Below the pieces are notes generated by a model, which searched no databases, was not told where the DNA came from, and saw nothing but the letters and a program-made list of their open reading frames with translations. A stretch of 64,000 nucleotides of DNA from an uncultured Bacilli bacterium (GTDB lineage: Bacteria > Bacillota_I > Bacilli_A > RF39 > UBA660): NCBI GenBank assembly GCA_947624505.1, contig CANQKO010000002.1, positions 10,097 through 74,096 on the forward strand, written 5' to 3'. Position 1 is the first letter of the stretch; each line of letters opens with the position of its first letter. This document shows, one piece after another, positions 1 through 64,000 of the stretch. Both the position numbers and the translations under genes were made by a program.

Positions 1-79
1 GGCTTAAAATTGAACCAACGTAATGGCCTAAATGTAGTTTACCTGTCGGTCTATCACCAGTTAATATAATTTTTGTCAT
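1..79 (-). CDS. trpS: tryptophan--tRNA ligase, N-terminal fragment; gene continues beyond the window edge
   Basis: The reverse strand reads GAGGTGGTG-N5-[29 protein letters not shown]. This contains the class-I HIGH-type motif (HLGH) in the P-T-G-K-L-H-L-G-H context typical of TrpS. Confidence 0.55.
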
Positions 80-219
80 AACACCACCTCTTTAATTTTA
101 TCAAATTTGTTAAAAAAAGTCTTTAGTTAATTTACTAAAGATTAAATTTTAACAGATTATTTTTATTTTGTAATCATTTATTATCTAAATAAATTACCAA
201 ACATATTTTATAATAGGAA

Positions 220-1590
220 GTGATTACGTTGCTATATGAAACAGATTCAAAACAAATAAAACCAGGACAAGTATTCATTGCTATTAATGGTCATACAGTT
301 GATGGTCATAATTATATTGAAGAAGCTATTAAAAATGGTGCGAGTAAAATAGTGGGAGAAAAAAATTTAAATTTATCTATTCCCTATGAAAAAGTACCAA
401 ATAGTAAAGAATATTTAAAAGAACATTTAGTTAATGAATATAGTGATAAATTTAAAAATTTAAAAATAATTGGAATAACTGGGACAAATGGTAAAACCAC
501 TAGTTGTTATTTAATTTATCAGATGCTTCAAAAATTAGGTCAAGACGTAGCTTTTATTGGTACCATTGGCTATTTTCACAGGAAAGAATATATACCTCTT
601 AATAATACCACTCCTGATATATTAACATTATATAAATTATTATTACATTCTACTAATTTAAATGTTCAATATATTGTAATGGAAATATCAAGTCATAGTT
701 TATATGAAGAAAGAATTAAAGGATTAAATTTAGAAGCGGCTGGATTTACTAATTTAACAAGTGAACACTTAGATTTTCACAAAAATATGGAAGGCTATTT
801 AGAAAGTAAATTAAAAATATTAGATTATTTAAAAGATGATGCCAAGATATTAATAAATGCTGATGATTTATATGCTGATTATTTTAAAAGGAATAAAAAC
901 TTTCAAACTTATGGCTTAAATGGTGATTATCAAATAAAAAGTTATGAATTAAAAGTTAATGATACGAAAATTAATTTTTTATATCAGAATAAAGTTTATA
1001 ATGTTGAAACTAATCTAACTGGTTTATTTAATGTTTATAATTATTTACAAGCTTTAAGTATTTTAAATAGTATTGGTTTTAATATTGAAGATTTAATTAA
1101 AATTAGTAAAGATATCTACCCTCCTAAAGGAAGATGTGAAACATATAAAATTAATAATAGTTATGTCGTTATTGATTATGCTCATACACCTGATGCCGTT
1201 AGCAAAGTTTTAAATTCATATTTAGAAATCCCGCATCATAATATTATCACTATCATCGGTTGTGGGGGCGAAAGAGATAAATTTAAAAGGCCTTTAATGG
1301 GAAGTATTGCTACTAATAATTCTAAGCATGTTATATTTACTAATGATAATCCTAGAGGAGAAGATGAGAAAAATATCATAAATGATATAATAAAAGATAA
1401 TAATAACCATAATTATGAAATTATTTATGATCGAAAAGAGGCAATTATAAAAGGGTTAAGTTTATTAGAAGATAATGATATTTTATTAATACTTGGGAAA
1501 GGACATGAAAATTATCAATTAATAAAAGGGGTTAAATATCACTTTGATGATGCTGAAATAGTTAAAGAATACATAAAAAATAAGGACTAA
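220..1590 (+). CDS. murE: UDP-N-acetylmuramoyl-L-alanyl-D-glutamate--2,6-diaminopimelate (or L-lysine) ligase
   Basis: A 456-aa ORF with the Mur ligase ATP-binding motif GITGTNGKTT and a Mur ligase central/C-terminal architecture; a terminator hairpin follows. Confidence 0.9.
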   Translation: MITLLYETDSKQIKPGQVFIAINGHTVDGHNYIEEAIKNGASKIVGEKNLNLSIPYEKVPNSKEYLKEHLVNEYSDKFKNLKIIGITGTNGKTTSCYLIYQMLQKLGQDVAFIGTIGYFHRKEYIPLNNTTPDILTLYKLLLHSTNLNVQYIVMEISSHSLYEERIKGLNLEAAGFTNLTSEHLDFHKNMEGYLESKLKILDYLKDDAKILINADDLYADYFKRNKNFQTYGLNGDYQIKSYELKVNDTKINFLYQNKVYNVETNLTGLFNVYNYLQALSILNSIGFNIEDLIKISKDIYPPKGRCETYKINNSYVVIDYAHTPDAVSKVLNSYLEIPHHNIITIIGCGGERDKFKRPLMGSIATNNSKHVIFTNDNPRGEDEKNIINDIIKDNNNHNYEIIYDRKEAIIKGLSLLEDNDILLILGKGHENYQLIKGVKYHFDDAEIVKEYIKNKD

Positions 1591-1610
1591 AAAGGGTCCT
1601 TATTTTTAAT
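1582..1610. terminator. bidirectional rho-independent terminator between the convergent murE and plsC genes
   Basis: AAGGAC-taaaaagg-GTCCTT hairpin followed by a T-run on the plus strand and preceded by an A-run. Confidence 0.5.
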
Positions 1611-2189
1611 TTAACTATTTTCTTTAATCATTTTAATAATGACATTTTCTAAATAAGTTAGTTTATCTGAAGTAGCTATTTTATCTAAGTATATAGGTTT
1701 ACCATAGATTATTTTGGGTTTACCTAAAAATTTCATCTTCCCTACAATAGCAAAAGGAATAATTGGAGATGCGCTTTCTTCCGCCATTTTTATTACCCCT
1801 GGTTTAAATGGTAAAATTATATCATCTTTATGAAAAGTACCTTCCGGAAATATCCCAATAACTTCTTCTTTATTTAATAAATTAATCGCTTGTCTTATTA
1901 CTTCGGGGCTTCTTCTTCCCCGGTCAACAGGAATAAGTCCCATCTTCTTAAAGATAAAACCAAAAGGTCCCTTAAATAATTCAATTTTACCTAATATATG
2001 CACTACTCTTTTAGTTCCTCTAAAAAGAAAATAAGCATCAAAATAACTAGTATGATTACCCGCTAAAATACAACGTCCCTTTAAAGGAATATTTTCACTA
2101 CCAATCACTTCATCTTGAAAAAATAAATGCCCAACATTCCTAATTATCAAAGTAACTACTTTATAAAATATATTATGATTTTTTTTCAT
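1611..2189 (-). CDS. plsC: 1-acyl-sn-glycerol-3-phosphate acyltransferase
   Basis: HxxxxD acyltransferase motif (NHTSYFD) and an FPEGT block; 192 aa. Confidence 0.85.
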   Translation of the reverse strand: MKKNHNIFYKVVTLIIRNVGHLFFQDEVIGSENIPLKGRCILAGNHTSYFDAYFLFRGTKRVVHILGKIELFKGPFGFIFKKMGLIPVDRGRRSPEVIRQAINLLNKEEVIGIFPEGTFHKDDIILPFKPGVIKMAEESASPIIPFAIVGKMKFLGKPKIIYGKPIYLDKIATSDKLTYLENVIIKMIKENS

Positions 2190-2190
2190 A

Positions 2191-2991
2191 TTACAATAAA
2201 CTATTTATTCCTGAATTAATTATTCCGATTAATAAATTATAAATAAAAATATAAGTAACTATTAAGAATGTTGCTATACAAGCGGTATGAAAATATATTT
2301 TAAGATTTTTGTTATCAATAGTAATTAAATCACTAACTAATTCAAAAACAATAACAAGAAAATAAATTATCCCAATAATTGAAGTAATTACCCCAAAGGG
2401 AGCATAAATCATTCCTATAATTGGTGATATAATAGATATTACTACCACCAAAGGAATTAATGCGGTTATGATACTAGCTACTAATTTAAGAAAGTTACTA
2501 TTTTTCTTAATGATTAAACTACCTAAATAATATATACCCGCAATACCTATAATTACAAAGGCATACAATAAAATATTTTGACCAATAACTTTAATAAAAT
2601 TAATATTTTTTAAATTTTCAAAAACCCATCTAGTTTCGCCAGTCCAAATTGATGTAACTTTAACTGCATTAAACATTGTAGATATTAAATTTAAAATAGT
2701 TAAAAAGCCAATAACTATTGCTCCTAAAATAGAAACATTTTTTATATCATTTAAATTTTCTTCTTCTAATTTAAAATTATCATATGGTTTTAGGCAAGCA
2801 TAAAAAAGATATTTTAAGTAATTAAAATTACCTTTACTTTTAACAACTGGTTCCATCCTAACTTCAGCATTTTCACTCTTTATCTCTTTATTTTCTTCCT
2901 CTTCTTTATTTAAAGGAGAACCACAAGAAACACAATATTTAGCACTTGCATCATTATTAAAACCACATTTTGGACATTCATTATTATTCAT
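2191..2991 (-). CDS. zinc-ribbon membrane protein
   Basis: N-terminal CPKCG...CVSCG zinc ribbon followed by multiple hydrophobic TM segments. Confidence 0.55.
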   Translation of the reverse strand: MNNNECPKCGFNNDASAKYCVSCGSPLNKEEEENKEIKSENAEVRMEPVVKSKGNFNYLKYLFYACLKPYDNFKLEEENLNDIKNVSILGAIVIGFLTILNLISTMFNAVKVTSIWTGETRWVFENLKNINFIKVIGQNILLYAFVIIGIAGIYYLGSLIIKKNSNFLKLVASIITALIPLVVVISIISPIIGMIYAPFGVITSIIGIIYFLVIVFELVSDLITIDNKNLKIYFHTACIATFLIVTYIFIYNLLIGIINSGINSLL

Positions 2992-3061
2992 TATTCATCA
3001 CCTTTACTAAAAAACTATCACAAAATAATTATTTTGACAATATTTTTTTAACGATTTGACA

Positions 3062-3304
3062 TTAAAACATTTTATCAATATTATTAGGAACTTTATCATT
3101 TACAACTTTTGATATTATTTTATCACTTTGTTCTTTGGATATTTTTTTACCAGTCATTTTACTTAAGGTATCTATTACTTCTCTTAAAGTATTTTCATCT
3201 TTCATATTTCCATTTTGTAACTTAGTAGCTAAATCTAAAATGGTATTTTTATCTACCTTTGTTCTCTTCTCTACTTTATTAAAAAAAGAATCACTTAAAT
3301 TCAT
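3062..3304 (-). CDS. small hydrophilic protein, possibly SpoVIF-like
   Basis: 80-aa ORF with an AGAGGTG RBS. The FFNKVEK...KDENT.R.VI..LSKM.GK.ISKEQ.DKI pattern resembles the stage VI sporulation protein F family, but this rests on memory only. Confidence 0.4.
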   Translation of the reverse strand: MNLSDSFFNKVEKRTKVDKNTILDLATKLQNGNMKDENTLREVIDTLSKMTGKKISKEQSDKIISKVVNDKVPNNIDKMF

Positions 3305-3343
3305 ACAACACCTCTAGTTATATTGTATGAGAGTAATTCTTTT

Positions 3344-4270
3344 TTAGTTCTCATAGTTATTTTTTAAAAATTCACTAAAATGTTTAGTTACTTTTATTGC
3401 TCCTTTACCAGATAAATGACCACTATCATAAAAATCGCCTTTTTCTAAATTTAATTCATCAAACAACTTATTATAGTCAATATATTTAAAATTATTATCT
3501 AAAGCTATTTTAAATACTTCATTATAATATAATTGATCATTATCATTTAAAGCACAAGGAGTTTTTACAAAAATTAATTCAATATTATTTTCTTTAGCCA
3601 ACTTTATTATCTTATCTAAATATTCTTTATTCTTTTTGCTTAAAGGTAAAGTTTCTTTAGTATTTTCTTTGTTACCATTATTAATCATTATTTCTTCATT
3701 TGGTGTTAAATCTTTAAAGCCCCGATTATTAATACCAATATTAAATAAACCAGCCTTTATATCTTGTTTATTTAATTCTTTATAACGGGTATGATATTTC
3801 ATAATATTAAAATAATAATATACCCATTCATTTTTATCTTTAACGCTTACTTTTATGGCATTAATTTTATTTTGGGAAAAACGCATTTTATCAATGGCAT
3901 CTCTTACTACTCCTTCAGAGGCATATTCATCATCTACAGCAAACATTTTAACTTCTAAAACAAAAAATCTAGGCTTTTGATACTTTAAAGATTCTAACAT
4001 ATAATGATAAGTTAAATAAATTGGTTGCTGTTGAGTTGCAAAATTATATGATTTATAGCCAGTTTCTTCTTCTAAAGCATCAGGTGAAAAAGAAGCATAA
4101 CTATGGGAAGAACCAAAAAATATTAAATCTAGGGAATTCTTTTTTTCATTATAAAAAGAAATAATATCTGTTCCATAGGTATTTCCTTTTAAAACAAAGA
4201 CTCTCGTGATACCATAAAATAAAATAATAAAAATAATTATAAATATTATTGTTTTAAAAATTTGTTTCAT
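3344..4270 (-). CDS. DltD/PatB-like SGNH-type membrane-anchored acyltransferase partner
   Basis: N-terminal TM anchor, an FGSSHS block (GDS(x)-like), and a position immediately downstream of the MBOAT gene. Confidence 0.55.
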   Translation of the reverse strand: MKQIFKTIIFIIIFIILFYGITRVFVLKGNTYGTDIISFYNEKKNSLDLIFFGSSHSYASFSPDALEEETGYKSYNFATQQQPIYLTYHYMLESLKYQKPRFFVLEVKMFAVDDEYASEGVVRDAIDKMRFSQNKINAIKVSVKDKNEWVYYYFNIMKYHTRYKELNKQDIKAGLFNIGINNRGFKDLTPNEEIMINNGNKENTKETLPLSKKNKEYLDKIIKLAKENNIELIFVKTPCALNDNDQLYYNEVFKIALDNNFKYIDYNKLFDELNLEKGDFYDSGHLSGKGAIKVTKHFSEFLKNNYEN

Positions 4271-4280
4271 AATTCACCAC

Positions 4281-5729
4281 CTAAAATTGAAAATAAATAA
4301 ATTCTGACAGACTAAAACCAGGACCATAAATACCAAAAATAATAATAGAAAAAATTAATAAATAATAAAAACTAAAACGAATAAAGATATTTCTTTTTTT
4401 AATAAATTGATATAAGTCATATTTAGTATTTATTAATTCAAATATATAAACTAACAAAATAGTAAATAACAAAATAAAGATTTCAATTAAATCGGTATTC
4501 ATTAAAGTAAAATCAATTGGCATTCCAAAATCAAGCAAATGCGTAATAACAAAGATAGCATCTTTAATATTATTAGCTCTAAAGAATATCCAAGCAAAAT
4601 CTACTAAAATAAAGACAATAACAACTTTTATTATTGTTTTAATAATATTTTGTTTATCTTTTGTTTTTGGTTTTATTTTATTAAAAATATTAGCTACTAC
4701 TTGATAAAGACCGTGTAATAATCCCCAAATTACAAAAGTCCACGATGCCCCGTGCCAAAGACCACTTACAATAAAAACAATTAAAAGATTAATTTGCGTT
4801 CTTAGAAATCCTTTTCTATTACCTCCAAGTGGAAAATATAAATATTCTCTAAACCAAGAACTAAGAGAAATATGCCATCTCCGCCAAAAGTCTTTAACTG
4901 ATGTCGCAATATAAGGAACATTGAAATTACGTGTTAAATTATAGCCCATAATTTTAGCACTTCCTCTTGCAATTAAAGAATAAGCATTAAAATCAAAATA
5001 GATTTGAAAGGCAAAAAGGAAAGTTGCAAATAATAAATAAATCCCTCCACCAGATGTAAAATTATTTAAATTATTATAAATACTATTAATGATAATTGCA
5101 CTTCGATCAGCAATAACTAGTTTATAGAAAACCCCAATGCCAATTAAAAGTAAGCCATAATTTAAATTTTCCCAACTAAATTTATGATCTTCTTTAAATT
5201 GTTTTAATAAATCTTTTGATTTTTCAATGGGTCCCGCAACTAATTGGGGAAAGAAAGAGACAAATAATGCATATCTAAAAAAATTTGTTTCTACTTCAAC
5301 ATCTCCACGATAAACATCCATCGTGTAACTTAAAGCTTGGAAAGTATAAAAACTAATTCCCACTGGTAAAAGTAAATTTAAACTCTCAGGTAAATTTAGA
5401 TGAACCAAACTAATTATTTTATTAATGGAATCAGCAAAAAAAGAATAATATTTAAATATAAACAAGATAGCTAAATTAATTGTAAAAGATAAAATAACAA
5501 ATATTTTTTTATGCTTATTAAATTTTTTAATTAATAAACCACTTAAATATGTTATTATTGTTGAAAATAACATTAAAAAAGCATATTTGACATTCCAACA
5601 CATATAAAAATAATAACTAGCAATTAGTAAAAAATAAATTCTTAACTTTTTATTTAGTAAAAAATAAATTAAACAAACTATGATAAAAAAAACTAAATAT
5701 TGTAATGACGTAAATACCATATTAACCAC
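4281..5729 (-). CDS. MBOAT family O-acyltransferase (AlgI/DltB/PatA-like)
   Basis: 482-aa polytopic membrane protein carrying the conserved MBOAT His region (WRRWHISLSSWFREYLYFPLGG). Confidence 0.85.
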   Translation of the reverse strand: MVNMVFTSLQYLVFFIIVCLIYFLLNKKLRIYFLLIASYYFYMCWNVKYAFLMLFSTIITYLSGLLIKKFNKHKKIFVILSFTINLAILFIFKYYSFFADSINKIISLVHLNLPESLNLLLPVGISFYTFQALSYTMDVYRGDVEVETNFFRYALFVSFFPQLVAGPIEKSKDLLKQFKEDHKFSWENLNYGLLLIGIGVFYKLVIADRSAIIINSIYNNLNNFTSGGGIYLLFATFLFAFQIYFDFNAYSLIARGSAKIMGYNLTRNFNVPYIATSVKDFWRRWHISLSSWFREYLYFPLGGNRKGFLRTQINLLIVFIVSGLWHGASWTFVIWGLLHGLYQVVANIFNKIKPKTKDKQNIIKTIIKVVIVFILVDFAWIFFRANNIKDAIFVITHLLDFGMPIDFTLMNTDLIEIFILLFTILLVYIFELINTKYDLYQFIKKRNIFIRFSFYYLLIFSIIIFGIYGPGFSLSEFIYFQF

Positions 5730-5737
5730 CTATTATA

Positions 5738-6841
5738 TTAACTAAATTTTTCTATAATAGCATCAACAATATAAACAGATGCTTTACCATCGCCATATGG
5801 GTTAGAAGACTTACTCATTTTTTCATACTCTTCTTTACTAGTTAATAATTTTTTTACCTCGTTATAAATTACTTCTTCATTTGTGCCCACTAATTTTAAC
5901 GTTCCTGCTTTAATTCCTTCTGGCCTTTCTGTTGTATCTCTTAAAACTAACACGGGCTTACCTAACGATGGTGCTTCTTCTTGAATACCCCCACTATCAG
6001 TAAGAATTAAATAACTTTTATTTTGAAAATTATGGAAATCAAAGACCTCTAATGGTTCAATTAATTTTACTCTTTCTGTATTACCAAATACTTCCTTAGC
6101 TACTTCTCTAACCCTCGGATTTAAATGAATCGGATAAATTACTTTAACATAACTAAATTCATCAACAATTCTTTTAATACCTTTAAAAATATGACGCATT
6201 GGTTCACCTAAGTTTTCTCTTCTGTGCGCAGTAAGTAAAATCATTTTTTCATCTTCTTTAATCCAATCTAAAATAGGATTTTGATAATCATTATTAACTG
6301 TTGTTTTCATTGCATCAATGGCAGTATTACCAGTAACATATATTTTATCTTCGCTAATTCCTTCATTAATTAAATTTTCTTTACTAACTAAAGTGGGAGC
6401 AAAATACATATCGGTAAGTCTATCAACCATTTGTCTATTCATTTCTTCTGGATAAGGACTATACTTATCGTTTGTTCTTAAACCTGCTTCAACGTGACCT
6501 ATTGCGACTTGGTTATAGAATGCCGCCAAGGCTCCAGCAAAAGTTGTTGTTGTATCCCCGTGCACTAACACAATATCTGGCTTACACTCTTTAATAACCT
6601 CGTCAAGGCCATCTAAGGCTCTAATAGTAATATCTTTTAAAGTTTGACCATCTTTCATAATATTTAAATCATAATCAGGCTTAATATTAAATGTTTCTAA
6701 AACTTGATCTAACATTTCCCGATGTTGAGCTGTTACACAAACAATACTTTTTATTTCGCATCTTTTTTCCAGTTCTTTAATTAAAGGAGCCATTTTAATA
6801 GCTTCTGGTCTCGTCCCAAATATACTCATTACTTTAATCAT
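5738..6841 (-). CDS. mnaA: UDP-N-acetylglucosamine 2-epimerase (non-hydrolysing)
   Basis: MIKVMSIFGTRPEAIKMAPL N-terminus and an HVEAGLRT motif; 367 aa. Confidence 0.9.
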   Translation of the reverse strand: MIKVMSIFGTRPEAIKMAPLIKELEKRCEIKSIVCVTAQHREMLDQVLETFNIKPDYDLNIMKDGQTLKDITIRALDGLDEVIKECKPDIVLVHGDTTTTFAGALAAFYNQVAIGHVEAGLRTNDKYSPYPEEMNRQMVDRLTDMYFAPTLVSKENLINEGISEDKIYVTGNTAIDAMKTTVNNDYQNPILDWIKEDEKMILLTAHRRENLGEPMRHIFKGIKRIVDEFSYVKVIYPIHLNPRVREVAKEVFGNTERVKLIEPLEVFDFHNFQNKSYLILTDSGGIQEEAPSLGKPVLVLRDTTERPEGIKAGTLKLVGTNEEVIYNEVKKLLTSKEEYEKMSKSSNPYGDGKASVYIVDAIIEKFS

Positions 6842-6842
6842 T

Positions 6843-7775
6843 TTACCAACCTCTTATTATGAATATAATTTGATAAACTATTTTTTTTATAATTCTTTTA
6901 AAATTATCACAAGCTAAATATTTTAAAACTTTTCTTTTGTTTAATTCTTCTTTAACAACTTGTTTATCAAAACGATATATTTCAAATGACTTACTAATAA
7001 CTGAATTAGCTAAAAAACTAAATAATAATTTTTTACTTTTAGCATTTATATTATTATTCTTCTCTATTAAAGGCATTAATTCATCATAAAAATATAAATA
7101 ATCATTATATTTTTTTAAATCTTTTTGCTTATCTTTTGTTGTCATAATACTATTCTCTCTAATAACATAATTATAGCCAACATAAGGTATGCTAGATCCA
7201 TTTTTAGCATTCATTAAAATTAAAGGTGTTAAGCCAACATCTTCGTGAATTCGCCCTTTTGCAAATAAAAAATTATTTTTAAACCAAAAACTTTTTTTAT
7301 AAGCATATTGCCAAACTGGCGCAAATAAAGTATCTTTAAAAAAATATTTTATGCACTCATCATTGTTTAAATTAGAAAAAGGATGAATTTTCATTTCTTT
7401 AAGAATTCCGTTTTTATCATAATTAGAATTAAATTTAATAATATCTACTTGATTATTTTTTATTTCTTCATTTAGTTTTTCTAATAATAATTCATTAATA
7501 TAATCATCACTATCAATAAATAAAATATAATCTCCTGTAACATATTTTAGACCATAATTCCTAGCATCAGATAAACCCCCATTAGTTTTTTTATAAAGTT
7601 TAAATTTTTCTTTATCTTTAATAAATTTTTTAATAATTGCTTCTGAATTATCTTTTGAGCCATCATTAACAATGATTACTTCATAGTCTTGATAAGTTTG
7701 CGCATCAATACTTTCTAGACACCTTGCTACATAATCTTCCACATTATATACTGGGACAATTAAACTAAATTTCAT
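6843..7775 (-). CDS. family 2 glycosyltransferase
   Basis: FSLIVPVYNVEDYV...VIIVNDGSKDNS GT-A N-terminus with a DxD region. Confidence 0.85.
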   Translation of the reverse strand: MKFSLIVPVYNVEDYVARCLESIDAQTYQDYEVIIVNDGSKDNSEAIIKKFIKDKEKFKLYKKTNGGLSDARNYGLKYVTGDYILFIDSDDYINELLLEKLNEEIKNNQVDIIKFNSNYDKNGILKEMKIHPFSNLNNDECIKYFFKDTLFAPVWQYAYKKSFWFKNNFLFAKGRIHEDVGLTPLILMNAKNGSSIPYVGYNYVIRENSIMTTKDKQKDLKKYNDYLYFYDELMPLIEKNNNINAKSKKLLFSFLANSVISKSFEIYRFDKQVVKEELNKRKVLKYLACDNFKRIIKKIVYQIIFIIRGW

Positions 7776-7784
7776 TAAATCCTC

Positions 7785-8837
7785 CTAATTATCAAATAGA
7801 TCTTCTAAAGATTTTATAATATTTTTATTATATTCTTTTAAATCATCATATTTTTTCTTCTTTTTTTTAGCATTTCTTAAAGATGTAACTATATCATCAC
7901 ATCCTTTTAAGCCTTCATTATATTGTTCTAAATTCTTAGTCATAAATAATTCTAATCCTAAAGCTTTAGCTTCCCATAAAACCATTCCTTGACCTTCATA
8001 ACGACTAGTTAGAATAAAAGCATCCATTAAATTCATCAATTGATAAGGATTTTTTTGATATCCTAAAAATGTTACATAATCATCTAATTCTAAAGTTTTG
8101 CTTAAAGAATCTATTTCATTCTTTAAAGGCCCATCACCAATTAAATATAAATGAAAATCTTGACGATAACTTAGTAATTCTTTTATATATTTTAATAAAA
8201 TATCAAAACCTTTTTGACGATTAATTGTTCCCATAGTACATATATTATAAATATTATCATTAACCTTTAAACTGCAATCTTCATTTATTTTATTAAATAT
8301 TTCTTTGGTATCAATTAAGTTTGGAATAATCCGATATTTAATATTAGGCAATTTATTGTATGTTTTAAATGGCTCAATCACACCTTTAGATACCCCAACA
8401 AACTCATCAAAATATTTTAACTTGCTTTTAGAGAAAAAGTGAGAAATTTTAAATTTTTTTTCTTCTTTAGCTTTTTCAACCATATTATTATGAATCCAAT
8501 AAACTTTCTTCTTCGCCTTACATTTAATTGCATTTAAGGCAGTAATTTGTTGATAACTATCAAAATCAATGGCAACATCGTATTCCTTATTTAACCCTTC
8601 ATATGGTATAAATATTTTTAATAAATTAAAAGGAATTAATTTTAATAATTTAGAGTGTTTTTTTAAATAATGTATTTTAACTTCTTTAGGAAATTTTTCC
8701 TGGAAAAAATTTTCTTTGCTCATTAAATAAACATCAATTGCATATTTTTGATAATTCATATTTCTCACAATATTATATAAAGACTTTTGAATACCACCAG
8801 CGTTTAAATTATTGGCAAACAAAGCTATTTTTTTCAT
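7785..8837 (-). CDS. family 4 (GT-B) glycosyltransferase
   Basis: C-terminal EGQGMVLWEAKALG (E-x7-E) motif typical of GT4. Confidence 0.8.
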   Translation of the reverse strand: MKKIALFANNLNAGGIQKSLYNIVRNMNYQKYAIDVYLMSKENFFQEKFPKEVKIHYLKKHSKLLKLIPFNLLKIFIPYEGLNKEYDVAIDFDSYQQITALNAIKCKAKKKVYWIHNNMVEKAKEEKKFKISHFFSKSKLKYFDEFVGVSKGVIEPFKTYNKLPNIKYRIIPNLIDTKEIFNKINEDCSLKVNDNIYNICTMGTINRQKGFDILLKYIKELLSYRQDFHLYLIGDGPLKNEIDSLSKTLELDDYVTFLGYQKNPYQLMNLMDAFILTSRYEGQGMVLWEAKALGLELFMTKNLEQYNEGLKGCDDIVTSLRNAKKKKKKYDDLKEYNKNIIKSLEDLFDN

Positions 8838-8845
8838 TTTTACTC

Positions 8846-11539
8846 CTAACTAATATAACCATTATTTTTTAAATTACTTAATACTTCGCCACTTACTTGA
8901 TTTTTAAACTTCAAATATAAAATATTGATATAGTTATCTATTTTTGGATTTTTAATACCAATATTATGTAAATTATTGTTTAAAGTAATTAAATTATTAA
9001 TAATATTAAAATCTTTAATATCTCCAATATATTCATCATTATAATAACAATCGTGAATATCAACATTATTAATTAACCATTTACTATTAGTAAGTTCACT
9101 TAATAATTTATTAATAATTATTCTTATGTTATATGGCTCTTTATCTTTATAATTTTCAATTAAAATATTTAAAATAGCCACTTGATTAGCAAATGATGGA
9201 TCAATAGATTTATTAAATATTATTCCATCACTAGTAACAGTATAATTATTATTCTTATATTCATCTGATATAATATTACTAAATTTTTGATAATAAGAAC
9301 TATTATTAACAAGTTTTAAATTATTATAAATATTATAATTATAACTTAAATCTAAATAAATATTACTATGATTTAAATAATTATTATTTTTTATTTCATA
9401 ATCTTTATAATAAATATTATTATAAGAATTAGAATATCTATTTAAACTTATTAAATAATTTTGACTTAATAATTCATTAAAATCATTATTAGAATAACTT
9501 AAATTTAAATTAGCAAAATCTCTTATATAATAATTATTACTAATGCTATAAATACCATTATATGATAGCCAAGGTAATAATTCATTTCTATTTATTAATT
9601 CTTCATTAGTTTCAATTAAATAACTATCTACAGAAGAATTAGCTAAAACATTAATACTCTTTCTAACTAAACCATTACGAATACTAAAATCATATTGTTC
9701 GCGAAGCAAGTTTTTAACGGCATTAGTATTAAAAGAACTTATTCCATTTATTATATAATTATAATGATATGAATTACTCATAATTATCTTTTTGCCATCC
9801 GCAATTAATAATCCGTTCGCACTTTCAATATAATTTTTATAATCATCTTCTAATTCAATATTAACTAAAATATTTTTATCTTCTTCATTGCTTAAAGTTA
9901 AGAATTTGATAACATCACCACTAGGTAAAAGACGATTAACATAAATTATTTTAAAATGTTGATAATCTTTAGGAACATAATAAGTTAAAGTATCACTTAT
10001 ATCATTATAAGTTATTTCTTTTTTCTCTACTAAAATAACGTTATCTTTAAATTCAATATCATCTCCTAAAGACATATTTATAACTTTATTTTCCATCGGT
10101 AATATTAAATAAGAAACAGCAAATATTATGTATAAAATACTTATGGCTACAATAATAATACTTAATAATTTATGGTCATTTAATAAATTATATTTTTGAA
10201 CTAAATAAACAATTGTTAAAGATAACATTATTGAGACAGCTGGAGCCCCTAAAGTGTGGCCTGCAATAAGGGCTATCAAAAAGGCAATTAAAAAACTTAA
10301 ATAATTTGCGCATAATTCATTATCAAAAATATTTTCTTTAAAATTTTTCATAAACTTACAAAAAACGATAATGGCCAAAACTAATAAATATGTTCCTAAT
10401 ACTAAAAAGCCAATAAAGCCATAATTAACTAAAATATCGATAAAATCTAGTTCGACTAATTTTCCTGATACTTTGTTAGATTTACCATATAAAGATAGGC
10501 CAAAAGCTTGCTTAGAAATAGACGAATTTTTGTAAGCATTTAAATTTTCAACCATATAAATATTACGACTGCTAAAAATCATATTAAGTAATTTACTATC
10601 TATTTTAGCAAAGTCTTTAGTAACTGAAGTTGTAGGGAAATTAATTAATTCATCATATTTTTTTAATTCACTTATATCATATAAATTTTTGTTATATAAA
10701 GGGTTATTCTCTTTATTATTGCTATTATTTATATCATATAAATTATTTTGAAAATTTAAATTAGCAATTAAATAAGAATTATGATATAAAATAATTGCAA
10801 ATACTAAAATAGAGCTAATTATTACTATATTGAAGAAGTTTTTCTTATTTAAAATAAAACGAATTATAGTTACTAATAATGTATGTAAAATAGCAACGGC
10901 AAGACCCATAACGGGCGTTTTAGTCCCCATTAAAAAACAAGCAATAATAAATAAAACAGCAAAAATAATATTAATAACTCGTTTATCTTCTCTTAAAGTA
11001 TTATATATAACAAAAGGTGAAGCAATAGCTAAAATTGCGCCAACTTCATTCGGAGCATAAAATAATCCAGTAAATCCCCCTTTACCAAAACTATAGCTTT
11101 TATCACTTATACCTAAAATGGTTGGAACAATTAAAAAGATGGTATAAACAAAAATTAAATTAAGAATTATTTTATTAACATTATATTCTTTATCATTATA
11201 ATAATTTATTAAGCATATAGATACAATTGGTAAATACAAGAATTTAACAAGACTAGTTATTTCGGCCATTAAATTCACTGCACCATTAATTCGATAATAA
11301 TGAAAAACAAAAACAAATGAAAAACTGAATAAAAAAATTAATAAACTAAAAGAAATATTTTTTAATTTACTTTTATTTAGAAAAACAAATATGCATAAAA
11401 GAATGATTAAAAAAATTCCCCGATATATTAATGAAAGACTAACCCCAGTAATTGTATTTAATACATCTATTAAAGGCATTATTAAAATTAAAAGTTCAAT
11501 TAGATTAATTTTTTTTATTTTTTCTAACATAAGTAACAC
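8846..11539 (-). CDS. Wzy-like polymerase / O-antigen-ligase-like membrane protein with a ~440-aa Asn/Tyr-rich C-terminal extension
   Basis: The N-terminal ~450 aa contain 10-12 predicted TM helices with a Wzy_C-like loop. The remaining ~450 aa are a soluble, low-complexity N/Y/I-rich region. Confidence 0.6.
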   Translation of the reverse strand: MLLMLEKIKKINLIELLILIMPLIDVLNTITGVSLSLIYRGIFLIILLCIFVFLNKSKLKNISFSLLIFLFSFSFVFVFHYYRINGAVNLMAEITSLVKFLYLPIVSICLINYYNDKEYNVNKIILNLIFVYTIFLIVPTILGISDKSYSFGKGGFTGLFYAPNEVGAILAIASPFVIYNTLREDKRVINIIFAVLFIIACFLMGTKTPVMGLAVAILHTLLVTIIRFILNKKNFFNIVIISSILVFAIILYHNSYLIANLNFQNNLYDINNSNNKENNPLYNKNLYDISELKKYDELINFPTTSVTKDFAKIDSKLLNMIFSSRNIYMVENLNAYKNSSISKQAFGLSLYGKSNKVSGKLVELDFIDILVNYGFIGFLVLGTYLLVLAIIVFCKFMKNFKENIFDNELCANYLSFLIAFLIALIAGHTLGAPAVSIMLSLTIVYLVQKYNLLNDHKLLSIIIVAISILYIIFAVSYLILPMENKVINMSLGDDIEFKDNVILVEKKEITYNDISDTLTYYVPKDYQHFKIIYVNRLLPSGDVIKFLTLSNEEDKNILVNIELEDDYKNYIESANGLLIADGKKIIMSNSYHYNYIINGISSFNTNAVKNLLREQYDFSIRNGLVRKSINVLANSSVDSYLIETNEELINRNELLPWLSYNGIYSISNNYYIRDFANLNLSYSNNDFNELLSQNYLISLNRYSNSYNNIYYKDYEIKNNNYLNHSNIYLDLSYNYNIYNNLKLVNNSSYYQKFSNIISDEYKNNNYTVTSDGIIFNKSIDPSFANQVAILNILIENYKDKEPYNIRIIINKLLSELTNSKWLINNVDIHDCYYNDEYIGDIKDFNIINNLITLNNNLHNIGIKNPKIDNYINILYLKFKNQVSGEVLSNLKNNGYIS

Positions 11540-11584
11540 CTACATATTTAGTATACCAAAAACAAGCAATTTGTAAAAGGGTTT

Positions 11585-12301
11585 TTATAAATTCTTATTT
11601 TTTTTAACTTTAAATATAAATTTAACATTATTATTATAAAATCTTTTTATTCTTTTTGGTTCTTTAATAATACGATATAACCATTCTATATTTAGTTTTT
11701 GCACTATTTTAGGAGCTCTTTTTTTGGTGCCACTTAAAACATCAAATGATCCCCCTACTCCAACAAATATTCCTTTTTTAAATTGATCCAAATGCTTATA
11801 AATTAATTCTTCTTGAGCAGGAATGCCTAAAGCCACTAAACAAACATCAATATCTTCTTTACTTATTTTATTAAAAAATGCATCTTTATTATCAGTATAA
11901 CCATTCAAACAAGTTCCTAAATTAATATTTGGATATTTGCAGTTTATTACTTTTATTAAAGATTGTAATACTTCTTCTTTAGCACCAAGTAAACATAGTT
12001 TATATTTATTTTCATTACAAATTTCTAATAACTTTGTTGCTAAGTCAATTCCTGTTATTCTTTCTTTAACATCAAAGCCAAGCATTCTTGCAGCTTTAAC
12101 AATACCTATTCCATCTGGAAGTAAAGTAGTTTTTTCATCTAATAAAAGTTGATTAAAATTTGCTAATTTTTCTCCATAAGTAAATGTTTCTGGATTAGAA
12201 GTTACAATAAACATTTTTTGCTTATTCTTTAAATTTACTTCTACTTCTTTATAAAAATCAGTGGCTTTACTTGTATATAACTTTTTAAAATATTCTCTCA
12301 T
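11585..12301 (-). CDS. tagA: WecG/TagA-family N-acetylmannosaminyltransferase
   Basis: 238 aa with the family-typical C-terminal WLYRI..EP.R..RFY segment (WecB/TagA/CpsF family). Confidence 0.8.
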   Translation of the reverse strand: MREYFKKLYTSKATDFYKEVEVNLKNKQKMFIVTSNPETFTYGEKLANFNQLLLDEKTTLLPDGIGIVKAARMLGFDVKERITGIDLATKLLEICNENKYKLCLLGAKEEVLQSLIKVINCKYPNINLGTCLNGYTDNKDAFFNKISKEDIDVCLVALGIPAQEELIYKHLDQFKKGIFVGVGGSFDVLSGTKKRAPKIVQKLNIEWLYRIIKEPKRIKRFYNNNVKFIFKVKKNKNL

Positions 12302-12310
12302 TTTTCCCTC

Positions 12311-13195
12311 TCATTTTATTACATCGATAATTGACTCTTGATATTTTTGGTCATTCAATTCTAAAATTTCTTTTTTATTGTCTAATTCATTAACAATTTT
12401 ATTTTCAATATCAACTCTTTCTTTAGCTTTTATTTTATACCATTCATATTCTAAATCTAAATGTCCTAGATCAATTGCATAAATATTACTATCTAAAAGT
12501 TCACTAGCCATAACCGTTGCGCTAGGACCAAGAGCAATTAAAACTAATTTACCTTGAGCTTCTTTTTTGATACTAGCAATTATTTTATCATATACTGAAA
12601 AAGCATTTTTACTGGGACATAAGATTCTTTTTAAACTTTTAGCGTTAGCAAATAAATCATTACCAACACCTAATCGGCTATACTCTCCTTCAACAATTAT
12701 AATATCTTTATCTTGCCAAATATTTTTAACTTTTTTAAATAATTCATCACTTATACTATTATTAAATTTATATCTTATATAAGGTCTAGATACACTAGCG
12801 TCATAATATTGTTTAGACAAATCTAAATATTTAACATATTTATGATGATTTTTAACAAGATAATTTAACCAAAATAATTTAGACGAATTTTTTAAGGGCT
12901 TTAAATTTTTTGATTCATAAATACAAGGAATACAAACAATTAAATTATCTTTATTATTTTTTAAAATGTTTTGTAGTTTACTTGCTAATACTTTATCATA
13001 TTCTTGAAATTTAATTGATTTACCATTAATAATGTCAAACTCACCATCACCAAATCTTGAAACATTGTAGCCGCTTTTTAAAATATAATCAATTGTTTCA
13101 AGAGAATCAGCAACCTTTGGCTTACCATATTTTTTTAAAACAAATATTTTTTTAATAGATAAATAAACTCTTTTAAAATATAAATAAATTTTCAT
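12311..13195 (-). CDS. DUF1792 / GT-D-fold glycosyltransferase-like protein
   Basis: N-terminal VSRFGDGEFDII motif characteristic of DUF1792 proteins found in polysaccharide and glycoprotein loci. Confidence 0.45.
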   Translation of the reverse strand: MKIYLYFKRVYLSIKKIFVLKKYGKPKVADSLETIDYILKSGYNVSRFGDGEFDIINGKSIKFQEYDKVLASKLQNILKNNKDNLIVCIPCIYESKNLKPLKNSSKLFWLNYLVKNHHKYVKYLDLSKQYYDASVSRPYIRYKFNNSISDELFKKVKNIWQDKDIIIVEGEYSRLGVGNDLFANAKSLKRILCPSKNAFSVYDKIIASIKKEAQGKLVLIALGPSATVMASELLDSNIYAIDLGHLDLEYEWYKIKAKERVDIENKIVNELDNKKEILELNDQKYQESIIDVIK

Positions 13196-13197
13196 AT

Positions 13198-14736
13198 TTA
13201 TTTTTCCTTTCTAACTTTCTTTAATATAAATTTAAATTTACTTATAAGAAATTTAAATTCATTATCTTTAAAACTTAAGCAAATTAATAAAATAGTTGTC
13301 AAAGTAAATATTAAAATGCCATAAATTAAAAATTCAAAATAATTACTTATAACTATATTTTTAAAGATTACATAGATTACTAGACCAACTAAAAGATTTT
13401 TCAATAAATATTTTAAATTATTCCATAAATACTTAGAAAAAGATTTATTTAAATATTTAGAAACAATAAGATATGGTTCATAAAAATAAGTTGTTAACAA
13501 TCTAGAAATAATTGTAGCTCCTAAAATACCTATTACTCCAAATTTTATTCCTAAAACAATTGATAATATAATATTAATTAAGGCAAGAGTTAATGCCGCA
13601 TTTTTGCTTTTTTTAAATATACCTGCTGTTTCTCTAAAAATCCAAGACGGGGTAAATGTTCCTTCAACATAAAAATGAACAATAATTACTATAACAATAG
13701 AAATACTAAATAAATAATTAGGACCAGCAAAGATATTTATAAAGGGATTTAGTAGTAATAATAAACAAATACTGCAGACACCATAAATAAATGTTGCCAT
13801 AAAATTTAAAGCTTTAAAAATAGTATACTTTTTTTCATTATCATCAGAAGCATTCAAGTTTCCAATACTTCCAGTCATAGCTTGAAAAAATGAAGAGATA
13901 ATATTCTTTAAAGAATTAGTTATAAGCAAATAATTAGAATAAATACCAACAATGATTGTTCCATTATTAAGTAACATAGACATTAAAAGATTATCAGTTC
14001 CGTATAATACTACACTTGATATTTTATAAAAAAATATATCTTTAAAATCAGAAAAAATATTTTTCTTTTCTTTTTTTGGCAGTTCTTCTACTTCTATTTT
14101 TAAATCATATTTTTTATCAACAATTATACTTAAAACAATATTCTTCATTAAAGTAGTAATAATTAATATTACTAAATATAAATAGAAATTTTTAAAGAAA
14201 ATTAGAGCTAAGATTTGCGATATTTCTTTTACTAAAATTGTAATAATAGAAACTTTACTAACTATATTGTCTTTTTGATCAGCAGTTAATAAAAACATTT
14301 TGTAATTAAATATATATGATACAACAGTATTTATTAAAAATAATAAATAAATAATTACTACCGATAAAGAAAATTTAACACCATTTAAAATATAAGGCAA
14401 AAGAGGGATAATTAAAATACCAATAATTAAAATGAGCAACGCTATGAAAGTATACATCTTTTTAAATAAATTTAAAACCTGAACTACTTTTTTTTGATCA
14501 TTATCTTTTAAAGGTTTATATAAATTATATAATAATACATTCCCTACTCCTAGTTCTGCTAAAGATAGAAAATATATTACATTTGAGAAAACTCCATTAA
14601 GACCTAGATATGTTGCTGATAAATTTTTTATAAAAAAACTTCTATTAACAAAACTTAATAATAAAGTTATAACTTGACAACTAATAGCAAAAATAATATT
14701 TTTGGTTGAATTAATTGTTCTATTACTTTCAGTCAT
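13198..14736 (-). CDS. Wzx-type polysaccharide flippase (MOP superfamily)
   Basis: 512 aa with about 12-14 TM helices spread along the whole length. Confidence 0.8.
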   Translation of the reverse strand: MTESNRTINSTKNIIFAISCQVITLLLSFVNRSFFIKNLSATYLGLNGVFSNVIYFLSLAELGVGNVLLYNLYKPLKDNDQKKVVQVLNLFKKMYTFIALLILIIGILIIPLLPYILNGVKFSLSVVIIYLLFLINTVVSYIFNYKMFLLTADQKDNIVSKVSIITILVKEISQILALIFFKNFYLYLVILIITTLMKNIVLSIIVDKKYDLKIEVEELPKKEKKNIFSDFKDIFFYKISSVVLYGTDNLLMSMLLNNGTIIVGIYSNYLLITNSLKNIISSFFQAMTGSIGNLNASDDNEKKYTIFKALNFMATFIYGVCSICLLLLLNPFINIFAGPNYLFSISIVIVIIVHFYVEGTFTPSWIFRETAGIFKKSKNAALTLALINIILSIVLGIKFGVIGILGATIISRLLTTYFYEPYLIVSKYLNKSFSKYLWNNLKYLLKNLLVGLVIYVIFKNIVISNYFEFLIYGILIFTLTTILLICLSFKDNEFKFLISKFKFILKKVRKEK

Positions 14737-14740
14737 ATAA

Positions 14741-15769
14741 TCATTCTCCCTTTAATTTAATATCAATTAATTTTTCTAGTTCATTATATTTTACTGTATA
14801 ATCTCCATTATTAAAATTGAAACTTCTTTTATTAAAATCCCTTAAATCTTTTTTTAAATTTTTATCATTTGTTAACTTAATATAATCTATATCTTTTAAC
14901 CATTCATAAACACCTCTAATTTTGTAACTTTTATTTTCTAAAACTAAGCAAGGTGTTTTAGTAAGATAAGCAAAAATCATACCGTGTAAACGATCAGTTA
15001 CTACTAATTTATATTGACTAAACTCTTGTAATTTTTTTAATAATATTTTATTTCTATTAAAAGAATATATACTTTTATTAATTACCGTATCTGTTATAAA
15101 AATAGAATAGTCTTTTTTTAATTCATTGATTGTTTCATCTAAATGATAATTAATTTTTTCTTTATCTTTTCTTAGACAAAATAATATATCATTTCTAACA
15201 CTGTTTAAATTTTGAGGTTTAAGATATAAAACCATATCAGGAATAAGCATAATATTTACCTTATTAAAATTATCTTTCATAAAATCATATGAATACTTTT
15301 CCCGGCAACATATCGTTAAATGTTGATGATTAGAATATATTTTTATAGATTCTTGTAAAGTTCTTAACCCTTCTTCATCATTAGAAAAGAAAATAGTTTG
15401 GGGAAAAACAATAACATTATTTTGAGGGAAGTTTATTAGAACTTTTCTAAACATATCCTCTTCATTTAGCCATAAATTGCCTAAAAAACCTCCACCACTA
15501 ATTAAAATAAAATTCTTTTTTATAATTTTTTTTAATAATTTGATATGTTTATTTAACATATTTGATTCAATTTCAATAATTTTATATTTAGAAAATTTAT
15601 CTTTTAAAAATCTTTTTTCCGCAATTAAAATAGCTTGATCGCCAATATTTCCGTGAATTGGGGTACCAATAATATATAATCTATTTTTATATAATAAGCT
15701 TGTAATTATAATCTTAATTAAAATCATTATCTTTAATATTTTATTTCCAATTTTTTTTAATAACTTCAT
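14741..15769 (-). CDS. polysaccharide pyruvyl transferase (CsaB/WcaK-like)
   Basis: 342 aa; the N-terminal GTPIHGNIGDQAIL block matches the G.N.GD signature of the PS_pyruv_trans family. Confidence 0.55.
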   Translation of the reverse strand: MKLLKKIGNKILKIMILIKIIITSLLYKNRLYIIGTPIHGNIGDQAILIAEKRFLKDKFSKYKIIEIESNMLNKHIKLLKKIIKKNFILISGGGFLGNLWLNEEDMFRKVLINFPQNNVIVFPQTIFFSNDEEGLRTLQESIKIYSNHQHLTICCREKYSYDFMKDNFNKVNIMLIPDMVLYLKPQNLNSVRNDILFCLRKDKEKINYHLDETINELKKDYSIFITDTVINKSIYSFNRNKILLKKLQEFSQYKLVVTDRLHGMIFAYLTKTPCLVLENKSYKIRGVYEWLKDIDYIKLTNDKNLKKDLRDFNKRSFNFNNGDYTVKYNELEKLIDIKLKGE

Positions 15770-15864
15770 ATGTAAAACTTAATGAATTTTTTATTCATTA
15801 TCCTCTTTCCTTTATTATAATAACATAAAATAGCTGAAAAAATCTACTTAAGAAAGTAGATTAC

Positions 15865-16203
15865 TTATTTTTTATTATCTTTTTTTAATATTGATAATTC
15901 TTGAACTAATTTTTTATTAATTTCTTGTAATTTAGAAATAGTTATATATAATCTAAAGACTATATAAAATAAGAGAAAGATTGCTATTAAAAATAGCATA
16001 TTGGGTGCTTCTTTGAATCCACATAAATTGGCAACATACTCGACTATTCCAGGGAATATTACTAATATTAACATAAAAATAAAGATAGTTGTCCAATAAA
16101 GCCCATACTTCATCGATAAATTTTTCTTTTTTATTACTCTAATAATTGAATATACTCCCGCACACATTAATAATATAATAAATATTCTTAAATTAAGATT
16201 CAT
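15865..16203 (-). CDS. DUF2304-like small membrane protein, partner of the GT2 polyprenyl-phosphate glycosyltransferase
   Basis: 112 aa with 3 TM helices; its start abuts the stop of the Dpm1-like GT2 gene, a common pairing. Confidence 0.5.
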   Translation of the reverse strand: MNLNLRIFIILLMCAGVYSIIRVIKKKNLSMKYGLYWTTIFIFMLILVIFPGIVEYVANLCGFKEAPNMLFLIAIFLLFYIVFRLYITISKLQEINKKLVQELSILKKDNKK

Positions 16204-16919
16204 TACTTATTACCCCTTTCAATAATACTTCTAACTATCATAGCATATGTAACTTTTGCCATATAGTAGATACTTTTAATAGGTGTAATAGATGATTTAC
16301 CATATTTTCTTTCGCGCATTTTTACTGGTATTTCTTTTACTTCATAACCATTTTTAATCACTTTAACAAGAGTCTCTGGTTCTGGATAATCATTGGGATA
16401 ATCACTAGCAAACAATTTAATAATATCTTGATCAACTGCCCTAAAACCTGATGTTACATCGTATATTTTTTCTTTAGTTGTCAGTTTTAAAACCATTGAT
16501 AATATTTTAATACCTAACTGTCTTATTTTTGTTGATTTAAATTCACTTAGATTATCAATATATCTTGAACCAATAGTCATTTTCACATCGCCATTTATAA
16601 TTGGCATTACTAAGTCATTTATATATGAAGCATCGTGTTGGCTATCGCCATCAAACTGAATAGCTATATCATAATCATTTTTATCGGCATAGATATAACC
16701 AGTTTGAACTGCTCCCCCAATTCCTAAATTATTAACTAAATTAATAACATTAAAATTATTTTCAACACAGATTTCTTTAGTTTTATCCGTTGAACCATCA
16801 TTAATAATTAGATAATCTAATTGATAAGTCTTATTTTGACAATTTTTTTCAATATCATTTATGGTATTAACAATATTTTCACTTTCATTATAAGCCGGAA
16901 TTATAACTAATACTTTCAT
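16203..16919 (-). CDS. GT2 polyprenyl-phosphate glycosyltransferase (Dpm1/GtrB-like)
   Basis: MKVLVIIPAYNESENI...INDGSTD GT-A motifs; 238 aa. Confidence 0.85.
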   Translation of the reverse strand: MKVLVIIPAYNESENIVNTINDIEKNCQNKTYQLDYLIINDGSTDKTKEICVENNFNVINLVNNLGIGGAVQTGYIYADKNDYDIAIQFDGDSQHDASYINDLVMPIINGDVKMTIGSRYIDNLSEFKSTKIRQLGIKILSMVLKLTTKEKIYDVTSGFRAVDQDIIKLFASDYPNDYPEPETLVKVIKNGYEVKEIPVKMRERKYGKSSITPIKSIYYMAKVTYAMIVRSIIERGNK

Positions 16920-17983
16920 TTGCCTTTCTCCTTTTTCTTTTTATGTTCATATAATATATCCGTTTTTAAAATAACAAATATTAATAAAAGTAATACCAAT
17001 AAATATAAAATTATAGCTTCTCTATTATCACCAATAACATAAATAATAGAAATGCTTGAGAAGATGATATTGATTAAATAAATGATAATAATACTTACTT
17101 TAGGAGAAAATTTTAATTTTAATAATTGATGATGAAAGTGTTCTTTATCTGGTGTACCAATACTTTCACCCTTTAATAGTCTTCTAAAGATAGCAAGAAT
17201 TGTATCAAATATCGGAATAGCTAAAATAGTTATTGGAATAACTAAAGATGTAAGCGTTGCTACTTTAAAACCTAAAAGAGCGATAACACTAATCATAAAG
17301 CCTAAAAATAAACTACCCGAATCACCCATAAATATTTTAGCTGGGGGAAAATTATTAACAAGAAACCCTAAAGTTGAACCAAGCATAATAAGAGATAAAA
17401 TAACATCTAATCCACCCATCTTATTTAAAACAAAAGCAATAATACCAATAGTTAAAAAATATATTGAACTAATTCCTCCCGCTAAACCATCTAAACCATC
17501 AATTAAATTAATGGCATTAGAAATAGCTACAATAAAAAATGTTGATAAAACATAACTTATTAACAAATTAAATTTTAAATGTAAACCTAAAAAAGTAATT
17601 TCACTAAAATAAACTTGACCATAAATTACCACAATTAAAGCTGAGATAATTTGCACTAAAAATTTATAACGAGCTTTGATGGGTTTAATATCATCAAAGA
17701 CCCCTACTAAAAAAATAATAAAAGAGCCAATTAATATCGAAATCATTTGAGTTGTAATTGAACCATATAAAATATAACCAATTAAAAAGGCACCATATAT
17801 AGCTAATCCACCTAATCTTGGCATTGGTTTTTTATGGATCTTCCTAGCATTAGGAATATCAATTGCCCCAATATGACTAGCTACCTTTTTAGCAATGGGT
17901 ATTAATGCTAAACTTACTACAAAGGTAACTAATATTATTTCCAATATGCTATGTCCATTTATAACTAAATTCATAACTACCAC
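16916..17983 (-). CDS. tagO: undecaprenyl-phosphate GlcNAc-1-phosphate transferase (MraY/WecA/TagO family)
   Basis: Polytopic membrane protein with DDIKPIKARYKF and NAINLIDGLDGLAGG motifs of polyprenyl-phosphate N-acetylhexosamine-1-P transferases; TATAAT and AGGTGG lie upstream. Confidence 0.9.
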   Translation of the reverse strand: MVVMNLVINGHSILEIILVTFVVSLALIPIAKKVASHIGAIDIPNARKIHKKPMPRLGGLAIYGAFLIGYILYGSITTQMISILIGSFIIFLVGVFDDIKPIKARYKFLVQIISALIVVIYGQVYFSEITFLGLHLKFNLLISYVLSTFFIVAISNAINLIDGLDGLAGGISSIYFLTIGIIAFVLNKMGGLDVILSLIMLGSTLGFLVNNFPPAKIFMGDSGSLFLGFMISVIALLGFKVATLTSLVIPITILAIPIFDTILAIFRRLLKGESIGTPDKEHFHHQLLKLKFSPKVSIIIIYLINIIFSSISIIYVIGDNREAIILYLLVLLLLIFVILKTDILYEHKKKKEKGK

Positions 17984-18241
17984 CTTAATTACTTCTTTTT
18001 TATTATATCGTATATCTTAAATTTTATAAAGAGTTTTATTTTTTACTTACCAAATCTCTAGAGAATTGGCATAAAACCTTAAAATTTCTTAAAAAATCAA
18101 TTAAAAAACTATTTACAAAAACAAAATAAATTGTTTAAATAAAGCTTGGGAAGATGTATTTAAGCGTTACCGAAAACTTTTTTATTTAAAGTCTTTTTGA
18201 CTTCGGTCAGGGGGTTTTGGATAGGAAGGTGGTGGGTGCCA

Positions 18242-18328
18242 ATGAATAAGAAATGTCGCGAAGATATATTTTTACTCATTGTTTTAATTTTAGTGTTGGC
18301 TCTGCTTATCCTAATAATTAAAAACTAA
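18242..18328 (+). CDS. 28-aa hydrophobic peptide (MNKKCREDIFLLIVLILVLALLILIIKN), type I toxin-like, copy 1
   Basis: A GGAAGGTGGTGGGTG SD sits 4-5 nt upstream of the ATG. A candidate -35 TTTACA (18112-18117) and -10 TTAAAT (18135-18140) lie upstream. The peptide has one TM helix with a charged N-terminus. Confidence 0.35.
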   Translation: MNKKCREDIFLLIVLILVLALLILIIKN

Positions 18329-18411
18329 CCCATTGGGTTAGTGACCTCTTAGGTAACGCTTATATGCGTCTTCCTATTTATAATTTTAGCATATTAATAT
18401 TTTTTATACAA
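18312..18411 (-). ncRNA. candidate cis-antisense small RNA overlapping the 3' end of the small ORF; a second copy lies at about 18708..18807
   Basis: The minus strand carries TTGTAT-17 nt-TAAAAT (plus-strand 18406-18411 and 18383-18388). It is followed by a CTAACCCAATGGGTTAG hairpin plus UUUUUAAUUAUU terminator (plus-strand 18312-18341). Confidence 0.3.
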
Positions 18412-18637
18412 TATTTTTAGGTTATCAATTTTTTAAATGTTCTTACCAAATCTCTAGAAAATTGGCATAAACTCTGGAAATTTCTTAAAAAATCAATTAA
18501 AAAACTATTTACAAAAACAAAATAAATTGTTTAAATAAAGCTTGGGAAGATGTATTTAAGCGTTACCGAAAACTTTTTTATTTAAAGTCTTTTTGACTTC
18601 GGTCAGGGGGTTTTGGATAGGAAGGTGGTGGGTGCCA

Positions 18638-18724
18638 ATGAATAAGAAATGTCGCGAAGATATATTTTTACTCATTGTTTTAATTTTAGTGTTGGCTCTG
18701 CTTATCCTAATAATTAAAAACTAA
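18638..18724 (+). CDS. 28-aa hydrophobic peptide, copy 2 (identical)
   Basis: Same ORF located 396 bp downstream. Confidence 0.35.
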   Translation: MNKKCREDIFLLIVLILVLALLILIIKN

Positions 18725-18809
18725 CCCATTGGGTTAGCAAACTCTTAGGTAACGCTTATATGCGTCTTCCTATTTATAATTTTAGCATATTAATATTTTT
18801 TATACAATA

Positions 18810-20318
18810 TTATTTTTTCTTTTTCCTATCATCTTCGAAAATATCATAAAATTCTTTAGTTTCTTCTTCATCTTTATTAACTATTTCTTTTACTTCATTA
18901 ATATCTTCTTTTATAATACTTTCTTCTATTTTTTCTTTATCTTCTTTTTGTTTCTTCTTTTTCTTTTTATCTTTCTTCTCTTCTTTAACATTATCTTTCT
19001 TTTTTTCTATTTCTTTTTTTAACTCGTCATTTTTCTTTAAGGTTTTCTTTTTACTAATATTAGTACTAATCAAAGATACTATAGCTAAAAATAAACCAAT
19101 TCCAAAAGCAATAATAATATAAAGATAAGTTTCATTTAATTGATTAAGTTCATCAATTCTTTCTTTATCATATAAAGTAAATGTTTTATTAATTGTATCA
19201 TAATTATAAAAATCTTTTTCACCAGTTTCAATGTTTAGGGCATAAACTACATAATTAGAAGAACTAGTACTTGCTTTAAAAACTTGATAACTATGGTCAT
19301 CTATTTCTTCTTGATACTTTGCTAATCCTGGTAATTCTTTATCATAATCTAATATAATTACTTTTAAACTGGTTCCTACAGTTTCAATATATTTATGATA
19401 ATTACCATTATCATAAATAAAGTTTTCTACTGTACCATCATCTTTTTTTAATCCTACTAAAGTATAATTTACTTTATCATTATAACAAGTAGGAATATTT
19501 AAGCCATTAATAACTACTTCACTTTCAGTAAATAATTGCGGACAAATATAATTATCTCTTAGTTTTATAACGGTATAATTTAAATTATCAATTTTAACAT
19601 TAATAGGATTTTGATCAATAACATTAACTAAAATGACATAAGTTTTTTCACTACCGTTTTCCGCTCTTACAACAACATTAATCGTATTTATGCCTTCTGT
19701 CACATCAATCGCACCATCACCACTAATACTAGCCTTGCTATCAGAGGCTGTAGCATTTATTTTAACTGAAGTAGTACCTTCTGGTACATTTACAGAATAA
19801 TTAGTTGTACTAGCACTAAAACTAGGACTTAAACTATAACCTTCAATACTTAAGCTTTTTAAATTATTATCTTTTGAATAACTATCTTCAAGTTGTTGTT
19901 GGGTAATTACTTTAATAGTTTTTTTACCTGCCGATACATCCATTTCATCCATATTATTATCATACACTAAAACACTTCCAATGGATAAATTAGTTGAACC
20001 AGTTTTGAGGGTTTTAAACGTAAAAGTATAACTTTTAGATTTAATGCCATCTTTAGTAGTAGCAGCAGAAACCATATAATTCCCGCCACCTTCTGCCGTA
20101 GATGATGTAAGTTGAAGATAATTCTTATCATAATTAAGTTGCATTTCCCAACTGCCAATTGCACTACTAGATGATAGTTTTACTGTTACCGTAACTTTTT
20201 TACCTACTACTACTTGACTACTAGAGGTAACACTTACATTAGCGGATGCGGCATTAACTACACAAGGAATAAATATAAGACTAATTAATGTTATAACAAA
20301 TAATTTTATTTTCTTCAT
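18810..20318 (-). CDS. type I membrane surface protein with a cadherin-like beta-sandwich domain and a K/E-rich cytoplasmic tail
   Basis: Signal peptide, an LSIEGYSLSPSFSASTTNYSVNVPEGTTSVKINATASD segment typical of the bacterial cadherin-like domain, a C-terminal TM helix and a poly-K/E tail. Confidence 0.65.
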   Translation of the reverse strand: MKKIKLFVITLISLIFIPCVVNAASANVSVTSSSQVVVGKKVTVTVKLSSSSAIGSWEMQLNYDKNYLQLTSSTAEGGGNYMVSAATTKDGIKSKSYTFTFKTLKTGSTNLSIGSVLVYDNNMDEMDVSAGKKTIKVITQQQLEDSYSKDNNLKSLSIEGYSLSPSFSASTTNYSVNVPEGTTSVKINATASDSKASISGDGAIDVTEGINTINVVVRAENGSEKTYVILVNVIDQNPINVKIDNLNYTVIKLRDNYICPQLFTESEVVINGLNIPTCYNDKVNYTLVGLKKDDGTVENFIYDNGNYHKYIETVGTSLKVIILDYDKELPGLAKYQEEIDDHSYQVFKASTSSSNYVVYALNIETGEKDFYNYDTINKTFTLYDKERIDELNQLNETYLYIIIAFGIGLFLAIVSLISTNISKKKTLKKNDELKKEIEKKKDNVKEEKKDKKKKKKQKEDKEKIEESIIKEDINEVKEIVNKDEEETKEFYDIFEDDRKKKK

Positions 20319-20331
20319 AATTACAACCTTT

Positions 20332-22074
20332 CTATTGTTCTATTTCATATGTTCCTAAAATTTCTTTTTGCACTTGTAATAAATCTAGGGCATTTATTTT
20401 ACCATCTTTAGAAGTATCACCAGCTTCATTATATTCACCGCTTAATTTATAAGTTCCTAAAATATATTTTTGGACTTGTAATAAATCTAGAGCGTTTATT
20501 TTACCATCACCTGAGGTATCACCATTAATAACAACTACTAAAGTTTCACTTTTTTCACTATTACTAACTTCTACTTTAAAGCCTGTCCCAATTAAACCAT
20601 CATTGACAATATTATCTTTACTATCTTTAATCGTTGCACTATTTAAACCAGCGATACTTTCAATGGCATTTTTTACAGTACTTACACTAGTTGATGGTTT
20701 AATACCCATTATATAACCACTTTGATATTTATAACCACTACTAATGATAATAGTACTAATATCAATTATCGTTTTTTCATCTTCTTCTGGTGTTTCGACT
20801 GCACCATTATCTTCCGATGTTATATTATCATCCATATTGTTGTAAACCGGAATATAAAAGATGAAATCACTATCTAATATTTCCATATTTTGATAAGATT
20901 TATAAGTTGTTTTTGATTCACTAGAAGGAGCAGCAATATTAGTCATATATTGATGTCCATATAGTTTACTAATACTAGTGGGAACAACATTAAATTTTTG
21001 TAAATAACCACTATACTGACCAACAGCTATATAAGATGAAGCAATCCCTTTTGCACCACCATAAAGAGCATTATATAAACTATTCCATCCTTTAGATACC
21101 GCATAATCAAGGCCACACACTGTCGTTCCTTTACTTGTTGCACAACTATCGGTAACCCCAAAATTATAAAAATTGTAATATCCTTTATATATTCCATTAT
21201 CACCGTCATAGATGCCACTATAAAGATTATATAAAGAATTACTATTACCAAGTTCTTGTAATATTCTTCCTGATATAAATATTGGACTAACATTTGCACT
21301 TAGGGAAGCATCATTAATAATAACTCCTAAATCATTACCAATACCTAAATGATATTTATAAAAGTCAGCATTTTTAATAACATTACTTACTGCTGATGGG
21401 TATTTTTCTTTTAAAGATTCACTATATTTTAAATATTCAAATTGAAATATAGTGTTTTCACTTAGCCAATTTCTGGGATCCATATAATAAGCAACGGCTT
21501 TATTACTTGCTGGATACCAAGTTTTAGAATAAGGATTTTTACAAGTTTTATCAATATTTTCTTCATTAGAACTAGCAATATAACTTTTGCCACATACACT
21601 TTCACTTTGAACAGCATCTTTAAAATCTAAATTAGTTAAAATAGGTTTAAAAATCCAAGTAGGATGTTTCTCTTTTAAACTACATAATCCTGGCCAATAG
21701 GTTTTCGGAAATCCTGATGCTTGTAATTCTTCTTCACAACTATTTGTGGGGGTATCATTATAAGTAATTTTGGAAACATCTACATAAGTGCTACAAACAT
21801 AACCTACATCACTCGCGTCATAATATATTTTATACCACCCATCTGGACATCCCTTTTCATCATTTACTTTATTTTCATCAACTAAATTATATTCTGAATC
21901 TTTTGTTAACGTTTTAATTCGCTCATAATTAGTTCCTGGACCACTTCTTAAACTGACATTTGTATCATTAATCTTTCCTTTAAAAGTATCAGCATAACAA
22001 AAATTCATTTTTAAAATGAATAGAAAAATAAAAACTAACATAAATATTAAATAGTTATTTTTAATATTTTTCAT
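20332..22074 (-). CDS. secreted SH3b-domain protein with a C-terminal type I dockerin and a possible cell-wall hydrolase core
   Basis: Signal peptide, an SH3_3-like block (VSLRSGPGTNYERIKTL), a central domain of unknown family, and two dockerin repeats DTSGDGKINALDLLQVQKYILG / DTSKDGKINALDLLQVQKEILG at the C-terminus. Confidence 0.65.
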   Translation of the reverse strand: MKNIKNNYLIFMLVFIFLFILKMNFCYADTFKGKINDTNVSLRSGPGTNYERIKTLTKDSEYNLVDENKVNDEKGCPDGWYKIYYDASDVGYVCSTYVDVSKITYNDTPTNSCEEELQASGFPKTYWPGLCSLKEKHPTWIFKPILTNLDFKDAVQSESVCGKSYIASSNEENIDKTCKNPYSKTWYPASNKAVAYYMDPRNWLSENTIFQFEYLKYSESLKEKYPSAVSNVIKNADFYKYHLGIGNDLGVIINDASLSANVSPIFISGRILQELGNSNSLYNLYSGIYDGDNGIYKGYYNFYNFGVTDSCATSKGTTVCGLDYAVSKGWNSLYNALYGGAKGIASSYIAVGQYSGYLQKFNVVPTSISKLYGHQYMTNIAAPSSESKTTYKSYQNMEILDSDFIFYIPVYNNMDDNITSEDNGAVETPEEDEKTIIDISTIIISSGYKYQSGYIMGIKPSTSVSTVKNAIESIAGLNSATIKDSKDNIVNDGLIGTGFKVEVSNSEKSETLVVVINGDTSGDGKINALDLLQVQKYILGTYKLSGEYNEAGDTSKDGKINALDLLQVQKEILGTYEIEQ

Positions 22075-22220
22075 AATATGCCTACCTTCATATTATATTT
22101 TAACATAGAATGCTACATTATTTCTCTATTTACGACATATTTTGACAATTATTACCATTTATTTACATTTTATTTAACTTGTATTATAATATATGACTAA
22201 CTAAGAAAGAGGGATTAGTA

Positions 22221-22433
22221 GTGAAAAAATTTGATACCATTGATATAACTTTAATTGTTGTAATATCCATTTATTTAGTTACTCTTTTAATGTTTCTATT
22301 TACTTTAGTTGATACAGAAGTTAGTAAAAGAAAAAAAGAAAAAGAAATACAAAATAAAAAAGTTATTAAGGAACACCCTAATAACTTAATTAAAAATAAA
22401 CATTATAAACAAAATATATCTTATCCTAATTAA
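22221..22433 (+). CDS. small membrane protein
   Basis: GTG start with an upstream GAGGGA RBS; one TM helix and a basic tail. Confidence 0.3.
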   Translation: MKKFDTIDITLIVVISIYLVTLLMFLFTLVDTEVSKRKKEKEIQNKKVIKEHPNNLIKNKHYKQNISYPN

Positions 22434-22969
22434 TCATTTTCATAATTATAAATACCATGTATTTTTAACAAATCATTTTCTGTTGGTTGACCAACAATAT
22501 ATTTATCTTTTTCTTTAGTTACTGTAAATGTAATTGTATAATCTATTTTATCATTCATATTTTGCATTTGATCTAATTTATAAGAAGTATATAATTCTTC
22601 ACTATAATTACCATCATCATCTAAGAATTTATCAGTATTATTAGCAAGATAGGTGCTAGCATCTTTACTAGCTTTATATAAATCATAAACACTTATTTTA
22701 ACGGTAACATAACCAATATCACCATCATATTCTTCCTCTAATACTTCAAATGTTAAATCTTTATATTGCTTTTTTAAGACTTCTCGATATTTATCTTTAT
22801 CTTTTTCACTTAGATTTTCACTTTCAACAATATTTTCTAAATCAACTAATACTTCACTATCTAATGATTTATATTTTTTTAAATAACTTTCTACCGCACT
22901 TTTAGCGGTACTTAAGCCACACCCACAAAGCAAAAACGTTACCATTATAATTGCTAATATCTTTTTCAT
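22430..22969 (-). CDS. lipoprotein
   Basis: Lipobox LLCGC after a signal peptide; 179 aa. Confidence 0.55.
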   Translation of the reverse strand: MKKILAIIMVTFLLCGCGLSTAKSAVESYLKKYKSLDSEVLVDLENIVESENLSEKDKDKYREVLKKQYKDLTFEVLEEEYDGDIGYVTVKISVYDLYKASKDASTYLANNTDKFLDDDGNYSEELYTSYKLDQMQNMNDKIDYTITFTVTKEKDKYIVGQPTENDLLKIHGIYNYEND

Positions 22970-23010
22970 TATTCACCTTCTACATTTATTATTATCTAAT
23001 AATAAAAATA

Positions 23011-23643
23011 TTATACATTATTATAAGACATTTTAATTAATTCATAAATACTATATTCTTTTTCTGTTAATTTATTATTTAACTTATTTAACATATTATG
23101 ATACATTTCATCTATACTTGGTAATAATTCTTGAAACCATTCTAAATAAAGATACTTTAACTTACTATATTCTTTTCTTTCATAAATAGAATTAATTTCT
23201 AATTTTAAAATTCTTTTAATTTTTAAATCTTGTCTTGTTTCATTATTTATTTCATCATCTTTAATTATCTTATAATTTATTTTCTTTAACATTATATTAT
23301 ACATAAATTCATTAATATTAAGTTCATCTTCTAATATTAAACTACTTTTACTTAGTACTTCCCCATTATCTTGAAATTCTAGTGCTATACTATTTTTACC
23401 ATCACTAAATATACAAGTATACTTTAAAGTATTATTACCTTTTAATTTTGTTTTATTTTCAATTAATTTTAAGAATTCTTCATCAATCATAATTTTTTTT
23501 GAAATAAAATTAACTAATGTTTTAGCATCTACATGGACTAAAGGTATTTTTTTAACATAGCTTATTTCATCTTCACTATCCCATTCATAAAACATTGTAT
23601 AATTATCTTGAAAATTTAATAATACATCATAATAATAATCCAT
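23011..23643 (-). CDS. hypothetical protein
   Basis: 210-aa ORF co-directional with and abutting the lipoprotein gene. Confidence 0.45.
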   Translation of the reverse strand: MDYYYDVLLNFQDNYTMFYEWDSEDEISYVKKIPLVHVDAKTLVNFISKKIMIDEEFLKLIENKTKLKGNNTLKYTCIFSDGKNSIALEFQDNGEVLSKSSLILEDELNINEFMYNIMLKKINYKIIKDDEINNETRQDLKIKRILKLEINSIYERKEYSKLKYLYLEWFQELLPSIDEMYHNMLNKLNNKLTEKEYSIYELIKMSYNNV

Positions 23644-23644
23644 C

Positions 23645-23839
23645 TTATTTCCTCCTTAAAGATAAAATAATTAAAATAACACCAACAAAAAATAAATCAC
23701 AGTATATACTTCTAATAATAAAATAAACAAATTCAAAAAAACTATACCCAATTGCTAATAAATTTAAATATAAAAAGATAAAAAATAACCCAATTACACT
23801 TAAAATATAACCAATTAACAATATTACTATTCTTAACAT
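23645..23839 (-). CDS. small two-TM membrane protein
   Basis: 64 aa and hydrophobic; its stop abuts the next gene's start. Confidence 0.35.
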   Translation of the reverse strand: MLRIVILLIGYILSVIGLFFIFLYLNLLAIGYSFFEFVYFIIRSIYCDLFFVGVILIILSLRRK

Positions 23840-23909
23840 ATTTATCTATTATATATTATTTCTATTTTAAAAAAAATATTATATAATTATAAAGAAAAGA
23901 GGTTAGATA

Positions 23910-24713
23910 ATGGATTATGTAAAATATTTAATATTAGGAATTATTCAAGGAATAACAGAACCACTTCCTATATCTTCTAGTGGACATATTTTCTTATTTA
24001 AAAATTTATTTAATACGGAGATGTTTAATACATTTAATTTTGAAATTATTTCTAATTTTGGTTCTTTTTTAGCTATTTTATTTATTTTTAGAAAAGATAT
24101 TATTAAATTAATTAAAGATTTCTTTGGATTTATTTTTAATAAAGATAAAAGTAAATATAAAAGTGGATTTATGTATGTTATAAAAATGATTATTAGTACA
24201 ATTCCAGTTGGAATTGTTGGTATTCTTTTTAATGATTACTTAGAAAGTCATTTTAATTCATTAACCATTTTAGCATTTACTTTCCTATTTACTTCTTTAA
24301 TGCTTTTTATTGTAAGAAACATTAAAGGCGAAAAAAGGGGTGAAGATATTACTTTTAAAGACGCTATTATTATTGGTTTATTTGAAGCAATAACTATTAT
24401 TCCCGGAATATCTAGAAGTGGTACTGTTTTAGTCGCGTGTCTTATTTGTCATTTAAAAAGAGAAGATGCCCTAAAATATACTTTTATGTTATATTTTCCT
24501 GTTAGTTTAGGAACAATGTTATTAAAAGCTCCAGATTTAGTAAATACTAGCACTACTCTTTTACTTCCATATTTAGTTGGTATGATGGCAGCTTTAATAG
24601 TTACTTATTTTTCTTATCAATGGTTAAGTAATATAGTTAAAAATGGTAAATTATGGCATTTTTCAATCTATTGCTTATTACTAGCTTTATTTATCTTTAT
24701 TTATTTTAGATAA
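23910..24713 (+). CDS. uppP: undecaprenyl-diphosphatase
   Basis: GIIQGITEPLPISSSGHI N-terminal motif and a PGISRSG block; 267 aa. Confidence 0.9.
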   Translation: MDYVKYLILGIIQGITEPLPISSSGHIFLFKNLFNTEMFNTFNFEIISNFGSFLAILFIFRKDIIKLIKDFFGFIFNKDKSKYKSGFMYVIKMIISTIPVGIVGILFNDYLESHFNSLTILAFTFLFTSLMLFIVRNIKGEKRGEDITFKDAIIIGLFEAITIIPGISRSGTVLVACLICHLKREDALKYTFMLYFPVSLGTMLLKAPDLVNTSTTLLLPYLVGMMAALIVTYFSYQWLSNIVKNGKLWHFSIYCLLLALFIFIYFR

Positions 24714-24720
24714 TATACTT

Positions 24721-24775
24721 GTTAACCTTCTGGTTAACTTTTTTTATAATCAAAAAGGAAGGATTAAATCCTTCC
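24721..24775. terminator. two back-to-back rho-independent terminators, one for uppP (+) and one for the 24823 gene (-)
   Basis: GTTAACCttctGGTTAAC followed by TTTTTTT on the plus strand; GGAAGGATTtaAATCCTTCC preceded by AAAAA (minus-strand U-tract). Confidence 0.6.
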
Positions 24776-24822
24776 CAAGAGTTAAGTCTATGAGGTTTTT
24801 ACGAGTTTTCCTTCTCGATAAC

Positions 24823-27003
24823 TCATTTTGCAATGATGAAAGGATCAGAGGAAGTACCTGTTCCAGAGGAAACTGCACCCGTTGACCCAACGTAAAATAC
24901 AGGTCGTACATCGTACTCCGAATAATAAGTATCGATATTAATCTTCCCGTTATCATATCTAATATTAAGACTATTGCAATGCCTTACCATCCAACCGTAC
25001 CTTGTCATGGTCCACTCCCGACGCTTATCGGTTTCATTACCCGAATTACCACCGTATAACCACCCCATACATCCCGTGTAGCAATTTGTTTCGGGGTCTC
25101 CACTAAAAGCATAACTATAATCGCTGACGGACATAAGTCCGACTTTCGCATCTATGGTGTCAGTCCACCTATCCACGAAACCGTCCTTCACATCATAACC
25201 ACCACTCCAGCTAGGAGCCTGACCCGTCTCAATAGAATACAATACCTCGGCACCGGCGTTGTAACAAGCTCTCCCGTTTCCGCAGTCGTACCCCATATCA
25301 CCATAGAGCCAAGTCGTCGAGATAATTTTATCCTGCCAGATTCGGTCCAACCCCAAAAGGAATTCACTTCCATTCACAGCATCGAATAAGGAACTCTCAG
25401 CCCACTTCACACATGTGGAATCTTCGTTCTCCCATGGATAACCCTTATTATTTAGTCGACCATTCATGATCAACTTCATCTCTCCCTCCTCTGTCATGCC
25501 TATTATTCTATAAATATATTTATTGTTCCTTATTCCGGACCTACACTCCGATACATCATCATAACCAAAACAGATGAAATTATCCACGATGTCATTGCAC
25601 CCATCGCTTTCCGCATTACAAGAACCGTAGAACCGATACATCCCTCCCAAAAGTTCATCACTAATTCCGTTCGGTATTACTTTTAAAACTTCTAAAGCTT
25701 TTCGTTGTCCTTCAGACATCTTTTTTTCTGTAATTACCTTTACATTTGGATAAGGCGATTGACTATATCTTCCTGATGCATCTCTCACTCTTGCTTCTAT
25801 GGTATACTCTGTTCCATCACTTAAATTACTTATTGTACAACTTCCATCTGGAGCATTTGTCCACTCTTCTGTTCCCGGTACTCTACATTGTCTTTCTATT
25901 ATACTACTACTTGGTGTTGTATCTGTTCCACTTACTATTACTGTGATACTACTTGTATCTTGGGTATTTTTACTTATTGTTGCTGTTGGATTTGTTTTAT
26001 CTAACGTTATACTCTTTGTTGATGTTGTATTTATTTCTGATTCATTCCCTGCTTTATCTTTTACTTTTATTTTTACACTATGACTTCCTTCTGTATCGTT
26101 TAATGAATATTCTTTATTTGTTAATGATGTTGATGTTAAATTATCATAACTACAATTATCTTCATATACACAATATTGGTCTATATTTGTTTCTGTTATA
26201 CTTGTACTATATTTTATATTTTTTGTATGAGTATATAATGATGAATCACTTAATTGTTGGTCTTCATCTGCTGTTCCTGTTAAGGTAAATGTTTTTACTA
26301 CAGGTTTTGTTTGATCTACTGTTATTGTTGCTGTGGATTTATCTGTTGTTACTGATATATTATTTGCTTTATCTTTTAAATATATATACATTGTTTTTTC
26401 GCCATCATTTTTATCTTTTAATGTATATGTACCACTTGTTTCACTTAATGTTTGCCAATTACAATTTTCTATACTATTTGTTTCATTTATACAATATTGT
26501 TTTACATCACTTTCATTATCTGTATATGTTACTGTAAATGGTATATTATCTGTTTGATAAGTAAAATTATTACTTAAAGTTGTTCCTCCACTTGTTTTCC
26601 CTGTGACATTAAAAGTATTTATTGTTGGTGTTTCATTTTTATCAAAATATAAATCACAATATATTGTATTTTTACTATTTATGGTTATACTTCCATTTAT
26701 TACTCCATCAGTTAATTCTTGAGTTACAGGTATTGGTGTTATTTCTTGATCATTATAACCTTTACATACTGTTTTAGTTGTATTTAGTAAATAACCACTA
26801 GTTGGAAATGCTATATCAGTTGATGGATCATATATATCACCTCCAACTGTTTTTTGTAAATATATACTAAATTCTTTTCTTTCTATTTTACTTACTTTAT
26901 TCTTTTCTACCACACTAGTATCTTTTTTAAATACTGTTATTATACTTATTATTGTTAATATTACTATTGTTATAATAATTATTATTCTTTTATTCTTTTT
27001 CAT
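24823..27003 (-). CDS. N-terminally anchored surface protein with Ig/Fn3-like domains and a ~300-aa Cys/Trp/Gly-rich C-terminal module
   Basis: Start likely at MKKNKR (27003). TM anchor and beta-rich repeats. A ~90-aa block is almost identical to one in the 27848..29479 protein. The C-terminal coding third has markedly higher G+C than its surroundings. Confidence 0.7.
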   Translation of the reverse strand: MKKNKRIIIIITIVILTIISIITVFKKDTSVVEKNKVSKIERKEFSIYLQKTVGGDIYDPSTDIAFPTSGYLLNTTKTVCKGYNDQEITPIPVTQELTDGVINGSITINSKNTIYCDLYFDKNETPTINTFNVTGKTSGGTTLSNNFTYQTDNIPFTVTYTDNESDVKQYCINETNSIENCNWQTLSETSGTYTLKDKNDGEKTMYIYLKDKANNISVTTDKSTATITVDQTKPVVKTFTLTGTADEDQQLSDSSLYTHTKNIKYSTSITETNIDQYCVYEDNCSYDNLTSTSLTNKEYSLNDTEGSHSVKIKVKDKAGNESEINTTSTKSITLDKTNPTATISKNTQDTSSITVIVSGTDTTPSSSIIERQCRVPGTEEWTNAPDGSCTISNLSDGTEYTIEARVRDASGRYSQSPYPNVKVITEKKMSEGQRKALEVLKVIPNGISDELLGGMYRFYGSCNAESDGCNDIVDNFICFGYDDVSECRSGIRNNKYIYRIIGMTEEGEMKLIMNGRLNNKGYPWENEDSTCVKWAESSLFDAVNGSEFLLGLDRIWQDKIISTTWLYGDMGYDCGNGRACYNAGAEVLYSIETGQAPSWSGGYDVKDGFVDRWTDTIDAKVGLMSVSDYSYAFSGDPETNCYTGCMGWLYGGNSGNETDKRREWTMTRYGWMVRHCNSLNIRYDNGKINIDTYYSEYDVRPVFYVGSTGAVSSGTGTSSDPFIIAK

Positions 27004-27127
27004 AGACAACCATCCTATCATATTAGTGCTTATAGCACAATAACAATATAACATATTTAAATTAAAAAATCTAGTGCTATAAGCCCATAAAATTATTTTT
27101 TGATATATTAGAAAATATTAATAGGAG

Positions 27128-27376
27128 TTGGTGTTAATGGCACTAAAATATAGTGATGATTACTATTATAATATTGTAAGAAAAAATATACGAAAATACC
27201 GAAAAGAAAAAGGATACACTTTACAAAAGCTTGCTGAAGAAGCAGAAATGTCAATGGATTATTTAGCAGAGATAGAAAGTGAAAAAAGAAAGAAAAGTTT
27301 TAGTCTTGCAATTCTTGGCAGAATAGCTGAAGTGCTTGATGTAGATATAGTTAAATTTTTTGATAAAAACAATTAA
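27128..27376 (+). CDS. XRE-family HTH transcriptional regulator
   Basis: 82 aa; YTLQKLAEEAEMSMDYLAEIE is an HTH_XRE helix-turn-helix; divergent from the surface protein gene. Confidence 0.75.
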   Translation: MVLMALKYSDDYYYNIVRKNIRKYRKEKGYTLQKLAEEAEMSMDYLAEIESEKRKKSFSLAILGRIAEVLDVDIVKFFDKNN

Positions 27377-27605
27377 AATAATGATTTCTGTATTGAAGTA
27401 ATTTTAGTAAAAAAGTATCTTTAATTCTTTCGTTAACTTTTTAGACGAATTCCACGGAATATCTATTTTCTGTATATGTAAAATACTTAATTAGATATTC
27501 TTTTTTTATTTGACAATATATTTTACGTATTAGATCATTTATTATAAATGCTTATTTTTTAATAAGATTAATCTATATTGCAAAATTTTTTTAATTTTTA
27601 AAACT

Positions 27606-27645
27606 CAAAAAGAGTGAGAAAATCCCACTCTTTACTACACATTAG
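27606..27645. terminator. hairpin terminator in the intergenic region
   Basis: AAAGAGTGagaaaatccCACTCTTT preceded by an A-run and followed by weak Ts. It reads as a U-tract terminator on the minus strand. Confidence 0.4.
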
Positions 27646-27847
27646 AATTTAACACTTTGTATCTCATTTTTATGAATTTTACTTTGATATTTTTTAGATC
27701 TTGACCTTAACATTTTCACTAAGTCTATGAGATTTTTACAAGTTTTTCTTCTTGAATCTATTTAATTTATAACTTAAAACCTTTTAGTCATAAAAATAAT
27801 AAACTAACGGAAAGTTCTTTTACTAAACTTCTCAAAAAAATTAGCCA

Positions 27848-29479
27848 TCAACTTACGCGAGCGGGCATATAGCATTTATCAGAACCATATAGCGACCCAA
27901 TGCCGTTAGGGCATCTATAACGCGTACACATCTCGCTACATTCCAAATGAGCACCTTCCGAAGAATTCCAAGTGCCGCTTCCTGGATCTTCATAACAGCC
28001 TTGAAAGCACTCGGGCGGATTAGCATTTGCTTTAGCAGTCTCACATTGTTCTTTGGTTGAATAATACTTCACATTCCAGCTACACACTGTCTTACATCCC
28101 GCACAACCATATTGCTCTTCTACCGCATCCCAAACACATATATATCCTCCCGAACTCTGACCATAACTCGGATTATAGGTTAACGTTCCTCCTATTCCGT
28201 CGCAAGTGTAAGTAATATCTTTATCAGTCAATACACTAACACTCGGATAAGGCTCTTGACTCCATCTTCCTGAGACATCTCTTACTCTTGCTTCTATGGT
28301 ATATTCTGTGCCATCATTCAAATTATTTATTGTACAGCTTCCATCTGGAGCATTTGTCCACTCTTCTGTTTCTTTTACTCTACATTGTCTTTCTATTATA
28401 CTACTACTTGGTGTTGTATCTGTTCCACTTACTGTTACTGTGATACTACTTGTATCTTTTGTATTTTCTTTTACTTCTGCTGTTGGATTACTTGTATCTA
28501 GTGTTATTGTCTTTGTTTTTGTTATTGATACATTTCCTTTCTTATCTTTTAAGAAGGCATTTATTGTTTTTAATCCTTCATTATTATTGCTTAATGTTAA
28601 TGTATTTGTAATGGTTTTACTATCTCCAACTGATTTCCATTCTCCATCATTACAACTATCATTTTCTGTTATACAATAACTTTCTACATCTTCATCTGTA
28701 AATGTTAATTTATATGATACCTCATTTTTATGAGTATATAATTTATTATCTGTTAATTCTGTATTATCTGTAACTCCTGTTACAGTAAATTCTTCTATTG
28801 TTGGTGGGGTTGTATCTTTTAATACACATTTTAAATCACTTACTTCAACACTTATATTTAACTCTTTATTTACTAAATAATCTTGAGCTTTATTTGGATC
28901 ATTATTTAATAATACTTGTAATTTTATTTCATTTTTATTAATCTTACTTACATCAAAATTTGTTACATAGACTTTTTTATTGGCTTCTAATTCATTTTTT
29001 ATATTACTTAAATCATATTCTTCTTCTAAACTATTACCTGTTAATTTTAACTTTAAATCATTTTTATTAATTACTTCACTTAAACTATTTTCTTTTTCAC
29101 TAATAAGAGAAACAGTTATATTAGCACTACATTCATACGTATTAATGGCATCTTGTAAGACACTTACACTAGCAATTATATTAGTTCCTGCTTCTTCTGT
29201 TATTTCATAATTCTTTGTTTCATCACTTGTGGCATAATATGTTCTTACTTCACTATTTTTATTTAAATCAGAGGGTTGTAATCTTATATGCAAGTTATCT
29301 ATTAATTGTGATAAAACTATATTACTTAGTTTTGGTGTTCTACCCGCTATATTTGTTATAGCATTACTATCTGAACTAGCACTAAAATAGGCATATGTTG
29401 CTCCCACTGTTAACATTATTAAGAATGCCACTGCTATTACACTACTTACTATTAATTTCTTTTTATTATTTTCTTTCAT
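27848..29479 (-). CDS. secreted protein with a SipW-cognate-type signal peptide, Ig/Fn3-like domains and a ~120-aa Cys-rich C-terminal module
   Basis: Start at MKENNKKK (GAGGT RBS). The signal ends ...LTVGATYAYFSASSD (TasA/CalY-type motif). It shares the Fn3-like block with the 24823 gene, and its C-terminal coding region is GC-rich. Confidence 0.7.
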   Translation of the reverse strand: MKENNKKKLIVSSVIAVAFLIMLTVGATYAYFSASSDSNAITNIAGRTPKLSNIVLSQLIDNLHIRLQPSDLNKNSEVRTYYATSDETKNYEITEEAGTNIIASVSVLQDAINTYECSANITVSLISEKENSLSEVINKNDLKLKLTGNSLEEEYDLSNIKNELEANKKVYVTNFDVSKINKNEIKLQVLLNNDPNKAQDYLVNKELNISVEVSDLKCVLKDTTPPTIEEFTVTGVTDNTELTDNKLYTHKNEVSYKLTFTDEDVESYCITENDSCNDGEWKSVGDSKTITNTLTLSNNNEGLKTINAFLKDKKGNVSITKTKTITLDTSNPTAEVKENTKDTSSITVTVSGTDTTPSSSIIERQCRVKETEEWTNAPDGSCTINNLNDGTEYTIEARVRDVSGRWSQEPYPSVSVLTDKDITYTCDGIGGTLTYNPSYGQSSGGYICVWDAVEEQYGCAGCKTVCSWNVKYYSTKEQCETAKANANPPECFQGCYEDPGSGTWNSSEGAHLECSEMCTRYRCPNGIGSLYGSDKCYMPARVS

Positions 29480-29530
29480 ATTTAACCTCATTCACACCCG
29501 TACGATGATAATATGTCAATGGTGAAATAA

Positions 29531-29941
29531 ATGAAAATAAATGCTAAAGAATATCCCACTAATGACATATTTAAATTTTTAAGAGAGGCTTTAAATTTAA
29601 CCCAAAAAGAACTAGCTAGTGCCTCTGGTATCAGCATAAGTTCAATTGAAAAATATGAAACTAACAGACAAAATTATACTTATGCTACTTTATTAAAAAT
29701 AATTAAAATATTTAATTTAAAAATAAATATGAAAATTAATATTAATAATTTTAAATGTAATGAATTAATTAGATACTTAAGAAAAGATTTAAATTTAACC
29801 CAAGAACAATTTTCTAAAAAACTTAATATCAGTTTAAGTTCTTTAGAAAAATATGAAAGTGCTAGACAAGATTACCCTTTTATAATATTAGTTAAAATAG
29901 CTAAAACATTTAATTATGATTTAATAATTCAAGATAAATAA
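29531..29941 (+). CDS. XRE-family regulator with two tandem HTH domains
   Basis: LNLTQKELASASGISISSIEKYE and LNLTQEQFSKKLNISLSSLEKYE repeats; divergent from the 27848 gene. Confidence 0.7.
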   Translation: MKINAKEYPTNDIFKFLREALNLTQKELASASGISISSIEKYETNRQNYTYATLLKIIKIFNLKINMKININNFKCNELIRYLRKDLNLTQEQFSKKLNISLSSLEKYESARQDYPFIILVKIAKTFNYDLIIQDK

Positions 29942-29961
29942 AAATAAGAAGATCTCTCTTC

Positions 29962-31188
29962 TTATTCATATATTCCTAAATAATATTTTTTCTTACCCTT
30001 TTTTATTAAATAAACTTTTTTATCTATGGCATTATCTTTACTAACTAAATAATTACAATCATTTATTTTTATATTATTTAAACTTATGGCATTACCATTT
30101 ATTAACTCTCTTGCTTCTCTTTTACTTGTACAAATATTACCTAAAATAAGTAAATCTTCTAATATTATATTATCTTTTAAAATAATTTTTTCCATATCTT
30201 TAAAATTATTTAAAATATCATCACTAGATAATTCCATTATTTCTTCAGAGAATAATGCTTCACTCATTTTAAGAGCTTTTTGATATTCTTCTTTTCCGTG
30301 TAAGAAGGTAATTATTTCTTCCGCTAATTTCTTTTGGGCCATTCTTAATTCTGGTGCTGCTTGATGTTCTACCTCTATTTTCTCTATTTCTTCTTTAGTT
30401 AAAAATGTTAATTTCTTTAAATAATCAATAACTATATCATCAGAAGTATTAATTAAATATTGATATAATTCATAACTAGATGTTTTATTTTTATCAAGCC
30501 ATAAAGCATTCCCTTCAGTTTTACCAAATTTAACACCATTTGCGTCCAGTACTAAAGGCATTGTTAAACCATATAATTCAGTATCAAGCATTTTTCTTGC
30601 TAGTTCAATACCCGTTGTAATATTACCCCATTGATCAGAACCCGCAACTTGTAGAGTAACACCTTTTTCTTTATATAAATGTACAAAATCTAAACCTTGT
30701 AAAAGCGTATAAGCAAACTCACAGAAAGTAATTCCTGTTTCAAGTCTTCTTTGAATAATATCTTTATCTAGCATATAATTAACATTAATATATTTACCAT
30801 AATCTCTTAAGAAATCAATAATACTAATATCTTTAATCCAATCATAGTTATTCACAACTTCAAAACCAAATATTTCCCTAGCTTGTTTAGTAAGACCTAA
30901 AACATTTTTTTGAACATCTTCTTTAGTAATCATTTGTCTTTCGACAGATGGTTTAGGGTCCCCAATTAACCCAGTGGCACCCCCAATTAATAAAATAGGT
31001 TTATGACCAAACCTAGCAAGTCTAGATGCAATTAAAAATGATGAAAAATGACCTATATGCATTGAATCGGCCGTTGGATCAGTGCCAATATAAAAAGTTA
31101 ATTTTTCTTCATTTAATTTTTTTTCAAGTTCAGGAGTAGAAACATCTTTAATAAGTCCTCGCCATTTTAAATCTTCATAACAATTCAT
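29962..31188 (-). CDS. tyrS: tyrosine--tRNA ligase
   Basis: HIGH motif (MHIGHFSSF), KMSKS-type KFGKTEG, and a C-terminal S4 domain. Confidence 0.9.
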   Translation of the reverse strand: MNCYEDLKWRGLIKDVSTPELEKKLNEEKLTFYIGTDPTADSMHIGHFSSFLIASRLARFGHKPILLIGGATGLIGDPKPSVERQMITKEDVQKNVLGLTKQAREIFGFEVVNNYDWIKDISIIDFLRDYGKYINVNYMLDKDIIQRRLETGITFCEFAYTLLQGLDFVHLYKEKGVTLQVAGSDQWGNITTGIELARKMLDTELYGLTMPLVLDANGVKFGKTEGNALWLDKNKTSSYELYQYLINTSDDIVIDYLKKLTFLTKEEIEKIEVEHQAAPELRMAQKKLAEEIITFLHGKEEYQKALKMSEALFSEEIMELSSDDILNNFKDMEKIILKDNIILEDLLILGNICTSKREARELINGNAISLNNIKINDCNYLVSKDNAIDKKVYLIKKGKKKYYLGIYE

Positions 31189-31368
31189 AATATTCCTCTT
31201 TCTAATAAAAAAATCATAAACTAAGATTCTAAGGACGAGTTTCCCCGCGGTACCACCTTAATTTATGAATTTATCATACACTTTATTCTTGTAACGTAAG
31301 AATAACGTTTTAACTCCGGAGTTGTAAATTCCATCAACATTAACAATTTGATTATACAATTATTTTTT
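31189..31368 (-). promoter_or_regulatory. T-box riboswitch leader of tyrS
   Basis: The minus strand reads AAUUAAGGUGGUACCGCGGGGAAACUCG (T-box consensus AGGGUGGNACCGCG) about 70 nt upstream of the ATG. A TATAAT -10 lies near 31355, and a stem-I-like helix carries a UAC (Tyr)-containing loop. Confidence 0.7.
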
Positions 31369-32313
31369 TCATTTAGCAATATTTAACTTTTCATAAACTT
31401 TTTTAAATACTTTTTCATATTTATATTCTAACATTTTATAATATAGTTCTCTTTGATAATAACTAAATACTTCTAAACCTTCATAAGTATCAGGAATAGA
31501 TAAAAATAACTCTTTTATTTTTAACATATCAATTTTAGGGAATATTCGAAGTAATGCTTTATTACAATTAATATTTTTAGTACTTTCAATATATTTTAAC
31601 GGATTTATTAACTTATCATTTTCCGTAAATGCACAAACACTACTATCATAAGTCATTTGGATAAATTTATCATTATTATTTAAAATATCTCTAAGCTTTT
31701 CATCACCAGCTTTATTATAAAATGATGCTCCATTATCATATACAGGAGATAATCTTAAATTACCAGATTCTTTATCTAAAATGAGTCCCCAATTAGCTTC
31801 ATTTCGATCATTATTACTTAAAAAAGCATCAATAATAAACATATCCCAAAATCTTTCCTTTAATTTTGGAACAAATTCAAAATAAATATTGTTATTCATT
31901 ATATATATAACATCATCTAAATCATCAAAACGATTAAATTTTGAAGATGAACTTCTATTTTCTAAATACTCTTCAATATCTTTATCATAACTATTTTTAA
32001 TAGCATTAAAATCAATTATTTCTTCGGTATTTTTTAAAAAGTCTTTACAAGCTACGACTATTTTCCCATTTAAATACCCAAGTAATGTTTTATGAGTATC
32101 TATTCCAATTAATTCATATATATGGGAACCTAAATATTCTGATAATGGAGATGTAGTATAAGAAATACTATCAACATTCATACTTTTAGTACTTTTAGGA
32201 AATTTAACTAAATAAGTTTCACCATCTATTATAAGACCTATTTTACTTCCACTATGACCACCATAAGCTTTTTTAGCTATTTCCTCTTTATTAAAATCTC
32301 TTATTTCTAACAT
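31369..32313 (-). CDS. HipA-like (CtkA/HipA C-terminal domain) putative Ser/Thr kinase
   Basis: DAFLSNNDRNEANWGL and LSPVYDNGAS blocks resemble the HipA_C catalytic and activation motifs (D.h.gN.DRH..N). Confidence 0.45.
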   Translation of the reverse strand: MLEIRDFNKEEIAKKAYGGHSGSKIGLIIDGETYLVKFPKSTKSMNVDSISYTTSPLSEYLGSHIYELIGIDTHKTLLGYLNGKIVVACKDFLKNTEEIIDFNAIKNSYDKDIEEYLENRSSSSKFNRFDDLDDVIYIMNNNIYFEFVPKLKERFWDMFIIDAFLSNNDRNEANWGLILDKESGNLRLSPVYDNGASFYNKAGDEKLRDILNNNDKFIQMTYDSSVCAFTENDKLINPLKYIESTKNINCNKALLRIFPKIDMLKIKELFLSIPDTYEGLEVFSYYQRELYYKMLEYKYEKVFKKVYEKLNIAK

Positions 32314-32331
32314 TTCTTCACCAATTACTAC

Positions 32332-33051
32332 TTAATCCATATTTACATTATGGTATATTTCAGTTACATCATCAATGGCATCTAACATATTATATAGTTT
32401 CTTAAATGTTTCTAAATCTTCACCTTCTAAAGTAATTTTTTCTTTAGCAAACATTCCTATTTGATCTATTGTATAATCAACATTAGGAATAATTTTTTCA
32501 ATAACATCTTTAACTTTATCGTGATCATTTGGTTTCATTGTAATAGTTATTTCCCCATTTTCTTCTTCAAAATCAATAATTTCAATCCCCGCATTTAATA
32601 ATTCTTCAAATAACATTTCACTATTATCATACTTAAATGCTAAAACACCAAGATAATCATAATTATAAGAAACGGAATTAGTAACACCTAAACTTTTATT
32701 AACTTTATTAAAAGCTGCTCTTACTTCTCCCACCGTTCTATTAACATTATCAGTAAGAGTTTTAATTATTAAAGTTGATGCCCCAGGTCCAAATCCTTCA
32801 TAAACAACTTCAGAATAGTCTTCTCCCCCAACACCTTTGGCTTTCTCAATTGCTCTATTGATAATATCACTTGGCACTTGTTCTTTTCTTGCTTTATCAA
32901 TAATTCTTTTTAAACTAATATTAGCATCTGGATCAGGTAGTCCTTTTTTAGCAGCTAAATAAATTTCTTTAGCATAAGTGGTATATATTTTACCTCTTGC
33001 TGCTCCTGTCTTTTGAATACTATACTTTCTAACTTCATATGCTCTTCCCAT
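32332..33051 (-). CDS. yebC: YebC/PmpR-family DNA-binding regulator
   Basis: MGRAYEVRK...AKKGLPDPDANISLK N-terminus diagnostic for the YebC family; 239 aa. Confidence 0.9.
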   Translation of the reverse strand: MGRAYEVRKYSIQKTGAARGKIYTTYAKEIYLAAKKGLPDPDANISLKRIIDKARKEQVPSDIINRAIEKAKGVGGEDYSEVVYEGFGPGASTLIIKTLTDNVNRTVGEVRAAFNKVNKSLGVTNSVSYNYDYLGVLAFKYDNSEMLFEELLNAGIEIIDFEEENGEITITMKPNDHDKVKDVIEKIIPNVDYTIDQIGMFAKEKITLEGEDLETFKKLYNMLDAIDDVTEIYHNVNMD

Positions 33052-33064
33052 AAATAATTTCCTC

Positions 33065-34105
33065 CTATAAAATTCTTAAACTTCTTATAAAGTCATAAAT
33101 AAAATATTTTTTTTGACTCTTTTTTAAACTCTTTATAACACTTAATACTTTATATATATTAAAATATGAATAATCTTCTTTTAACATAGCATATTCTAAA
33201 GCTTTTAAAATTGCTTCTTTATTATTTTTAGCATTAAAATATTTTTTGACCTTTTTTTGTAAATCAGTATTAACGTGCCTCATTAAAGTATTATACAACA
33301 ACATCCTACTATTTTTAAAGATAAAATTATAACCATCATAATTTTTTAAGATTTTTAAAGTATCATAATATCCTAATTTTATATTTTCATTAATCTTACT
33401 TTTATTAACATTTAAAGTACTTCCTAAAAATCTTGATGGTACAATCTCTACTACTTTACTTTTATCTTTTACTCTTCTTGAAAAACCAATTCCTTGAATT
33501 TCAACAGAATATACTTTATCATATCCTTGATTTAAAAACATATTAATGGGATTATTGTCATAAAATCCTCCGTCAATATAATATTTATCATCAATTAATT
33601 TTTGCACTTTAAATACTGGTAAATTACAACTAGCTAAAATGTATTCGGGTATTTTACCCTTTTGCATATCTTTTTTAAATAAATATAATGGTTTTAAATC
33701 ATTAACTCTAACTGTTACTAAGCCAAAATCCATTTTACTTTTTCTAATCTTTTCTTCATCGATCATTTCACTTAAAATATCTTTTAAATGTGTATTATCA
33801 ATGCCTTTATTTTTAACAACTAAAGTTAATTCTTCAATACCATAAATAAGTTCTTTAAATTTATCTTTTTTATTAACACTTTCAACATATTTAGAATTAA
33901 AATTTAAAAGTTTACCTACATCAACACTTTTCCAAAACTCATATAATTCTTTTTCCATCCCACTACAAATTAAAGCAGCATTAAAAGAGCCAATAGATGT
34001 TCCAGCAACTCCATCAATCTTAATTCCACATTCTTTAAAAGCTAAGTAAGCTCCGACTTGGTAAGAGCCTTTAACTCCACCACCCGCTAGTACTAATCCT
34101 GTCAT
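33065..34105 (-). CDS. patatin-like phospholipase
   Basis: GGGVKGSYQVG oxyanion motif and a GTSIGS nucleophile elbow. Confidence 0.8.
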   Translation of the reverse strand: MTGLVLAGGGVKGSYQVGAYLAFKECGIKIDGVAGTSIGSFNAALICSGMEKELYEFWKSVDVGKLLNFNSKYVESVNKKDKFKELIYGIEELTLVVKNKGIDNTHLKDILSEMIDEEKIRKSKMDFGLVTVRVNDLKPLYLFKKDMQKGKIPEYILASCNLPVFKVQKLIDDKYYIDGGFYDNNPINMFLNQGYDKVYSVEIQGIGFSRRVKDKSKVVEIVPSRFLGSTLNVNKSKINENIKLGYYDTLKILKNYDGYNFIFKNSRMLLYNTLMRHVNTDLQKKVKKYFNAKNNKEAILKALEYAMLKEDYSYFNIYKVLSVIKSLKKSQKKYFIYDFIRSLRIL

Positions 34106-34109
34106 TTAA

Positions 34110-35036
34110 TTACCCCTTTTTAATATATAATATTATTTTTCCTAATAATTTACCAATTGGTCTATTTTTCCCCCGACTATATAATCTTTTATAATATTTT
34201 TCGATACTATCAGTTCGATAATTAATGAGATTATTTAAATCATCACTATCTATTAAAACGGGACTTATATAATCTTTATCTAGAATCAATCTTGCTAAAA
34301 CATATTTTAAACTTAAACCATAATTCTTTAAAATATTATCTAAGATATCTTGATATTTATATCTTCCTTCCGGACCCATTCCTATATTAAATATTTTTTT
34401 ATTAAGTATTGATGTATAATTTAAAGCCTTAACAAAGGCATAAGCAGCATCAAAAGTTGTTGTTACTTCTACTACTAAATCTTTTTTAACATTATAAATA
34501 AATGGTTCTTTTTTTAAATCACTTAAAACTAATGGTACTCTAAATATCGTATAATTTTTTAATTTCTTTTTTATTAATTCTTCTGTTATATATTTATTAT
34601 AACTAAAGTTAGTTAGTGAATCTTCTTTAATAGTCTCTTTAACCGAAGCCATTAATGATTTATCATACAAAGATGTTGTTGAAGCATAAAATAAATGACA
34701 ATTTTTATTATAATAGTTAATAGCTTTGATAATATTTTCGCACCCCTTATAATCTACTACTTCACCAATGTTTTTTGAAAAATCTCCTAAAGGAGGAAGA
34801 ACACTTGCTAAATGAATAATATAATCATTTTGTTTGACTACATCTTCCATTAAAGAATAATCATTTACATCACCATAAATAATTTTAATTCGCTTTTGAT
34901 ATTTTTTAAGTCTTTTATAAACACTTTTATTTCTTAAATCTAAAGCTGTTATTTCATATTTTCCTTCACTTAGTAAATATTTAATAACATTTATACCAAT
35001 AGCGCCAGAGGCTCCCGTAACTAATACCTTTTTCAT
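34110..35036 (-). CDS. NAD-dependent epimerase/dehydratase family protein
   Basis: VLVTGASGAIG Rossmann N-terminus; 308 aa. Confidence 0.7.
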   Translation of the reverse strand: MKKVLVTGASGAIGINVIKYLLSEGKYEITALDLRNKSVYKRLKKYQKRIKIIYGDVNDYSLMEDVVKQNDYIIHLASVLPPLGDFSKNIGEVVDYKGCENIIKAINYYNKNCHLFYASTTSLYDKSLMASVKETIKEDSLTNFSYNKYITEELIKKKLKNYTIFRVPLVLSDLKKEPFIYNVKKDLVVEVTTTFDAAYAFVKALNYTSILNKKIFNIGMGPEGRYKYQDILDNILKNYGLSLKYVLARLILDKDYISPVLIDSDDLNNLINYRTDSIEKYYKRLYSRGKNRPIGKLLGKIILYIKKG

Positions 35037-35050
35037 AATTCACCTACTCT

Positions 35051-35788
35051 TTAGAAAATTAATGTAATAAGTAATACTATTACACCTACTATTATACCAT
35101 AGATACTACTTTTTTTCTTAAAACTTAATTTAAATTCATTAAATAATTCAAATACTAAGATATAAAGAAGCATTCCAAAGGTAAGAGATAATAATATACT
35201 TTCTATTAGGGTGTTTAGATTACCAAAAATAATAACAATTAAAGATCCTAATACAGAACTAAACACTAATAAAAGGATTAATAACAAATTATTATTTTCT
35301 TTTCTTAAATCGTTTCCTATTTGCAATCCTAAAGGAATATTATGTAAAGATATGCTTATCATCATTAATATCCCACTTGTTAAATTATTTATAGTAACAC
35401 TATATAAAGTTAAACCCTCTAATAAATTATGAATTGTTAAGGCTAATATTGTAATAATACCAATATGATTTAAATGCTCAATATGTTCTTTTTTATTATC
35501 ATTATGTTCTTTATGGTTATGATGGTGATGAGGTACTAACTTGTCTAACAAAATTAATAAGCCAAAACCAATAATAAAAGGAATAATTAAAAAAACATTT
35601 TTATATTCGATGATTTCTGGTAACAAATCACCTATTAATAAACCTAAGATAATTGTAAAAGCAAGAGATGTTGTAAAAATAGTAATATTTTCTTTATTTT
35701 TAGATTTATTTAATAAACCAATCCCAATTAAGAAAGATAAACCTGTAAAAAGTGTTAATAAAAGACCCCAAACCATTAAAATCACCAA
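35051..35788 (-). CDS. ZIP-family metal (Zn/Fe) transporter
   Basis: 8 TM helices with a His-rich loop HHHHNHKEHNDNKKEH and a conserved HN..EG helix IV motif. Confidence 0.75.
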   Translation of the reverse strand: MVILMVWGLLLTLFTGLSFLIGIGLLNKSKNKENITIFTTSLAFTIILGLLIGDLLPEIIEYKNVFLIIPFIIGFGLLILLDKLVPHHHHNHKEHNDNKKEHIEHLNHIGIITILALTIHNLLEGLTLYSVTINNLTSGILMMISISLHNIPLGLQIGNDLRKENNNLLLILLLVFSSVLGSLIVIIFGNLNTLIESILLSLTFGMLLYILVFELFNEFKLSFKKKSSIYGIIVGVIVLLITLIF

Positions 35789-35837
35789 TACAATTTTACC
35801 ATTATAAGAAGAAAAAAGATAGTCACAAAACTATCTT

Positions 35838-38800
35838 TTACTTACCAATTCGTTCACATTCGCCAACTTCAATTGTTAAGTTACCTTTAATAGATTTATC
35901 AATATTATTAGATTGGTCAAATTTCGAATAATTTCTAAATATTAATTCAATATCCCAAACTTGAGAAGTAAGATTATCATCATCAGCATCATTACTTATT
36001 TGAATATCTTCAATTACATATTCAGCATTTTCAATAATATCGATATCATATGTTTCTTTTACTTCATTAGAACTTTTAGCTTTATAGCCCTTTAATCTTA
36101 ATATCATTTGATTTTTTAATTCTTTAAGTTCTTCTGTATCAGAAATATATTGGTTGGTAAAGTTATTGGTTTCAGTCTTATATCTTAAGCTATATGTACA
36201 AGTAGTAATTTCAGCATTAGATTTTAATGAAACTTTAGCTTGTTTAGGGCCACTTGTGATTTCAATAAATTCTTTATCACCAACATTTTCTTTTGACATA
36301 TCGTCGCCCGTAATTTTTAAGTTAATATTATTTGCATTTTCAATAGTAAGTAATCCTTCTATTTCATCCTCGGTACAATTCTTATCACACTCACCATCGC
36401 CATTACTATCACATTTAGAATCGCACTTACCATCGTTTGGTTTACCGCCATTACCACCAGTATCACAGTTTAAATCACAAATACCATTGTTATCAGGGTC
36501 ACAATTTCGGTCACACTCACCGTCATTTGGCTTTTTACGATCAGATCCATCATCACAGTTTTTATCGCACTTGTTATCATCAGGAGTTCCACCAAATGAT
36601 CCATCATCGCAATTACTATCACAAACTCCATCACCGTCATCATCACAGTTTTTATCACATTTGCCATCACCGGCAGTTCCACCAAATGAACCATCATCAC
36701 AATTAGAATCACATTTACCATCATTAGGCTTACCATTATTTTTTCCATCGTCGCAATTAGAATCACATTTGCCGTCATTAGGAGTGCCACCGTTTTTGCC
36801 ATCGTCACAGTTTAAATCACATTTACCGTCACCAGGAGTGCCACCATTTGAACCGTCATCACAGTTACGATCACATTTGCCATCATTAGCTTCTTTTCCA
36901 TCAGATCCATCATCGCAGTTTTTATCACACTTATTATCACCAGCTTTGCCGCCGAATGAACCATCATCACAGTTTTTATCACATTTGCCATCACCGGCAG
37001 TGCCTCCATTGGATCCATCATCACAGTTTTTATCGCATTTGCCATCACCGGCAGTGCCTCCATTGGATCCATCATCACAGTTTTTATCACAAGTGTTATC
37101 ACCAGGAGTACCACCGAATGAGCCATCATCACAATTGCTATCGCAAATGCCATCATTTATTTTACCACCGTTTTTGCCATCATCACAGTTTTTATCGCAC
37201 TTGCCATCATTTGGCTTGCCACCGAATGAACCATCATCGCAGTTTTTATCACACTCGCCATCACCAGGAGTACCTTTATTAGAACCATCATCACAGTTTT
37301 TATCACATTTGCCATCACCTGTAGCACCACCAAATGATCCATCATCACAATTCTTATCGCATTTGCCATCACCAGGAGTGCCTTTATTAGATCCATCATC
37401 GCAGTTTTTATCACAAGTTTTATCACCAGCAGTACCATTATTAGAACCATCGTCACAATTCTTATCGCATTTGCCATCACCTGGAGCGCCACCAAATGAT
37501 CCATCATCACAGTTACGATCACATATATCATCACTAGCTTTGCCACCAAATGATCCATCATCACAATTGGAATCACAAATATCGTCATTTGGTTTGCCAC
37601 CGTTTTTACCATCATCACAGTTCTTATCGCATTTACCATCATTTGGTTTACCATTATTGGCACCATCATCACAGTTTAAATCGCAAATGCCATCATTAGA
37701 TTTACCATTATTGGTACCATTATCACAATTACGATCGCACTTATTATCATTTGGAGTTCTGCCAAATGATCCATCATCACAGTTACGATCACATTTACCA
37801 TCACCAGGAATACCACCATTAGATCCATCATCGCAATTTCTATCGCATTTGCCATCGCCTTTAACTCCACCATTAGATCCATCATCACAATTGCTATCAC
37901 ATTTACCATCATTAGGAGTGCCACCATTTTCGCCATTATCACAGTTTAGATGACATTTACCATCAGTTGTACAGTTACGATCACATACACCATTATTATC
38001 TGGATCACAATTTTTATCGCATTCACCATCACCATCGGTGTCACAATTCCTATCACATTCACCATCACCAGGAGTGCCACCAAATGAGCCATCATCACAA
38101 TTTAAATCGCATTTACCATCGCCATCAGTATCACAATTTTTACTACATTTGTCATTATCACCAACATAGCAATTTAAATCGCAATCACCATCACCATCAG
38201 TATCACAATTTTTATCACATTTACCATCGCCATCAGTATCACAATTTAAATCGCATTCACCATCTCCGTCGGTGTCACAATTTTTATAACATTTATCATC
38301 GTCACCAATATGGCAATTTAAATCACAATTGCCATCACCATCAGTATCACAATTTTTATCGCACTTATCATCGTTATCGGTATCACAATTTTTATCACAC
38401 TTACCGTCACCGGCATCGCCACCAAATGATCCATCATCACAATTTACATCACATTTGCCATCACCATTGGTGTCACAATTTTTATAACATTTATCATCGT
38501 CACCAACATAGCAATTTTTATCACACTCGTCATCACCAGCTTCGCCACCAAATGATCCATCATCACAATTCTTATCGCAAATACCATCACCAGCAGTACC
38601 GCTATCGGAGCCATCATCACAGTTTTTATCACATTTGCCATCGTTAGGTTTACCGCCATTAGATCCATCATCACAATTAATATCACAAATATTATCATCA
38701 GGAGTACCACCGAATGAACCTTTATCACAGTTACGATCACACTTACCATCGCCAATAGTTCCACCATTAGATCCATCATCACAGTTAGAGTCACACGTGT

Positions 38801-39083
38801 TATCGCCAATAGTTCCACCAAAACGACCATCGTCACAATTTAAATCACAACTACCATTACCATCATAGTCACAGTTTAAATCACATTTACCATCACCATC
38901 GACATCAACATTAATATTAGATGATCCAAAATTTTCACCCGCGCCAAATTGATTAAAGGTAAAAGTCGTAAGTATTAAAATAAAACATAAAAGCATTATG
39001 ATTAACATAATGACTATTGCCAATAACCTTCTTTTTTTTAATTCTGTATATTCAAAATTTTCTATTTGATTTTCTGTTTCCAT
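35838..39083 (-). CDS. giant membrane-anchored repeat protein with about 50 Cys/Asp-rich Ca-binding (thrombospondin type-3-like) repeats and a ~190-aa globular C-terminal domain
   Basis: N-terminal TM helix; 18-aa units CDxNCDDGS[FN]GGxxGDG[KE] and 12-aa units CDxNCDTDGDGx iterate from about aa 58 to 894. The DxDGDGxCDxNC pattern is TSP3-like. Confidence 0.75.
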   Translation of the reverse strand: METENQIENFEYTELKKRRLLAIVIMLIIMLLCFILILTTFTFNQFGAGENFGSSNINVDVDGDGKCDLNCDYDGNGSCDLNCDDGRFGGTIGDNTCDSNCDDGSNGGTIGDGKCDRNCDKGSFGGTPDDNICDINCDDGSNGGKPNDGKCDKNCDDGSDSGTAGDGICDKNCDDGSFGGEAGDDECDKNCYVGDDDKCYKNCDTNGDGKCDVNCDDGSFGGDAGDGKCDKNCDTDNDDKCDKNCDTDGDGNCDLNCHIGDDDKCYKNCDTDGDGECDLNCDTDGDGKCDKNCDTDGDGDCDLNCYVGDNDKCSKNCDTDGDGKCDLNCDDGSFGGTPGDGECDRNCDTDGDGECDKNCDPDNNGVCDRNCTTDGKCHLNCDNGENGGTPNDGKCDSNCDDGSNGGVKGDGKCDRNCDDGSNGGIPGDGKCDRNCDDGSFGRTPNDNKCDRNCDNGTNNGKSNDGICDLNCDDGANNGKPNDGKCDKNCDDGKNGGKPNDDICDSNCDDGSFGGKASDDICDRNCDDGSFGGAPGDGKCDKNCDDGSNNGTAGDKTCDKNCDDGSNKGTPGDGKCDKNCDDGSFGGATGDGKCDKNCDDGSNKGTPGDGECDKNCDDGSFGGKPNDGKCDKNCDDGKNGGKINDGICDSNCDDGSFGGTPGDNTCDKNCDDGSNGGTAGDGKCDKNCDDGSNGGTAGDGKCDKNCDDGSFGGKAGDNKCDKNCDDGSDGKEANDGKCDRNCDDGSNGGTPGDGKCDLNCDDGKNGGTPNDGKCDSNCDDGKNNGKPNDGKCDSNCDDGSFGGTAGDGKCDKNCDDDGDGVCDSNCDDGSFGGTPDDNKCDKNCDDGSDRKKPNDGECDRNCDPDNNGICDLNCDTGGNGGKPNDGKCDSKCDSNGDGECDKNCTEDEIEGLLTIENANNINLKITGDDMSKENVGDKEFIEITSGPKQAKVSLKSNAEITTCTYSLRYKTETNNFTNQYISDTEELKELKNQMILRLKGYKAKSSNEVKETYDIDIIENAEYVIEDIQISNDADDDNLTSQVWDIELIFRNYSKFDQSNNIDKSIKGNLTIEVGECERIGK
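36400..38910. repeat. in-frame 54-nt / 36-nt tandem coding repeats
   Basis: Near-perfect nucleotide periodicity underlies the protein repeats. It creates many spurious ORFs on other frames. Confidence 0.85.
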
Positions 39084-39105
39084 TTTCTTCCCACCTTACT
39101 ACTAT

Positions 39106-39738
39106 TTATTGTTGTTGACCTTCAACTGGAGTGCTATGAACATTGACTCTATAATAAACCAATTTACCTATATCACTTGTTGGCGTATCCTTTGAAAGCC
39201 AGATATATATTCTATATGTCTTTTGAATTGTAGTGCCATTCTTTTTTGCTATGGTGGTATTTAAAATTGGGTAATTACTATTACTGCCAAGTGTAGATAA
39301 TTGAACATAGTTTTGAGCATTAAATTTAACCCAACTACTACCATCATATATACCGACATAAATATATTTAGGATCTAATCTATCTGTAGTGGTTGTTCCA
39401 GTTGGTAATTGGTCATCAACTAAAGTCACAGAATATCTCGCATCTATATCGCCATCATTTTTAATCGTTAATGTGACATAACCACTAGCTGGAACAGTGC
39501 TAGTTACAGTAGTAACATCTACAGGCTTTAATTCTTTATTCCACGTTGATTGATTACTTCCATCCACTGTAACATTTAATGTCCCGGCTTTAAAAGAATA
39601 TAAATTGGGTTGTACTTTAACATCAAAAAAAGCTGAATATGAAACATTCAGTGTTAAGATAGTCAACACTAGTACAGATATAATCATAAGCTTAGTATTA
39701 CTCTTTTTTATTTTTTTATCATCTCTCTCAGATATCAT
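39106..39738 (-). CDS. small secreted beta-rich protein with a SipW-cognate-type signal (TasA/CalY-like candidate)
   Basis: 210 aa; the signal anchor ends LTLNVSYSAFFDVK, resembling the TasA-class signal-peptidase motif. It lies 22 bp upstream of the giant repeat-protein gene. Confidence 0.5.
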   Translation of the reverse strand: MISERDDKKIKKSNTKLMIISVLVLTILTLNVSYSAFFDVKVQPNLYSFKAGTLNVTVDGSNQSTWNKELKPVDVTTVTSTVPASGYVTLTIKNDGDIDARYSVTLVDDQLPTGTTTTDRLDPKYIYVGIYDGSSWVKFNAQNYVQLSTLGSNSNYPILNTTIAKKNGTTIQKTYRIYIWLSKDTPTSDIGKLVYYRVNVHSTPVEGQQQ

Positions 39739-39879
39739 CTATGTCACCTTATCATAAGTTTATCACATAATTTTTTTTATCTCAATACCTAAATTATTCT
39801 TTTTATTTAAATATTGTTTTTAAAATTGTTTACTTTCTTTTACTTTTAATGCTATAATACTATGGTTGTGGGTGATATT

Positions 39880-41688
39880 ATGGAAATAAGAAATGTTGCA
39901 ATTATTGCACACGTTGACCACGGTAAAACTGCTTTGGTCGATGAAATATTAAAATTTGTAGGAACTTTTAGGGAAAATCAAGATGCTTCTAACTTTTCAA
40001 TGGATTCAAATCAAATTGAAAAAGAACGTGGTATTACTATTTTAGCCAAAACTACATCAATTATTTATAATAATGTTAAAATTAATATTTTAGATACACC
40101 AGGACATGCTGACTTCGGCGGTGAAGTTGAAAGAATTATGAAAATGGTTGATGGGGTTATTTTAGTTGTTGATGCTTATGAAGGGCCAATGCCTCAAACA
40201 AGATTTGTTCTAAAAAAAGCTATTGATGCGGGAGTTAAACCAATTGTTGTTATCAATAAAGTTGATAAACCAACAGCAAGAATTAAAGAAGTTGTTGATG
40301 AAGTTTTAGGTTTATTCCTTGATTTAGGGGCATCTGATGAACAACTTGATTTTAAAGTAGCTTATACTTCAGCTTTAAATGGTACATCTAGTTTATCTCA
40401 AGATTTAAGTACCCAAGAAAAATCATTTAAATGTGTTCTTGATTTAATCATTAATGAAATTAAAGCTCCAGAAGGTGATGTAAATAAAACATTACAATTT
40501 CAACCTGCCCTTCTTGATTACAATGATTATGTAGGAAGAATTGCAATTGGTCGAGTTTTTAATGGTAAAGTTAAAGTTGGCGAAATGGTTAATTGTCTAA
40601 GACTTGATGGAACTGCTAAACAATTTAGAATTCAAAAGTTATTTGCATTTACCGCTTTAGCCAAAGTTGAAGTTGAAGAAGTATCGGCTGGTGATATCTG
40701 TGCTATTGCTGGCTTAGAAGATATCTCAGTTGGTGAAACAATTACCGAAGTTGGTAATAATGAAAGATTACCAATTATTCATATTGATGAACCAACCTTA
40801 CAAATGACTTTTGGGGTTAACACATCTCCTTTCTCTGGTAAGGATGGAAAATTATTAACATCAAGAAAAATCGAAGAAAGATTAATTAAAGAAACTCAAA
40901 AAGATGTTAGTTTAAAAGTTGAACAAATTGATTCTGAAAACTTCCTAGTCTCAGGAAGAGGTGAATTACACTTATCTATTTTAATTGAAAATATGCGCCG
41001 TGAAGGCTTTGAACTACAAGTTTCCAAACCTAAAGTTATTATTAAGGAAATAAATGGCGTTAAATGTGAACCATATGAAGACTTACAAATTGAAGTTGAT
41101 GATGAATATATGGGTGGTGTTATTGAAGAGTTATCAACAAGAGGTGCCATAATGGGTAATATGACACATATCGGCAGTATGACAAGAATTACTTATACGA
41201 TTCCATCAAGAGGATTAATTGGTTTTGCTACTAACTTTATGACTTTAACTAAAGGGTATGGCATAATGAATCATACATTTAAAGACTATGAACCAACAGT
41301 TAATGTTGATTTAGGGGAAAGAAAACTTGGTGTTTTAGTATCAAGTGAAACAGGTAAATCAACAGCTTATGGTATCGGTCAACTTGAAGATCGGGGGATT
41401 ATGTTTGTTGAACCAAATACTGATGTTTATGAAGGTATGATTGTTGGTGAGTGTAATAGAGATAATGACTTAGCAATTAATATTGTTAAAGGCAAAGAGC
41501 TTACCAACACCAGAGCGGCTTTCTCAGATAAAACGGTTGTTTTAAAAAGACCAAGACCAATAACTTTAGAGTACGCTCTCGATTATATTAATCAAGATGA
41601 ACTTGTTGAAGTAACCCCTAACTTTATTAGACTAAGAAAAATAATTCTTAATACTGAACTAAGAAAAAAGGCAGATGCTAAAAAATAG
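39880..41688 (+). CDS. typA: translational GTPase TypA/BipA
   Basis: MEIRNVAIIAHVDHGKT G1 motif, DTPGHADF G3 motif and an EF-G-like domain order; a start in the track at 39862 is also possible. Confidence 0.9.
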   Translation: MEIRNVAIIAHVDHGKTALVDEILKFVGTFRENQDASNFSMDSNQIEKERGITILAKTTSIIYNNVKINILDTPGHADFGGEVERIMKMVDGVILVVDAYEGPMPQTRFVLKKAIDAGVKPIVVINKVDKPTARIKEVVDEVLGLFLDLGASDEQLDFKVAYTSALNGTSSLSQDLSTQEKSFKCVLDLIINEIKAPEGDVNKTLQFQPALLDYNDYVGRIAIGRVFNGKVKVGEMVNCLRLDGTAKQFRIQKLFAFTALAKVEVEEVSAGDICAIAGLEDISVGETITEVGNNERLPIIHIDEPTLQMTFGVNTSPFSGKDGKLLTSRKIEERLIKETQKDVSLKVEQIDSENFLVSGRGELHLSILIENMRREGFELQVSKPKVIIKEINGVKCEPYEDLQIEVDDEYMGGVIEELSTRGAIMGNMTHIGSMTRITYTIPSRGLIGFATNFMTLTKGYGIMNHTFKDYEPTVNVDLGERKLGVLVSSETGKSTAYGIGQLEDRGIMFVEPNTDVYEGMIVGECNRDNDLAINIVKGKELTNTRAAFSDKTVVLKRPRPITLEYALDYINQDELVEVTPNFIRLRKIILNTELRKKADAKK

Positions 41689-41712
41689 CAACTGTCTTTT
41701 TTATTATAAAAA

Positions 41713-42735
41713 TTATACATAAATAGCTTTAGGAAATCTATCTATTTCTATTAATTCATAATTTTGAAAAATATCTTTAATGGAACCAGATAAATGACCA
41801 TCTTTAGATAAAAAAACAAAGTCATAATCTTTTTCCTCTTCTAAAGTTTTATTACTTTTAACTTTAACCACTTCCATTTCTAAGCTTTCTTTATTTTTAG
41901 AAATTACTAATTCATAATAACCATTATTATCTTGATAATTTATTTTGTTAATATAATAATTAGTATAAACTTTTGTTTTATCATAATTATATCCACATAT
42001 TCCTGCTTCTAAAGAAGATGTAACATCCATACTTGCTGGTCCAATAAAGACATCTTTATTACCATCAAAAGTATTACATTTAATAATTACAGCATTATCA
42101 GTATAACTTATACTTGTTCCACCCTCATAAATATAATCAGTTTTAATTACATCAATATGCTCTAATAAATCATCAATACCAGCAATAATATTTTTATTTT
42201 TCTTTTGAAAATACTTTTTTAAAGTAATATTTTCATTTATTTCTAAATTATTTAAACAATAATAATATAAAGTACTATTTTCATCTTCTAAATATTTAAT
42301 TTTTTTATTTTGACAATCAGCAATAGCACTAACTGCTATATGGGCTTTTCCTTCATAATTTTGATAAACTTTGCCAAAATAAAAACCAATTAAGAATAAA
42401 ATAAGTAATAAACATAAAATACCTAAACAGATAAAATATATTTTATATATTTTATTAATTTTAGTTTGTTCATTAACTATATTTAAAATATTTTCTTCGC
42501 TTGTTGTTTTATATTCTTCATTATTTAATCTTTTGGCACTCAATAATTCATTAACACTTATATTTAGTTTTTCACAAAGGGGTTTTAAAAGTGACATATC
42601 CATTAAACAGATACCTCTTTCCCACTTTGAAACAGCATTAATACTAACACCTAAAAATTGTGCTAACTCTTCTTGCGTTAGTTTATTTTCTTTTCTAACA
42701 CTTGCAATAAATTTTCCAATTTTTTCTTGATTCAT
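41713..42735 (-). CDS. membrane-anchored XRE-family HTH protein with an extracytoplasmic C-terminal domain
   Basis: N-terminal LTQEELAQFLGVSINAVSKWERG HTH, one TM helix (YFICLGILCLLLILFLIGFYF), and a ~200-aa external domain. Confidence 0.65.
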   Translation of the reverse strand: MNQEKIGKFIASVRKENKLTQEELAQFLGVSINAVSKWERGICLMDMSLLKPLCEKLNISVNELLSAKRLNNEEYKTTSEENILNIVNEQTKINKIYKIYFICLGILCLLLILFLIGFYFGKVYQNYEGKAHIAVSAIADCQNKKIKYLEDENSTLYYYCLNNLEINENITLKKYFQKKNKNIIAGIDDLLEHIDVIKTDYIYEGGTSISYTDNAVIIKCNTFDGNKDVFIGPASMDVTSSLEAGICGYNYDKTKVYTNYYINKINYQDNNGYYELVISKNKESLEMEVVKVKSNKTLEEEKDYDFVFLSKDGHLSGSIKDIFQNYELIEIDRFPKAIYV

Positions 42736-42803
42736 AATTACCTCTTTTTATTAATCATAACATTAAATTATTATTAATTACACATACTAGAGGTTTATTT
42801 TAA

Positions 42804-43439
42804 TTACCAATTATTATTAAACATATTTTTTAAATATTTACTATCAAAATAGTTATCTAAAAACTTTTCATAATTATTATGAGGTAGTATTCCTTTATCA
42901 TAATCTCTTGCTCTATTCATTGCACTTATAGTAAGTATTCCATCAAACATTAAAAAAATTGTTAAAATTATCATAAATATTGTTCCTACTTTTTTATTCA
43001 TTTTATTAATTAAATTATTTATTTTGGGAAAAAGATATTTAATCCATAATATTCCTAATATTCCCCAAGCACAAGAATAAAATAAACTAATGCGTCCATT
43101 AATATTTAATATCTTTTTAGAATAATTCCAAGCTGTAAAACCAAATGATAATTCCATTAAATAACTCATTATATATTCTAAGATTGAACAACCAATAAAA
43201 CTTAAAAGAAATATTTTTATATTAGAATTATTTTTTAATTTAAATAATAAAAGAGAAAGAAAAATTGCACACAAACCATAGATCATATTAAATGGCCCAA
43301 TAATAACACACGAATGGTTGATAACTACTCCTTTTTTAATTAGAGTCCATAAGCCCTCAATAAACCAGCCACTTATACTACCAATTATAAATATATAAAA
43401 TAAATTATAAAGACTTAATTTTTCTTTCATTTCTCTCAC
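42804..43439 (-). CDS. polytopic membrane protein, function unknown
   Basis: 211 aa with about 6 TM helices. Confidence 0.45.
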   Translation of the reverse strand: MREMKEKLSLYNLFYIFIIGSISGWFIEGLWTLIKKGVVINHSCVIIGPFNMIYGLCAIFLSLLLFKLKNNSNIKIFLLSFIGCSILEYIMSYLMELSFGFTAWNYSKKILNINGRISLFYSCAWGILGILWIKYLFPKINNLINKMNKKVGTIFMIILTIFLMFDGILTISAMNRARDYDKGILPHNNYEKFLDNYFDSKYLKNMFNNNW

Positions 43440-43463
43440 TTAATAAGAATTTTAACAAATTAT

Positions 43464-43673
43464 TTATTTAATATCAATATCCTTATCTTGTTTAGTAAAG
43501 TAATAAGTAAAAACAGCAGTCATTAAGTTAGTTACTAAAATTAAAATATTATCTTCTAATTTTAACCCATATAAATTACCAATCACAATAATAAATAATA
43601 TAGCAATCATTGCAATTGTAACAAAACTCTTTAAATCACTCCAAGCTTTTTTTATATTATCACATCCTTTCAA
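43464..43673 (-). CDS. small two-TM membrane protein
   Basis: 69-aa hydrophobic ORF. Confidence 0.3.
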   Translation of the reverse strand: MKGCDNIKKAWSDLKSFVTIAMIAILFIIVIGNLYGLKLEDNILILVTNLMTAVFTYYFTKQDKDIDIK

Positions 43674-43744
43674 GATGCATATATTATATATTTATGCTCC
43701 ATCTAATTTTAGGTGTGTTTATATAACTATTTAAAAAGAGATAA

Positions 43745-44100
43745 TTACATTTCTTTTTGAATGTTGATTATCTCTTCTTCTTTTAAATTTAATATTTCAC
43801 TTATTTCTTTTGTACTCATTCCTTTTGATAACAGTTTTTTTGCTGTGTTGATTTTTGTTTCGTAAATACCTTTTTCTAAACCTTCTTGAATTCCTTTTTC
43901 CAAACCTTCTTGAATTCCTTTTTCTAATCCTTTATTTTCACTATCTTCCATTCTCTTTCGGTATATGTATTCGAAATCTCTTTCTTGCTCAAGTTGCATT
44001 TGTTTGATCACATCTTCATTCATCTCTAATACTTTCTCCCCTACTTTCTTAAGTATCTCGTTTGTTTTTCCTAACGCAATGATTTCTTCTTTATTCGCCC
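43745..44100 (-). pseudogene. 3' fragment (C-terminal ~95 codons plus a downstream segment) duplicated from the Rpn-family gene at 44493..45455
   Basis: Nucleotide identity with 44493..44880 includes the EKGIQEGL repeat region and the tail; identity breaks at ~44100. Confidence 0.6.
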
Positions 44101-44492
44101 CTAATTGTTAATTTTATCGATAATATAATCAGTGATTTAAAAATTATAATAATAGCATTTTAAGATTATTTTCAATAAATTTTAATTTTTTTTGAACTAG
44201 GAATCCAATAGTATGAATTAAATGGCATAAGCCAGTTAGCATTTAAGCCAACTGGCAAATCTAAGGCCTAACATACCATTGCCTATTTCCAAAAGCTTGC
44301 TCAAAATTTAGGTAAAAATAAATATTACAGAATTTTTAAAATTATTTTATCACCTTAACTAATTTAATTTTTTCAAAATCACAAGAAATTGATGAAAATA
44401 TATTAAAAATTAACAACTAATATAAAAATGTATGTTTTCCTACAAAATTATATTAACTAAAACCTACATTTTTATGTTGACATTATCAATAA

Positions 44493-45455
44493 TTATATTT
44501 CTTTTTCAATGTTAATTATCTCTTCTTCTTTTAAATTTAATATTTCACTTATTTCTTTTGTACTCATTCCTTTTGATAATAGTTTTTTTGCTGTATTGAT
44601 TTTTGTTTCATAAATACCTTTTTCCAAACCTTCTTGAATTCCTTTTTCCAAACCTTCTTGAATTCCTTTTTCCAAACCTTCTTGAATTCCTTTTTCTAAT
44701 CCTTTATTTTCACTATCTTCCATTCTCTTTCGGTATATGTATTCGAAATCTCTTTCTTGCTCAAGTTGCATTTGTTTGATCACATCTTCATTCATCTCTA
44801 ATACTTTCTCCCCTACTTTCTTAAGTATCTCGTTTGTTTTTCCTAACGCAATGATTTCTTCTTTATTCGCCCCTAATAAAGTTAGTTCTTGATGCGTTGG
44901 ATCTCCTTTGATGTTTTTATCATACCACAACTTTTTATACCCAGCAATATTTACAGTTATTATTTTAAATTTATCATAGTATTCTTGTCCATAATTATCT
45001 ATTAGTTTGATAACTCTTTTTAATTCATCTTTTGGATGATTAAAATCTAAATTTATTTGAACTACTTCATCGATATTTTCCCATCTTTCTCTTTCTTCAC
45101 TTTCTTCCTTACTATCACTACTTCTTCCCATTGTTGTCGCATATTTATATTTTCTTAATAATAACCGAAAATAATACATTAAATTTCTTTCTTTGATATA
45201 TTCATCAAAATTACTATTTAATTCCACGTTTATTCTTTTTTGATCTTTTGTTAACAACAAAATATCTAATACTTGCACTTTATCTCTTACCGATGACATT
45301 GGTAATTCACTATATTCTATTTCTTCTACTTTTACTTCTTTTTCTAATATATCTGTTAACATTCCATTTAAATAACGACGATTTAATATATCTAACACCA
45401 CTGATTTAAATACTCGGTCATATGAAAGATTATAGAATGGTTTTTCATCTGTCAT
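44493..45455 (-). CDS. Rpn/YhgA-like PD-(D/E)XK recombination-promoting nuclease / putative transposase family protein
   Basis: The N-terminal Y..S.D.VFK....D.....LN..L..IL signature and a C-terminal (EKGIQEGL)x4 repeat followed by a LLSKGMSTKEISEILNL helix are typical of this family. Confidence 0.65.
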   Translation of the reverse strand: MTDEKPFYNLSYDRVFKSVVLDILNRRYLNGMLTDILEKEVKVEEIEYSELPMSSVRDKVQVLDILLLTKDQKRINVELNSNFDEYIKERNLMYYFRLLLRKYKYATTMGRSSDSKEESEERERWENIDEVVQINLDFNHPKDELKRVIKLIDNYGQEYYDKFKIITVNIAGYKKLWYDKNIKGDPTHQELTLLGANKEEIIALGKTNEILKKVGEKVLEMNEDVIKQMQLEQERDFEYIYRKRMEDSENKGLEKGIQEGLEKGIQEGLEKGIQEGLEKGIYETKINTAKKLLSKGMSTKEISEILNLKEEEIINIEKEI

Positions 45456-45626
45456 TTTGTCACCTCCGATCTATTTATATTTAAGGGTTATTTTTCTCCC
45501 TTCACTATATATATTAGCGTTTTTTCCTCTATTTCCTTTTTTTTGAGATAAATTTTTAAAAAAGATAACCAAATTTTTACCAATTACTTAGAGTTTTGGC
45601 TTAAAAAAAGAGTATTTTTAATACTC

Positions 45627-47273
45627 TCAAATTTCTTTTTTCATAAATAAATAATTAGCAATTAAATAATTTATAATTATGGTTAACAAAGAAATTATTA
45701 ATCCTTTATCTAAACTCGTACTAACAAAACGCATTGCTTCTGTAAAGTAGTTACTTATATTAATCAAATTATTAACACTAATAATTTCATATAAATTAAA
45801 ATATGGAATAACACTATATAGTAAAAAATATAAATGAAATTCATTTATTAAAAACCAGATGCAAGATGTAATAAGACCTAAGAAGGTACCAAACATTGTT
45901 GGAAAAACATTGTTCATAAATATAGTTGAAACTAATAAAATTAAAGATATAAATGCCACAACTGGTATATTAATAATTGTTATTTCAATTAGGATATATA
46001 TAAGATAATTTAACTCTATAACTTTAGAACCATTAAATATTAATTCAGGATAAAATAAATCTTGAAAACCAAATTTTAAACCAGAATAAATATAAAGAAT
46101 AATAAATAAAACTAACCATAAAAGATAACTATGAATAACTAAATATAAAAATTTACTTAAAAATATTTTCCATCTTTTAATGCCACTAGTAAATAAAATT
46201 TTAATTGTCCCTTTATTAAATTCACTAGTAATAATATTAACACTGGTTAAAACAATTAATAAGATAATAACAAAAGATAATTTTGATATAGTATTAACAT
46301 TACTTTTAGCAGTAAATAAATGACCATCTTTATTGGCTAAAAGATCTGATGGTAAATTATTTTGAAGGGCATATTCTAAAATCATCTTTTTAGCAAGGGC
46401 GTTTTGACCTAAAAATTTATAACTATTTTTATAAGTATCATAACTATAATAAGTACTACCATTACTAGGGTCATATTTTAAATTACTTTGCTTAAATTCA
46501 TTTATACTCATTATTTTATATTCCTCTAATGGCATTAATTCCTGATGTTCTAAATGACTAAAATAAAGAGAATACATAAATAAGTTTTCATAATTATAAT
46601 TAGAATAGTCTGTAATTTTTCTTGCTAAAACTAGATCTCTTACTTGTTGTAATTTAGGAAATTCATCATCATATTGATAATTATAACTATAATATTGATA
46701 ATAATTATTACTATTAACAATAGCTTTTAATTCTTTAATTTCTTGTTCATTATTCTTTTGTAAATTTTGTAAATCTTTTTCACTATAATCTTTTAATAAA
46801 TAAAGGTTGGTATCAAAAAGATCACTAGAGGGATTTATTAAAATATTTTGAATATCTATATCATTCCTATTATTAATTAATATATTACTTAAATAAATTT
46901 CTATTTCTTTTTTTAAAATAGTATGAAAATAAATGTTATATTGCCAATCATTTTGCCTATTTATTATATCTTTTTGATAAACATCATTTTTTAAATATTC
47001 TAATATTTCCTTTTCCTTATAATAATAAAATTCATAAAATTGTTGTTTTAAAGGAAAGTAACTTAAATACTTATTTTGTTCTAAATTAGTGGCATTTATA
47101 GAAATTAAATTATTAAAATTAATTGTTTCATCTAAATTATTTTTTTGAATATTATTTTCCGTTAAAATAATTACACTTAATAATAAAGTACCTAAAATAA
47201 TTAATATATTTTTTAAATGATAATTTTTTATAAATTCACATTTAATTGCTTTAAATATTGTCATCAGTAACAC
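45627..47273 (-). CDS. ABC transporter permease with a large N-terminal extracytoplasmic domain
   Basis: 548 aa: one N-terminal TM helix, a ~300-aa soluble region, then about 6 C-terminal TM helices. It overlaps the upstream ATPase gene by 23 nt. Confidence 0.55.
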   Translation of the reverse strand: MLLMTIFKAIKCEFIKNYHLKNILIILGTLLLSVIILTENNIQKNNLDETINFNNLISINATNLEQNKYLSYFPLKQQFYEFYYYKEKEILEYLKNDVYQKDIINRQNDWQYNIYFHTILKKEIEIYLSNILINNRNDIDIQNILINPSSDLFDTNLYLLKDYSEKDLQNLQKNNEQEIKELKAIVNSNNYYQYYSYNYQYDDEFPKLQQVRDLVLARKITDYSNYNYENLFMYSLYFSHLEHQELMPLEEYKIMSINEFKQSNLKYDPSNGSTYYSYDTYKNSYKFLGQNALAKKMILEYALQNNLPSDLLANKDGHLFTAKSNVNTISKLSFVIILLIVLTSVNIITSEFNKGTIKILFTSGIKRWKIFLSKFLYLVIHSYLLWLVLFIILYIYSGLKFGFQDLFYPELIFNGSKVIELNYLIYILIEITIINIPVVAFISLILLVSTIFMNNVFPTMFGTFLGLITSCIWFLINEFHLYFLLYSVIPYFNLYEIISVNNLINISNYFTEAMRFVSTSLDKGLIISLLTIIINYLIANYLFMKKEI

Positions 47274-48225
47274 CTACTTTTTCTAAAAATTCGCTTTCTA
47301 AACTTTTATGATGATGTTTTAACTTACAAACATCAACTTCTTCTAGAAAACCTTGATCAATTATCAAAATACGGTCACAAATATTTTCTATTTCTGATAA
47401 GATATGACTGCTTATTAAAATGGTAGTATTTTCTTTTTGATTAATTTTTTGTAAAACCATTCTAAGTTCATTTATACCAATGGGATCAAGACCATTCGTG
47501 GGTTCATCTAACAAAAGCAGTTTGGGTTTTTTAATTAACGCACATACAAGGCCAAGACGTTGTTTCATCCCAAGAGAATATTTAGCAACTTTTTTATCGA
47601 GATCTTTAGCCAAATTTAATTCTTTAACTATTTTTTCTATATAATTTTGATCGGTAATATTATTAAGTAAAGAAACAATTTTGATATTATCTCTTCCCGA
47701 TAAATTTAAATAAAAGGCAGGATTTTCAATAATAACGGCAATTTTATTCATTATCTTTTCATAATCTTTAGATATGTATTTATTAAAAAGTTTAATTTCA
47801 CCTTTTTGAATTTGACAAAAATTAATTATACTTTTAATTAAAGTTGTTTTACCAGCCCCATTCTTTCCAATTAAACCAACTATTTCGCCTTCATAAATAT
47901 CTAAATTAATATTATTAAGAACTTGTTTTTTACCATAACTTTTACATAAATCTTTTATAGCAATTACTTTATTTAATTTTGAATAATTTTTATCTTTTTT
48001 CTTATAATCATATTCACCATTTAAAAGTTCATTAACAGTCACATTAAATATATCGGCTAAAAATGGTAAATAAGATATATCAGGAATATTAATACCTCTT
48101 TCCCATTTAGAAACCGAATTATCAGAAATATTTAATTTTTCAGCAATATCTTTTTGCGTTAAGCCTTTTTCTTTTCGTAGTTTATAAATAAACTTGCCAA
48201 TTTTTTCTTGATCCATTTCTATCAC
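47251..48225 (-). CDS. XRE-HTH::ABC transporter ATP-binding protein fusion
   Basis: N-terminal LTQKDIAEKLNISDNSVSKWERG HTH, then Walker A GKNGAGKTT, ABC signature LSLGMKQRL and Walker B LLLLDEPTNGLD. Confidence 0.8.
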   Translation of the reverse strand: MIEMDQEKIGKFIYKLRKEKGLTQKDIAEKLNISDNSVSKWERGINIPDISYLPFLADIFNVTVNELLNGEYDYKKKDKNYSKLNKVIAIKDLCKSYGKKQVLNNINLDIYEGEIVGLIGKNGAGKTTLIKSIINFCQIQKGEIKLFNKYISKDYEKIMNKIAVIIENPAFYLNLSGRDNIKIVSLLNNITDQNYIEKIVKELNLAKDLDKKVAKYSLGMKQRLGLVCALIKKPKLLLLDEPTNGLDPIGINELRMVLQKINQKENTTILISSHILSEIENICDRILIIDQGFLEEVDVCKLKHHHKSLESEFLEKVGVTDDNI

Positions 48226-48361
48226 CTAGCAAAATCATAGCATAAATATTTCTATTTCGCACTGACTTATTAAGTCATTTATTTTTTTATTAATATTATC
48301 ATTAATTGTGGTCAAAATAATAATATAGTGCTAAAATATCTTTGAAATAGGAAGTGATTAT

Positions 48362-50317
48362 GTGTTTGAATTAGTATCAAAATATAAACCCAGTGGTGAT
48401 CAACCTAAAGCCATAAATGAATTAGTTGAGGGTATTAAAAATGGTAAAAAAGAACAAGTTTTACTGGGAGCAACGGGAACAGGTAAAACTTTTACAATAG
48501 CTAATGTCATTAAAGAAATAAATAAACCGACTTTAGTTTTAGCCCATAATAAAACGCTTGCCGGTCAGCTTTATAGTGAATTTAAAGAATTATTTCCAAA
48601 CAACCACGTTGAATATTTTGTTTCTTATTATGATTATTACCAACCAGAAGCATATGTTCCATCAAGTGATACATATATTGAAAAAGATGCCTCAATTAAT
48701 GATGAGATTGATGAACTTAGACATAGTGCTACATCAGCTTTAATAAATTATCGTGATGTAATTGTGGTGGCTTCCGTTTCTTGTATTTATGGTATTGGCG
48801 AAAAAGATGAATATGAAAAAAATATGTTAGTTTTATCACTTGGTGATACAGTAAATAGAAATAATATTATTAATAAATTAGTTGATATGACTTATGAACG
48901 AAGCGATTTAGATTTTCACCGGGGTACCTTTAGAGTAAGAGGTAATTCTATTGATATAATTCCTGTTAATGAAAAAGAGAGTGGTATTAGAATTGAACTT
49001 GATGATGATAAAGTTGATTCAATAACCGTTTTTGATCCTCTTACCGGAGCTATTAAAGAAAGTAAGAAAACAATTGCTATTTCTCCTGCTTCCCACTTTG
49101 TTACTAGTCCAGAAAAAATGGAAGAAGCCATAAGAAGAATTGAAAAAGAATTAGATGAACGTATCAAATATTTTAACGAAAATGGTAAATTTATCGAAGA
49201 ACAAAGAATTAAAGAAAGAGTTAATTACGATTTAGAAATGCTTAGAGAAACAGGTTATTGTAATGGGGTTGAAAATTATGCAAGACACTTAGCTTTAAGA
49301 GAAGAAGGAGTTACTCCAACTTGTTTAATTGATTTCTTACCTAAAGACTATTTACTTGTTGTTGATGAATCACACGTTACTCTTCCCCAAGTAAGAGGAA
49401 TGTATAATGGCGATCGAATGCGAAAACAAACTTTAGTTGATTATGGCTTTCGTCTTCCCTCCGCTCTTGATAATAGACCTCTTAAGTTTCCAGAATTTGA
49501 AAGCAAAATAAATAATGCCATTTATGTATCTGCTACCCCAGGAGATTATGAACTTGAAAAAGTAAATCATAAGGTAGTAGAACAAATTATTAGACCTACT
49601 GGTTTACTTGATCCAATTATTGAAGTAAGAAAAACGGAAGGTCAAATAGATGATATAATTGCAGAAATTAATCAAAGAATTAAACTCAATGAAAGAGTTT
49701 TAATCACTACTCTTACAATTAGAATGAGTGAAGAATTAACCAACTACTTAAAAGAAATGAATATTAAAGTTGCATACCTTCATAATGAAATTAAGACTTT
49801 AGAAAGACTTAAAATTATTCACGATTTAAGATGTGGTATCTATGATGTTGTTGTTGGTATTAACCTTTTAAGAGAAGGTATTGATATTCCAGAAGTTAGT
49901 TTAATATGTATTTTAGATGCTGATAAACAAGGTTTCTTAAGAAGTGATCGTTCTTTAATTCAAACGATTGGTCGATGTGCAAGAAACGCCAGTGGTAAAG
50001 TAATAATGTATGCAGATACGATAAGTGAGGCAATGAAAATTGCTATTGAAGAAACCGAAAGAAGAAGAAAAATTCAAGAAGAATATAATAAAGAAAATAA
50101 TATTATTCCTAAAACGATTGTGAAAGATATTAAAGAAGTTATTTCTAATAATATAACGGAGACAAAGAAAAAGACTAAGTTAAGTAAAAAAGAGACTGAA
50201 AGTATGTTAATAAGAATTGAAGAAGAAATGAAAAATGCCGCTAAAAATTTAGACTTTGAAAGAGCTATGGAACTAAGAGATATATTATTTGAACTTAAAG
50301 GAGATATAAAGAAATGA
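48362..50317 (+). CDS. uvrB: excinuclease ABC subunit B
   Basis: GATGTGKT Walker A, helicase motifs, and a C-terminal UVR domain ([11 protein letters not shown]); 651 aa. Confidence 0.95.
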
Positions 50318-51072
50318 AAGCACTTATAACTGGGGCATCTTCAGGCATAGGAAGAGATATGGCCAGGTATTTAGCTACATTAAATGTTGATTTAATACTG
50401 GTTGCCAGAAGAGAAAATTTATTAATAGATTTGCAAAAAGAATTAAATGTTAAAGTAAAAATTATTCCTCTTGATTTAAGTATTAAAGAGAATGTTTATG
50501 AATTATATAAAAACATAAAAAATGATAATATTGATATTTTAATTAATAATGCTGGTTTTGGTTTATTTGGGGATTTTACGGAAACTGATTTAGATACCGA
50601 AATAAAAATGATTGATGTTAATATTAAGGCACCCCATATCTTAACCAAATTATGCTTAAAAGATATGGTAAAAAAAGATCAAGGATATATTTTAAATGTA
50701 GCATCAAGTGCAGGATTTATGGCTGGTCCTCATTTAAATACTTATTATGCTACGAAAAATTATTTAACTAAACTTTCAATGGCTATTAATGAAGAATTAA
50801 GATGTAATCATAGTAAAGTCGTTGTGTCTTGTTTATGTCCAGGTCCAGTTGATACGGAATTTAATAAAGTTGCTAAAGGAACATTTGCGACCAAAGAAGC
50901 TAAAAGTAGTTACGTAGCAAAATATGCAATAGATAAAATGTTTAAAGGTAAAATGATTATTATTCCTACTTTAAAAATGAAATTAGCTATCTTTGGGATT
51001 AGATTTATTCCCTACCGTTTACAACTTATTATTGCAGGCCATATCCAAAAGCGAAAAACAAAAAATAGCTAG
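50314..51072 (+). CDS. SDR-family oxidoreductase
   Basis: TGASSGIG cofactor motif and a Y-x3-K catalytic pair (YYATK); overlaps the uvrB stop. Confidence 0.8.
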
Positions 51073-51095
51073 GTTCATTCTAACTATTTTATATT

Positions 51096-51130
51096 GAAAA
51101 TTTTTGCCGTTTACGGCACTTTTTTTCAAT
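51096..51130. repeat. ~35-bp direct repeat (copy 1) containing a terminator hairpin
   Basis: TTGAAAATTTTTGCCGTTTACGGCACTTTTTTTCA is repeated identically at 52370..52404. Confidence 0.85.
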
Positions 51131-51132
51131 CA

Positions 51133-52330
51133 TTAATTCAAAATATTTTTATTAAGTAAAAATTCTTTTAAACCAATAATTTCTATTCCCTCTTCGTTAA
51201 CCCAAGATTTTATATCATCTTTAACTACAATTATTTTTTTAAAATTATCATTTATATTAATTAACGATTTTTCTTCTTGAATAGTTTTTTCTCTTGTTTC
51301 AAGCCCTAAACAAACTTGAATATAATATTTTTTATTTCCTTCATTGCAAATAAAATCAACTTCTAATCGTTTTCTTTTATCCCCTTCTCTAATTTCAACA
51401 ACTCCAACATCAACATTATATCCTCTTACTAAAAGTTCATTATAAATAATATTCTCAATTAAGTGATTTTCTTCCATTTGTCTAAAATTAAGTCGAGCAT
51501 TTCGAAGACCTAAATCAGCAAAATAATATTTATAAGGAGTATTAATATATTTTTTACCTTTCACATCATATCTTTGAACTTTTTCAATAATAAATGCATT
51601 TAATAAATAATTAATATAAGAATTTATTGTATTAATAGATACATTTTTTATATAAATATTGGCAATTTTATTTGCATTAGTATAAGAACCAACCGAAGAT
51701 GATAGAACATTAATTAATGAATCTAAAACATCTTTTCTCTGAATATTATTTCTTTCTATTATATCTTTTATATAAGTAGTTTCAAATAAATCAGTCAAAT
51801 ACTTTCTTTTTTGCTTGTCTGTTTTTAAAATTACCATATATGGTAGCCCACCATATAACAAATAATCATTAAAAGCACTATTAATATCACCAGTATAAAC
51901 ATCATAAAATTCACTAAAAGTTAGAGGAAAAATTTTAACTTCATCGCCTCTGCCTCTAAATTCTGTGACAATATCTGATGACAAAAATTTTGAATTAGAG
52001 CCAGTTACATAAACATCTAAATTTCTAATATGCAAAAAGCCATTTAAAACACTTTCAAAATCATCTACTTTTTGAATTTCATCTAAAAGAACATAATAAG
52101 TATCTTCATCTTTTATTTGTTCTAAAATATATTTTTCTAAAACATCAGGATTCAAAAATCCTTTATTTTGACGATCTTCTAAATCTATTTTTATAATATG
52201 ATCTTCTTTTATGCCAGTCGATAATAAATAATTTTTAAATATAGGATCTAATAAATATGATTTACCACATCTTCTTATCCCCGTTATTATTTTTATTAAG
52301 CCATTTTTTTTCTATCTATTAATTCATTTA
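51133..52330 (-). pseudogene. DUF4143 AAA-ATPase gene with a frameshift separating the Walker-A N-terminus from the body
   Basis: The 340-aa ORF lacks a P-loop. The upstream region, in another frame, encodes ...GIRRCGKS... The intact paralog at 55875..57167 has GARQTGKT. Confidence 0.55.
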
Positions 52331-52369
52331 AATAATACTCTCGTTTTATTTCTTTCATCTTTTCCTCCA

Positions 52370-52404
52370 TTGAAAATTTTTGCCGTTTACGGCACTTTTT
52401 TTCA
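52370..52404. repeat. ~35-bp direct repeat (copy 2)
   Basis: Identical to 51096..51130. Confidence 0.85.
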
Positions 52405-52498
52405 GTGTAATCCGAGCATACCTTAAATATCGATCCAATAAAATTACTTCTTCAAGACATTAATGGCTTTTTATAAAAAGAATGCTAATTTAATAAAA

Positions 52499-54553
52499 TT
52501 AACATTTCTTTTTTAATATTCTTGTTGTATTTAAAATAGTTAATAAAGTAACACCAGTATCAGCAAAGACAGCTTCCCACATTGTAGCAATACCAAAAGC
52601 ACTAAGAAGTAATACTAAGACTTTGGTACCAATAGCAAAAATTAAGTTTTGTTTAATTATTTTATTAGTTTTCTTAGATATCTTAATTAATTTAATAATA
52701 CTATCTAAATTATCATTCATAATAACAATATCACTTGCTTCGATCGCTGAGGCACTACCAATACTACCCATTGAAATACCTACTTTAGCTAAGGCTAGAC
52801 TTGGAGCATCATTAATACCATCACCAACAAAAGCAACATTACCATTATATTTATTAAGTTCACTATTAAGTAAATCAAATTTATCTTGTGGCAATAATTC
52901 ATAATGACACTCATCTATTCCTAATTTTTCACTAACACTTAAAGCGATATCTTTTTTATCACCAGTGAACATCATTGTCTTAATATCTAAGGCTTGTAAA
53001 TCATTAATAACTTCATAAGCATTATCTTTTAAACCATCATAAACATTTATTTTAGCTGCAACTAAATTATCAATAACCATATAAGTACCATCAATAAAAC
53101 CATCTTTTTTAACAAATTCTTTAGTACCTACCATTATCTTTTTCTTGCCTATATTATAACTAATACCTTCACCAGGATATTCTTTAAACTTAGTTATTTT
53201 TAAGTGTTTTGCATCTTTTAATTCTTTAACAATAGCTTTAGCAATGGGATGGTTAGAATACTCTTCTCCACTTACTAAATAAGCATTAATATCATCAATA
53301 TATCTTTCTAAGTCTAAATATTCTATTTCAATACTTTTATTATTTTCATCAGTTAGAGTACCGGTTTTATCAAAGATAATTTCCTTTATTTTAGAAGATG
53401 CTTCTAAATAATCACTCCCCTTTATTAATATTCCTTCTCTAGATGATGCCCCAATACCAGAAAAATATGATAAAGGAACCGAAATAGCAATAGCACAAGG
53501 ACAGGAAACAACTAGAAAAACCAAAGATCTGTAAATAGCGTCATTAAATGGCATCTTAAAAATAAGAGTTAAAACAATTGTTAAACTAATAGCAAGTCCT
53601 AAAATAATTGGTGTATATATTTTAGCCGCTTTGGAAACAAAATTTTCTGTTTTTGCTTTTCTATCTGTGGCATTTTCCACTAAAGATAAAATATTTGCTA
53701 CTGTACTATTTTCATAAGTTTTAGTAACCTTTAAAGTTAAGATATCAGAAGTATTAATACCACCAGATAAAACTAAATCATTAACTCCTACGCTTACAAG
53801 ACGACTTTCTCCTGTTAATGCTTTATTATCTATTTTACTCATTCCCTTAACAACAACACCATCTAAAGGAATTTTTTCACCCTTTTTAATTAAAATTAAA
53901 TCATCTATTTTAACACTTTCAGGACTAACTACTTTAATTTCATCATTTATTAATAAATTAGCATAATCTGGTTTTATATCCATTAGTTCACTTATTGATT
54001 TTCTAGAATTATTAACCGCAATACTTTCTAAAATCTTTCCTATTTCATATAAAATAATAACCATTAAACCTTCACTAATATTATTAGTAAAATAGGCCCC
54101 AATACAAGAAATACTTACTAATAGATTTTCATCAATATTAAAACTTTTTATTAACATTAAAATAGCTTTTTTAAGTACTCTAAATAATAATATCAAATAA
54201 GCTAATATTATAAATACTTCTTTAATTAAATTATTTTTAATAAATAAGGATATTATAAATAAAGTTATTCCTAAAATAAGTCTAGTAATATCAAAAATTA
54301 TTTTTTTATTATCTTTACTATTTAAATCTAATACTTTTACATCAGCATCCGTGGCTTTAACTGTCTTTTCAACAATTTTTTTAACGCCACTTTTAAGGGA
54401 AGTTTCAACATTTACTTCAAGCTTAGCAAAATTAACACTAGCACTTTTAATATTTTCACATTTATTTAGAGCTGTCTCAATTTTTCTGGCACAATTAGGA
54501 CAATCTAAATTACTTAATTTATATTTATACTTATAGTTCATTAATATGTTCAC
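52499..54553 (-). CDS. cadA: heavy-metal (Cd/Zn-type) translocating P1B-type ATPase
   Basis: N-terminal CPNCARKIE HMA domain, a CPC motif in TM6 (SCPCAIA), DKTGTLT, and GDGINDAP. Confidence 0.9.
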   Translation of the reverse strand: MNILMNYKYKYKLSNLDCPNCARKIETALNKCENIKSASVNFAKLEVNVETSLKSGVKKIVEKTVKATDADVKVLDLNSKDNKKIIFDITRLILGITLFIISLFIKNNLIKEVFIILAYLILLFRVLKKAILMLIKSFNIDENLLVSISCIGAYFTNNISEGLMVIILYEIGKILESIAVNNSRKSISELMDIKPDYANLLINDEIKVVSPESVKIDDLILIKKGEKIPLDGVVVKGMSKIDNKALTGESRLVSVGVNDLVLSGGINTSDILTLKVTKTYENSTVANILSLVENATDRKAKTENFVSKAAKIYTPIILGLAISLTIVLTLIFKMPFNDAIYRSLVFLVVSCPCAIAISVPLSYFSGIGASSREGILIKGSDYLEASSKIKEIIFDKTGTLTDENNKSIEIEYLDLERYIDDINAYLVSGEEYSNHPIAKAIVKELKDAKHLKITKFKEYPGEGISYNIGKKKIMVGTKEFVKKDGFIDGTYMVIDNLVAAKINVYDGLKDNAYEVINDLQALDIKTMMFTGDKKDIALSVSEKLGIDECHYELLPQDKFDLLNSELNKYNGNVAFVGDGINDAPSLALAKVGISMGSIGSASAIEASDIVIMNDNLDSIIKLIKISKKTNKIIKQNLIFAIGTKVLVLLLSAFGIATMWEAVFADTGVTLLTILNTTRILKKKC

Positions 54554-54824
54554 ATCCTAACTTAAATATTTTTTCCACGTGTTCATCAGCAAGGGAATAA
54601 TAAATACAATTACCCTTCTTTTTGTATTTGACCAATTTTGCTGACTTTAAAATTCGCAGTTGATGCGATACCGCTGATTGACTAACACCAATATTATTTG
54701 CAATTTCACATACACATAATTCATTATCTATTAAAGCATTGATAATTTTTACCCTTGTAGAATCACCAAATATTTTAAATAATTCTGATATATCAATTAT
54801 TTTATCTTCATCAATAAACTTCAT
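54531..54824 (-). CDS. cadC: ArsR/SmtB-family metalloregulator (CadC-like)
   Basis: ELCVCEIANNIGVSQSAVSHQLRIL shows the metal-binding CVC and the HTH; overlaps the ATPase start. Confidence 0.85.
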   Translation of the reverse strand: MKFIDEDKIIDISELFKIFGDSTRVKIINALIDNELCVCEIANNIGVSQSAVSHQLRILKSAKLVKYKKKGNCIYYSLADEHVEKIFKLGCEHINEL

Positions 54825-54844
54825 ATTTTTACTCCTAACTATAT

Positions 54845-54880
54845 GAATACTTGTTCACATATACATATTATCACACTATT
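54845..54880. promoter_or_regulatory. candidate CadC/ArsR operator upstream of cadC-cadA
   Basis: Imperfect dyad ATATGAATACTTGTTCACATAT (core TGAA-N6-TTCA) within 30 bp of the cadC start. Confidence 0.3.
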
Positions 54881-55224
54881 TATTATATGTAAAGAATATA
54901 AATTATGTTTTACATTAAAAATGTTTTTTATCTAAAAAAATCACATTAATTATTTATTTTAAAAGGAACTAGTTGTTACCGGACAATTAAAAAAAATTAT
55001 TTGAAAACATTGCTTTATAATTTTATTTATGATATATTCTATTTGACAGGTACTTAATGTATGCTGATGCTACCAGTGCGTCCGGTAGCATTCCAGACTG
55101 ATGGACAATAAATATTTCAGAAACCGCAAGGCTATTGCAGATAATAGTCCAGGACCAAATTAGTTATTTAGAGAAGTATATTATATTGTTTAATGTACTT
55201 CTCTTTTTATTTCAGAGGGTTATA

Positions 55225-55848
55225 ATGAAAAAAGATTTAAATAAAATTATGAAAAAAATTAATATTAAAGACTATTCTTTAAAAGAAATTGCAACGTATT
55301 TTGAAAATTTTAACAATTCAACAATTATTATTAAAACTAATAAAAGAACTATAAATTTTAAAATTAACAGCGCAATTTTACCACACTTATTAGGTATTCA
55401 GCACACTCTATTAAATAAAAAAAATAGACAAATTTTAGGTAAAAATGGATTTATAAAACTTATAAACAATGAATATACTTTGCAGAATTTAAAAAGCGAT
55501 TTTCAAAAAATTAAAAAATTATATTTATACGATTACTCTATAAGTAGAATCGAATACTTACCAATGTTTTTTAATACTTTGGAAAAATGCAAAACAATTA
55601 AAATAATGGACAAAAATAAATTTATTAGAAACTCTAAATTAAAAGGGAACTATGCTTTATATAAAATTGTTAAAGATCATAATAAAACTATTTACCCACT
55701 ATTAACTTTAAAAAAAATAAACTCTAAAACAACAGTTATCGAAACTTTTATTATTGAAAAAGATATTAGTTTAATTGGAGCATTAGAAACAGAAAAAATA
55801 ATAGAAATAAAATTGCTATCCTCAAGCCAAAAATATATCCATAATTAA
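55225..55848 (+). CDS. hypothetical protein
   Basis: Start chosen at ATG 55225 with an AGAGGG RBS; no recognisable motif. Confidence 0.4.
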   Translation: MKKDLNKIMKKINIKDYSLKEIATYFENFNNSTIIIKTNKRTINFKINSAILPHLLGIQHTLLNKKNRQILGKNGFIKLINNEYTLQNLKSDFQKIKKLYLYDYSISRIEYLPMFFNTLEKCKTIKIMDKNKFIRNSKLKGNYALYKIVKDHNKTIYPLLTLKKINSKTTVIETFIIEKDISLIGALETEKIIEIKLLSSSQKYIHN

Positions 55849-55874
55849 AGAGAAGTTTTTTATTTACTTCTCTA

Positions 55875-57167
55875 TTAATCGATACAAAAGACAGCATACA
55901 ATGGTACTGATTTAATATTATTTTCTAATCCAAAATTTTTAGATGATATTCTAATGCTATACTTAGGTTTATATTTAGCTATATATTCATTTAAACTTTT
56001 ACTACTAGTTCTTCTTCCACTTTTTACTTCTACAGGGATGACTTCTCCATCTATTTTAATTAAAAAATCTATTTCATATTTTTCAAAATTATAAAAGTAT
56101 AATTCTCTGCTGTGAGGATATAACTCACACGCTATATAGTTTTCTGTCAAAACACCTTTATACATTTCATTTTTATCTAGCATTATTTCACTATAATCTA
56201 AGTTAGATAATGCTCTAAGTAGACCTACATCACTTAAATACAATTTAAATTTATCAGGATTAGCAAAAGCTTTAAATGGCGATTCATTTTTTTCTATTAA
56301 ATCACATCTTATTACCAAATTACTAGCAATTAACCATTCAAGACTAGTTTCGTATCTAATCTTTCTAGCATCCTTATCTACTATACTATATTTAAAAGTA
56401 TTATTTACTCTTGCTAATTCCTTTGGTATAGCATTATATATTTTCATATTTTTAATACTTTCACTATTTTCCGTATACTTATTCATATCAGCTAAATAAG
56501 AAGTTATAATTTGTTCTTGTAACTCAAAGTTCACTTTAGCAATATCACAATCATTATTTATAAAGTTATTAATAACTGCCGGCATTCCCCCTAAAACTAA
56601 ATATTTTTTATATAAAAGAAGAGCTTTTTCGTGAATAGAATTTACTACAGCTTCATTAGTAATATAATGTTTTTTTATTTCCTCAATCAGTTTCCTTTCA
56701 CCTAAAGCTATCAAGTATTCTTCAAAATCCATTGGATATAAATATTTAATAGTTACTTTACCAACCGGAAAAGAAGATTTAAATCTATTTATTTTTACTC
56801 CTAAAAGAGAGCCAGCACAAACTATTTTGTAAGGCTTTTCACTTTCGCAGAAATATTTTAAAGATGCTATTGCTCTTTCACTTACTTGGATTTCATCTAA
56901 AAAAATTACTGTATCTTCAGGATTAAAATTTACATTTTTGATAATTTCTATTTTTTCTATTATCGTATCAGGATCAATAGTTTCTTTAAAAATTTCACAT
57001 ATATTTTCTTCTTTGTCCAAATTAATATAAATGAAATTTGAAAAATTTTTTTGACAAAATTCACTTAAAATATAGGTTTTACCCGTTTGCCGTGCTCCGA
57101 TTAACATAAGAGGCATCTTAAAATCCTTTTGCCACTTTTTTAATTCTTCCTCTATTTTTCTATACAT
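55875..57167 (-). CDS. DUF4143-domain AAA ATPase
   Basis: LMLIGARQTGKTY Walker A, DEIQ Walker B, and a C-terminal DUF4143-like region; 430 aa. Confidence 0.75.
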   Translation of the reverse strand: MYRKIEEELKKWQKDFKMPLMLIGARQTGKTYILSEFCQKNFSNFIYINLDKEENICEIFKETIDPDTIIEKIEIIKNVNFNPEDTVIFLDEIQVSERAIASLKYFCESEKPYKIVCAGSLLGVKINRFKSSFPVGKVTIKYLYPMDFEEYLIALGERKLIEEIKKHYITNEAVVNSIHEKALLLYKKYLVLGGMPAVINNFINNDCDIAKVNFELQEQIITSYLADMNKYTENSESIKNMKIYNAIPKELARVNNTFKYSIVDKDARKIRYETSLEWLIASNLVIRCDLIEKNESPFKAFANPDKFKLYLSDVGLLRALSNLDYSEIMLDKNEMYKGVLTENYIACELYPHSRELYFYNFEKYEIDFLIKIDGEVIPVEVKSGRRTSSKSLNEYIAKYKPKYSIRISSKNFGLENNIKSVPLYAVFCID

Positions 57168-57250
57168 ATTTGCACCTCTAAATATATTTTAGCATTTTTC
57201 GTACAAAATGTACATATTTTTTATTAATTTTCGTGCAAATTGTACGAAAA

Positions 57251-58939
57251 TTAATATTTCTTTAGATAATCACTTACAAAATTTATGACATTATCAATCT
57301 TTATTTCTGTAAATTCACTCTTAGTTCTTTCTTTAACTTCTACAATATTATCAGTTACTTTTTTACCAACAGTTATTCTTAAAGGAATACCAATTAAATC
57401 CATATCTTTAAATTTAACGCCTGGTCTTTCTTCACGATCATCAAGGAGAACATCTATACCATTAGATTTTAAATCTTCATATAATTTATTAGCAATATTT
57501 ACTTGTTCCTCATTTTTCATATCAATAACAACTATACATACTTGATAAGGCGCAATAGATAAAGGAAAAATAATACCATTTTCATCATTATTTTGCTCAA
57601 TTATACTAGCAAGTATTCTTCCAATACCAAGGCCATAACAACCCATTACAACTGGGAATGATTTATTATTTTCATCTAAGTATGTTAAACCTAATTTAGA
57701 AGAATATTTTGTTCCTAATTTAAATAAGTTACCTATTTCTATTCCTTTTTTAAAATATAATTTACCTCCACAAACAGGACAAATATCACCCTCTAAAACA
57801 TTTGATATATCACCAAAGACATCATATTTAAAGTCTTTAGGATTAGCATTAATATAATGATATCCTTCTTTATTTCCTCCACAGCAAAAATTATGCATTG
57901 AAAGAATTTCACTGTCAACAACTATTTTACTATTTAAATTAATTGGTCCCGTAAAACCAGAAACAGCATTACTCTTACTTATTAATTCATCATCAGCAAA
58001 AGTGATATCACTTACCTTTAATAACTTACAAGCTTTATTTAAATTAAGCTCTCTATCTCCTCTTATAAAGAAAGTTACAAGTTCATCATTAACATTCATA
58101 AGCATTGCTTTAACACATTTACTTTTTGGAATATTTAAATAACTACTTACTTCTTCGATACTTTCTTTATTAGGGGTTTCCACTAATTCTAACTTTTTTT
58201 CCTCTTCTTTTATTTCTTTAGATACAACTTCTGATACTTCTATATTAGACGAATAATCACAAGAATCACATAATACTAAAACATCTTCTCCAATATTAGT
58301 TATTGCTTGATATTCTTCTGATAAACTACCACCCATAACACCAGTATCTGCTTTAACAATTTTATAATTAATTTTTAAACGATCATAAATATGATTATAA
58401 GCTTCTTTCATTTTATTATAAGAAATATCTAAGCCTTTTTCGTCTCGATCAAAAGAATAAGCATCTTTCATAATAAATTCTCTTACTCTAATAAGGCCAT
58501 ATCTTGGTCTTGGTTCATCACGAAATTTATCAGCCATTTGATAAATTGTAAAAGGTAAATCTTTATAACTATTAACTTTGGACTTAGCAGCAATAGTAAA
58601 TAATTCTTCGTGCGTTGGTCCCAAAACAAAAGGTTTATCAAAACGGTCAGAAAGATGAAACATACTTTTACCTAGGGCATCGATTCTCCCACAAGTCTCA
58701 TAATATTCACTAGGTATTAAACTTGGCATTAAAACCTCTTCAGCTCCCGCAGCGTCCATTTCTTCTTTAACAATCTTTTTTATTTTATCAAGAACTTTTA
58801 AACCCATTGGTAAATACATATAAATACCTGTGCCAACTTTTTTTATCATACCTGATCTTACTAATAATTTTCCACTTAAACTTTCTTCATCTTTTACATC
58901 TTCTCTTAAAGTATAAAAATAACTATTTTTTAATTTCAT
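57251..58939 (-). CDS. proS: proline--tRNA ligase
   Basis: Class II aaRS motifs with an inserted editing domain; 562 aa with a C-terminal anticodon-binding domain. Confidence 0.9.
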   Translation of the reverse strand: MKLKNSYFYTLREDVKDEESLSGKLLVRSGMIKKVGTGIYMYLPMGLKVLDKIKKIVKEEMDAAGAEEVLMPSLIPSEYYETCGRIDALGKSMFHLSDRFDKPFVLGPTHEELFTIAAKSKVNSYKDLPFTIYQMADKFRDEPRPRYGLIRVREFIMKDAYSFDRDEKGLDISYNKMKEAYNHIYDRLKINYKIVKADTGVMGGSLSEEYQAITNIGEDVLVLCDSCDYSSNIEVSEVVSKEIKEEEKKLELVETPNKESIEEVSSYLNIPKSKCVKAMLMNVNDELVTFFIRGDRELNLNKACKLLKVSDITFADDELISKSNAVSGFTGPINLNSKIVVDSEILSMHNFCCGGNKEGYHYINANPKDFKYDVFGDISNVLEGDICPVCGGKLYFKKGIEIGNLFKLGTKYSSKLGLTYLDENNKSFPVVMGCYGLGIGRILASIIEQNNDENGIIFPLSIAPYQVCIVVIDMKNEEQVNIANKLYEDLKSNGIDVLLDDREERPGVKFKDMDLIGIPLRITVGKKVTDNIVEVKERTKSEFTEIKIDNVINFVSDYLKKY

Positions 58940-59101
58940 TAGATGAACCTTCTTTCTTTAATTAATTATATACTATAAGTTAAAAAAAAGAAAGATTTCC
59001 TTTATTTCTTTCTTTTTAAAGTGCTTACATCATATTCATACTCTTTTCTTATAGTTAATTATAATACTTGATATTTAATAAAAAAGCAATAAATATTTAT
59101 T

Positions 59102-59140
59102 AAAAAAAGCTAGTTTATAATACTATAACTAGCCCTTTTA
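59102..59140. terminator. rho-independent terminator downstream of the ADH gene (minus strand)
   Basis: GCTAGTT-tataatactat-AACTAGC with A7 upstream, which is U7 on the minus strand. Confidence 0.55.
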
Positions 59141-59159
59141 TAAAATACAATATATAAAA

Positions 59160-60173
59160 TTATTTATTTGGATCAACTAATATTTTAATTGAATTAGATG
59201 TCCCACTTGTAAGTTCTTCATAACAACTTTGAACATCTTCTAAAGTAACAGTTTTAGAAACAAATTTTAATACATCAATCTCTTTATTAGCAATCATACT
59301 AATACACTTAGCAAATTCTTCTTTTTTATAAGCAATGGCACCGATAATAGTTACTTCTTTCATAACGGCATCAATACTATTAAAGTTAATTGGTAACATT
59401 GATACCCCAACTAAAATAACTTTACCGCCTTCTTTAACTAGATTTAAAGCACTATTAACAGCAGGACTATTACCACAACATTCCAAAACTTTATCAAAGT
59501 GACTAGAATATTCTTTCATCACTTTTTCATCTTTAGCATTAATCCATTTATCAGCTACTCCAAGTTTAACGGCAGCTTCTCCTCTTTTCTCATTGGTTTC
59601 CGAAATAACTACATTACTGGCTCCACTTTTTTTAGCAAACATTGCACACATTAAACCAATAATACCAGCCCCAACTACTAAAACATCATCACCAACATCA
59701 ATATCAGCCAAGTTAATTGCGTGATAACCTACCGCTGTGGGTTCTACTAAAGCTCCTTCTTCATCACTAACACTATCAGGTAGTTTAAAAACCATATCAC
59801 TTCGAACTTTAAGCATTGGTTCAAGGCCACCAGGATTTTCTAAAGATAAACCACTTGCATACGTCCAAGTTTCTTTACAATAATGAATATTACCAGAAAG
59901 ACAAGCCTCACAATGACCACAAGGAGATATAGGTAAAGCAGTAACTCGATCACCAACTGCTAAATCATCTCTTCCCCCATTATCTACTACAACACCAGAA
60001 TATTCGTGACCCATAACAAGACCCACTGGTCCACCAAGTTCAAAATAATGTAAATCAGAACCACAAATACCTGTTTTATGAACCTTTATTAAAACTTTTC
60101 CTTCTTCTTTTTGCATTTCCGGAACATCTTTAATTGCAAATTCCCTAACCCCTTTAATTGCTACACACTTCAT
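59160..60173 (-). CDS. zinc-dependent medium-chain alcohol / polyol dehydrogenase
   Basis: GHEYSGVVV catalytic Zn motif, CGHCEAC structural Zn motif and a GAGIIG Rossmann loop. Confidence 0.85.
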   Translation of the reverse strand: MKCVAIKGVREFAIKDVPEMQKEEGKVLIKVHKTGICGSDLHYFELGGPVGLVMGHEYSGVVVDNGGRDDLAVGDRVTALPISPCGHCEACLSGNIHYCKETWTYASGLSLENPGGLEPMLKVRSDMVFKLPDSVSDEEGALVEPTAVGYHAINLADIDVGDDVLVVGAGIIGLMCAMFAKKSGASNVVISETNEKRGEAAVKLGVADKWINAKDEKVMKEYSSHFDKVLECCGNSPAVNSALNLVKEGGKVILVGVSMLPINFNSIDAVMKEVTIIGAIAYKKEEFAKCISMIANKEIDVLKFVSKTVTLEDVQSCYEELTSGTSNSIKILVDPNK

Positions 60174-60245
60174 ATATAATCCTCCTAAATATTATTATAC
60201 CAAAGTTAAATTTTTTTATAAAATAAAAAAGGTAAAAGTTGACAT

Positions 60246-61421
60246 TTATTCATATAAAATGTCAATATCAACATCACCTTTTATGCCCTCAATCTTTCCA
60301 TTATTAGCCATTTGCCACATTAAATATTTTCCTTTATAACTAGTTTTTTCAGTATAATTAGCAAGCCAAGCTAAATCATAATCATCCCATAATGTTTCTA
60401 AATAAAATTTACTCCCATAAAGCATTCCCTTATAACCATTATCATTAATAGTTTTAATAAAACTATTACCTATTTCATTTAAAGTATGAAAACTTATTTT
60501 TAAACTATTCCATTTCGACCAATTTTCCCAATCAAAAGCAATTGGTAAATCTATTTTTTCTTTATTTAAAGTTTTAATTACCCATTTAGCTTGTTCTTTA
60601 GCTTCTTTAGCGCTTGTTGCAACACTGTTAAAATAAATCCCTACTTTTAATCCGGCATTTTTAGCATTCTTAATATTTTCTTTAAAATAAGGATCAATAA
60701 TATAATCTCCTAATACGCCATCTTGACTACCTATTCTAATCATTACAAAACTAGCACCGGCTTCTTTAACTTTGGTAAAATCGATATCTCCCTGCCACTT
60801 TGATACATCTATTCCCAAAGAATTATTAACATCTTTCTTACTTGTCAATACTTCTTTAAATAAAGTATTTTCTTTTTTAGAAGGAGTATTATCATTTTTT
60901 AAATCATTACTTGGATCATTAACATTTAAAGTAACATTTACTTCTTTTATATTATTACTACTATCAGATAAATAATATTTTAACTTATATGTATCTTCTT
61001 TATTTAAATCATAATCCCCTTCAATTGAGCATTTTACTAATCCACTATAATTATCACCATAGGTAATTAAATTACATAAATCACCTGTATATCCAATATT
61101 AACTGTTTTATTGGTTCCACTAAAAACTAAAGGTGGTGTTTCATCAACAACATTAATTTTAAACTTATAAATATATTTTTTACCCTTTTTTATATAATAA
61201 ATACTATATTCTTTTTCCCCTAATTTATCAGTTGTTATTTTATAATTATCACTAACTATTTGATATTCACTATTATTTTTTAAGATATCATTTATTTTAA
61301 CATCATTATATACCTGTACTTTATCATTTATTTCAAAATAATTAACATTCTTTTCGGTATATATTCTTTCTTGACATCCTGTTAGTAAAAAACTAATTAA
61401 GATAATAATAATTAATTTCAT
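60246..61421 (-). CDS. lipoprotein with a C-terminal GH25 muramidase (lysozyme) domain
   Basis: Lipobox LLTGCQ and an N-terminal beta-rich domain. The C-terminal GIDVSKWQGDIDFTKVKEAGASFVMIRIG matches the GH25 signature. Confidence 0.8.
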   Translation of the reverse strand: MKLIIIILISFLLTGCQERIYTEKNVNYFEINDKVQVYNDVKINDILKNNSEYQIVSDNYKITTDKLGEKEYSIYYIKKGKKYIYKFKINVVDETPPLVFSGTNKTVNIGYTGDLCNLITYGDNYSGLVKCSIEGDYDLNKEDTYKLKYYLSDSSNNIKEVNVTLNVNDPSNDLKNDNTPSKKENTLFKEVLTSKKDVNNSLGIDVSKWQGDIDFTKVKEAGASFVMIRIGSQDGVLGDYIIDPYFKENIKNAKNAGLKVGIYFNSVATSAKEAKEQAKWVIKTLNKEKIDLPIAFDWENWSKWNSLKISFHTLNEIGNSFIKTINDNGYKGMLYGSKFYLETLWDDYDLAWLANYTEKTSYKGKYLMWQMANNGKIEGIKGDVDIDILYE

Positions 61422-61463
61422 ATAATCCCCATTCTTTATTTAAAAAAGATGCATTAATGCATC

Positions 61464-61751
61464 TTATAGATATTCAACAATTTTAATATTATTTTTTAAT
61501 TTTTCAATTAAATCTTCTGGCTCATATTTAGCAAATATTCCCACAAAATTACTATGATCCATTAAAAACATATCATAATATTCTAAAAATATTTGTTGAT
61601 AATTAGTAACTCCTAAATCTTTTAAATAACTAATATTTTCACATACTAATTTTTTATTAGTTTTAATTAAGTTAACTAAATTCTTGGGTGAATTATCTAA
61701 GAATTCAGCAATGTCTTCTTTGTTAAAATTAAATTTTTCTAAAAATTTCAT
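61464..61751 (-). CDS. hypothetical protein (95 aa)
   Basis: Overlaps the upstream ORF by 4 nt, indicating translational coupling. Confidence 0.45.
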   Translation of the reverse strand: MKFLEKFNFNKEDIAEFLDNSPKNLVNLIKTNKKLVCENISYLKDLGVTNYQQIFLEYYDMFLMDHSNFVGIFAKYEPEDLIEKLKNNIKIVEYL

Positions 61752-62452
61752 GCTGCCCTCCTATAACTTGATTCAGTATCATAAACATCCGGTTTAATAT
61801 CATCAAGTCCAATATCAGCAAAACTTATTTCATCATTATAAGTTTGACTATCATATTCACTAAGACTAGCAAGTTGTCCACGTAATCCTTCTAAATCTTC
61901 TCTTATTTTAGCAAAAGGCTTATCAAAATCTTCTTCACTAGAACTATCAGGATTAACTGTTACTAAATCATCTTCATTTAACACATTATCAGTTAGTTCA
62001 TTAGAACTTAAAGTTACTGCTTCACTGGTTTTATTAAATGTTTTTTGCCATTCAGCTTCACTAAAAAGAAACTTTTCATAACTACCATCTTCTTTTTTAT
62101 ATGGTTTATTTACTTGCATACAATATTTTATTTTTTTAAAAATATCTAAAGCATTTAGATTAATTCTACTTGGATCTTCTCGATAAATTTCTATTTCATT
62201 TATACTTTCAATAATACTAAATTTTTTTAAAATTTCATTATATCCATTACAAACAACTTTTAATTCTCTCGCTTTTGTAATAAAAACATTTTTACTTTTT
62301 AAAAAACTAACTATTTCTTGCATTTCTTCATAAGGAACTACTACTAAATCGATAAAAAATTTTTCAATTACATTTTTTCGTTCCCTATCATTAAATTCAA
62401 ACAAATCTAATTTATCATTAATGTTTTCCATTATATCCCTCCTAATATGCAA
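61748..62452 (-). CDS. hypothetical acidic protein (234 aa)
   Basis: Overlaps the upstream ORF by 11 nt; no recognisable motif. Confidence 0.45.
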   Translation of the reverse strand: MHIRRDIMENINDKLDLFEFNDRERKNVIEKFFIDLVVVPYEEMQEIVSFLKSKNVFITKARELKVVCNGYNEILKKFSIIESINEIEIYREDPSRINLNALDIFKKIKYCMQVNKPYKKEDGSYEKFLFSEAEWQKTFNKTSEAVTLSSNELTDNVLNEDDLVTVNPDSSSEEDFDKPFAKIREDLEGLRGQLASLSEYDSQTYNDEISFADIGLDDIKPDVYDTESSYRRAA

Positions 62453-63530
62453 TTAATGGTACTTTCTTTGGATCTAAACCACTACTAATTAATTTATTAA
62501 TGGTACTATCTAAATCATTCTTATTATATTTTATTAATATATTAGGATTTAAATAAATATCAAATGGTTCTTTACCAATTTCTATTAATTTATCTACTTT
62601 TTCTTCAAATTCTTTATCATATAATAGTTCAACATTATCAATAAATAAATCTAATTTTAAATCTTTATTTTTAGCATATAAAACATTTTTTCTTAAATCA
62701 TTTTCATTATAATTAGCTAAGACTTTTTCTAAATCATTACTGGTAAAGTCTAAATAATCAAAACCTAATTCAGTTAATAAATCAATTAATTCATCTTTTG
62801 GCGATTTAGTTGTTTTAATATCTTCATTAACATTTTCTTTAGCTTCCGCTAAAACTTCTGAAATGCTTTTACCTGTTAAAGTACTATTTTTAATTTTTTC
62901 TTCATAATCATATAAAGCATCTTCTGGGAACATCATCAATTTAGCAGCTTCTCTTCTTTCATCTTCATTAAATTCAAATTTTTCAAGTAATGAAGTAAGA
63001 GAATCTCTTGTTATATTTATGTTACCATTCAAAGCTAAATCAAAATATTCATTTAAACGAGCTTGATTTTCTAACGCTTCGTCTTTTCTAATAGCAAGTT
63101 CTTCAATTGTCGCAATAGCGCTATTCATTTCTGATTCAACTTTAATTAATTCATCTTTAGCTTTATCAGTCTCATCTTTTACTCTATCAATTGTTTTAGG
63201 CAATAAATTACTAATATCTTCACTTAAACGATCAGGATTAAAATCAATTTTTAATTTTTCTAAGACATTTTTAAAATCATCTGTTTTAATATGACTTAAA
63301 GCAGTTAATAATTTATCTCCTTCTTCACCTAAAACTCGCTCTTCTTCCGTTAAGTTTTCAATCTTTTCTTGTAATTTAGCCTTTTCTTCAGTTGTTCTTT
63401 CTTTCGTTTCCGTTGCTATTTCTCTTTCTTTTTCCATCTTAGAAAGAATCACACTATCTTCACCACGTAGATTATATAATTTATCTAATAATTTCGTAAT
63501 TTCTGCAGTTAACATTTTCATTATAACCAC
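62442..63530 (-). CDS. hypothetical coiled-coil, K/E-rich protein (362 aa)
   Basis: Long heptad-like charged segments and no TM helix; second gene of the sigma-factor operon. Confidence 0.45.
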   Translation of the reverse strand: MVIMKMLTAEITKLLDKLYNLRGEDSVILSKMEKEREIATETKERTTEEKAKLQEKIENLTEEERVLGEEGDKLLTALSHIKTDDFKNVLEKLKIDFNPDRLSEDISNLLPKTIDRVKDETDKAKDELIKVESEMNSAIATIEELAIRKDEALENQARLNEYFDLALNGNINITRDSLTSLLEKFEFNEDERREAAKLMMFPEDALYDYEEKIKNSTLTGKSISEVLAEAKENVNEDIKTTKSPKDELIDLLTELGFDYLDFTSNDLEKVLANYNENDLRKNVLYAKNKDLKLDLFIDNVELLYDKEFEEKVDKLIEIGKEPFDIYLNPNILIKYNKNDLDSTINKLISSGLDPKKVPLIAY

Positions 63531-63601
63531 TCCCTCTTATTATGACTAAATTATACCACACGCACAAGTATCTTGTAAATAATTTACATAAACTTTCTAT
63601 A

Positions 63602-64000
63602 TTATTTTTTCTCTTGAAAAAGAATCTTTTTTATTTTAAATCTTACTCTTTGAATTGTATTATCAACTTGTTTATAATTCTTATTTAATATTTTAGACAT
63701 TTCTGGTAAGCTCATTCCTTTATATAAAAGAGTAAAAACTTGATATTCATTTTCCGTTAAATTATTTTTAATCAATTTAATTAATTCAGAATAACTTTCA
63801 TCTTCTAAAATATTTTTTAAAGGATCATTGGCTCTTTCATCACTAATGGTATCTAAAAGGGTAACATCACTATCCAAAATAGCCATATCAAGTGAAAATA
63901 AATCGTTAACTCCTTGATATTTTGGCCGATGATATTTTCTAATTATTCCTTTAATTCTTCTTTCAATACAAAGGGTAATAAAAGTAGAAAGAGATGTATC
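63602..64000 (-). CDS. sigma-70 family (ECF/TcdR-like) RNA polymerase sigma factor, 5' end beyond the window
   Basis: The reading frame stays open upstream of the annotated Met to the window edge. The C-terminus has a region-4 HTH (LYKGMSLPEMSKILNKNYKQVDNTIQRVRFKIKKIL) and a region-2-like FITLCIERRI segment. Confidence 0.55.
   Translation of the reverse strand, partial: DTSLSTFITLCIERRIKGIIRKYHRPKYQGVNDLFSLDMAILDSDVTLLDTISDERANDPLKNILEDESYSELIKLIKNNLTENEYQVFTLLYKGMSLPEMSKILNKNYKQVDNTIQRVRFKIKKILFQEKK

Follow-up and report, generated by a model that had tools for sequence, protein, structure and literature searches.

A multi-copy intergenic module with type I toxin-antitoxin architecture in uncultured rabbit-gut Bacilli

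INTRODUCTION

To our knowledge, genome annotation hardly ever includes type I toxin-antitoxin loci, and those families that are known were found in a small number of cultured model bacteria. In Bacillus subtilis, the bsrG/SR4, bsrE/SR5 and txpA/RatA loci each encode a small hydrophobic peptide on a short structured mRNA with a sequestered Shine-Dalgarno sequence (SD). The 3′ end of this mRNA is overlapped by a convergent cis-antisense RNA that begins beyond the ORF; its length is about 180 nt for SR4 and about 220 nt for RatA. In hok/Sok of enterobacteria and aapA1/IsoA1 of Helicobacter pylori, the full-length mRNA is closed 5′ to 3′ and inert, with an anti-SD masking the SD, and hok has in addition a leader ORF, mok. 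In the Fst toxin, the N-terminus is hydrophobic and the C-terminus charged. Fst/RNAII (par) and SprA1/SprA1as, from enterococci and staphylococci, are Firmicute systems in which convergent genes overlap at their 3′ ends and the toxin is a single helix of about 30 aa (PMC8594479, PMC8309996); the pairing that matters for function is not in the overlap but at the mRNA 5′ end (PMC8594479). More generally, the antisense RNA of Gram-positive type I families lies on the 3′ side and partly overlaps the mRNA, usually the ORF, and an ORF-touching overlap on the 3′ side is the rule for TxpA/RatA, BsrE-G-H, YonT and SprG (T1TAdb, PMC8594479). The key determinants of type I mRNAs are an anti-SD, 5′ stem-loops and 5′-3′ long-distance interactions (PMC8594479), and pairing of SR4 with the bsrG 3′ end leads to RNase III decay and SD sequestration (PMC8309996). 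T1TAdb holds 24 type I families, and Rfam contained 13 families of type I antitoxin RNAs when that database was described (PMC8594479).

Here we analyse a repeated module in a 64,000-nt stretch of DNA (the window) from an uncultured Bacilli bacterium. We consider that each 396-bp unit is probably a small-toxin module under cis-antisense control, of the type I toxin-antitoxin class, a label suggested by its architecture. The module agrees with the layout and the mRNA determinants in PMC8594479 on every point. It resembles the bsrG/SR4 group in the features named above, yet has no sequence or covariance-model similarity to it. Its predicted antisense RNA, at about 57 nt, is much shorter than SR4 or RatA and targets one arm of the helix that closes the mRNA, so that it mimics the mRNA's own 5′ end; its peptide is shorter (28–33 aa) with the charged end N-terminal, and its loci lie between housekeeping genes, outside prophages. 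The closed, anti-SD-masked mRNA is shared with hok/Sok and aapA1/IsoA1, but there is no sequence relation to either, the antisense target is at the mRNA 3′ end, and no equivalent of mok is present. Compared with Fst, the polarity of the peptide is reversed, and the predicted pairing differs from that of Fst/RNAII and SprA1/SprA1as in lying within the overlap. None of the Pfam and NCBIfam toxin families was matched by the module peptides.

RESULTS

A tandem duplication recurs in independent assemblies

The duplication of a module of about 396 bp, described in an earlier note made from the letters of the window alone, was recovered by TRF as a 396-bp unit at 18046–18811 (1.9 copies, 97% matches, zero indels). 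Pairwise alignment of the two copies, A and B, placed their differences at five positions upstream of the promoter and three directly past the hairpin, where TGAC in one stands against CAAA in the other. Within the window, a 32-nt probe over the SD and start codon matched these two places only. The left boundary of the module is a palindrome, TTACCAAATCTCTAGAGAATTGGCA in copy A (18047–18071) and, with one mismatch, AGAAAATT in copy B (18443–18467). It stood at the left edge of 20/20 full copies, with a nearly invariant core, TCTCTAGAGA, and outer positions that swap C-G for G-C. A reading of the palindrome as a LexA/Cheo box was rejected because its spacing is wrong.

The source is a metagenome assembly, and contigs break at this module family in other places, which could speak for an assembly artefact of a single-copy element. 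However, L001 and L002, two ENA assemblies independent of each other, contain the same two-copy array with equal spacing, part of it is found in L003, where the contig runs from copy A into copy B, and the copies differ at eight positions. Because of this recurrence we do not regard the array as an artefact, an explanation whose chance is close to nil.

The module belongs to a multi-copy family

Genome searches revealed a family that is multi-copy and often tandem, with about 20 full and six to seven partial copies in the window organism and five related rabbit-gut MAGs classified as "uncultured Bacilli". One MAG had at least eight loci, and tandem or adjacent copies were found in the window, L027 and L031. 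Presence at orthologous sites was sporadic, with two copies in the window, one in L004 and none in L010. Against its own reading, the note had set the case of a generic intergenic repeat at many unrelated sites without the ORF; many sites were indeed found, but the full copies carry the ORF. In five decayed copies (L030, L023a, L023b, L027a and L031a) the ORF or the whole 5′ part is gone, in L030 by a frameshift and an SD deletion, and the antisense promoter, 3′ arm and terminator are retained; the excess of antisense-only over toxin-only remnants is not to be taken at face value, as the 3′ arm was the scan pattern. The family, multi-copy in these uncultured rabbit-gut Bacilli, has not been described before.

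The encoded membrane-type peptide is conserved as a protein

The 28-aa ORF runs from ATG to TAA on the plus strand at 18242–18328 in copy A (MNKKCREDIFLLIVLILVLALLILIIKN) and at 18638–18724 in copy B, with identical peptides in which a charged N-terminus precedes an 18-residue hydrophobic run of transmembrane length. Of the 20 full copies, 19 have an intact ORF of 28–33 aa at the position proposed in the note, with 18 ATG starts and one TTG (L027b). The median NG86 dN/dS was 0.20 over 138 pairs (pS 0.60 versus pN 0.21), the variable columns at the three codon positions numbered 18, 11 and 23 of 26, and the winA and L027b ORFs differed by nine synonymous codons and one non-synonymous codon. Judged by these substitution patterns, the peptide ORF is under purifying selection. 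A longer 43-aa frame starting at TTG is broken in L003 by a 1-nt insertion that leaves the ATG ORF unharmed, and the ATG is therefore taken as the real start. The coding part of the module thus has one of the features that define the class, an ORF of less than about 60 aa for a hydrophobic membrane-type peptide conserved as protein.

Two convergent promoters are conserved across copies

The predicted mRNA promoter of copy A (18112–18140, plus strand) reads TTTACA-17 nt-TGnTTAAAT, with the −35 hexamer at 18112–18117 and the −10 hexamer TTAAAT at 18135–18140; that of copy B (18508–18536, plus strand) is identical. On the minus strand, the predicted antisense promoter of copy A (18383–18411) reads TTGTAT-17 nt-TGnTAAAAT, with TTGTAT at 18411–18406 and TAAAAT at 18388–18383. 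Its counterpart in copy B (18779–18807, minus strand) has its −35 element 2 nt from the stop codon (18812–18810) of the convergent 502-aa gene. For both promoters, the hexamers and the 17-nt spacing given earlier hold, and the extended −10 (TGn) had been overlooked.

The sense hexamers had majority frequencies of 0.97 and 0.93 across 18 non-redundant copies, versus 0.81 for the spacer, and the antisense hexamers reached 0.98 and 0.97, again versus 0.81. In the copy alignment, the TG of the antisense extended −10 was constant and n varied, and the −35 variants TTGTAT, TTGAAT and TTGCAT all kept TTG. Counting against these assignments, a generic sigma-70 scanner flagged neither promoter, position 2 of TTAAAT is not the A that is usually critical there, and TTGTAT agrees with the consensus at 3/6 positions. 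We call both promoters because their hexamers are conserved across copies and not because of consensus strength.

The peptide mRNA is predicted to fold into a closed and masked structure

The predicted peptide (toxin) mRNA, of about 230–240 nt with inferred ends, extends over 18148–18388 on the plus strand in copy A and 18544–18784 in copy B, where it differs by 3 nt in the linker (18738–18741) and folds at −87.6 kcal/mol. In copy A, plus-strand RNA from 18148–18392 had a minimum free energy of −88.8 kcal/mol (z = −8.6; 0/200 shuffles as good), whereas the minus strand of the same stretch reached only −58.1 kcal/mol.

The ends of the mRNA are joined by a long-range helix of 23 bp in which GGAAGAUGUAUUUAAGCGUUACC (18149–18171) pairs with GGUAACGCUUAUAUGCGUCUUCC (18352–18374) with two G-U pairs, one U-U mismatch and a duplex energy of −32.9 kcal/mol. 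The long-range 5′-3′ closure described earlier is thus present, but not its length of 10 nt. The 5′ arm occupies 18148–18171, and the 3′ arm (18352–18374), both on the plus strand, is also the template for the antisense RNA 5′ end. The 3′ arm was the family's most conserved block (0.96), a value partly forced by the genome scan, whose pattern was the same block. The divergent copy L016b kept the closing helix by changes on both arms.

Between the 5′ arm and the ORF, a 5′-UTR hairpin (18176–18234, plus strand, copy A) contains a U-rich anti-SD, an extended SD and an apical UUCG stem-loop, consistent with the UUCG hairpin and G-rich SD noticed earlier. The anti-SD (18176–18191) base-pairs with the extended SD, AGGAAGGUGGUG (18223–18234), over its 5′ half, and the stem of the apical stem-loop (18193–18214) changes from GAC/GUC to AUAU/AUAU in L004. 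The AUG is itself paired with codons 12–14 in a start-codon helix, CAAUGA/UCAUUG, that shows AU-to-UA compensation. Folding, which the note had suggested as a test of whether the SD is sequestered, gave an unpaired probability for the SD of 0.21–0.26 in every folding state tested, and for the AUG of 0.003–0.03 in the full-length and longer nascent forms. This also counts against the model, since with SD and AUG masked in every predicted state tested the route to translation of the peptide is not accounted for.

Each copy, folded singly, gave the same architecture. In the consensus fold of 18 copies (RNAalifold and pair counts), 46 pairs were 97.3% paired by cells compared to 36–55% in slid controls. 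Helices 1 and 2 were 100% and 97.6% paired with one double-sided change, and helix 3 was 95.8% paired with two compensatory cells. Double-sided changes occurred in nine pairs versus 0–3 in the slid controls, and the covariation score was 0.194 versus at most 0.067 (0/500 shuffles reached 0.194), counts that overstate the number of events, since a single rabbit-gut study, with about six MAG species that are close relatives, is the source of all copies, and paralogues lack independence. The mRNA helices contained 101 G-U cells versus four A-C cells. By these comparisons the fold is conserved as a plus-strand RNA structure, and the translation-blocking cis elements of the class (anti-SD/SD pairing, 5′ stem-loop and 5′-3′ interaction) occur with covariation.

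No canonical plus-strand terminator is present, and the mRNA 3′ end is assumed to lie in a U-rich run past the 5′/3′ helix. The 5′-UTR UUCG hairpin, flagged in the scan, was ruled out as a plus-strand attenuator, as in other subfamilies the U-run lies inside the stem and a different hairpin takes its place.

A short antisense RNA is predicted to overlap the 3′ end of the ORF

The predicted antisense (antitoxin) RNA, of about 57 nt and likewise with inferred ends, lies on the minus strand at 18319–18375 in copy A and at 18715–18771 in copy B, with its terminator hairpin at 18737–18721. It folds into a 5′ hairpin and a terminator hairpin (−19.4 kcal/mol, z −4.3). In copy A, a terminator scan placed the intrinsic terminator at 18320–18341 on the minus strand, with the hairpin CTAACCCAATGGGTTAG at 18341–18325 and the U-run at 18324–18320. 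The scan found four terminator-like sites where 0.4 were expected. The terminator covers the last three codons and the stop codon of the ORF. The hairpin at this overlap, already seen in the note, evolves as a minus-strand structure: it was more stable on the minus strand in 23/24 copies, its G-U pairs numbered 41 on the minus versus none on the plus strand, and a U-run followed it in most copies. The 5′ end of the antisense RNA, GGAAGACGCAUAUAAGCGUUACC, almost repeats the mRNA 5′ end, and its full duplex with the mRNA 3′ region was calculated at −104 kcal/mol versus −33 for the competing 5′/3′ helix. The module therefore has, at the sequence level, an antisense gene with its own promoter and terminator for a predicted transcript.

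The module is found at stop codons of unrelated genes

Both neighbours of the window copies, the 502-aa gene and a GT4 polysaccharide operon, are on the minus strand, with two minus-strand terminators between them. At 13 of 14 distinct sites the module adjoins the stop codon of a minus-strand gene and is oriented against the neighbouring transcription, and at four unrelated genes the TAA is fused directly to TTGTAT. Neighbours elsewhere include thiI, valS-like, enolase-like and pyrG-like genes and secG-ftsH. In L010, where the site is empty, an ordinary terminator stands in place of the module. This terminator, GGAAGAA/TTCTTCC, was rejected as an ancestor of the module arms; the likeness is a 7-nt coincidence, and every copy, at whatever unrelated site, has the arms as an intrinsic part. 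A target-site duplication was absent at 19 junctions and in the comparison of filled and empty sites. A copy in L025 was 94% identical to the window copy at a different site.

Database searches

A search of Rfam at E up to 10 over 17000–20000 returned no toxin-antitoxin family and nothing relevant, and over the whole window nothing reached the gathering score, including riboswitch and leader families; no tRNAs were found in the window. Four family peptides had no match in Pfam at E up to 10, and in NCBIfam the family peptides had non-significant, unrelated matches only, such as phospholamban (E 0.03). PHROG gave no significant match (E 0.63 and 0.72 only), PDB sequences gave none, and the 43-aa TTG-extended ORF had no match in the protein database. 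The 396-bp unit had no match in plasmid and phage collections by blastn in distant mode, and two patterns had zero matches each in viral contigs. Exact SD-region and 3′-arm patterns had zero matches each in JGI metagenome contigs, an absence that therefore holds for exact-pattern detection. The multi-copy gene on the left flank (MNLLEIIKN...) had no significant Pfam match (weak hits at E 0.17 and 0.65) and a single, fragmentary protein-database match.

DISCUSSION

A model for control of the peptide

The type I reading that the note had put forward is supported by selection on the ORF, the strand-specific folds, the conserved promoters and the multi-copy tandem family, and each element proposed for it survives comparison over about 20 diverged copies. 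In our model, a weak extended −10 promoter would produce an mRNA of about 235 nt for the 28-aa peptide. This mRNA would be translationally inert as made, with the anti-SD on a very strong SD and the AUG in a helix, and its first 23 nt would pair with its last 23 nt, closing the molecule with both ends buried. A stronger extended −10 promoter, about 10 nt beyond the 3′ arm, would drive the antisense RNA, about 57 nt in length and with full complementarity to the 3′ arm, the hypervariable linker, the hairpin and the last codons; the U-run of its terminator would be encoded by the ...IK codons. The antisense RNA could bind the mRNA 3′ region while the mRNA is still nascent, or could do so later by pushing aside the 5′ arm that it mimics. 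The duplex would be subject to RNase III-type decay, as for bsrG/SR4 and txpA/RatA, and the peptide would stay unmade. If the unstable antisense RNA were lost, the stable closed mRNA could become activated and the membrane peptide would harm the cell.

Alternative explanations

Conservation of a small membrane peptide does not by itself make it a toxin, and this counts against the model. The same two-RNA architecture could serve a benign small protein of the membrane, such as one regulating a membrane complex, whose synthesis is tuned by the cis-antisense RNA; the evidence covers the ORF, the RNA structures and the promoters, none of it bears on toxicity, and no known toxin family was matched. 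However, the predicted translational silencing is layered (anti-SD, AUG helix and 5′/3′ closure), paralogues are numerous in each genome and some copies stand in tandem, decayed copies retain the antisense gene alone, and the module is oriented against the flow of neighbouring genes. These four features are established hallmarks of toxic-peptide loci and difficult to explain for a harmless protein (PMC8594479, PMC8309996), and a benign peptide appears unlikely to us. Far less plausible is a non-autonomous MITE- or REP-like mobile repeat with inverted ends GGAAGA...TCTTCC and an incidental ORF. The sharp boundaries, the spread over at least 14 distinct sites in related genomes with contigs often breaking at or near the module, the near-identical L025 copy and the empty site in L010 would all fit such a unit, but its ORF would not be expected to show a dN/dS of 0.20. 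The inverted arms sit within the unit, some 100 nt in from the left boundary and some 40 nt in from the right, target-site duplications are not visible, no transposase is associated and coding capacity is conserved, all unlike MITE or REP elements. In addition, only one strand allows the arm mismatches to form G-U pairs, and the fold energy is strongly strand-asymmetric, which speaks for RNA rather than DNA ends. Mobility of the module would, in any case, be compatible with a toxin-antitoxin function.

The minus-strand neighbours, the terminators between them, the terminator at the L010 empty site and the position next to a minus-strand stop codon at 13/14 sites could also suggest a minus-strand cassette that serves as terminator of the 502-aa gene and as attenuator or promoter of the GT4 operon, with coincidental plus-strand features. 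Such a cassette would not account for the unrelated neighbour genes, the plus-strand specificity of most of the conserved structure (101 G-U versus 4), the conserved plus-strand ORF or the lack of any match to a riboswitch or leader family, and we find it very hard to credit; termination of the upstream gene is probably a side effect and not the purpose. A tentative and, on balance, doubtful extension of the toxin-antitoxin reading is that the module is a self-contained intergenic cassette that inserts at host-gene stop codons, or is tolerated there alone, with its orientation fixed. The antisense terminator would then replace that of the host gene, read-through from the host gene would supply antitoxin sequence as a 3′ UTR, and control of the toxin would be linked to how the adjacent gene is transcribed. 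The antisense RNA, mimicking the mRNA 5′ arm, could open the closing helix by strand displacement. This extension would be compatible with the orientation at 13/14 sites, the TAA-TTGTAT fusions, the terminator in L010 and the likeness of the antisense and mRNA 5′ ends.

Implications

The family is new and the principle already known. It was found from raw sequence in an uncultured gut Bacilli lineage with 26% GC, and its approximately 20 paralogues and orthologues provide enough natural variants to read an RNA logic without experiments: two RNAs that overlap and show strand-specific covariation of opposite sense, masking of translation at three levels, and an antisense RNA aimed at one arm of the mRNA closing helix. 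The module is a clean test case for antisense pairing at the 3′ end versus 5′/3′ closure, and it offers a covariance model that can be used at once to annotate comparable loci in gut metagenomes. The family also accounts for the assembly breaks at these sites in these genomes.

Tandem array and its relatives

Tandem Repeats Finder detected a single array at 18046-18811, with a period of 396, 1.9 copies, 97% matches and no indels. Aligning the two units, copies A and B, showed that they differ at five positions 5′ of the promoter and at three positions directly after the hairpin (TGAC versus CAAA) and are otherwise identical. The array is flanked by two minus-strand genes, one encoding a 502-aa cadherin-like/TM protein (18810-20318) and the other a family-4 glycosyltransferase, the first gene of a polysaccharide operon (16916-17974). 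The ENA metagenome contigs L001 and L002 encode the same glycosyltransferase and carry the two-copy array, and in L003, from a strain that is 98.7% identical, copy A continues directly to copy B. The array is thus a genuine duplication, and the tandem arrangement claimed in the earlier note was borne out by the repeat search, by L001 and L002 and, in part, by L003. The TGAC/CAAA difference (18342-18345 versus 18738-18741) was reshuffled among assemblies, with TGAC twice in L001 and CAAA twice in L002, a pattern that points to conversion of one tandem copy by the other or to a mixture of strains in the assemblies.

The surrounding window has a G+C content of 25.6%, with nearly all long ORFs on the minus strand and no tRNA in the 64 kb. 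Encoded near the module are surface proteins of the dockerin/SH3 and cadherin-like types and a large operon for polysaccharide synthesis. Among the mechanically listed ORFs, a minus-strand ORF of 1081 aa (35838-39083) is overlapped by plus-strand ORFs of 599 aa and 226 aa, an overlap that is probably a compositional effect.

The 396-bp unit had no match in plasmid or phage collections and the peptide ORF was not found in the protein database, so relatives were sought through the neighboring glycosyltransferase. A homologue with 92% identity was found on the rabbit-gut MAG contig L004 (GCA_947628375.1), with one module copy, 71% identical, at the same site, and the module was absent beside homologues of 85-89% identity (contigs L006, L008 and L010). 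The best-conserved block in the alignment of the window with L004 was the 3′ arm of the 5′/3′ closing helix, and the pattern GGTAACGCTN{1,5}TGCGTCTTCCTA from this arm was used to scan genome contigs. This gave 20 loci in five MAGs named "uncultured Bacilli bacterium" from the same rabbit study, with as many as eight in a single MAG and many of them located at contig ends. An nhmmer profile run over all fetched loci added copies lacking the exact pattern, namely L031b, the divergent copy L016b and an L023 fragment. The search for further genomic copies proposed in the earlier note thus yielded a family of ~20 distinct full-length and 6-7 partial copies in the window organism and related MAGs. 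Pattern scans of viral contigs and JGI metagenome contigs found no family member.

A conserved plus-strand mRNA structure

The plus strand at 18148-18392 folded at -88.8 kcal/mol (z = -8.6, with none of 200 shuffles as good) and the minus strand at -58.1 kcal/mol, an asymmetry of 30 kcal/mol that is due to G-U pairs. Rfam gave no match at E up to 10 around the module, and none at gathering score in the 64-kb window. Individual folds of all copies shared one architecture, and RNAalifold on 18 copies returned 46 consensus pairs in seven helices. On the plus strand these were the 5′/3′ closing helix in two segments, a pairing of the U-rich strand CUUUUUUA with UAGRAAGG (the 5′ half of the extended SD), a helix in which CAAUGA, the segment holding the AUG, is paired to the UCAUUG of codons 12-14, and two helices inside the ORF; the seventh was a hairpin at the ORF end. 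The SD, AGAAAGGUGGUG, lies 8-9 nt from the AUG and matches at 11 of 12 positions the complement of the Bacilli 16S rRNA 3′ end. The closing helix was stronger than the 10-nt complementarity described in the earlier note, with 23 bp including two G-U pairs (18149-18171 with 18352-18374 in copy A).

Paired cells amounted to 97.3%, against 36-55% in controls in which the helix partners were slid, and nine pairs had double-sided changes compared to 0-3 in these controls. The covariation score was 0.194 (≤0.067 in slid controls) and was reached by none of 500 shuffles. In one case of compensation, position -2 relative to the AUG had changed from A to U and this was matched by a synonymous Ile ATT to ATA change, and in the divergent L016b both arms of the closing helix had changed with the helix kept (e.g. 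A-U to G-C). The six mRNA helices contained 101 G-U cells and only four A-C cells, and they are therefore plus-strand RNA structures.

A predicted antisense RNA and its terminator on the minus strand

The ORF-end hairpin showed the opposite strand preference. It was more stable on the minus strand in 23 of 24 copies (mean -11.8 versus -9.2 kcal/mol), with 41 G-U pairs on minus and none on plus, where the non-Watson-Crick cells in the alignment were A-C (six cells) or other mismatches only. In most copies a U-run, encoded by the conserved ...I-K codons, follows the hairpin on the minus strand. By its base pairing, the hairpin is a predicted minus-strand terminator. One element thus has two opposite strand-specific structural signals, as would be expected if sense and antisense RNAs converged in it. 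The antisense RNA is predicted to be ~57 nt long, runs on the minus strand from 18375 to 18319 and folds as a 5′ hairpin followed by the terminator. Its first 23 nt are nearly a repeat of the first 23 nt of the mRNA, since the 3′ arm is the pairing partner of both.

The features listed in the earlier note were all present in the sequence, and both promoters also had a TGn extended -10, but a generic promoter scan flagged neither, since TTAAAT lacks the A at position 2 and TTGTAT has only three of six matches. The same generic scan found four terminator-like sites versus 0.4 expected, namely the two ORF-end hairpins (minus) and two 5′-UTR hairpins (plus). Conservation was measured as majority-base frequency in 18 non-redundant copies, with 3′-arm invariance forced in pattern-found copies, which applies to all conservation figures. 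The -35 and -10 elements scored 0.97 and 0.93 in the sense promoter and 0.98 and 0.97 in the antisense promoter, each with a spacer at 0.81. The antisense extended -10 keeps the TG, with n being G, A or C, and the aligned -35 variants TTGTAT, TTGAAT and TTGCAT all retain TTG. The least conserved part was the linker from terminator to 3′ arm (0.57), also the sole RNA-internal difference between the window copies, and the apical 5′-UTR hairpin (0.60) varied through compensation or replacement. Of the two promoters, the antisense one is nearer consensus (TAAAAT with A2 and T6, plus TGn), which fits an antitoxin produced in excess.

The peptide ORF

The ORF (18242-18328 in copy A, 18638-18724 in copy B) starts with ATG, encodes 28-33 aa and is in register in 18 of 20 full copies; in L027b this ORF begins with TTG, and in the L030 copy the ORF is frameshifted and the SD gone. 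The peptide plan M-x-[KDN]-[KR]-x-R-x-x-[IFL]-x-L-x-I-[VI]-[LF]-[IM]-[LT]-x-L-[AT]-[LM]-L-[IL]-[LQ]-x-[IL]-K was kept, with two C-terminal forms that stop just 5′ of the hairpin or past its loop (...ITNPVG). The median dN/dS was 0.20 (pS 0.60, pN 0.21; Nei-Gojobori, 138 pairs), and variable columns at codon positions 1, 2 and 3 numbered 18, 11 and 23 of 26. The window copy and L027b differed by nine synonymous codons and one non-synonymous codon, and a 1-nt insertion in L003 disrupts a longer TTG frame and leaves the ATG ORF intact. Judged by its codon sequence, the small ORF is a gene. The peptides had no significant Pfam, NCBIfam, PHROG or PDB sequence match.

Predicted regulation and assignment

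Partition-function folding of the plus-strand transcript gave the SD an unpaired probability of 0.21-0.26 in every state, so that the SD sequestration considered in the earlier note was predicted. The AUG was closed from ~150 nt of transcript onward (unpaired probability 0.003-0.03), and the 5′ arm was 94% paired in the full-length RNA. When the antisense target was masked, the 5′ arm was freed (unpaired probability 0.43) and the SD and AUG stayed closed. The antisense:mRNA duplex was calculated at -104 kcal/mol, compared to -33 kcal/mol for the 5′/3′ helix. The antisense RNA would capture the 3′ arm of the mRNA, and the duplex would be degraded by RNase III as in bsrG/SR4 (PMC8309996).

In T1TAdb, the Gram-positive systems TxpA/RatA, BsrE-G-H, YonT and SprG have an antisense RNA on the 3′ side that overlaps the ORF end, a layout shared by the module, and type I loci are defined there by the mRNA determinants anti-SD, 5′ stem-loop and 5′-3′ long-distance interaction, which the module mRNA also has (PMC8594479). 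Neither in sequence nor by model did the module resemble any known family, and with its matching type I layout it therefore represents a new family within a type of system already known. What sets it apart is that the predicted antisense RNA is directed at a single arm of the closing helix. We consider it likely that the module is a type I toxin-antitoxin locus, a class defined functionally by toxicity and by repression through the RNA. The same two-RNA architecture could instead surround a non-toxic peptide, which we regard as rather unlikely, and minor alternatives share the remaining probability.

Genomic sites and flanks

The copies occupy at least 14 distinct sites beside unrelated genes, among them thiI (four MAGs), valS-like (two), enolase-like, pyrG-like and secG-ftsH-tilS, a distribution in which gains or losses are mixed with conserved orthologous sites. 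The window, L027 and L031 have copies in tandem or side by side. Five remnants have the antisense part alone or a dead ORF (L030, L023a, L023b, L027a and L031a), a class that ascertainment favors. The peptide gene and its right-hand neighbor converge at 13 of 14 sites (binomial p = 0.002). The neighbor's stop codon is -2 to ~260 nt from the right end of the module, with a distance of no more than 10 nt at roughly half of the sites, and at four unrelated genes it is directly fused as TAA-TTGTAT. The empty site at L010:9890-10015 (compared with window 17965-18850), in a species whose glycosyltransferase is 85% identical, has a 66-nt intergenic region with an ordinary hairpin-plus-U terminator. 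This terminator is missing in the window and L004, where the stop codon of the upstream gene abuts the antisense promoter. It follows that the module has assumed the terminator role for the upstream gene, and that the peptide gene opposes local transcription. In another related MAG, a diversity-generating-retroelement-like gene set (bAvd, RVT_1 reverse transcriptase) with an AAA_14/DUF4143 ATPase (L008:525-2606, L009:369-2450) sits upstream of the glycosyltransferase, where the module would be.

Every module copy has at its left edge a palindrome of 24-28 nt, TTACCAAATCTCTAGAGAATTGGCA (18047-18071 and 18443-18467 in the window). Its core TCTCTAGAGA hardly varies, C-G and G-C are exchanged at the outer positions, and in eight copies a single position reads A-C on plus and G-U on minus. 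At some loci a U-rich run and then the promoter of the next gene come after the palindrome on the minus strand. The palindrome may be an operator, a backstop terminator or a recombination site. At L018, a second palindrome copy (L018:279-294) stands alone upstream of another gene.

In the left flank of eight module copies (L013, L014, L018, L019, L021, L024, L025 and L026; e.g. L025:5604-5840) there is a divergent multi-copy gene starting MNLLEIIKNLFKHHKINTNKELVRP... or MKIIDYIKNLFKHKEINTNG.... All contigs end within its ~80 first codons; it had no significant Pfam match and one fragmentary database match only, and it possibly belongs to a larger unit that is repeated or mobile. At L018, a minus-strand 228-aa ORF with the Fic motif HPFYDGNGRTAR, spotted by eye (L018:336-1022), sits between the module copy and this gene and has its own duplicated palindrome-plus-promoter segment.

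Follow-up and report, generated by a model that had tools for sequence, protein, structure and literature searches.

The window analysed here, a 64,000-nt stretch of DNA from an uncultured Bacilli bacterium, carries two genes for predicted surface proteins, A and B, each transcribed divergently from its own XRE-family regulator gene (Table 1). The start of gene A, MKKNKR, agrees with that of the homologues P0046 and P0048 and with that of the allele on contig L010, and the gene B product is identical to a 543-aa database protein (P0041). The likely start codons lie at 27003 (gene A) and 29479 (gene B), so that the divergent intergenic regions measure 133 bp (A) and 51 bp (B) and not the 73 and 39 bp given in an earlier reading made from the sequence only.

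Table 1 Features of the A and B loci, in window coordinates.
Feature	Position	Strand	Description
Terminator of gene A	24751..24776	-	Intrinsic terminator
Conserved 3' element, gene A	24775..24817	-	Hairpin CGAG-AAGGAAAA-CTCG, tail TAAAAACC, then TCATAGACTTAACTCTTGG; 3' boundary of exchangeable tip
Gene A	24823..27003	-	ORF, 726 aa; N-terminal hydrophobic anchor, N-domain, Ig-like repeats, fn3-like block, tip A
Tip A	24826..25719	-	298 aa; DUF6273-like domain, predicted C-type-lectin fold; GC 0.43, GC3s 0.39; 10 Cys
Fn3-like conserved block, gene A	25720..25953	-	aa 351-428; 5' boundary of exchangeable tip
A/B gene-conversion tract	25830..25990	-	~170 nt, inside block; identity mosaic
Candidate operators	27025..27086	.	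Two AGTGCT(T)ATA(A)GC boxes, 27025-27039 and 27073-27086, in A/XRE-A intergenic region
XRE-A	27137..27376	+	Single HTH_3, 79 aa (82 aa from TTG at 27128); divergent from gene A; E=5e-11
Terminator of gene B	27609..27633	-	Intrinsic terminator
Degenerate 3' element copy, 3' of gene B	27720..27754	-	CAAG-AAGAAAAA-CTTG, TAAAAATC, TCATAGACTTA
Gene B	27848..29479	-	543 aa; SipW-like N-terminal signal, unrelated N-domain, one Ig-like repeat, fn3-like block, tip B
Tip B	27851..28219	-	123 aa; 12 Cys; minimal member of disulfide-rich tip class; GC 0.45, GC3s 0.32
Fn3-like conserved block, gene B	28220..28459	-	aa 341-420; Y_Y_Y match sub-threshold
Candidate promoter/operator of gene B	29496..29519	-	TTGACA, then box ATCATCGTACGGGT
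XRE2	29531..29941	+	Tandem double HTH_3, 136 aa; divergent from gene B; E=4e-24, two matched stretches

The two genes share a direct repeat of 300 nt (25718-26017 vs 28215-28514; 85% identity), the ~235-nt core of which is ~95% identical between flanks of 45-60% identity. At the protein level, ~80 of 90 residues of the block are identical in A and B. The near identity and the conservation of this block thus stand as the sequence-only reading described them; its Fn3-like label corresponds to Pfam matches that all fall below threshold (Y_Y_Y, 24.9 bits where the cut-off is 26.6; Big_13, matched in gene A, 22.4 bits where it is 27), and no fn3-type Pfam model reaches its gathering score in the block. 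The sequence suggests that the N-terminal hydrophobic segment would hold the protein in the membrane, facing outward, that the Ig-like and fn3-like domains would form a stalk, and that the C-terminal module would be a distal, ligand-binding tip. The same arrangement of block and then tip is found in dozens of database proteins and metagenome-assembled genome (MAG) loci, and related gut Bacilli carry five to seven A/B-type loci per MAG. A query consisting of the block and tip B retrieved no homologues from a word-indexed database of 5.8 billion proteins, and it was an exhaustive search of representatives that found them.

The tips of A and B have no sequence similarity to each other and their predicted folds differ, in line with the earlier description of the two C-terminal modules as unrelated. 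Structure prediction and fold searching showed tip A to be a DUF6273-like domain with a C-type-lectin fold: the model resembles solved and predicted DUF6273 domains as well as C-type lectin-like domains, among them the N-domain of the Thomasclavelia IgA protease (PMC12402451, PMC12237041; PDB 9qa6) and phage receptor-binding proteins (PMC10743442), with Foldseek matches to DUF6273 phage receptor-binding proteins at E=6e-7 to 1e-4. At the sequence level, the Pfam model PF19789 (DUF6273) has no match to protein A at E≤0.1, and its only precomputed match is on one remote homologue (P0030). Tip B, which contains fewer Cys residues than the about 16 first counted, gave no recognisable fold in its predicted structure. 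Searches of PDB sequences with tip A, tip B and the N-domain of B returned no match. The family has two unrelated tip classes, one with the DUF6273-like C-type-lectin fold and one that is disulfide-rich.

Both regulators score well above the HTH_3 cut-off of 23 bits (XRE-A, 42.9 bits; XRE2, 84.8 bits, with two HTH units that reflect an internal duplication), and the divergent pairing is kept in at least ten related loci, which bears out the pairing noticed in the sequence. The XRE-A protein is found in identical form on 14 contigs, and the XRE2 orthologue of the syntenic relative L041 is likewise paired with a family gene. Within the window, the AGTGCT(T)ATA(A)GC pattern occurs only in the A/XRE-A intergenic region; in the aligned part of that region, one substitution separates strains that are 89% identical from the A trunk to XRE. 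The candidate promoter and box of gene B are conserved in L041, which has two copies of a TCGTACGGGT box and a TTGACA-17-TATAAT promoter. The conserved synteny and the intergenic boxes suggest that each gene may be controlled by its divergent XRE protein, acting as repressor or activator.

Comparison of alleles revealed that different tips occupy the same locus. At least three different tips are present at locus A in the population of the same species: the one in the window, a Cys-rich tip in the 615-aa gene A of L010 (flank 99.3% identical), and a third tip in L007. The only gap in homology between the window and L010 runs from 24829 to 25727, where similarity resumes, and it spans exactly the distance from the block to the conserved 3' element. 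Mixed arrangements are also seen among other members, with a B-type N-terminus fused to an A-type tip (P0001/L001), opposite tip classes within the pairs P0057/P0070 (trunks 82% identical) and P0062/P0073 (69%), and, in L041, a single family gene with an A-type tip beside XRE2. The description of the tips as cassette-like modules is thus upheld, and the analogy with polymorphic adhesins that came with it fits this anatomy. Alleles differ either by replacement of the whole module or by ~25% divergence along the full tip. Inside the block, gene A is 0.85-0.98 identical to gene B over the conversion tract and only 0.48-0.57 identical to its own L010 allele, and the relation is reversed upstream. 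Alternative tips at one locus, the abrupt end of homology at each border and the A/B conversion tract are direct observations. They are consistent with a mechanism in which tips would be replaced in frame by homologous recombination, both between paralogues and between strains, with the end of the fn3-like block serving as the putative 5' side of the exchange frame and the conserved element between stop codon and terminator as its putative 3' side.

The 3' homology arm is only ~45 nt long. Neither an intermediate of recombination nor a donor cassette was seen, and a repeat search found no silent tip copies within the window. A site-specific cassette system such as an integron or shufflon finds no support: positions 1-64000 contain no integrase or recombinase other than a PD-(D/E)XK transposase-like ORF (44493-45455), which leaves the genes without an adjacent recombinase, and no recombinase is known to act on the 3' hairpin. 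Four contigs from independent assemblies (L003, L011, L012 and L016) contain the trunk-to-tip junction of gene B at 98.7-100% identity. Tip A of the window is present in no other assembly, and its junctions therefore rest on one assembly.

The 3' element is kept after the stop codon at ~20 paralogous loci. Its stem is 98.8% paired and three of its four pairs vary on both sides. The contigs L005, L006 and L008 terminate within the element of gene A, while L007 and L010 diverge just past it. A hairpin motif with the same loop (AAGGAAAA) and the tail UWAAAACC is also present in many phage and RNA-virus contigs, the latter from dicistro-, tombus- and picorna-like viruses, and the conservation of the element may therefore reflect an RNA function that has nothing to do with exchange. 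An Rfam covariance search of the window and 20 motif-carrying loci gave no hit at gathering score and only chance-level hits at E≤10, and a literature search found no relevant publication on the motif sequence. For a pseudoknot between GG of the loop and CC of the tail, the B copy in the window has a G-C to A-U change; in viral contigs the pseudoknot variant patterns gave stems at 2/111 and 3/111 (chance level) versus 52/98. The mobile stem-loop s2m is common to unrelated families of RNA viruses. The present hairpin resembles s2m, by analogy, in being a short, near-invariant hairpin placed just past stop codons in unrelated replicons, but it differs in sequence and structure and is also present in DNA phages and a bacterial chromosome.

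The DNA of the tips stands out from its surroundings, as had been noticed from the sequence. In 300-nt windows the tips reach 0.43-0.50 GC against a window mean of 0.256, and they form the two highest GC peaks of the window left unexplained by amino-acid composition. The shift sits at synonymous sites: compared with the values of the tips (Table 1), the trunks have a GC3s of 0.05 and 0.08 and 30 other genes one of 0.06-0.15, with a slight rise to 0.12-0.13 in the shared block. GC skew in the tips (0.27-0.34) is not above that of the neighbours, whose 300-nt windows reach 0.3-0.6.

The sequence-only reading took this composition as a mark of horizontal acquisition, the tips being recent imports from GC-richer bacterial or phage donors whose composition has not yet drifted. 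The sharp GC3 step at the block-to-tip junction would fit such an origin, as would the commonness of DUF6273 domains in gut phage receptor-binding proteins and the place of the window's tips at the top end of the family's range (GC3s 0.39, compared with a family mean tip GC3 of 0.23). However, all 49 homologous genomic loci lie in stretches of 23-32% GC, and tip GC3 exceeds that of the own trunk in 42 of 44 loci and that of neighbouring genes in 41 of 46. The Cys-rich class is as GC-rich as the other (tip GC3 0.37 in L010), and the best sequence homologue, 44% identical, is on a contig of 27% GC. A phage origin of tip A was rejected after no match was found in IMG/VR or, by tblastn, in GenBank phages, and the searches returned no GC-rich or phage donor, so that import would need many independent transfers from donors unseen. 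We consider it unlikely as the cause of the GC content. These results show that GC-rich codon usage is a persistent property of the tips throughout the family and not the mark of a recent import; our preferred guess as to its cause is GC-biased repair tied to frequent recombination, or selection like that proposed for the vls cassettes of Borrelia. Adenine-directed mutagenesis by a diversity-generating retroelement (DGR) would account for both the variability of the tips and their low A content, and DGRs classically act on DUF6273 and C-type-lectin folds (PMC10743442). Other points in its favour are the C-terminal position of the variable part, the conserved hairpin that comes after it, the breaks of assemblies at the 3' end of gene A, and a drop in third-position A from 0.55 (trunk) to 0.19-0.24 (tip) with T steady at 0.37-0.41. 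Against the baseline of ordinary genes, though, the apparent adenine-specific depletion vanished because the trunk is unusually A3-rich: A3 and T3 are both lowered in the tips, and the trunk is the outlier. No reverse transcriptase or template repeat of tip DNA was found in the window, nor any DGR-type reverse transcriptase motif in 607 kb (the window and 67 loci). The allelic differences described above are not A-site changes in a short region, and tip B is 98.7-100% identical in the four independent assemblies. From these comparisons and the 607 kb searched, the DGR explanation was rejected as highly improbable.

The remaining alternatives concern the nature of the proteins and of the assembly. 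A TasA/SinR-like biofilm-matrix module, in which an XRE master regulator would control B, a fibre protein processed by SipW, had been suggested by the adjoining XRE gene and by the N-terminus of B (...VGATYAYFSA), which resembles SipW-dependent signals. The corresponding model, TIGR04088, matches only protein B, at 15.7 bits (E=0.012) against a cut-off of 19, while a plain anchor takes its place in gene A and in most of the family. There is no Pfam homology to TasA/Peptidase_M73, the N-domain of B has no PDB match, no signal peptidase or sipW gene is among the genes of the window, and the match to the SlrR model reaches 40.4 bits where 250 are required; the sinR/tasA-like layout is not supported and this reading is very unlikely. 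The conserved trunk, the variable tips with a shift in composition and the many paralogues would fit a polymorphic toxin system, or one of contact-dependent competition, in which C-terminal toxins are exchanged. Yet no toxin family was found in Pfam or NCBIfam, tip A has a predicted lectin fold and tip B no known one, the stop codons are followed by the 3' element, the terminator and then uppP or XRE-A with no small ORF for immunity, and the window has no orphan array of tips with immunity genes. The toxin reading, also raised earlier, is hence more remote still. An assembly chimera, in which foreign GC-rich reads were joined onto AT-rich genes, could be imagined from the repeated breaks around gene A in metagenomic contigs of the species and from the restriction of tip A to the window, but it appears the least credible of these explanations: the fusions are in frame, gene B recurs with its tip in the four independent assemblies, the architecture is repeated across dozens of proteins and MAG loci, and the tips carry the family-specific 3' element downstream.

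Taken together, we think it probable that uncultured, AT-rich gut Bacilli have a multigene family of 'stalk-and-tip' surface proteins with a membrane anchor, which includes A and B and in which the tips are exchanged by recombination, expression is under divergent XRE control and the high GC content of the tips is persistent. A more specific version of this reading is that the tips are GC-rich as substrates of dedicated, frequent recombination among the five to seven paralogues, in the manner of vls and without silent cassettes, and that the 3' element, with its hairpin (loop AAGGAAAA, tail UWAAAACC), represents a new, mobile module of structured nucleic acid that marks the cassette border and acts in recombination, translation termination or RNA stability; as a whole we regard this version as speculative and rather unlikely.

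Among the closest known systems are the phage 'tentaclins' (PMC10743442), in which a DUF6273-like lectin-fold domain is likewise borne on a string of Ig-like or fn3-like domains and the binding domain is variable. The present proteins differ in being chromosomal and cell-anchored with the domain at the C-terminus, in varying by module replacement and allelic divergence with no DGR found (no reverse transcriptase or template repeat), and in that the Pfam DUF6273 model misses the window protein. In the Thomasclavelia ramosa IgA protease, DUF6273 is N-terminal and fused to an M64 peptidase with a sortase anchor (PMC12402451, PMC12237041), whereas the window protein has no peptidase, an N-terminal anchor and exchangeable tips. 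Rhs/CdiA polymorphic toxins offer the same conserved trunk, swapped C-terminal modules, tip/trunk shift in composition and recombination at a conserved junction; A and B, however, have no toxin domain, immunity gene or orphan array, and their tips look like binding domains. The Bacillus TasA-SipW-SinR/SlrR system similarly places an XRE-family regulator beside a protein that is secreted or on the surface and has a SipW-like signal, but TasA homology and sipW are absent from the window and the regulators match only the generic HTH_3. With regard to composition, the variable-segment DNA of Borrelia vls is kept at 45-50% GC in a genome of ~28% GC and undergoes segmental gene conversion (PMC11499132). 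The tips (0.43-0.45 GC in a window of 0.256) share with vls the GC-rich variable DNA in an AT-rich genome and the gene conversion; they differ in that no silent cassette array is seen in the window and that whole modules, not segments, differ between alleles. Runs of G3+ in the tips are at shuffle expectation, with no vls-like excess.

The hairpin downstream of the tips, a covarying motif with no earlier description, is shared across bacteria, phages and RNA viruses of eukaryotes. In the tips themselves, the GC3 excess, where ordinary genes have ~10% third-position GC, provides a clean natural case for asking whether biased gene conversion or selection counteracts AT mutational pressure; Borrelia vls is analogous, with another architecture. 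These gut Bacilli with small genomes have yet to be cultured, and there is hardly any knowledge of how they attach to hosts or partners. A multigene family whose lectin-like and disulfide-rich tips can be exchanged could plausibly serve as a set of adhesins and as a marker of strain diversity, and tip exchange would give rise to strain-level diversity of binding specificity, as expected of adhesins under host, phage or immune pressure.

Genes A and B share a repeat of 300 nt, with 85% identity overall and ~95% in its core, that encodes a block of ~80 aa nearly identical in both proteins, in agreement with the shared block (~90 aa there) noticed in the sequence-only reading. Beyond this block, the proteins diverge completely and no relation between their C-terminal tips was detectable, in keeping with its description of unrelated modules; the tip of gene B contains 12 cysteines rather than the ~16 stated there. 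The likely start codons lie at 27003 (A) and 29479 (B), giving divergent intergenic regions of 133 and 51 bp.

Coordinates of features in the A/B locus and elsewhere in the window
Feature	Coordinates	Strand	Remark
Gene A	24823-27003	-
Gene B	27848-29479	-
Hairpin copies of the 3' element	24794-24817; 27731-27754		also in loci L068-L228
Cys/Asp-repeat ORF	35838-39083	-	1081 aa
Tandem copies	18046-18418; 18442-18814		373 nt, 97.6% identity
Dispersed repeat	43741-44105; 44489-44877		~380 nt, 92% identity
Transposase-like ORF	44493-45455		PD-(D/E)XK
HipA_C-like kinase gene	31369-32313	-
Further surface proteins (predicted)	20332-22074; 18810-20318	-
Fused XRE-type HTH proteins	47251-48225; 41713-42735	-

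Comparison with same-species alleles of locus A revealed where the tips are exchanged. Identity between contig L010 and the window is 99.3% through uppP to 24829; L010 is then unrelated and resumes the match at 25727 (89% identity), its gene A allele encoding a 615-aa protein with a Cys-rich tip. Contig L007 likewise leaves the window sequence at 24829, entering a third tip ending ...SGTGTASDPFVVSSDACSDGRYPFPC, and three more contigs terminate within the conserved 3' element. These departures and contig ends indicate that the exchanged segment is bounded by the end of the block and by the conserved element just past the stop codon, and the proposal of cassette-like tips is borne out by the at least three different tips found at this locus within one species. 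Inside the block (25990-25830), gene A of the window is 0.85-0.98 identical to gene B but only 0.48-0.57 identical to its own L010 allele, whereas upstream of this tract the relation is reversed, with A closer to the L010 allele than to B. Such a mosaic directly records conversion between A and B. At locus B, the tip in two other strains (L013 and L014) is ~75% identical to that of the window, and their alleles of window 27848-28220 (L013:1060-1480 and L014:660-1075) carry in-frame TAA codons at two matching positions. The frame otherwise remains open, and this interrupted tip is either decaying or a switched-off variant. Four contigs from other assemblies carry tip B at 98.7-100% identity to the window.

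An exhaustive protein search combined with a scan of GTDB genomes showed the family to be confined to MAGs of AT-rich, uncultured Bacilli and 'Tenericutes' recovered from the rabbit, goat and human gut, with 5-7 loci per MAG. A typical member consists of a hydrophobic N-terminal anchor, a small N-domain, 0-3 Ig-like repeats, the fn3-like block and a tip of one of two classes, either of which is found on similar trunks. Trunk identity is 82% over 334 aa between the proteins P0057 and P0070 and 69% over ~405 aa between P0062 and P0073, yet the two members of each pair bear opposite tip classes. In P0001, whose gene adjoins a tandem-HTH gene, a B-type N-terminus is fused directly to an A-type tip, and the syntenic, related MAG locus L041 has a single family gene, with trunk and tip both A-type, between XRE2 and uppP.

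Approximately 40 homologues of tip A are detectable, none of them named, and among viral models it best matches DUF6273 and gut-phage receptor-binding proteins; DUF6273 in phage receptor-binding proteins is a known lectin-fold DGR target (PMC10743442). As the Pfam DUF6273 model did not match protein A, we term tip A 'DUF6273-like'. Tip B belongs to a disulfide-rich class, of which it is the shortest member; the class is conserved at its beginning (AYxCxxG...GYIC) and at its end (YYCxSGW..SGSxSSLxCYKAAxKG), so no relationship between tips A and B can be detected.

The tip DNA is GC-rich, as first noticed from the sequence, peaking at 0.43-0.50, and the step falls at synonymous sites. The trunks have a synonymous third-position GC (GC3s) of 0.05 and 0.08, the block 0.12-0.13 and 30 other genes 0.06-0.15, whereas tip A reaches 0.39 and tip B 0.32; in L010, the Cys-rich tip exhibits a GC3 shift of equal size. 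Across the family, GC3 is higher in the tip than in its own trunk in 42 of 44 loci (0.23 vs 0.13) and higher than in neighbouring genes in 41 of 46 (0.23 vs 0.14), with the highest values over the last 100 codons. The horizontal acquisition proposed earlier, as a recent import from a GC-rich donor, is not supported, given this family-wide excess, the location of all genomic homologues (49/49) in stretches of 23-32% GC, and homologue and phage searches that found no phage or GC-rich homologue of the tips. The base composition is therefore intrinsic to the tip DNA and maintained in it.

A DGR as the source of tip variation is likewise unsupported, since no RT was found in the window, no DGR-type RT motif in 607 kb made up of the window and 67 further loci, and no template repeat, and whole modules vary rather than A sites. 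The apparent adenine-specific depletion in the tips reflects an unusual abundance of A-ending codons in the trunks (0.52-0.58 of third positions vs 0.37 in other, housekeeping genes, a pattern shared across the family); in 25954-27003 and 28460-29479 their share is 0.53-0.58, and ATA, for example, occurs 52 times vs 8 for ATT, and ACA 77 times vs 14 for ACT. The closest documented parallel to GC-rich tips in an AT-rich genome is the Borrelia vls cassette region, with 49% GC in a 28.6% GC genome (PMC11499132), although the vls G-run and GC-skew signature is absent from the window tips. Either biased gene conversion or selection may keep tip GC high; the demonstrably converted block shows a slight GC3 rise, which weakly favours the former.

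Each gene has its XRE-family neighbour, as originally proposed; both are HTH_3 proteins, the second (XRE2, beside gene B) a tandem duplication, and the pairing is conserved: in at least 10 related loci, drawn from several MAG species, the family gene has a divergent XRE gene directly upstream. The aligned stretch between gene A and XRE-A contains one substitution between strains whose flanking trunk-to-XRE region is 89% identical, and within it lie two AGTGCT(T)ATA(A)GC boxes, a pattern unique to this site within the window. In the candidate promoter region of gene B, TTGACA precedes ATCATCGTACGGGT; L041 retains this arrangement, with the box doubled inside a consensus promoter. We infer that A and B are controlled by their XRE proteins. 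The suggested sinR/tasA-like layout is not borne out: neither TasA homology nor a sipW gene was found in the window, and the SlrR model scored 40.4 bits against a cut-off of 250, while the SipW-type signal of protein B scored 15.7 bits against 19 (E=0.012). The likeness to polymorphic toxins was rejected, as A and B have no toxin domain and no immunity gene. In two further proteins, an XRE-type HTH is fused to other domains, one being HTH_3 plus an ABC ATPase, so XRE regulators are abundant within the window.

The window, from an uncultured Bacilli lineage, is chromosomal, has 25.6% GC and contains a Mur ligase, cell-envelope polysaccharide genes, uppP, tyrS, yebC, uvrB and proS. The same species occurs at 99-100% identity in several ENA metagenome assemblies, and 29496-34983 is syntenic with the rabbit-gut MAG Lapin-017__bin6 at 82-84% identity. 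The HipA_C-like kinase gene, flanked by yebC and tyrS, has no listed ORF at the syntenic position of L041. Just upstream of the A/B locus lie two more predicted surface proteins, one combining SH3_3 with two dockerin repeats, the other being Cadherin-like and carrying a C-terminal anchor as well as a tail rich in Lys and Glu; the tandem copies, situated between a glycosyltransferase gene and the Cadherin-like gene, are also found in contig L005. The Cys/Asp-repeat ORF, within which metagenome contigs break, encodes an N-terminal anchor followed almost wholly by CDxNCDDGSxGG-type Asp/Cys/Gly/Asn repeats; its GC reaches 0.44 but its GC3s is only 0.19, so the richness derives mostly from amino-acid composition. 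The dispersed repeat overlaps the 3' end of the transposase-like ORF and may be the remnant of a second such copy.

The 3' element recurs at ~20 paralogous loci as CGAGAAGGAAAACTCG-TWAAAACC-(T)TCATAGACTTAAyyCTTGG, downstream of the stop codon and ahead of an intrinsic terminator. Its hairpin comprises a variable 4-bp stem (98.8% of cells paired, with 3/4 pairs changing on both sides), the loop AAGGAAAA and the tail TWAAAACC. An exact match to the 23-mer of hairpin and tail was found, mostly as a single copy, on 31 contigs from metagenomes and 13 from IMG/VR (25-54% GC); these include DNA phages, some with tRNA arrays, and dicistro-like, tombus-like and picorna-like RNA viruses, in which the motif follows the replicase stop codon. 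When IMG/VR was searched with loop and tail fixed and the stem free, a perfect 4-bp stem was present in 52 of 98 distinct contexts, from at least 10 different stem sequences, compared with 2/111 and 3/111 for two control patterns. The motif often lies just past a stop codon or just ahead of an RBS, and in many phages is followed by AGAAAGGR, ~8 nt and ATG ahead of small ORFs. No Rfam family matches it, and our literature search found no relevant paper. The hairpin is a widespread covarying motif across DNA phage and RNA virus contigs, and the 3' element may be conserved in the stalk-and-tip family for its own reasons, merely supplying downstream homology for tip exchange. Genes A and B are a paralogous pair from this family of predicted surface proteins, a real and well-delimited system whose tips are exchangeable by recombination.

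Follow-up and report, generated by a model that had tools for sequence, protein, structure and literature searches.

TasA-type fibres represent a major principle in the structure of Gram-positive and archaeal biofilms and, to our knowledge, have so far come from cultured Bacillus species and extremophilic archaea. In B. subtilis tapA precedes sipW. The core of the TSP3 repeat reads DxDxDGxxDxCDNC. TasA depends on SipW because of the aromatic residue at its P2′ position (PMC10269814), and TapA is a 253-aa precursor that acts via its N-terminus (PMC10151520). AbpX, AbpA and CanA are archaeal or bacterial fibres of the TasA superfamily that assemble by donor-strand complementation, in some cases triggered by Ca2+, and in bacteria the AbpX loci also contain genes for SLH or LPXTG anchors, for which strand complementation is the predicted way of joining the fibre. 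The gene pair analysed here, for which no description was found in the literature searched, lies in a 64-kb stretch of DNA, hereafter the window, from a walled, low-GC (~25%), uncultured gut bacillus whose cell-wall genes include a Mur ligase, TagA/WecG and an O-antigen-ligase-like protein.

Gene order and transcription signals

Three co-directional ORFs occupy the minus strand, to which all feature coordinates below refer. The 210-aa Fam1 gene (39106..39738) encodes a predicted fibre subunit of the TasA superfamily, the 1081-aa stalk-protein gene (35838..39083) encodes an N-terminal tail and TM helix, a repeat stalk and a C-terminal Fam2 domain, and a 245-aa ZIP/ZupT-like metal transporter gene (35051..35788) follows. 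The ORF list reproduced exactly the coordinates that a preliminary description had assigned to all three, together with its statement that the 210-aa protein is encoded directly upstream of the larger one in the same direction. The spacer between the pair (39084..39105) is 22 nt long and contains the RBS AAGGTGG and no terminator; a scan of 34900-40000 returned no terminator-like site anywhere. A consensus scan alone places a promoter-like site (TTGAGA-17-TAAACT, extended -10 TG) at 39757..39785, and the count of such sites that it gives for the region is not above that of shuffles. This site falls inside a 123-nt divergent region shared with bipA.

The order small-large-ZIP is kept in all 12 related loci examined (10 MAG loci plus L020 and L021). 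Positional orthologues of the stalk protein in the 10 MAG loci span 684-1968 aa, and repeat-poor versions of 251 and 258 aa are also found. In three further loci (L055, L063 and L075) the order bipA...Fam1-Fam2-ZIP-epimerase-patatin-yebC, matched by ORF lengths, contains a free Fam2 protein in place of the giant one, and because of this shared order the giant protein is the positional orthologue of free Fam2. The closest loci all have a long syntenic block in common, from bipA to tyrS; part of the conservation of the pair is relatedness, since the loci of the window's clade share this wider gene order.

The third ORF matches Pfam Zip with 65 bits (cut-off 35.1), in keeping with the earlier observation that a ZIP metal transporter follows, and reaches 90 bits on the NCBIfam ZupT equivalog, below the cut-off of 252; on sequence grounds it is a ZIP-family protein, not a certified ZupT. 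The ZIP gene follows the pair in every related locus, including the repeat-less ones, and has a promoter-like site just upstream (35828-35801). Because the adjacency is independent of the repeats, inheritance of the gene order seems a better explanation for it than a functional connection, and ZIP is probably a conserved neighbour, not part of the module.

The small protein and SipW-type signal peptidases of other loci

Residues 1-35 of Fam1 (39634..39738) form a signal peptide or signal anchor that ends in the near-invariant LTILTLNVSYS, and hydropathy peaks at residues 17-35. In an alignment of 16 homologues, residues 21-38 are nearly invariant compared with 41-76% identity elsewhere. Cleavage is predicted at S35/A36, within the ...LNVSYSAFFD terminus that had been noted before and is present in the sequence. 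Positions -1 and -3 of the predicted site are both Ser and P2′ is Phe, and given this cut mature Fam1 would start A-F-F-D-V-K, position 4 of the mature protein being Ser in three of the 16 homologues. The following residues 36-58 (AFFDVKVQPNLYSFKAGTLNVTV; 39565..39633) are strongly conserved and have a pLDDT <50 in the monomer model, and constitute a candidate N-terminal donor strand. The low pLDDT of residues 1-50 in the same model is compatible with a donor strand and by itself proves nothing.

The structure model shows a TasA-like fold for Fam1, with a beta-sandwich/jelly-roll core superimposable on TasA or Abp subunits. The best Foldseek match is AbpA, and the sole PDB sequence match of the Fam1 profile is AbpX, a weak one (E 0.016). 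Mature Fam1 is mildly basic (pI 8.05, 9% D+E). By analogy with these fibres Fam1 may polymerise by donor-strand complementation. In Pfam and NCBIfam, Fam1 has no match to TasA/camelysin models at E<0.1, and the TapA model TIGR04087 is matched by one of the 16 family members (E 0.0077), with no other related signal. The SipW-signal model TIGR04088 matches neither full Fam1 nor its first 60 residues, even at E<=10. Thus, the SipW-class signal proposed earlier for the small protein is favoured by the Phe at P2′ but not by this model.

The preliminary description proposed a genome search for sipW. Inside the 64-kb window, Pfam, motif and phmmer scans detected no sipW-type peptidase (Pfam was run on every ORF of 100 aa or more, apart from shadow ORFs and a single ORF of 112 aa), and the 12 closest loci likewise have none within 10 kb. 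SipW-type peptidases do stand beside homologous modules in seven other loci (L023, L066, L069, L079, L088, L093 and L094). Proteins with a TM helix and repeats are encoded directly upstream of the peptidase in L023, L066/L079, L069/L070 and L094, and in L088 a repeat-less TM protein with the same N-terminus takes this position. On TIGR02228 (cut-off 51.9) the peptidase of L023 reaches 103 bits; the remaining ones of this group match it by phmmer with E 1e-37 to 1e-72. Elsewhere, outside the bipA-tyrS block, stalk proteins sit between SipW-signal proteins and the SipW-type peptidase. The location of the stalk protein upstream of the peptidase in other Bacilli matches that of tapA before sipW.

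Anchor, repeat array and head of the stalk protein

Residues 1-44 of the stalk protein (38952..39083) comprise an acidic/basic cytoplasmic tail, a TM helix at residues 20-38 and the motif TTFTFN. The helix is the only strongly hydrophobic segment of the 1081-aa protein (hydropathy 3.62), which agrees with its earlier classification as N-anchored. After the helix, aligned stalk orthologues conserve (S/T)(S/T)FTF(N/D/E) and stalk proteins in other lineages display G(A/S/T)TF(S/L)Y, while TTFTFN itself aligns with the SipW-type motif G-A-T-F-A-Y-F of free Fam2 proteins. The tail EEQYxLLEEEKK is conserved among stalk proteins and therefore argues for retention of the N-terminus, so that the protein is presumably held in the membrane.

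Residues 67-905 (36369..38885) form an array of 53 CxxxC units, slightly more than the roughly 50 first reported, and are presumed to be a Ca-binding stalk. The array comprises 35 units of 18 aa (CDxNCDDGSxGGxxGDGx), 16 of 12 aa (CDxNCDTDGDGx) and two odd ones. CxxxC occurs 53 times in the protein against 13.6 +/- 3.3 in shuffles, and C[DYHS]xNC 52 times against 0.5. Asp contributes 24% of the array, Cys 13% (106 residues, in CxxxC pairs) and Asn 13%, with a net charge of about -127. The view that each unit contains both a Cys pair and a DxDGDG loop is correct for the pairs, but DxDGDG occurs only seven times among the 53 units. A canonical DxDxDG loop is missing from the dominant unit of 18 aa (CDxNCDDGS[FN]GGxxGDG), and the count for the looser Dx[DN]x[DN]G is 12 in the array against 5.5 in shuffles. 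Orthologues built of PDxNxDxDGDG units contain 25-73 such loops.

Comparison with Ca-binding repeat models, a check that had been proposed with the lack of a score named as refuting, gave no score for the window protein: it matches no Pfam family at E<0.1, TSP_3 included, and six stalk orthologues do not match TSP_3 at E<1. One stalk orthologue matches FG-GAP at 22.1 bits, exactly the cut-off, and ClfA/Sdr SD-repeat regions give weak low-complexity matches to the 1081-aa protein. The HMMER composition filter may hide Ca-repeat matches in the low-complexity array. Since no Ca-binding repeat model scores, we infer Ca binding from the composition of the array; the Cys pairs are similarly predicted to form disulfides. 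Across homologues, both Cys of a unit occur together in 307 units and are otherwise replaced by P/A plus I/V, the second Cys stands alone in only eight units, and there are 98 further first-Cys-only matches, which include out-of-register ones such as CDTNGD. The repeats of L011 and L012 lack Cys, these proteins having two Cys each.

At the DNA level the tandem periods are 54 and 36 nt (TRF matches 72% and 69%). The units had been described as near-identical and hence open to slippage, but repeats of this kind are not present, pairwise identity between units averaging 0.70-0.71 and one of 595 pairs of 54-nt units being at least 95% identical. One adjacent pair is 98% identical and includes a 53-nt exact repeat. 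In the sole within-species comparison, which bears on the copy-number check suggested earlier, 2253 nt of the gene match an independent metagenome contig (L001) at 100% identity and without any difference in copy number. Metagenome assemblies often break inside the repeat gene. The TM helix and head persist among homologues whose stalks measure from about 20 to about 1740 aa (between species, about 21 to 1738 aa), and in P0162 and P0163 the array is absent or reduced to 2-3 units.

The all-beta Fam2 head (residues 906-1081; 35841..36368) contains two invariant Cys and the motif FRNYxxYxQxNN. It is non-repetitive, ~176 aa long and conserved in 10 orthologues; this head forms the protein's conserved core, the variable part being the stalk. 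Homology (hhalign 96.7%) links the head to apparently secreted, free-standing proteins of ~220-250 aa that have signals of the SipW type. Thus, the ~190-aa globular end recognised before is indeed a distinct domain, but not an unrelated add-on. The free Fam2 homologues, which appear to be secreted, score 15.3-17.7 bits on TIGR04088, below the cut-off of 19. A 547-aa protein of the window scores 15.7 bits on this model, also below the cut-off. Neither Fam1 nor Fam2 is covered by any Pfam or NCBIfam model, and no sequence similarity was found between the Fam2 head and Fam1. A Fam1 relative adjoins free Fam2 in 36 of the 44 metagenome loci of at least 10 kb, many of which are the same few species in different samples; with Fam2 clustered at 70% identity, the same holds for 14 of the 16 clusters. 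Contact between Fam1 and Fam2 is plausible.

A candidate surface-fibre module compared with described systems

The pair is most likely a cell-attached surface-fibre system, and we lean slightly towards its fuller form, a two-component module of the TasA superfamily with stalk anchoring and Fam2 docking. A fibre module is the best reading because of the Phe at P2′, the kept gene order and the SipW-type peptidase beside related repeat proteins; of the Ca-dependent extracellular fibre or adhesin module proposed initially, the fibre is retained, and Ca binding is presumed from composition. Export of Fam1 would include cleavage after SYS35. The signal peptidase responsible is probably a SipW/archaeal-type enzyme whose gene lies elsewhere in the genome. 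Inserted as a donor strand, the new N-terminus AFFDVK... would complete the beta-sandwich of the following subunit in the fibre, which, as with TasA, would form without a chaperone. The 1081-aa protein would be held in the membrane by its N-terminal helix, and its ~840 Asp/Asn/Gly-rich residues, presumably Ca-loaded and braced by Cys pairs, would be the stalk that lifts the Fam2 head through and past the wall and polysaccharide. There the head might serve as docking or nucleation partner for the Fam1 fibre, and stalk length would set the distance of the fibre start from the cell. In other lineages the Fam2 domain is itself a secreted SipW-type protein. Against a fibre module, no sequence HMM places Fam1 in TasA/camelysin or TIGR04088, and sipW is absent from the window and from the 10-kb surroundings of the 12 closest loci. 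Also against it count the mildly basic character of mature Fam1, unlike the acidic Ca-responsive AbpX clade, the lack of Ca-repeat matches apart from the FG-GAP one at the threshold, the repeated sampling of a few species among the co-occurrence loci and the wider gene order common to the window's clade. More tentatively, uncultured gut Bacilli, some of them from human gut metagenomes, may possess an undescribed TasA/SipW branch made of two unannotated jelly-roll families, Fam1 and Fam2. In some clades Fam2 would have become a membrane-tethered nucleator through insertion of a new kind of Ca-loaded, Cys-paired stalk of 12/18-residue units, a tunable spacer for the start of the fibre relative to wall and capsule. 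Under such a scenario the stalk grew from a few to about 100 units.

The same module could operate with the giant protein cleaved and released, as a long matrix cross-linker or minor subunit rather than an anchor, its donor-like strand parted from the Fam2 core by a ~840-residue acidic spacer. The (S/T)(S/T)FTF(N/D/E) motif aligned with the cleavage region of free Fam2, the G(A/S/T)TF(S/L)Y of other lineages, the apparent secretion of free Fam2 and the fact that TapA, in the equivalent operon position, is a SipW substrate (PMC10151520) all speak for release. In contrast, Thr at -1, a 19-residue helix of hydropathy 3.62 and a charged tail are more like a signal anchor, and a conserved cytoplasmic tail is pointless if discarded, which makes release unlikely. 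Somewhat less probable still is a stand-alone adhesin of variable length, with no Fam1 contact and neighbours by inherited order. It would explain the retention of anchor and head across species in which length differs widely, is reminiscent of the 'Periscope protein' concept (PMC8201768), and suits a head dissimilar in sequence to Fam1 and closest loci that all lie in the bipA-to-tyrS block. Yet the Fam1-Fam2 adjacency persists where Fam2 is small and free and in 14 of 16 Fam2 clusters, stalk proteins outside that block sit between SipW-signal proteins and the peptidase, and the 22-nt gap holds no terminator.

We give very little credence to two readings centred on the array itself. As an extracellular sink or reservoir for Zn2+, Ca2+ or another metal, working with the ZIP importer, it would make use of 106 paired Cys, 24% Asp and a ZIP gene after the pair in every related locus; but the ZIP adjacency is the same without repeats (L020, L055/L063/L075) and where repeats lack Cys (L011, L012), the pairs are freely swapped for Pro/Ala plus Ile/Val, ZIP has its own promoter-like site, and the conserved parts are the TM helix and head, not the array. 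Equally improbable is a contingency locus with slipped-strand length or phase variation in the population. Its tandem organisation, the single 98% identical adjacent pair with its 53-nt exact repeat, the length differences between species and the assemblies broken in the gene are set against a mean unit identity of 70%, the lone pair in 595 reaching 95%, and the L001 contig with its unchanged copy number.

The locus and its relatives suggest that Bacilli with small genomes, uncultured inhabitants of rabbit, goat and human guts, use the TasA principle too, and that their fibre is attached in a new way: in place of an SLH or LPXTG wall anchor, a membrane helix leads into a repeat stalk whose length can evolve. 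Confirmation would give hundreds of gut proteins now called "hypothetical" an annotation, provide poorly known gut lineages with a candidate structure for colonisation or aggregation and add a new short Ca-binding repeat with paired cysteines, of possible use to protein engineers. All of these predictions are testable with recombinant proteins.

Among described repeats, TSP_3 shares the short Asp-rich units with paired Cys, and the 12-aa unit DTDGDGKCDKNC reads DxDxDGxxDxxC, which comes close to the TSP3 core; in contrast, the model matches neither the window protein nor six orthologues and the Cys spacing is CxxxC instead of CxxC. The orthologues with PDxNxDxDGDG units, and the one at the FG-GAP threshold, resemble DxDxDG loops, whereas the dominant 18-aa unit differs from TSP_3, dockerin and FG-GAP in having no canonical DxDxDG. 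Similarly to Periscope and SD-repeat MSCRAMM stalks, a variable repeat region separates cell anchor and distal domain. Their arrangement is reversed here, with an N-terminal membrane helix in place of a C-terminal LPXTG anchor; further differences are units that are 12-18-residue motifs and not folded domains, the low DNA identity between units (70%) and the absence of within-species length variation in the sole comparison (L001). The Abp systems are approached by the AbpA Foldseek match, the weak AbpX sequence match and the donor-strand signature of Fam1 (aromatic at position 2, acidic at 4), and bacterial AbpX loci, like this one, encode a separate partner, there a cell-anchoring protein, beside the subunit. 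Fam1 is not acidic, with a pI of 8.05 against about 4 for AbpX; an N-terminal membrane helix and repeat stalk replace the SLH/LPXTG wall anchors; the AbpX peptidase, with ten TM helices, is another difference; and it is the partner, not the subunit interface, that here carries the acidic and presumably Ca-binding part. From TasA/TapA/SipW of B. subtilis, and CalY/TasA of B. cereus, the locus departs in lacking membership of a TasA/camelysin, TapA or TIGR04088 model, in the absence of sipW from locus and window, and in an accessory protein that, unlike TapA, has 1081 aa, a TM helix, a ~840-aa stalk and a head unrelated in sequence. In common with that operon are the TasA-like beta-sandwich of Fam1, the aromatic P2′ at the predicted cleavage site with a conserved N-terminal strand, a second, accessory gene beside the subunit gene and, in related Bacilli, an accessory-type protein directly upstream of an archaeal-type signal peptidase, as in tapA-sipW. 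The best reading of the pair is a TasA/SipW fibre module in a new variant, one with a stalk partner of variable length.

Architecture of the giant protein and its repeats

Three closely packed ORFs fill positions 35051-39738 of the reverse strand of the window, whose G+C content is approximately 25%. The gene of the small protein Fam1 (210 aa; 39106-39738, -) is followed by that of the 1081-residue giant protein (35838-39083, -), which begins 22 nt past it, and by a ZIP transporter gene (245 aa; 35051-35788, -; Pfam Zip, 65 bits). The giant protein comprises a charged N-terminal tail, a single very hydrophobic helix of 19 residues (residues 20-38, hydropathy 3.62), an array of 53 CxxxC-led units extending from residue 67 to approximately 905 and a non-repetitive C-terminal part of approximately 176 residues, the head domain. 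The array is dominated by 18-residue units (35 of 53) with the consensus CDxNCDDGS[FN]GGxxGDGx, and 16 units follow the 12-residue consensus CDxNCDTDGDGx. This arrangement of units, helix and C-terminal domain, proposed in the preliminary description, is real, since CxxxC occurs 53 times, far above the 13.6 of composition-matched shuffles, C[DYHS]xNC occurs 52 times against 0.5, and the array consists of 24% Asp, 20% Gly, 13% Asn and 13% Cys with a net charge of about -127. Long ORFs also run opposite to the array (36154-37953, 599 aa, and 37967-38647, +) and in other frames of its own strand (36470-38836, -); they reach at most 599 aa, have Ser/Pro/His- or Met/Val-rich translations and were rejected as genes, being shadows of the repeats.

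Two sequence properties ascribed earlier to the repeats do not hold. The units are not near-identical in DNA: TRF matches amount to 72% at the 54-nt period and 69% at the 36-nt period, the mean pairwise identity is 0.70 and a single pair of 54-nt units out of 595 reaches at least 95% identity. In an independent metagenome contig carrying the same Fam1 gene, the repeat gene is 100% identical over its first 2253 nt and the copy number is unchanged. The DxDGDG motif, supposedly present in every unit, is found in seven only, the looser Dx[DN]x[DN]G in 12, and the dominant 18-residue unit is without the canonical DxDxDG loop. The expected likeness to calcium-binding repeat families also finds no counterpart in Pfam, where no model, TSP_3 included, matches the giant protein at E<0.1; six orthologues give nothing usable in Pfam either, with no match to TSP_3 and one of the six reaching the FG-GAP threshold exactly. 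Matches of the giant protein to staphylococcal SD-repeat adhesins in NCBIfam and Pfam are of low complexity, lie far under the cut-offs and were rejected as compositional. Composition and a partial resemblance to DxDxDG loops nevertheless suggest that the repeats may bind calcium.

The repeats vary among species, many of which display PDxN[IV]DxDGDG units, and the arrays of two homologous proteins are without Cys. Among the homologues a unit either has both of its Cys (307 units) or carries Pro/Ala plus Ile/Val in their place; the second stands alone in only eight units and the first in 98 further matches, which include out-of-register ones such as CDTNGD. Thus, judging from this both-or-neither pattern, the Cys appear to work as a pair within each unit, one for which a hydrophobic pair can substitute.

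Fam1 and its predicted SipW-type processing

Only 16 close homologues of Fam1 are found, none of them named or carrying a Pfam domain; residues 21-38 (SVLVLTILTLNVSYSAFF) are almost invariant and the remainder is 41-76% identical. A profile search of 1.8 billion representatives extends the family to 552 relatives, in which the N-terminal module of approximately 200 residues stands alone or is followed by CarboxypepD_reg, CBM_X2, DUF6273 or other surface-type domains. The AlphaFold model of Fam1 has a pLDDT of 73 overall and 78-91 across most of the core; residues 1-50 are disordered. With this model Foldseek returns only the Pyrobaculum bundling pilus AbpA (7ueg_A) and TasA (8aur_A) at E<=1e-3, the next matches being chaperone-usher pilins, and the sequence profile gives one weak match in the PDB, to AbpX (E 0.016). 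Cleavage is predicted after SYS35, with small residues at -1 and -3, and the resulting mature start, A-F-F-D, matches the signature of TasA and AbpX donor strands, which are aromatic at position 2 and acidic at position 4 (preprint 10.64898/2026.01.04.697558). The predicted site also carries, as in TasA, the aromatic P2' residue to which PMC10269814 attributes the dependence of TasA on SipW. Since the curated models of Pfam and NCBIfam miss Fam1, with no match to TasA/camelysin or TIGR04088, its placement in the TasA superfamily is based on the predicted fold and the N-terminal signature and not on membership in a sequence model. With a pI of 8.05 Fam1 is not acidic, and therefore differs from the typical members of the Ca-responsive AbpX clade.

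No signal peptidase I was found in the window by Pfam searches of nearly all real ORFs, a box-B motif scan and phmmer with a SipW-type query, and none of the 12 closest loci has a sipW gene within 10 kb; a nearby sipW gene was thus rejected. The window encodes a second, near-canonical SipW-type signal (...GATYAYFSA, ...MLTVGATYAYFSASSD) on a 547-aa protein (27848-29491, -; TIGR04088 15.7 bits, cut-off 19), which by this signal is a second candidate SipW substrate, approximately 10 kb from the Fam1/giant-protein pair. Its presence makes it likely, although not proven, that a SipW-type enzyme is encoded elsewhere in the genome. About 0.8 kb downstream of this gene, on the same strand, lies another (24823-27054, -) whose 743-aa product matches Big_13 weakly.

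Several other lineages display, in order, at least one small protein with a SipW signal, a TM-plus-repeat protein and a SipW-type peptidase, an arrangement that mirrors the tapA-sipW-tasA operon order. The repeat protein is present at L023, L066/L079, L069/L070 and L094, whereas at L088 a TM protein with the same N-terminus and position is devoid of repeats. These repeat proteins have 315-866 residues, are built of CDxNCD and PDxNID units and start with EEQYxLLEEEKK, a helix and then G(A/S/T)TF(S/L)Y. With TIGR02228 (cut-off 51.9) the peptidase of L023 reaches 103 bits and with the Bacillus SipW model 90 bits, and the remaining peptidases match it at E 1e-37 to 1e-72. Stalk proteins of other lineages end in a different head of approximately 130 residues (...PGWxG...FTIKNNS...YNINL..V.N.F...; L066/L079 12700-15300, L094 3392-5341, L088 10745-11995, L023 7562-8509), preceded in some by a cadherin-like module; its motif pattern resembles Fam1/TasA-like domains, with marginal HMM evidence (E 0.003 in an 11-sequence search). 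At L023, McrB-like ATPase and DUF2357 genes (2613-7474), restriction-system-like, lie between the genes of stand-alone Fam2 proteins, relatives of the giant protein's head, and the stalk-SipW-Fam1 genes, as if inserted into the fibre locus.

Conservation of the gene pair and homology of the head

A one-genome-per-species scan recovers the pair at 10 loci, all in MAGs of uncultured Bacilli, most of them of rabbit-gut origin and one from goat rectum, and one labelled uncultured Mycoplasma sp. At all 10 the Fam1 gene is directly followed by that of a TM-anchored, Asp/Asn/Gly-rich repeat protein of 684-1968 residues, and all 10 share the block bipA (divergent), small, large, ZIP, epimerase, patatin, yebC and tyrS. 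Conservation of the C-terminal domain is high: two of its Cys are invariant and it carries an FRNYxxYxQxNN motif. Two metagenome variants, whose genes both sit between the Fam1 gene and ZIP, are repeat-poor: in P0162 (258 aa), which has no repeats, a short Pro-rich linker joins the TM helix to the same C-terminal domain, and P0163 (251 aa) retains two or three units only. As stalk length ranges from approximately 21 to 1738 residues among homologues, the stalk is, from these comparisons, the dispensable and length-variable part, and helix and head are constant. Between yebC and tyrS the window carries a HipA_C-like kinase gene (314 aa; 31369-32313, -), whose position is empty in L004 and occupied in L006/L010 by split ORFs of 102 and 215 aa, the latter corresponding to the C-terminal part of the kinase; the element appears variable or decaying inside the otherwise syntenic block.

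As a homologue query the C-terminal domain alone found nothing and its alignment only three short variants, and a 5.8-billion-protein collection yielded only variants or fragments of 165-258 aa and not the full-length repeat proteins. Short-read metagenome contigs regularly stop inside the repeat gene (L001-L003, L005, L007, L009); protein catalogues therefore systematically under-represent the family.

The identity of the head emerges from distant Fam1 loci. L023 and L024 encode, near the Fam1 gene, small proteins of 227-247 aa with a nearly canonical SipW-type signal (...LLTVIAVATLLVAVVGATFAYF..., TIGR04088 15-18 bits, just below the cut-off of 19). The head domain matches these proteins at E 6e-10 in hmmsearch, and hhalign aligns it with the stand-alone Fam2 proteins at a probability of 96.7% (E 3.9e-10, 156 columns), both Cys and a W...F.N...Q motif being kept; by these profile matches the proteins are homologous to the head. 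A metagenome scan with the free-Fam2 alignment gives 80 loci, at least 12 of them labelled human gut metagenome. The Fam1 gene is present in 36 of the 44 loci of at least 10 kb, usually directly upstream on the same strand, and the association extends to 14 of 16 Fam2 clusters at 70% identity. ORF lengths indicate the order bipA...Fam1-Fam2-ZIP-epimerase-patatin-yebC, as in the window, for L055, L063 and L075. Thus, by homology and gene order, a small secreted Fam2 protein is the positional orthologue of the giant protein, which has a TM helix and repeat stalk ahead of the Fam2 core. PDB sequences gave no match to the C-terminal domain by itself or to the merged Fam2 alignment, and Pfam gave none to the latter. 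A head domain copied from Fam1 was rejected, BLASTP and two profile-profile comparisons giving no similarity.

Proposed fibre and stalk, and alternatives

Wall and wall-polysaccharide genes of the window include those of a Mur ligase, TagA/WecG and an O-antigen-ligase-like protein. A large wall-polysaccharide or teichoic-acid-type locus (3344-17983, -) encodes an MBOAT protein, a UDP-GlcNAc 2-epimerase, several glycosyltransferases, the O-antigen-ligase-like protein (897 aa), TagA/WecG, GT-D, a flippase, a pyruvyl transferase and a GT4-family initiating transferase, and shows that the organism possesses an elaborate wall, which a stalk would have to cross. Two secreted proteins are encoded at 18810-22074 (-), one combining SH3_3 with a type I dockerin (55.9 bits), the second having a cadherin-like beta-sandwich; in a Mollicutes-like Bacillus with a small genome, the dockerin points to possible cohesin-dockerin assemblies at the surface. 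Elsewhere a PD-(D/E)XK transposase-family protein (320 aa; 44493-45455, -) has a GLEKGIQE tandem repeat, and a 92-aa ORF about 500 nt downstream (43745-44023, -) is a near-exact copy of its C-terminal part.

We lean, by a little over even chances, towards reading the module as a Fam1 fibre with a membrane-held stalk bearing a Fam2 head. The analysis establishes the architecture, the Fam1 fold, the homologies and the linkage of the genes, and from these infers cleavage, polymerisation, contact of Fam1 with Fam2, calcium binding, disulfide bonds and retention in the membrane. Fam1 would be exported, cut at S35|A36 and polymerised, each subunit inserting its N-terminal strand into the following one, a mode shown for TasA (PMC9674648) and AbpX (preprint 10.64898/2026.01.04.697558). 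The giant protein would remain in the membrane, as proposed from its long conserved cytoplasmic tail, 19-residue helix and a -1 residue ill suited to cleavage. Its N-terminal TTFTFN does align with the ATFAYF cleavage region of free Fam2, as would suit a protein cut and released as a long cross-linker, which is nevertheless unlikely.

That the giant protein is an independent adhesin of variable length is distinctly unlikely; its stalk does vary, but the Fam1-Fam2 association is also found outside the syntenic block. The Cys-rich array next to ZIP could suggest a metal sink coupled to the transporter, but the adjacency is unchanged in repeat-free and Cys-free relatives, so that a functional tie of ZIP to the Cys-rich repeats was rejected and the sink is hardly credible. 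Equally improbable in the extreme is a slippage-driven contingency locus, which the tandem repeats might evoke but whose unit identity is only 70%.

Fibres of the TasA superfamily and SipW-type processing are already known. The searchable literature, Pfam, NCBIfam and PDB sequence models yielded neither the Fam1 and Fam2 families as defined here, nor their pairing in gut Bacilli, nor a partner turned TM-anchored with a Cys-paired acidic stalk of 12/18-residue units.

If a Fam1 fibre is indeed held through the stalked protein, the Fam2 head would be projected on an acidic stalk, probably stiffened by calcium and braced by Cys pairs, and would dock or nucleate the fibre, a role comparable to that of TapA (PMC10151520) and of the SLH/LPXTG anchors predicted to join AbpX fibres. 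The length of the stalk would determine how far from the membrane the fibre base lies, by analogy with the Periscope proteins (PMC8201768).
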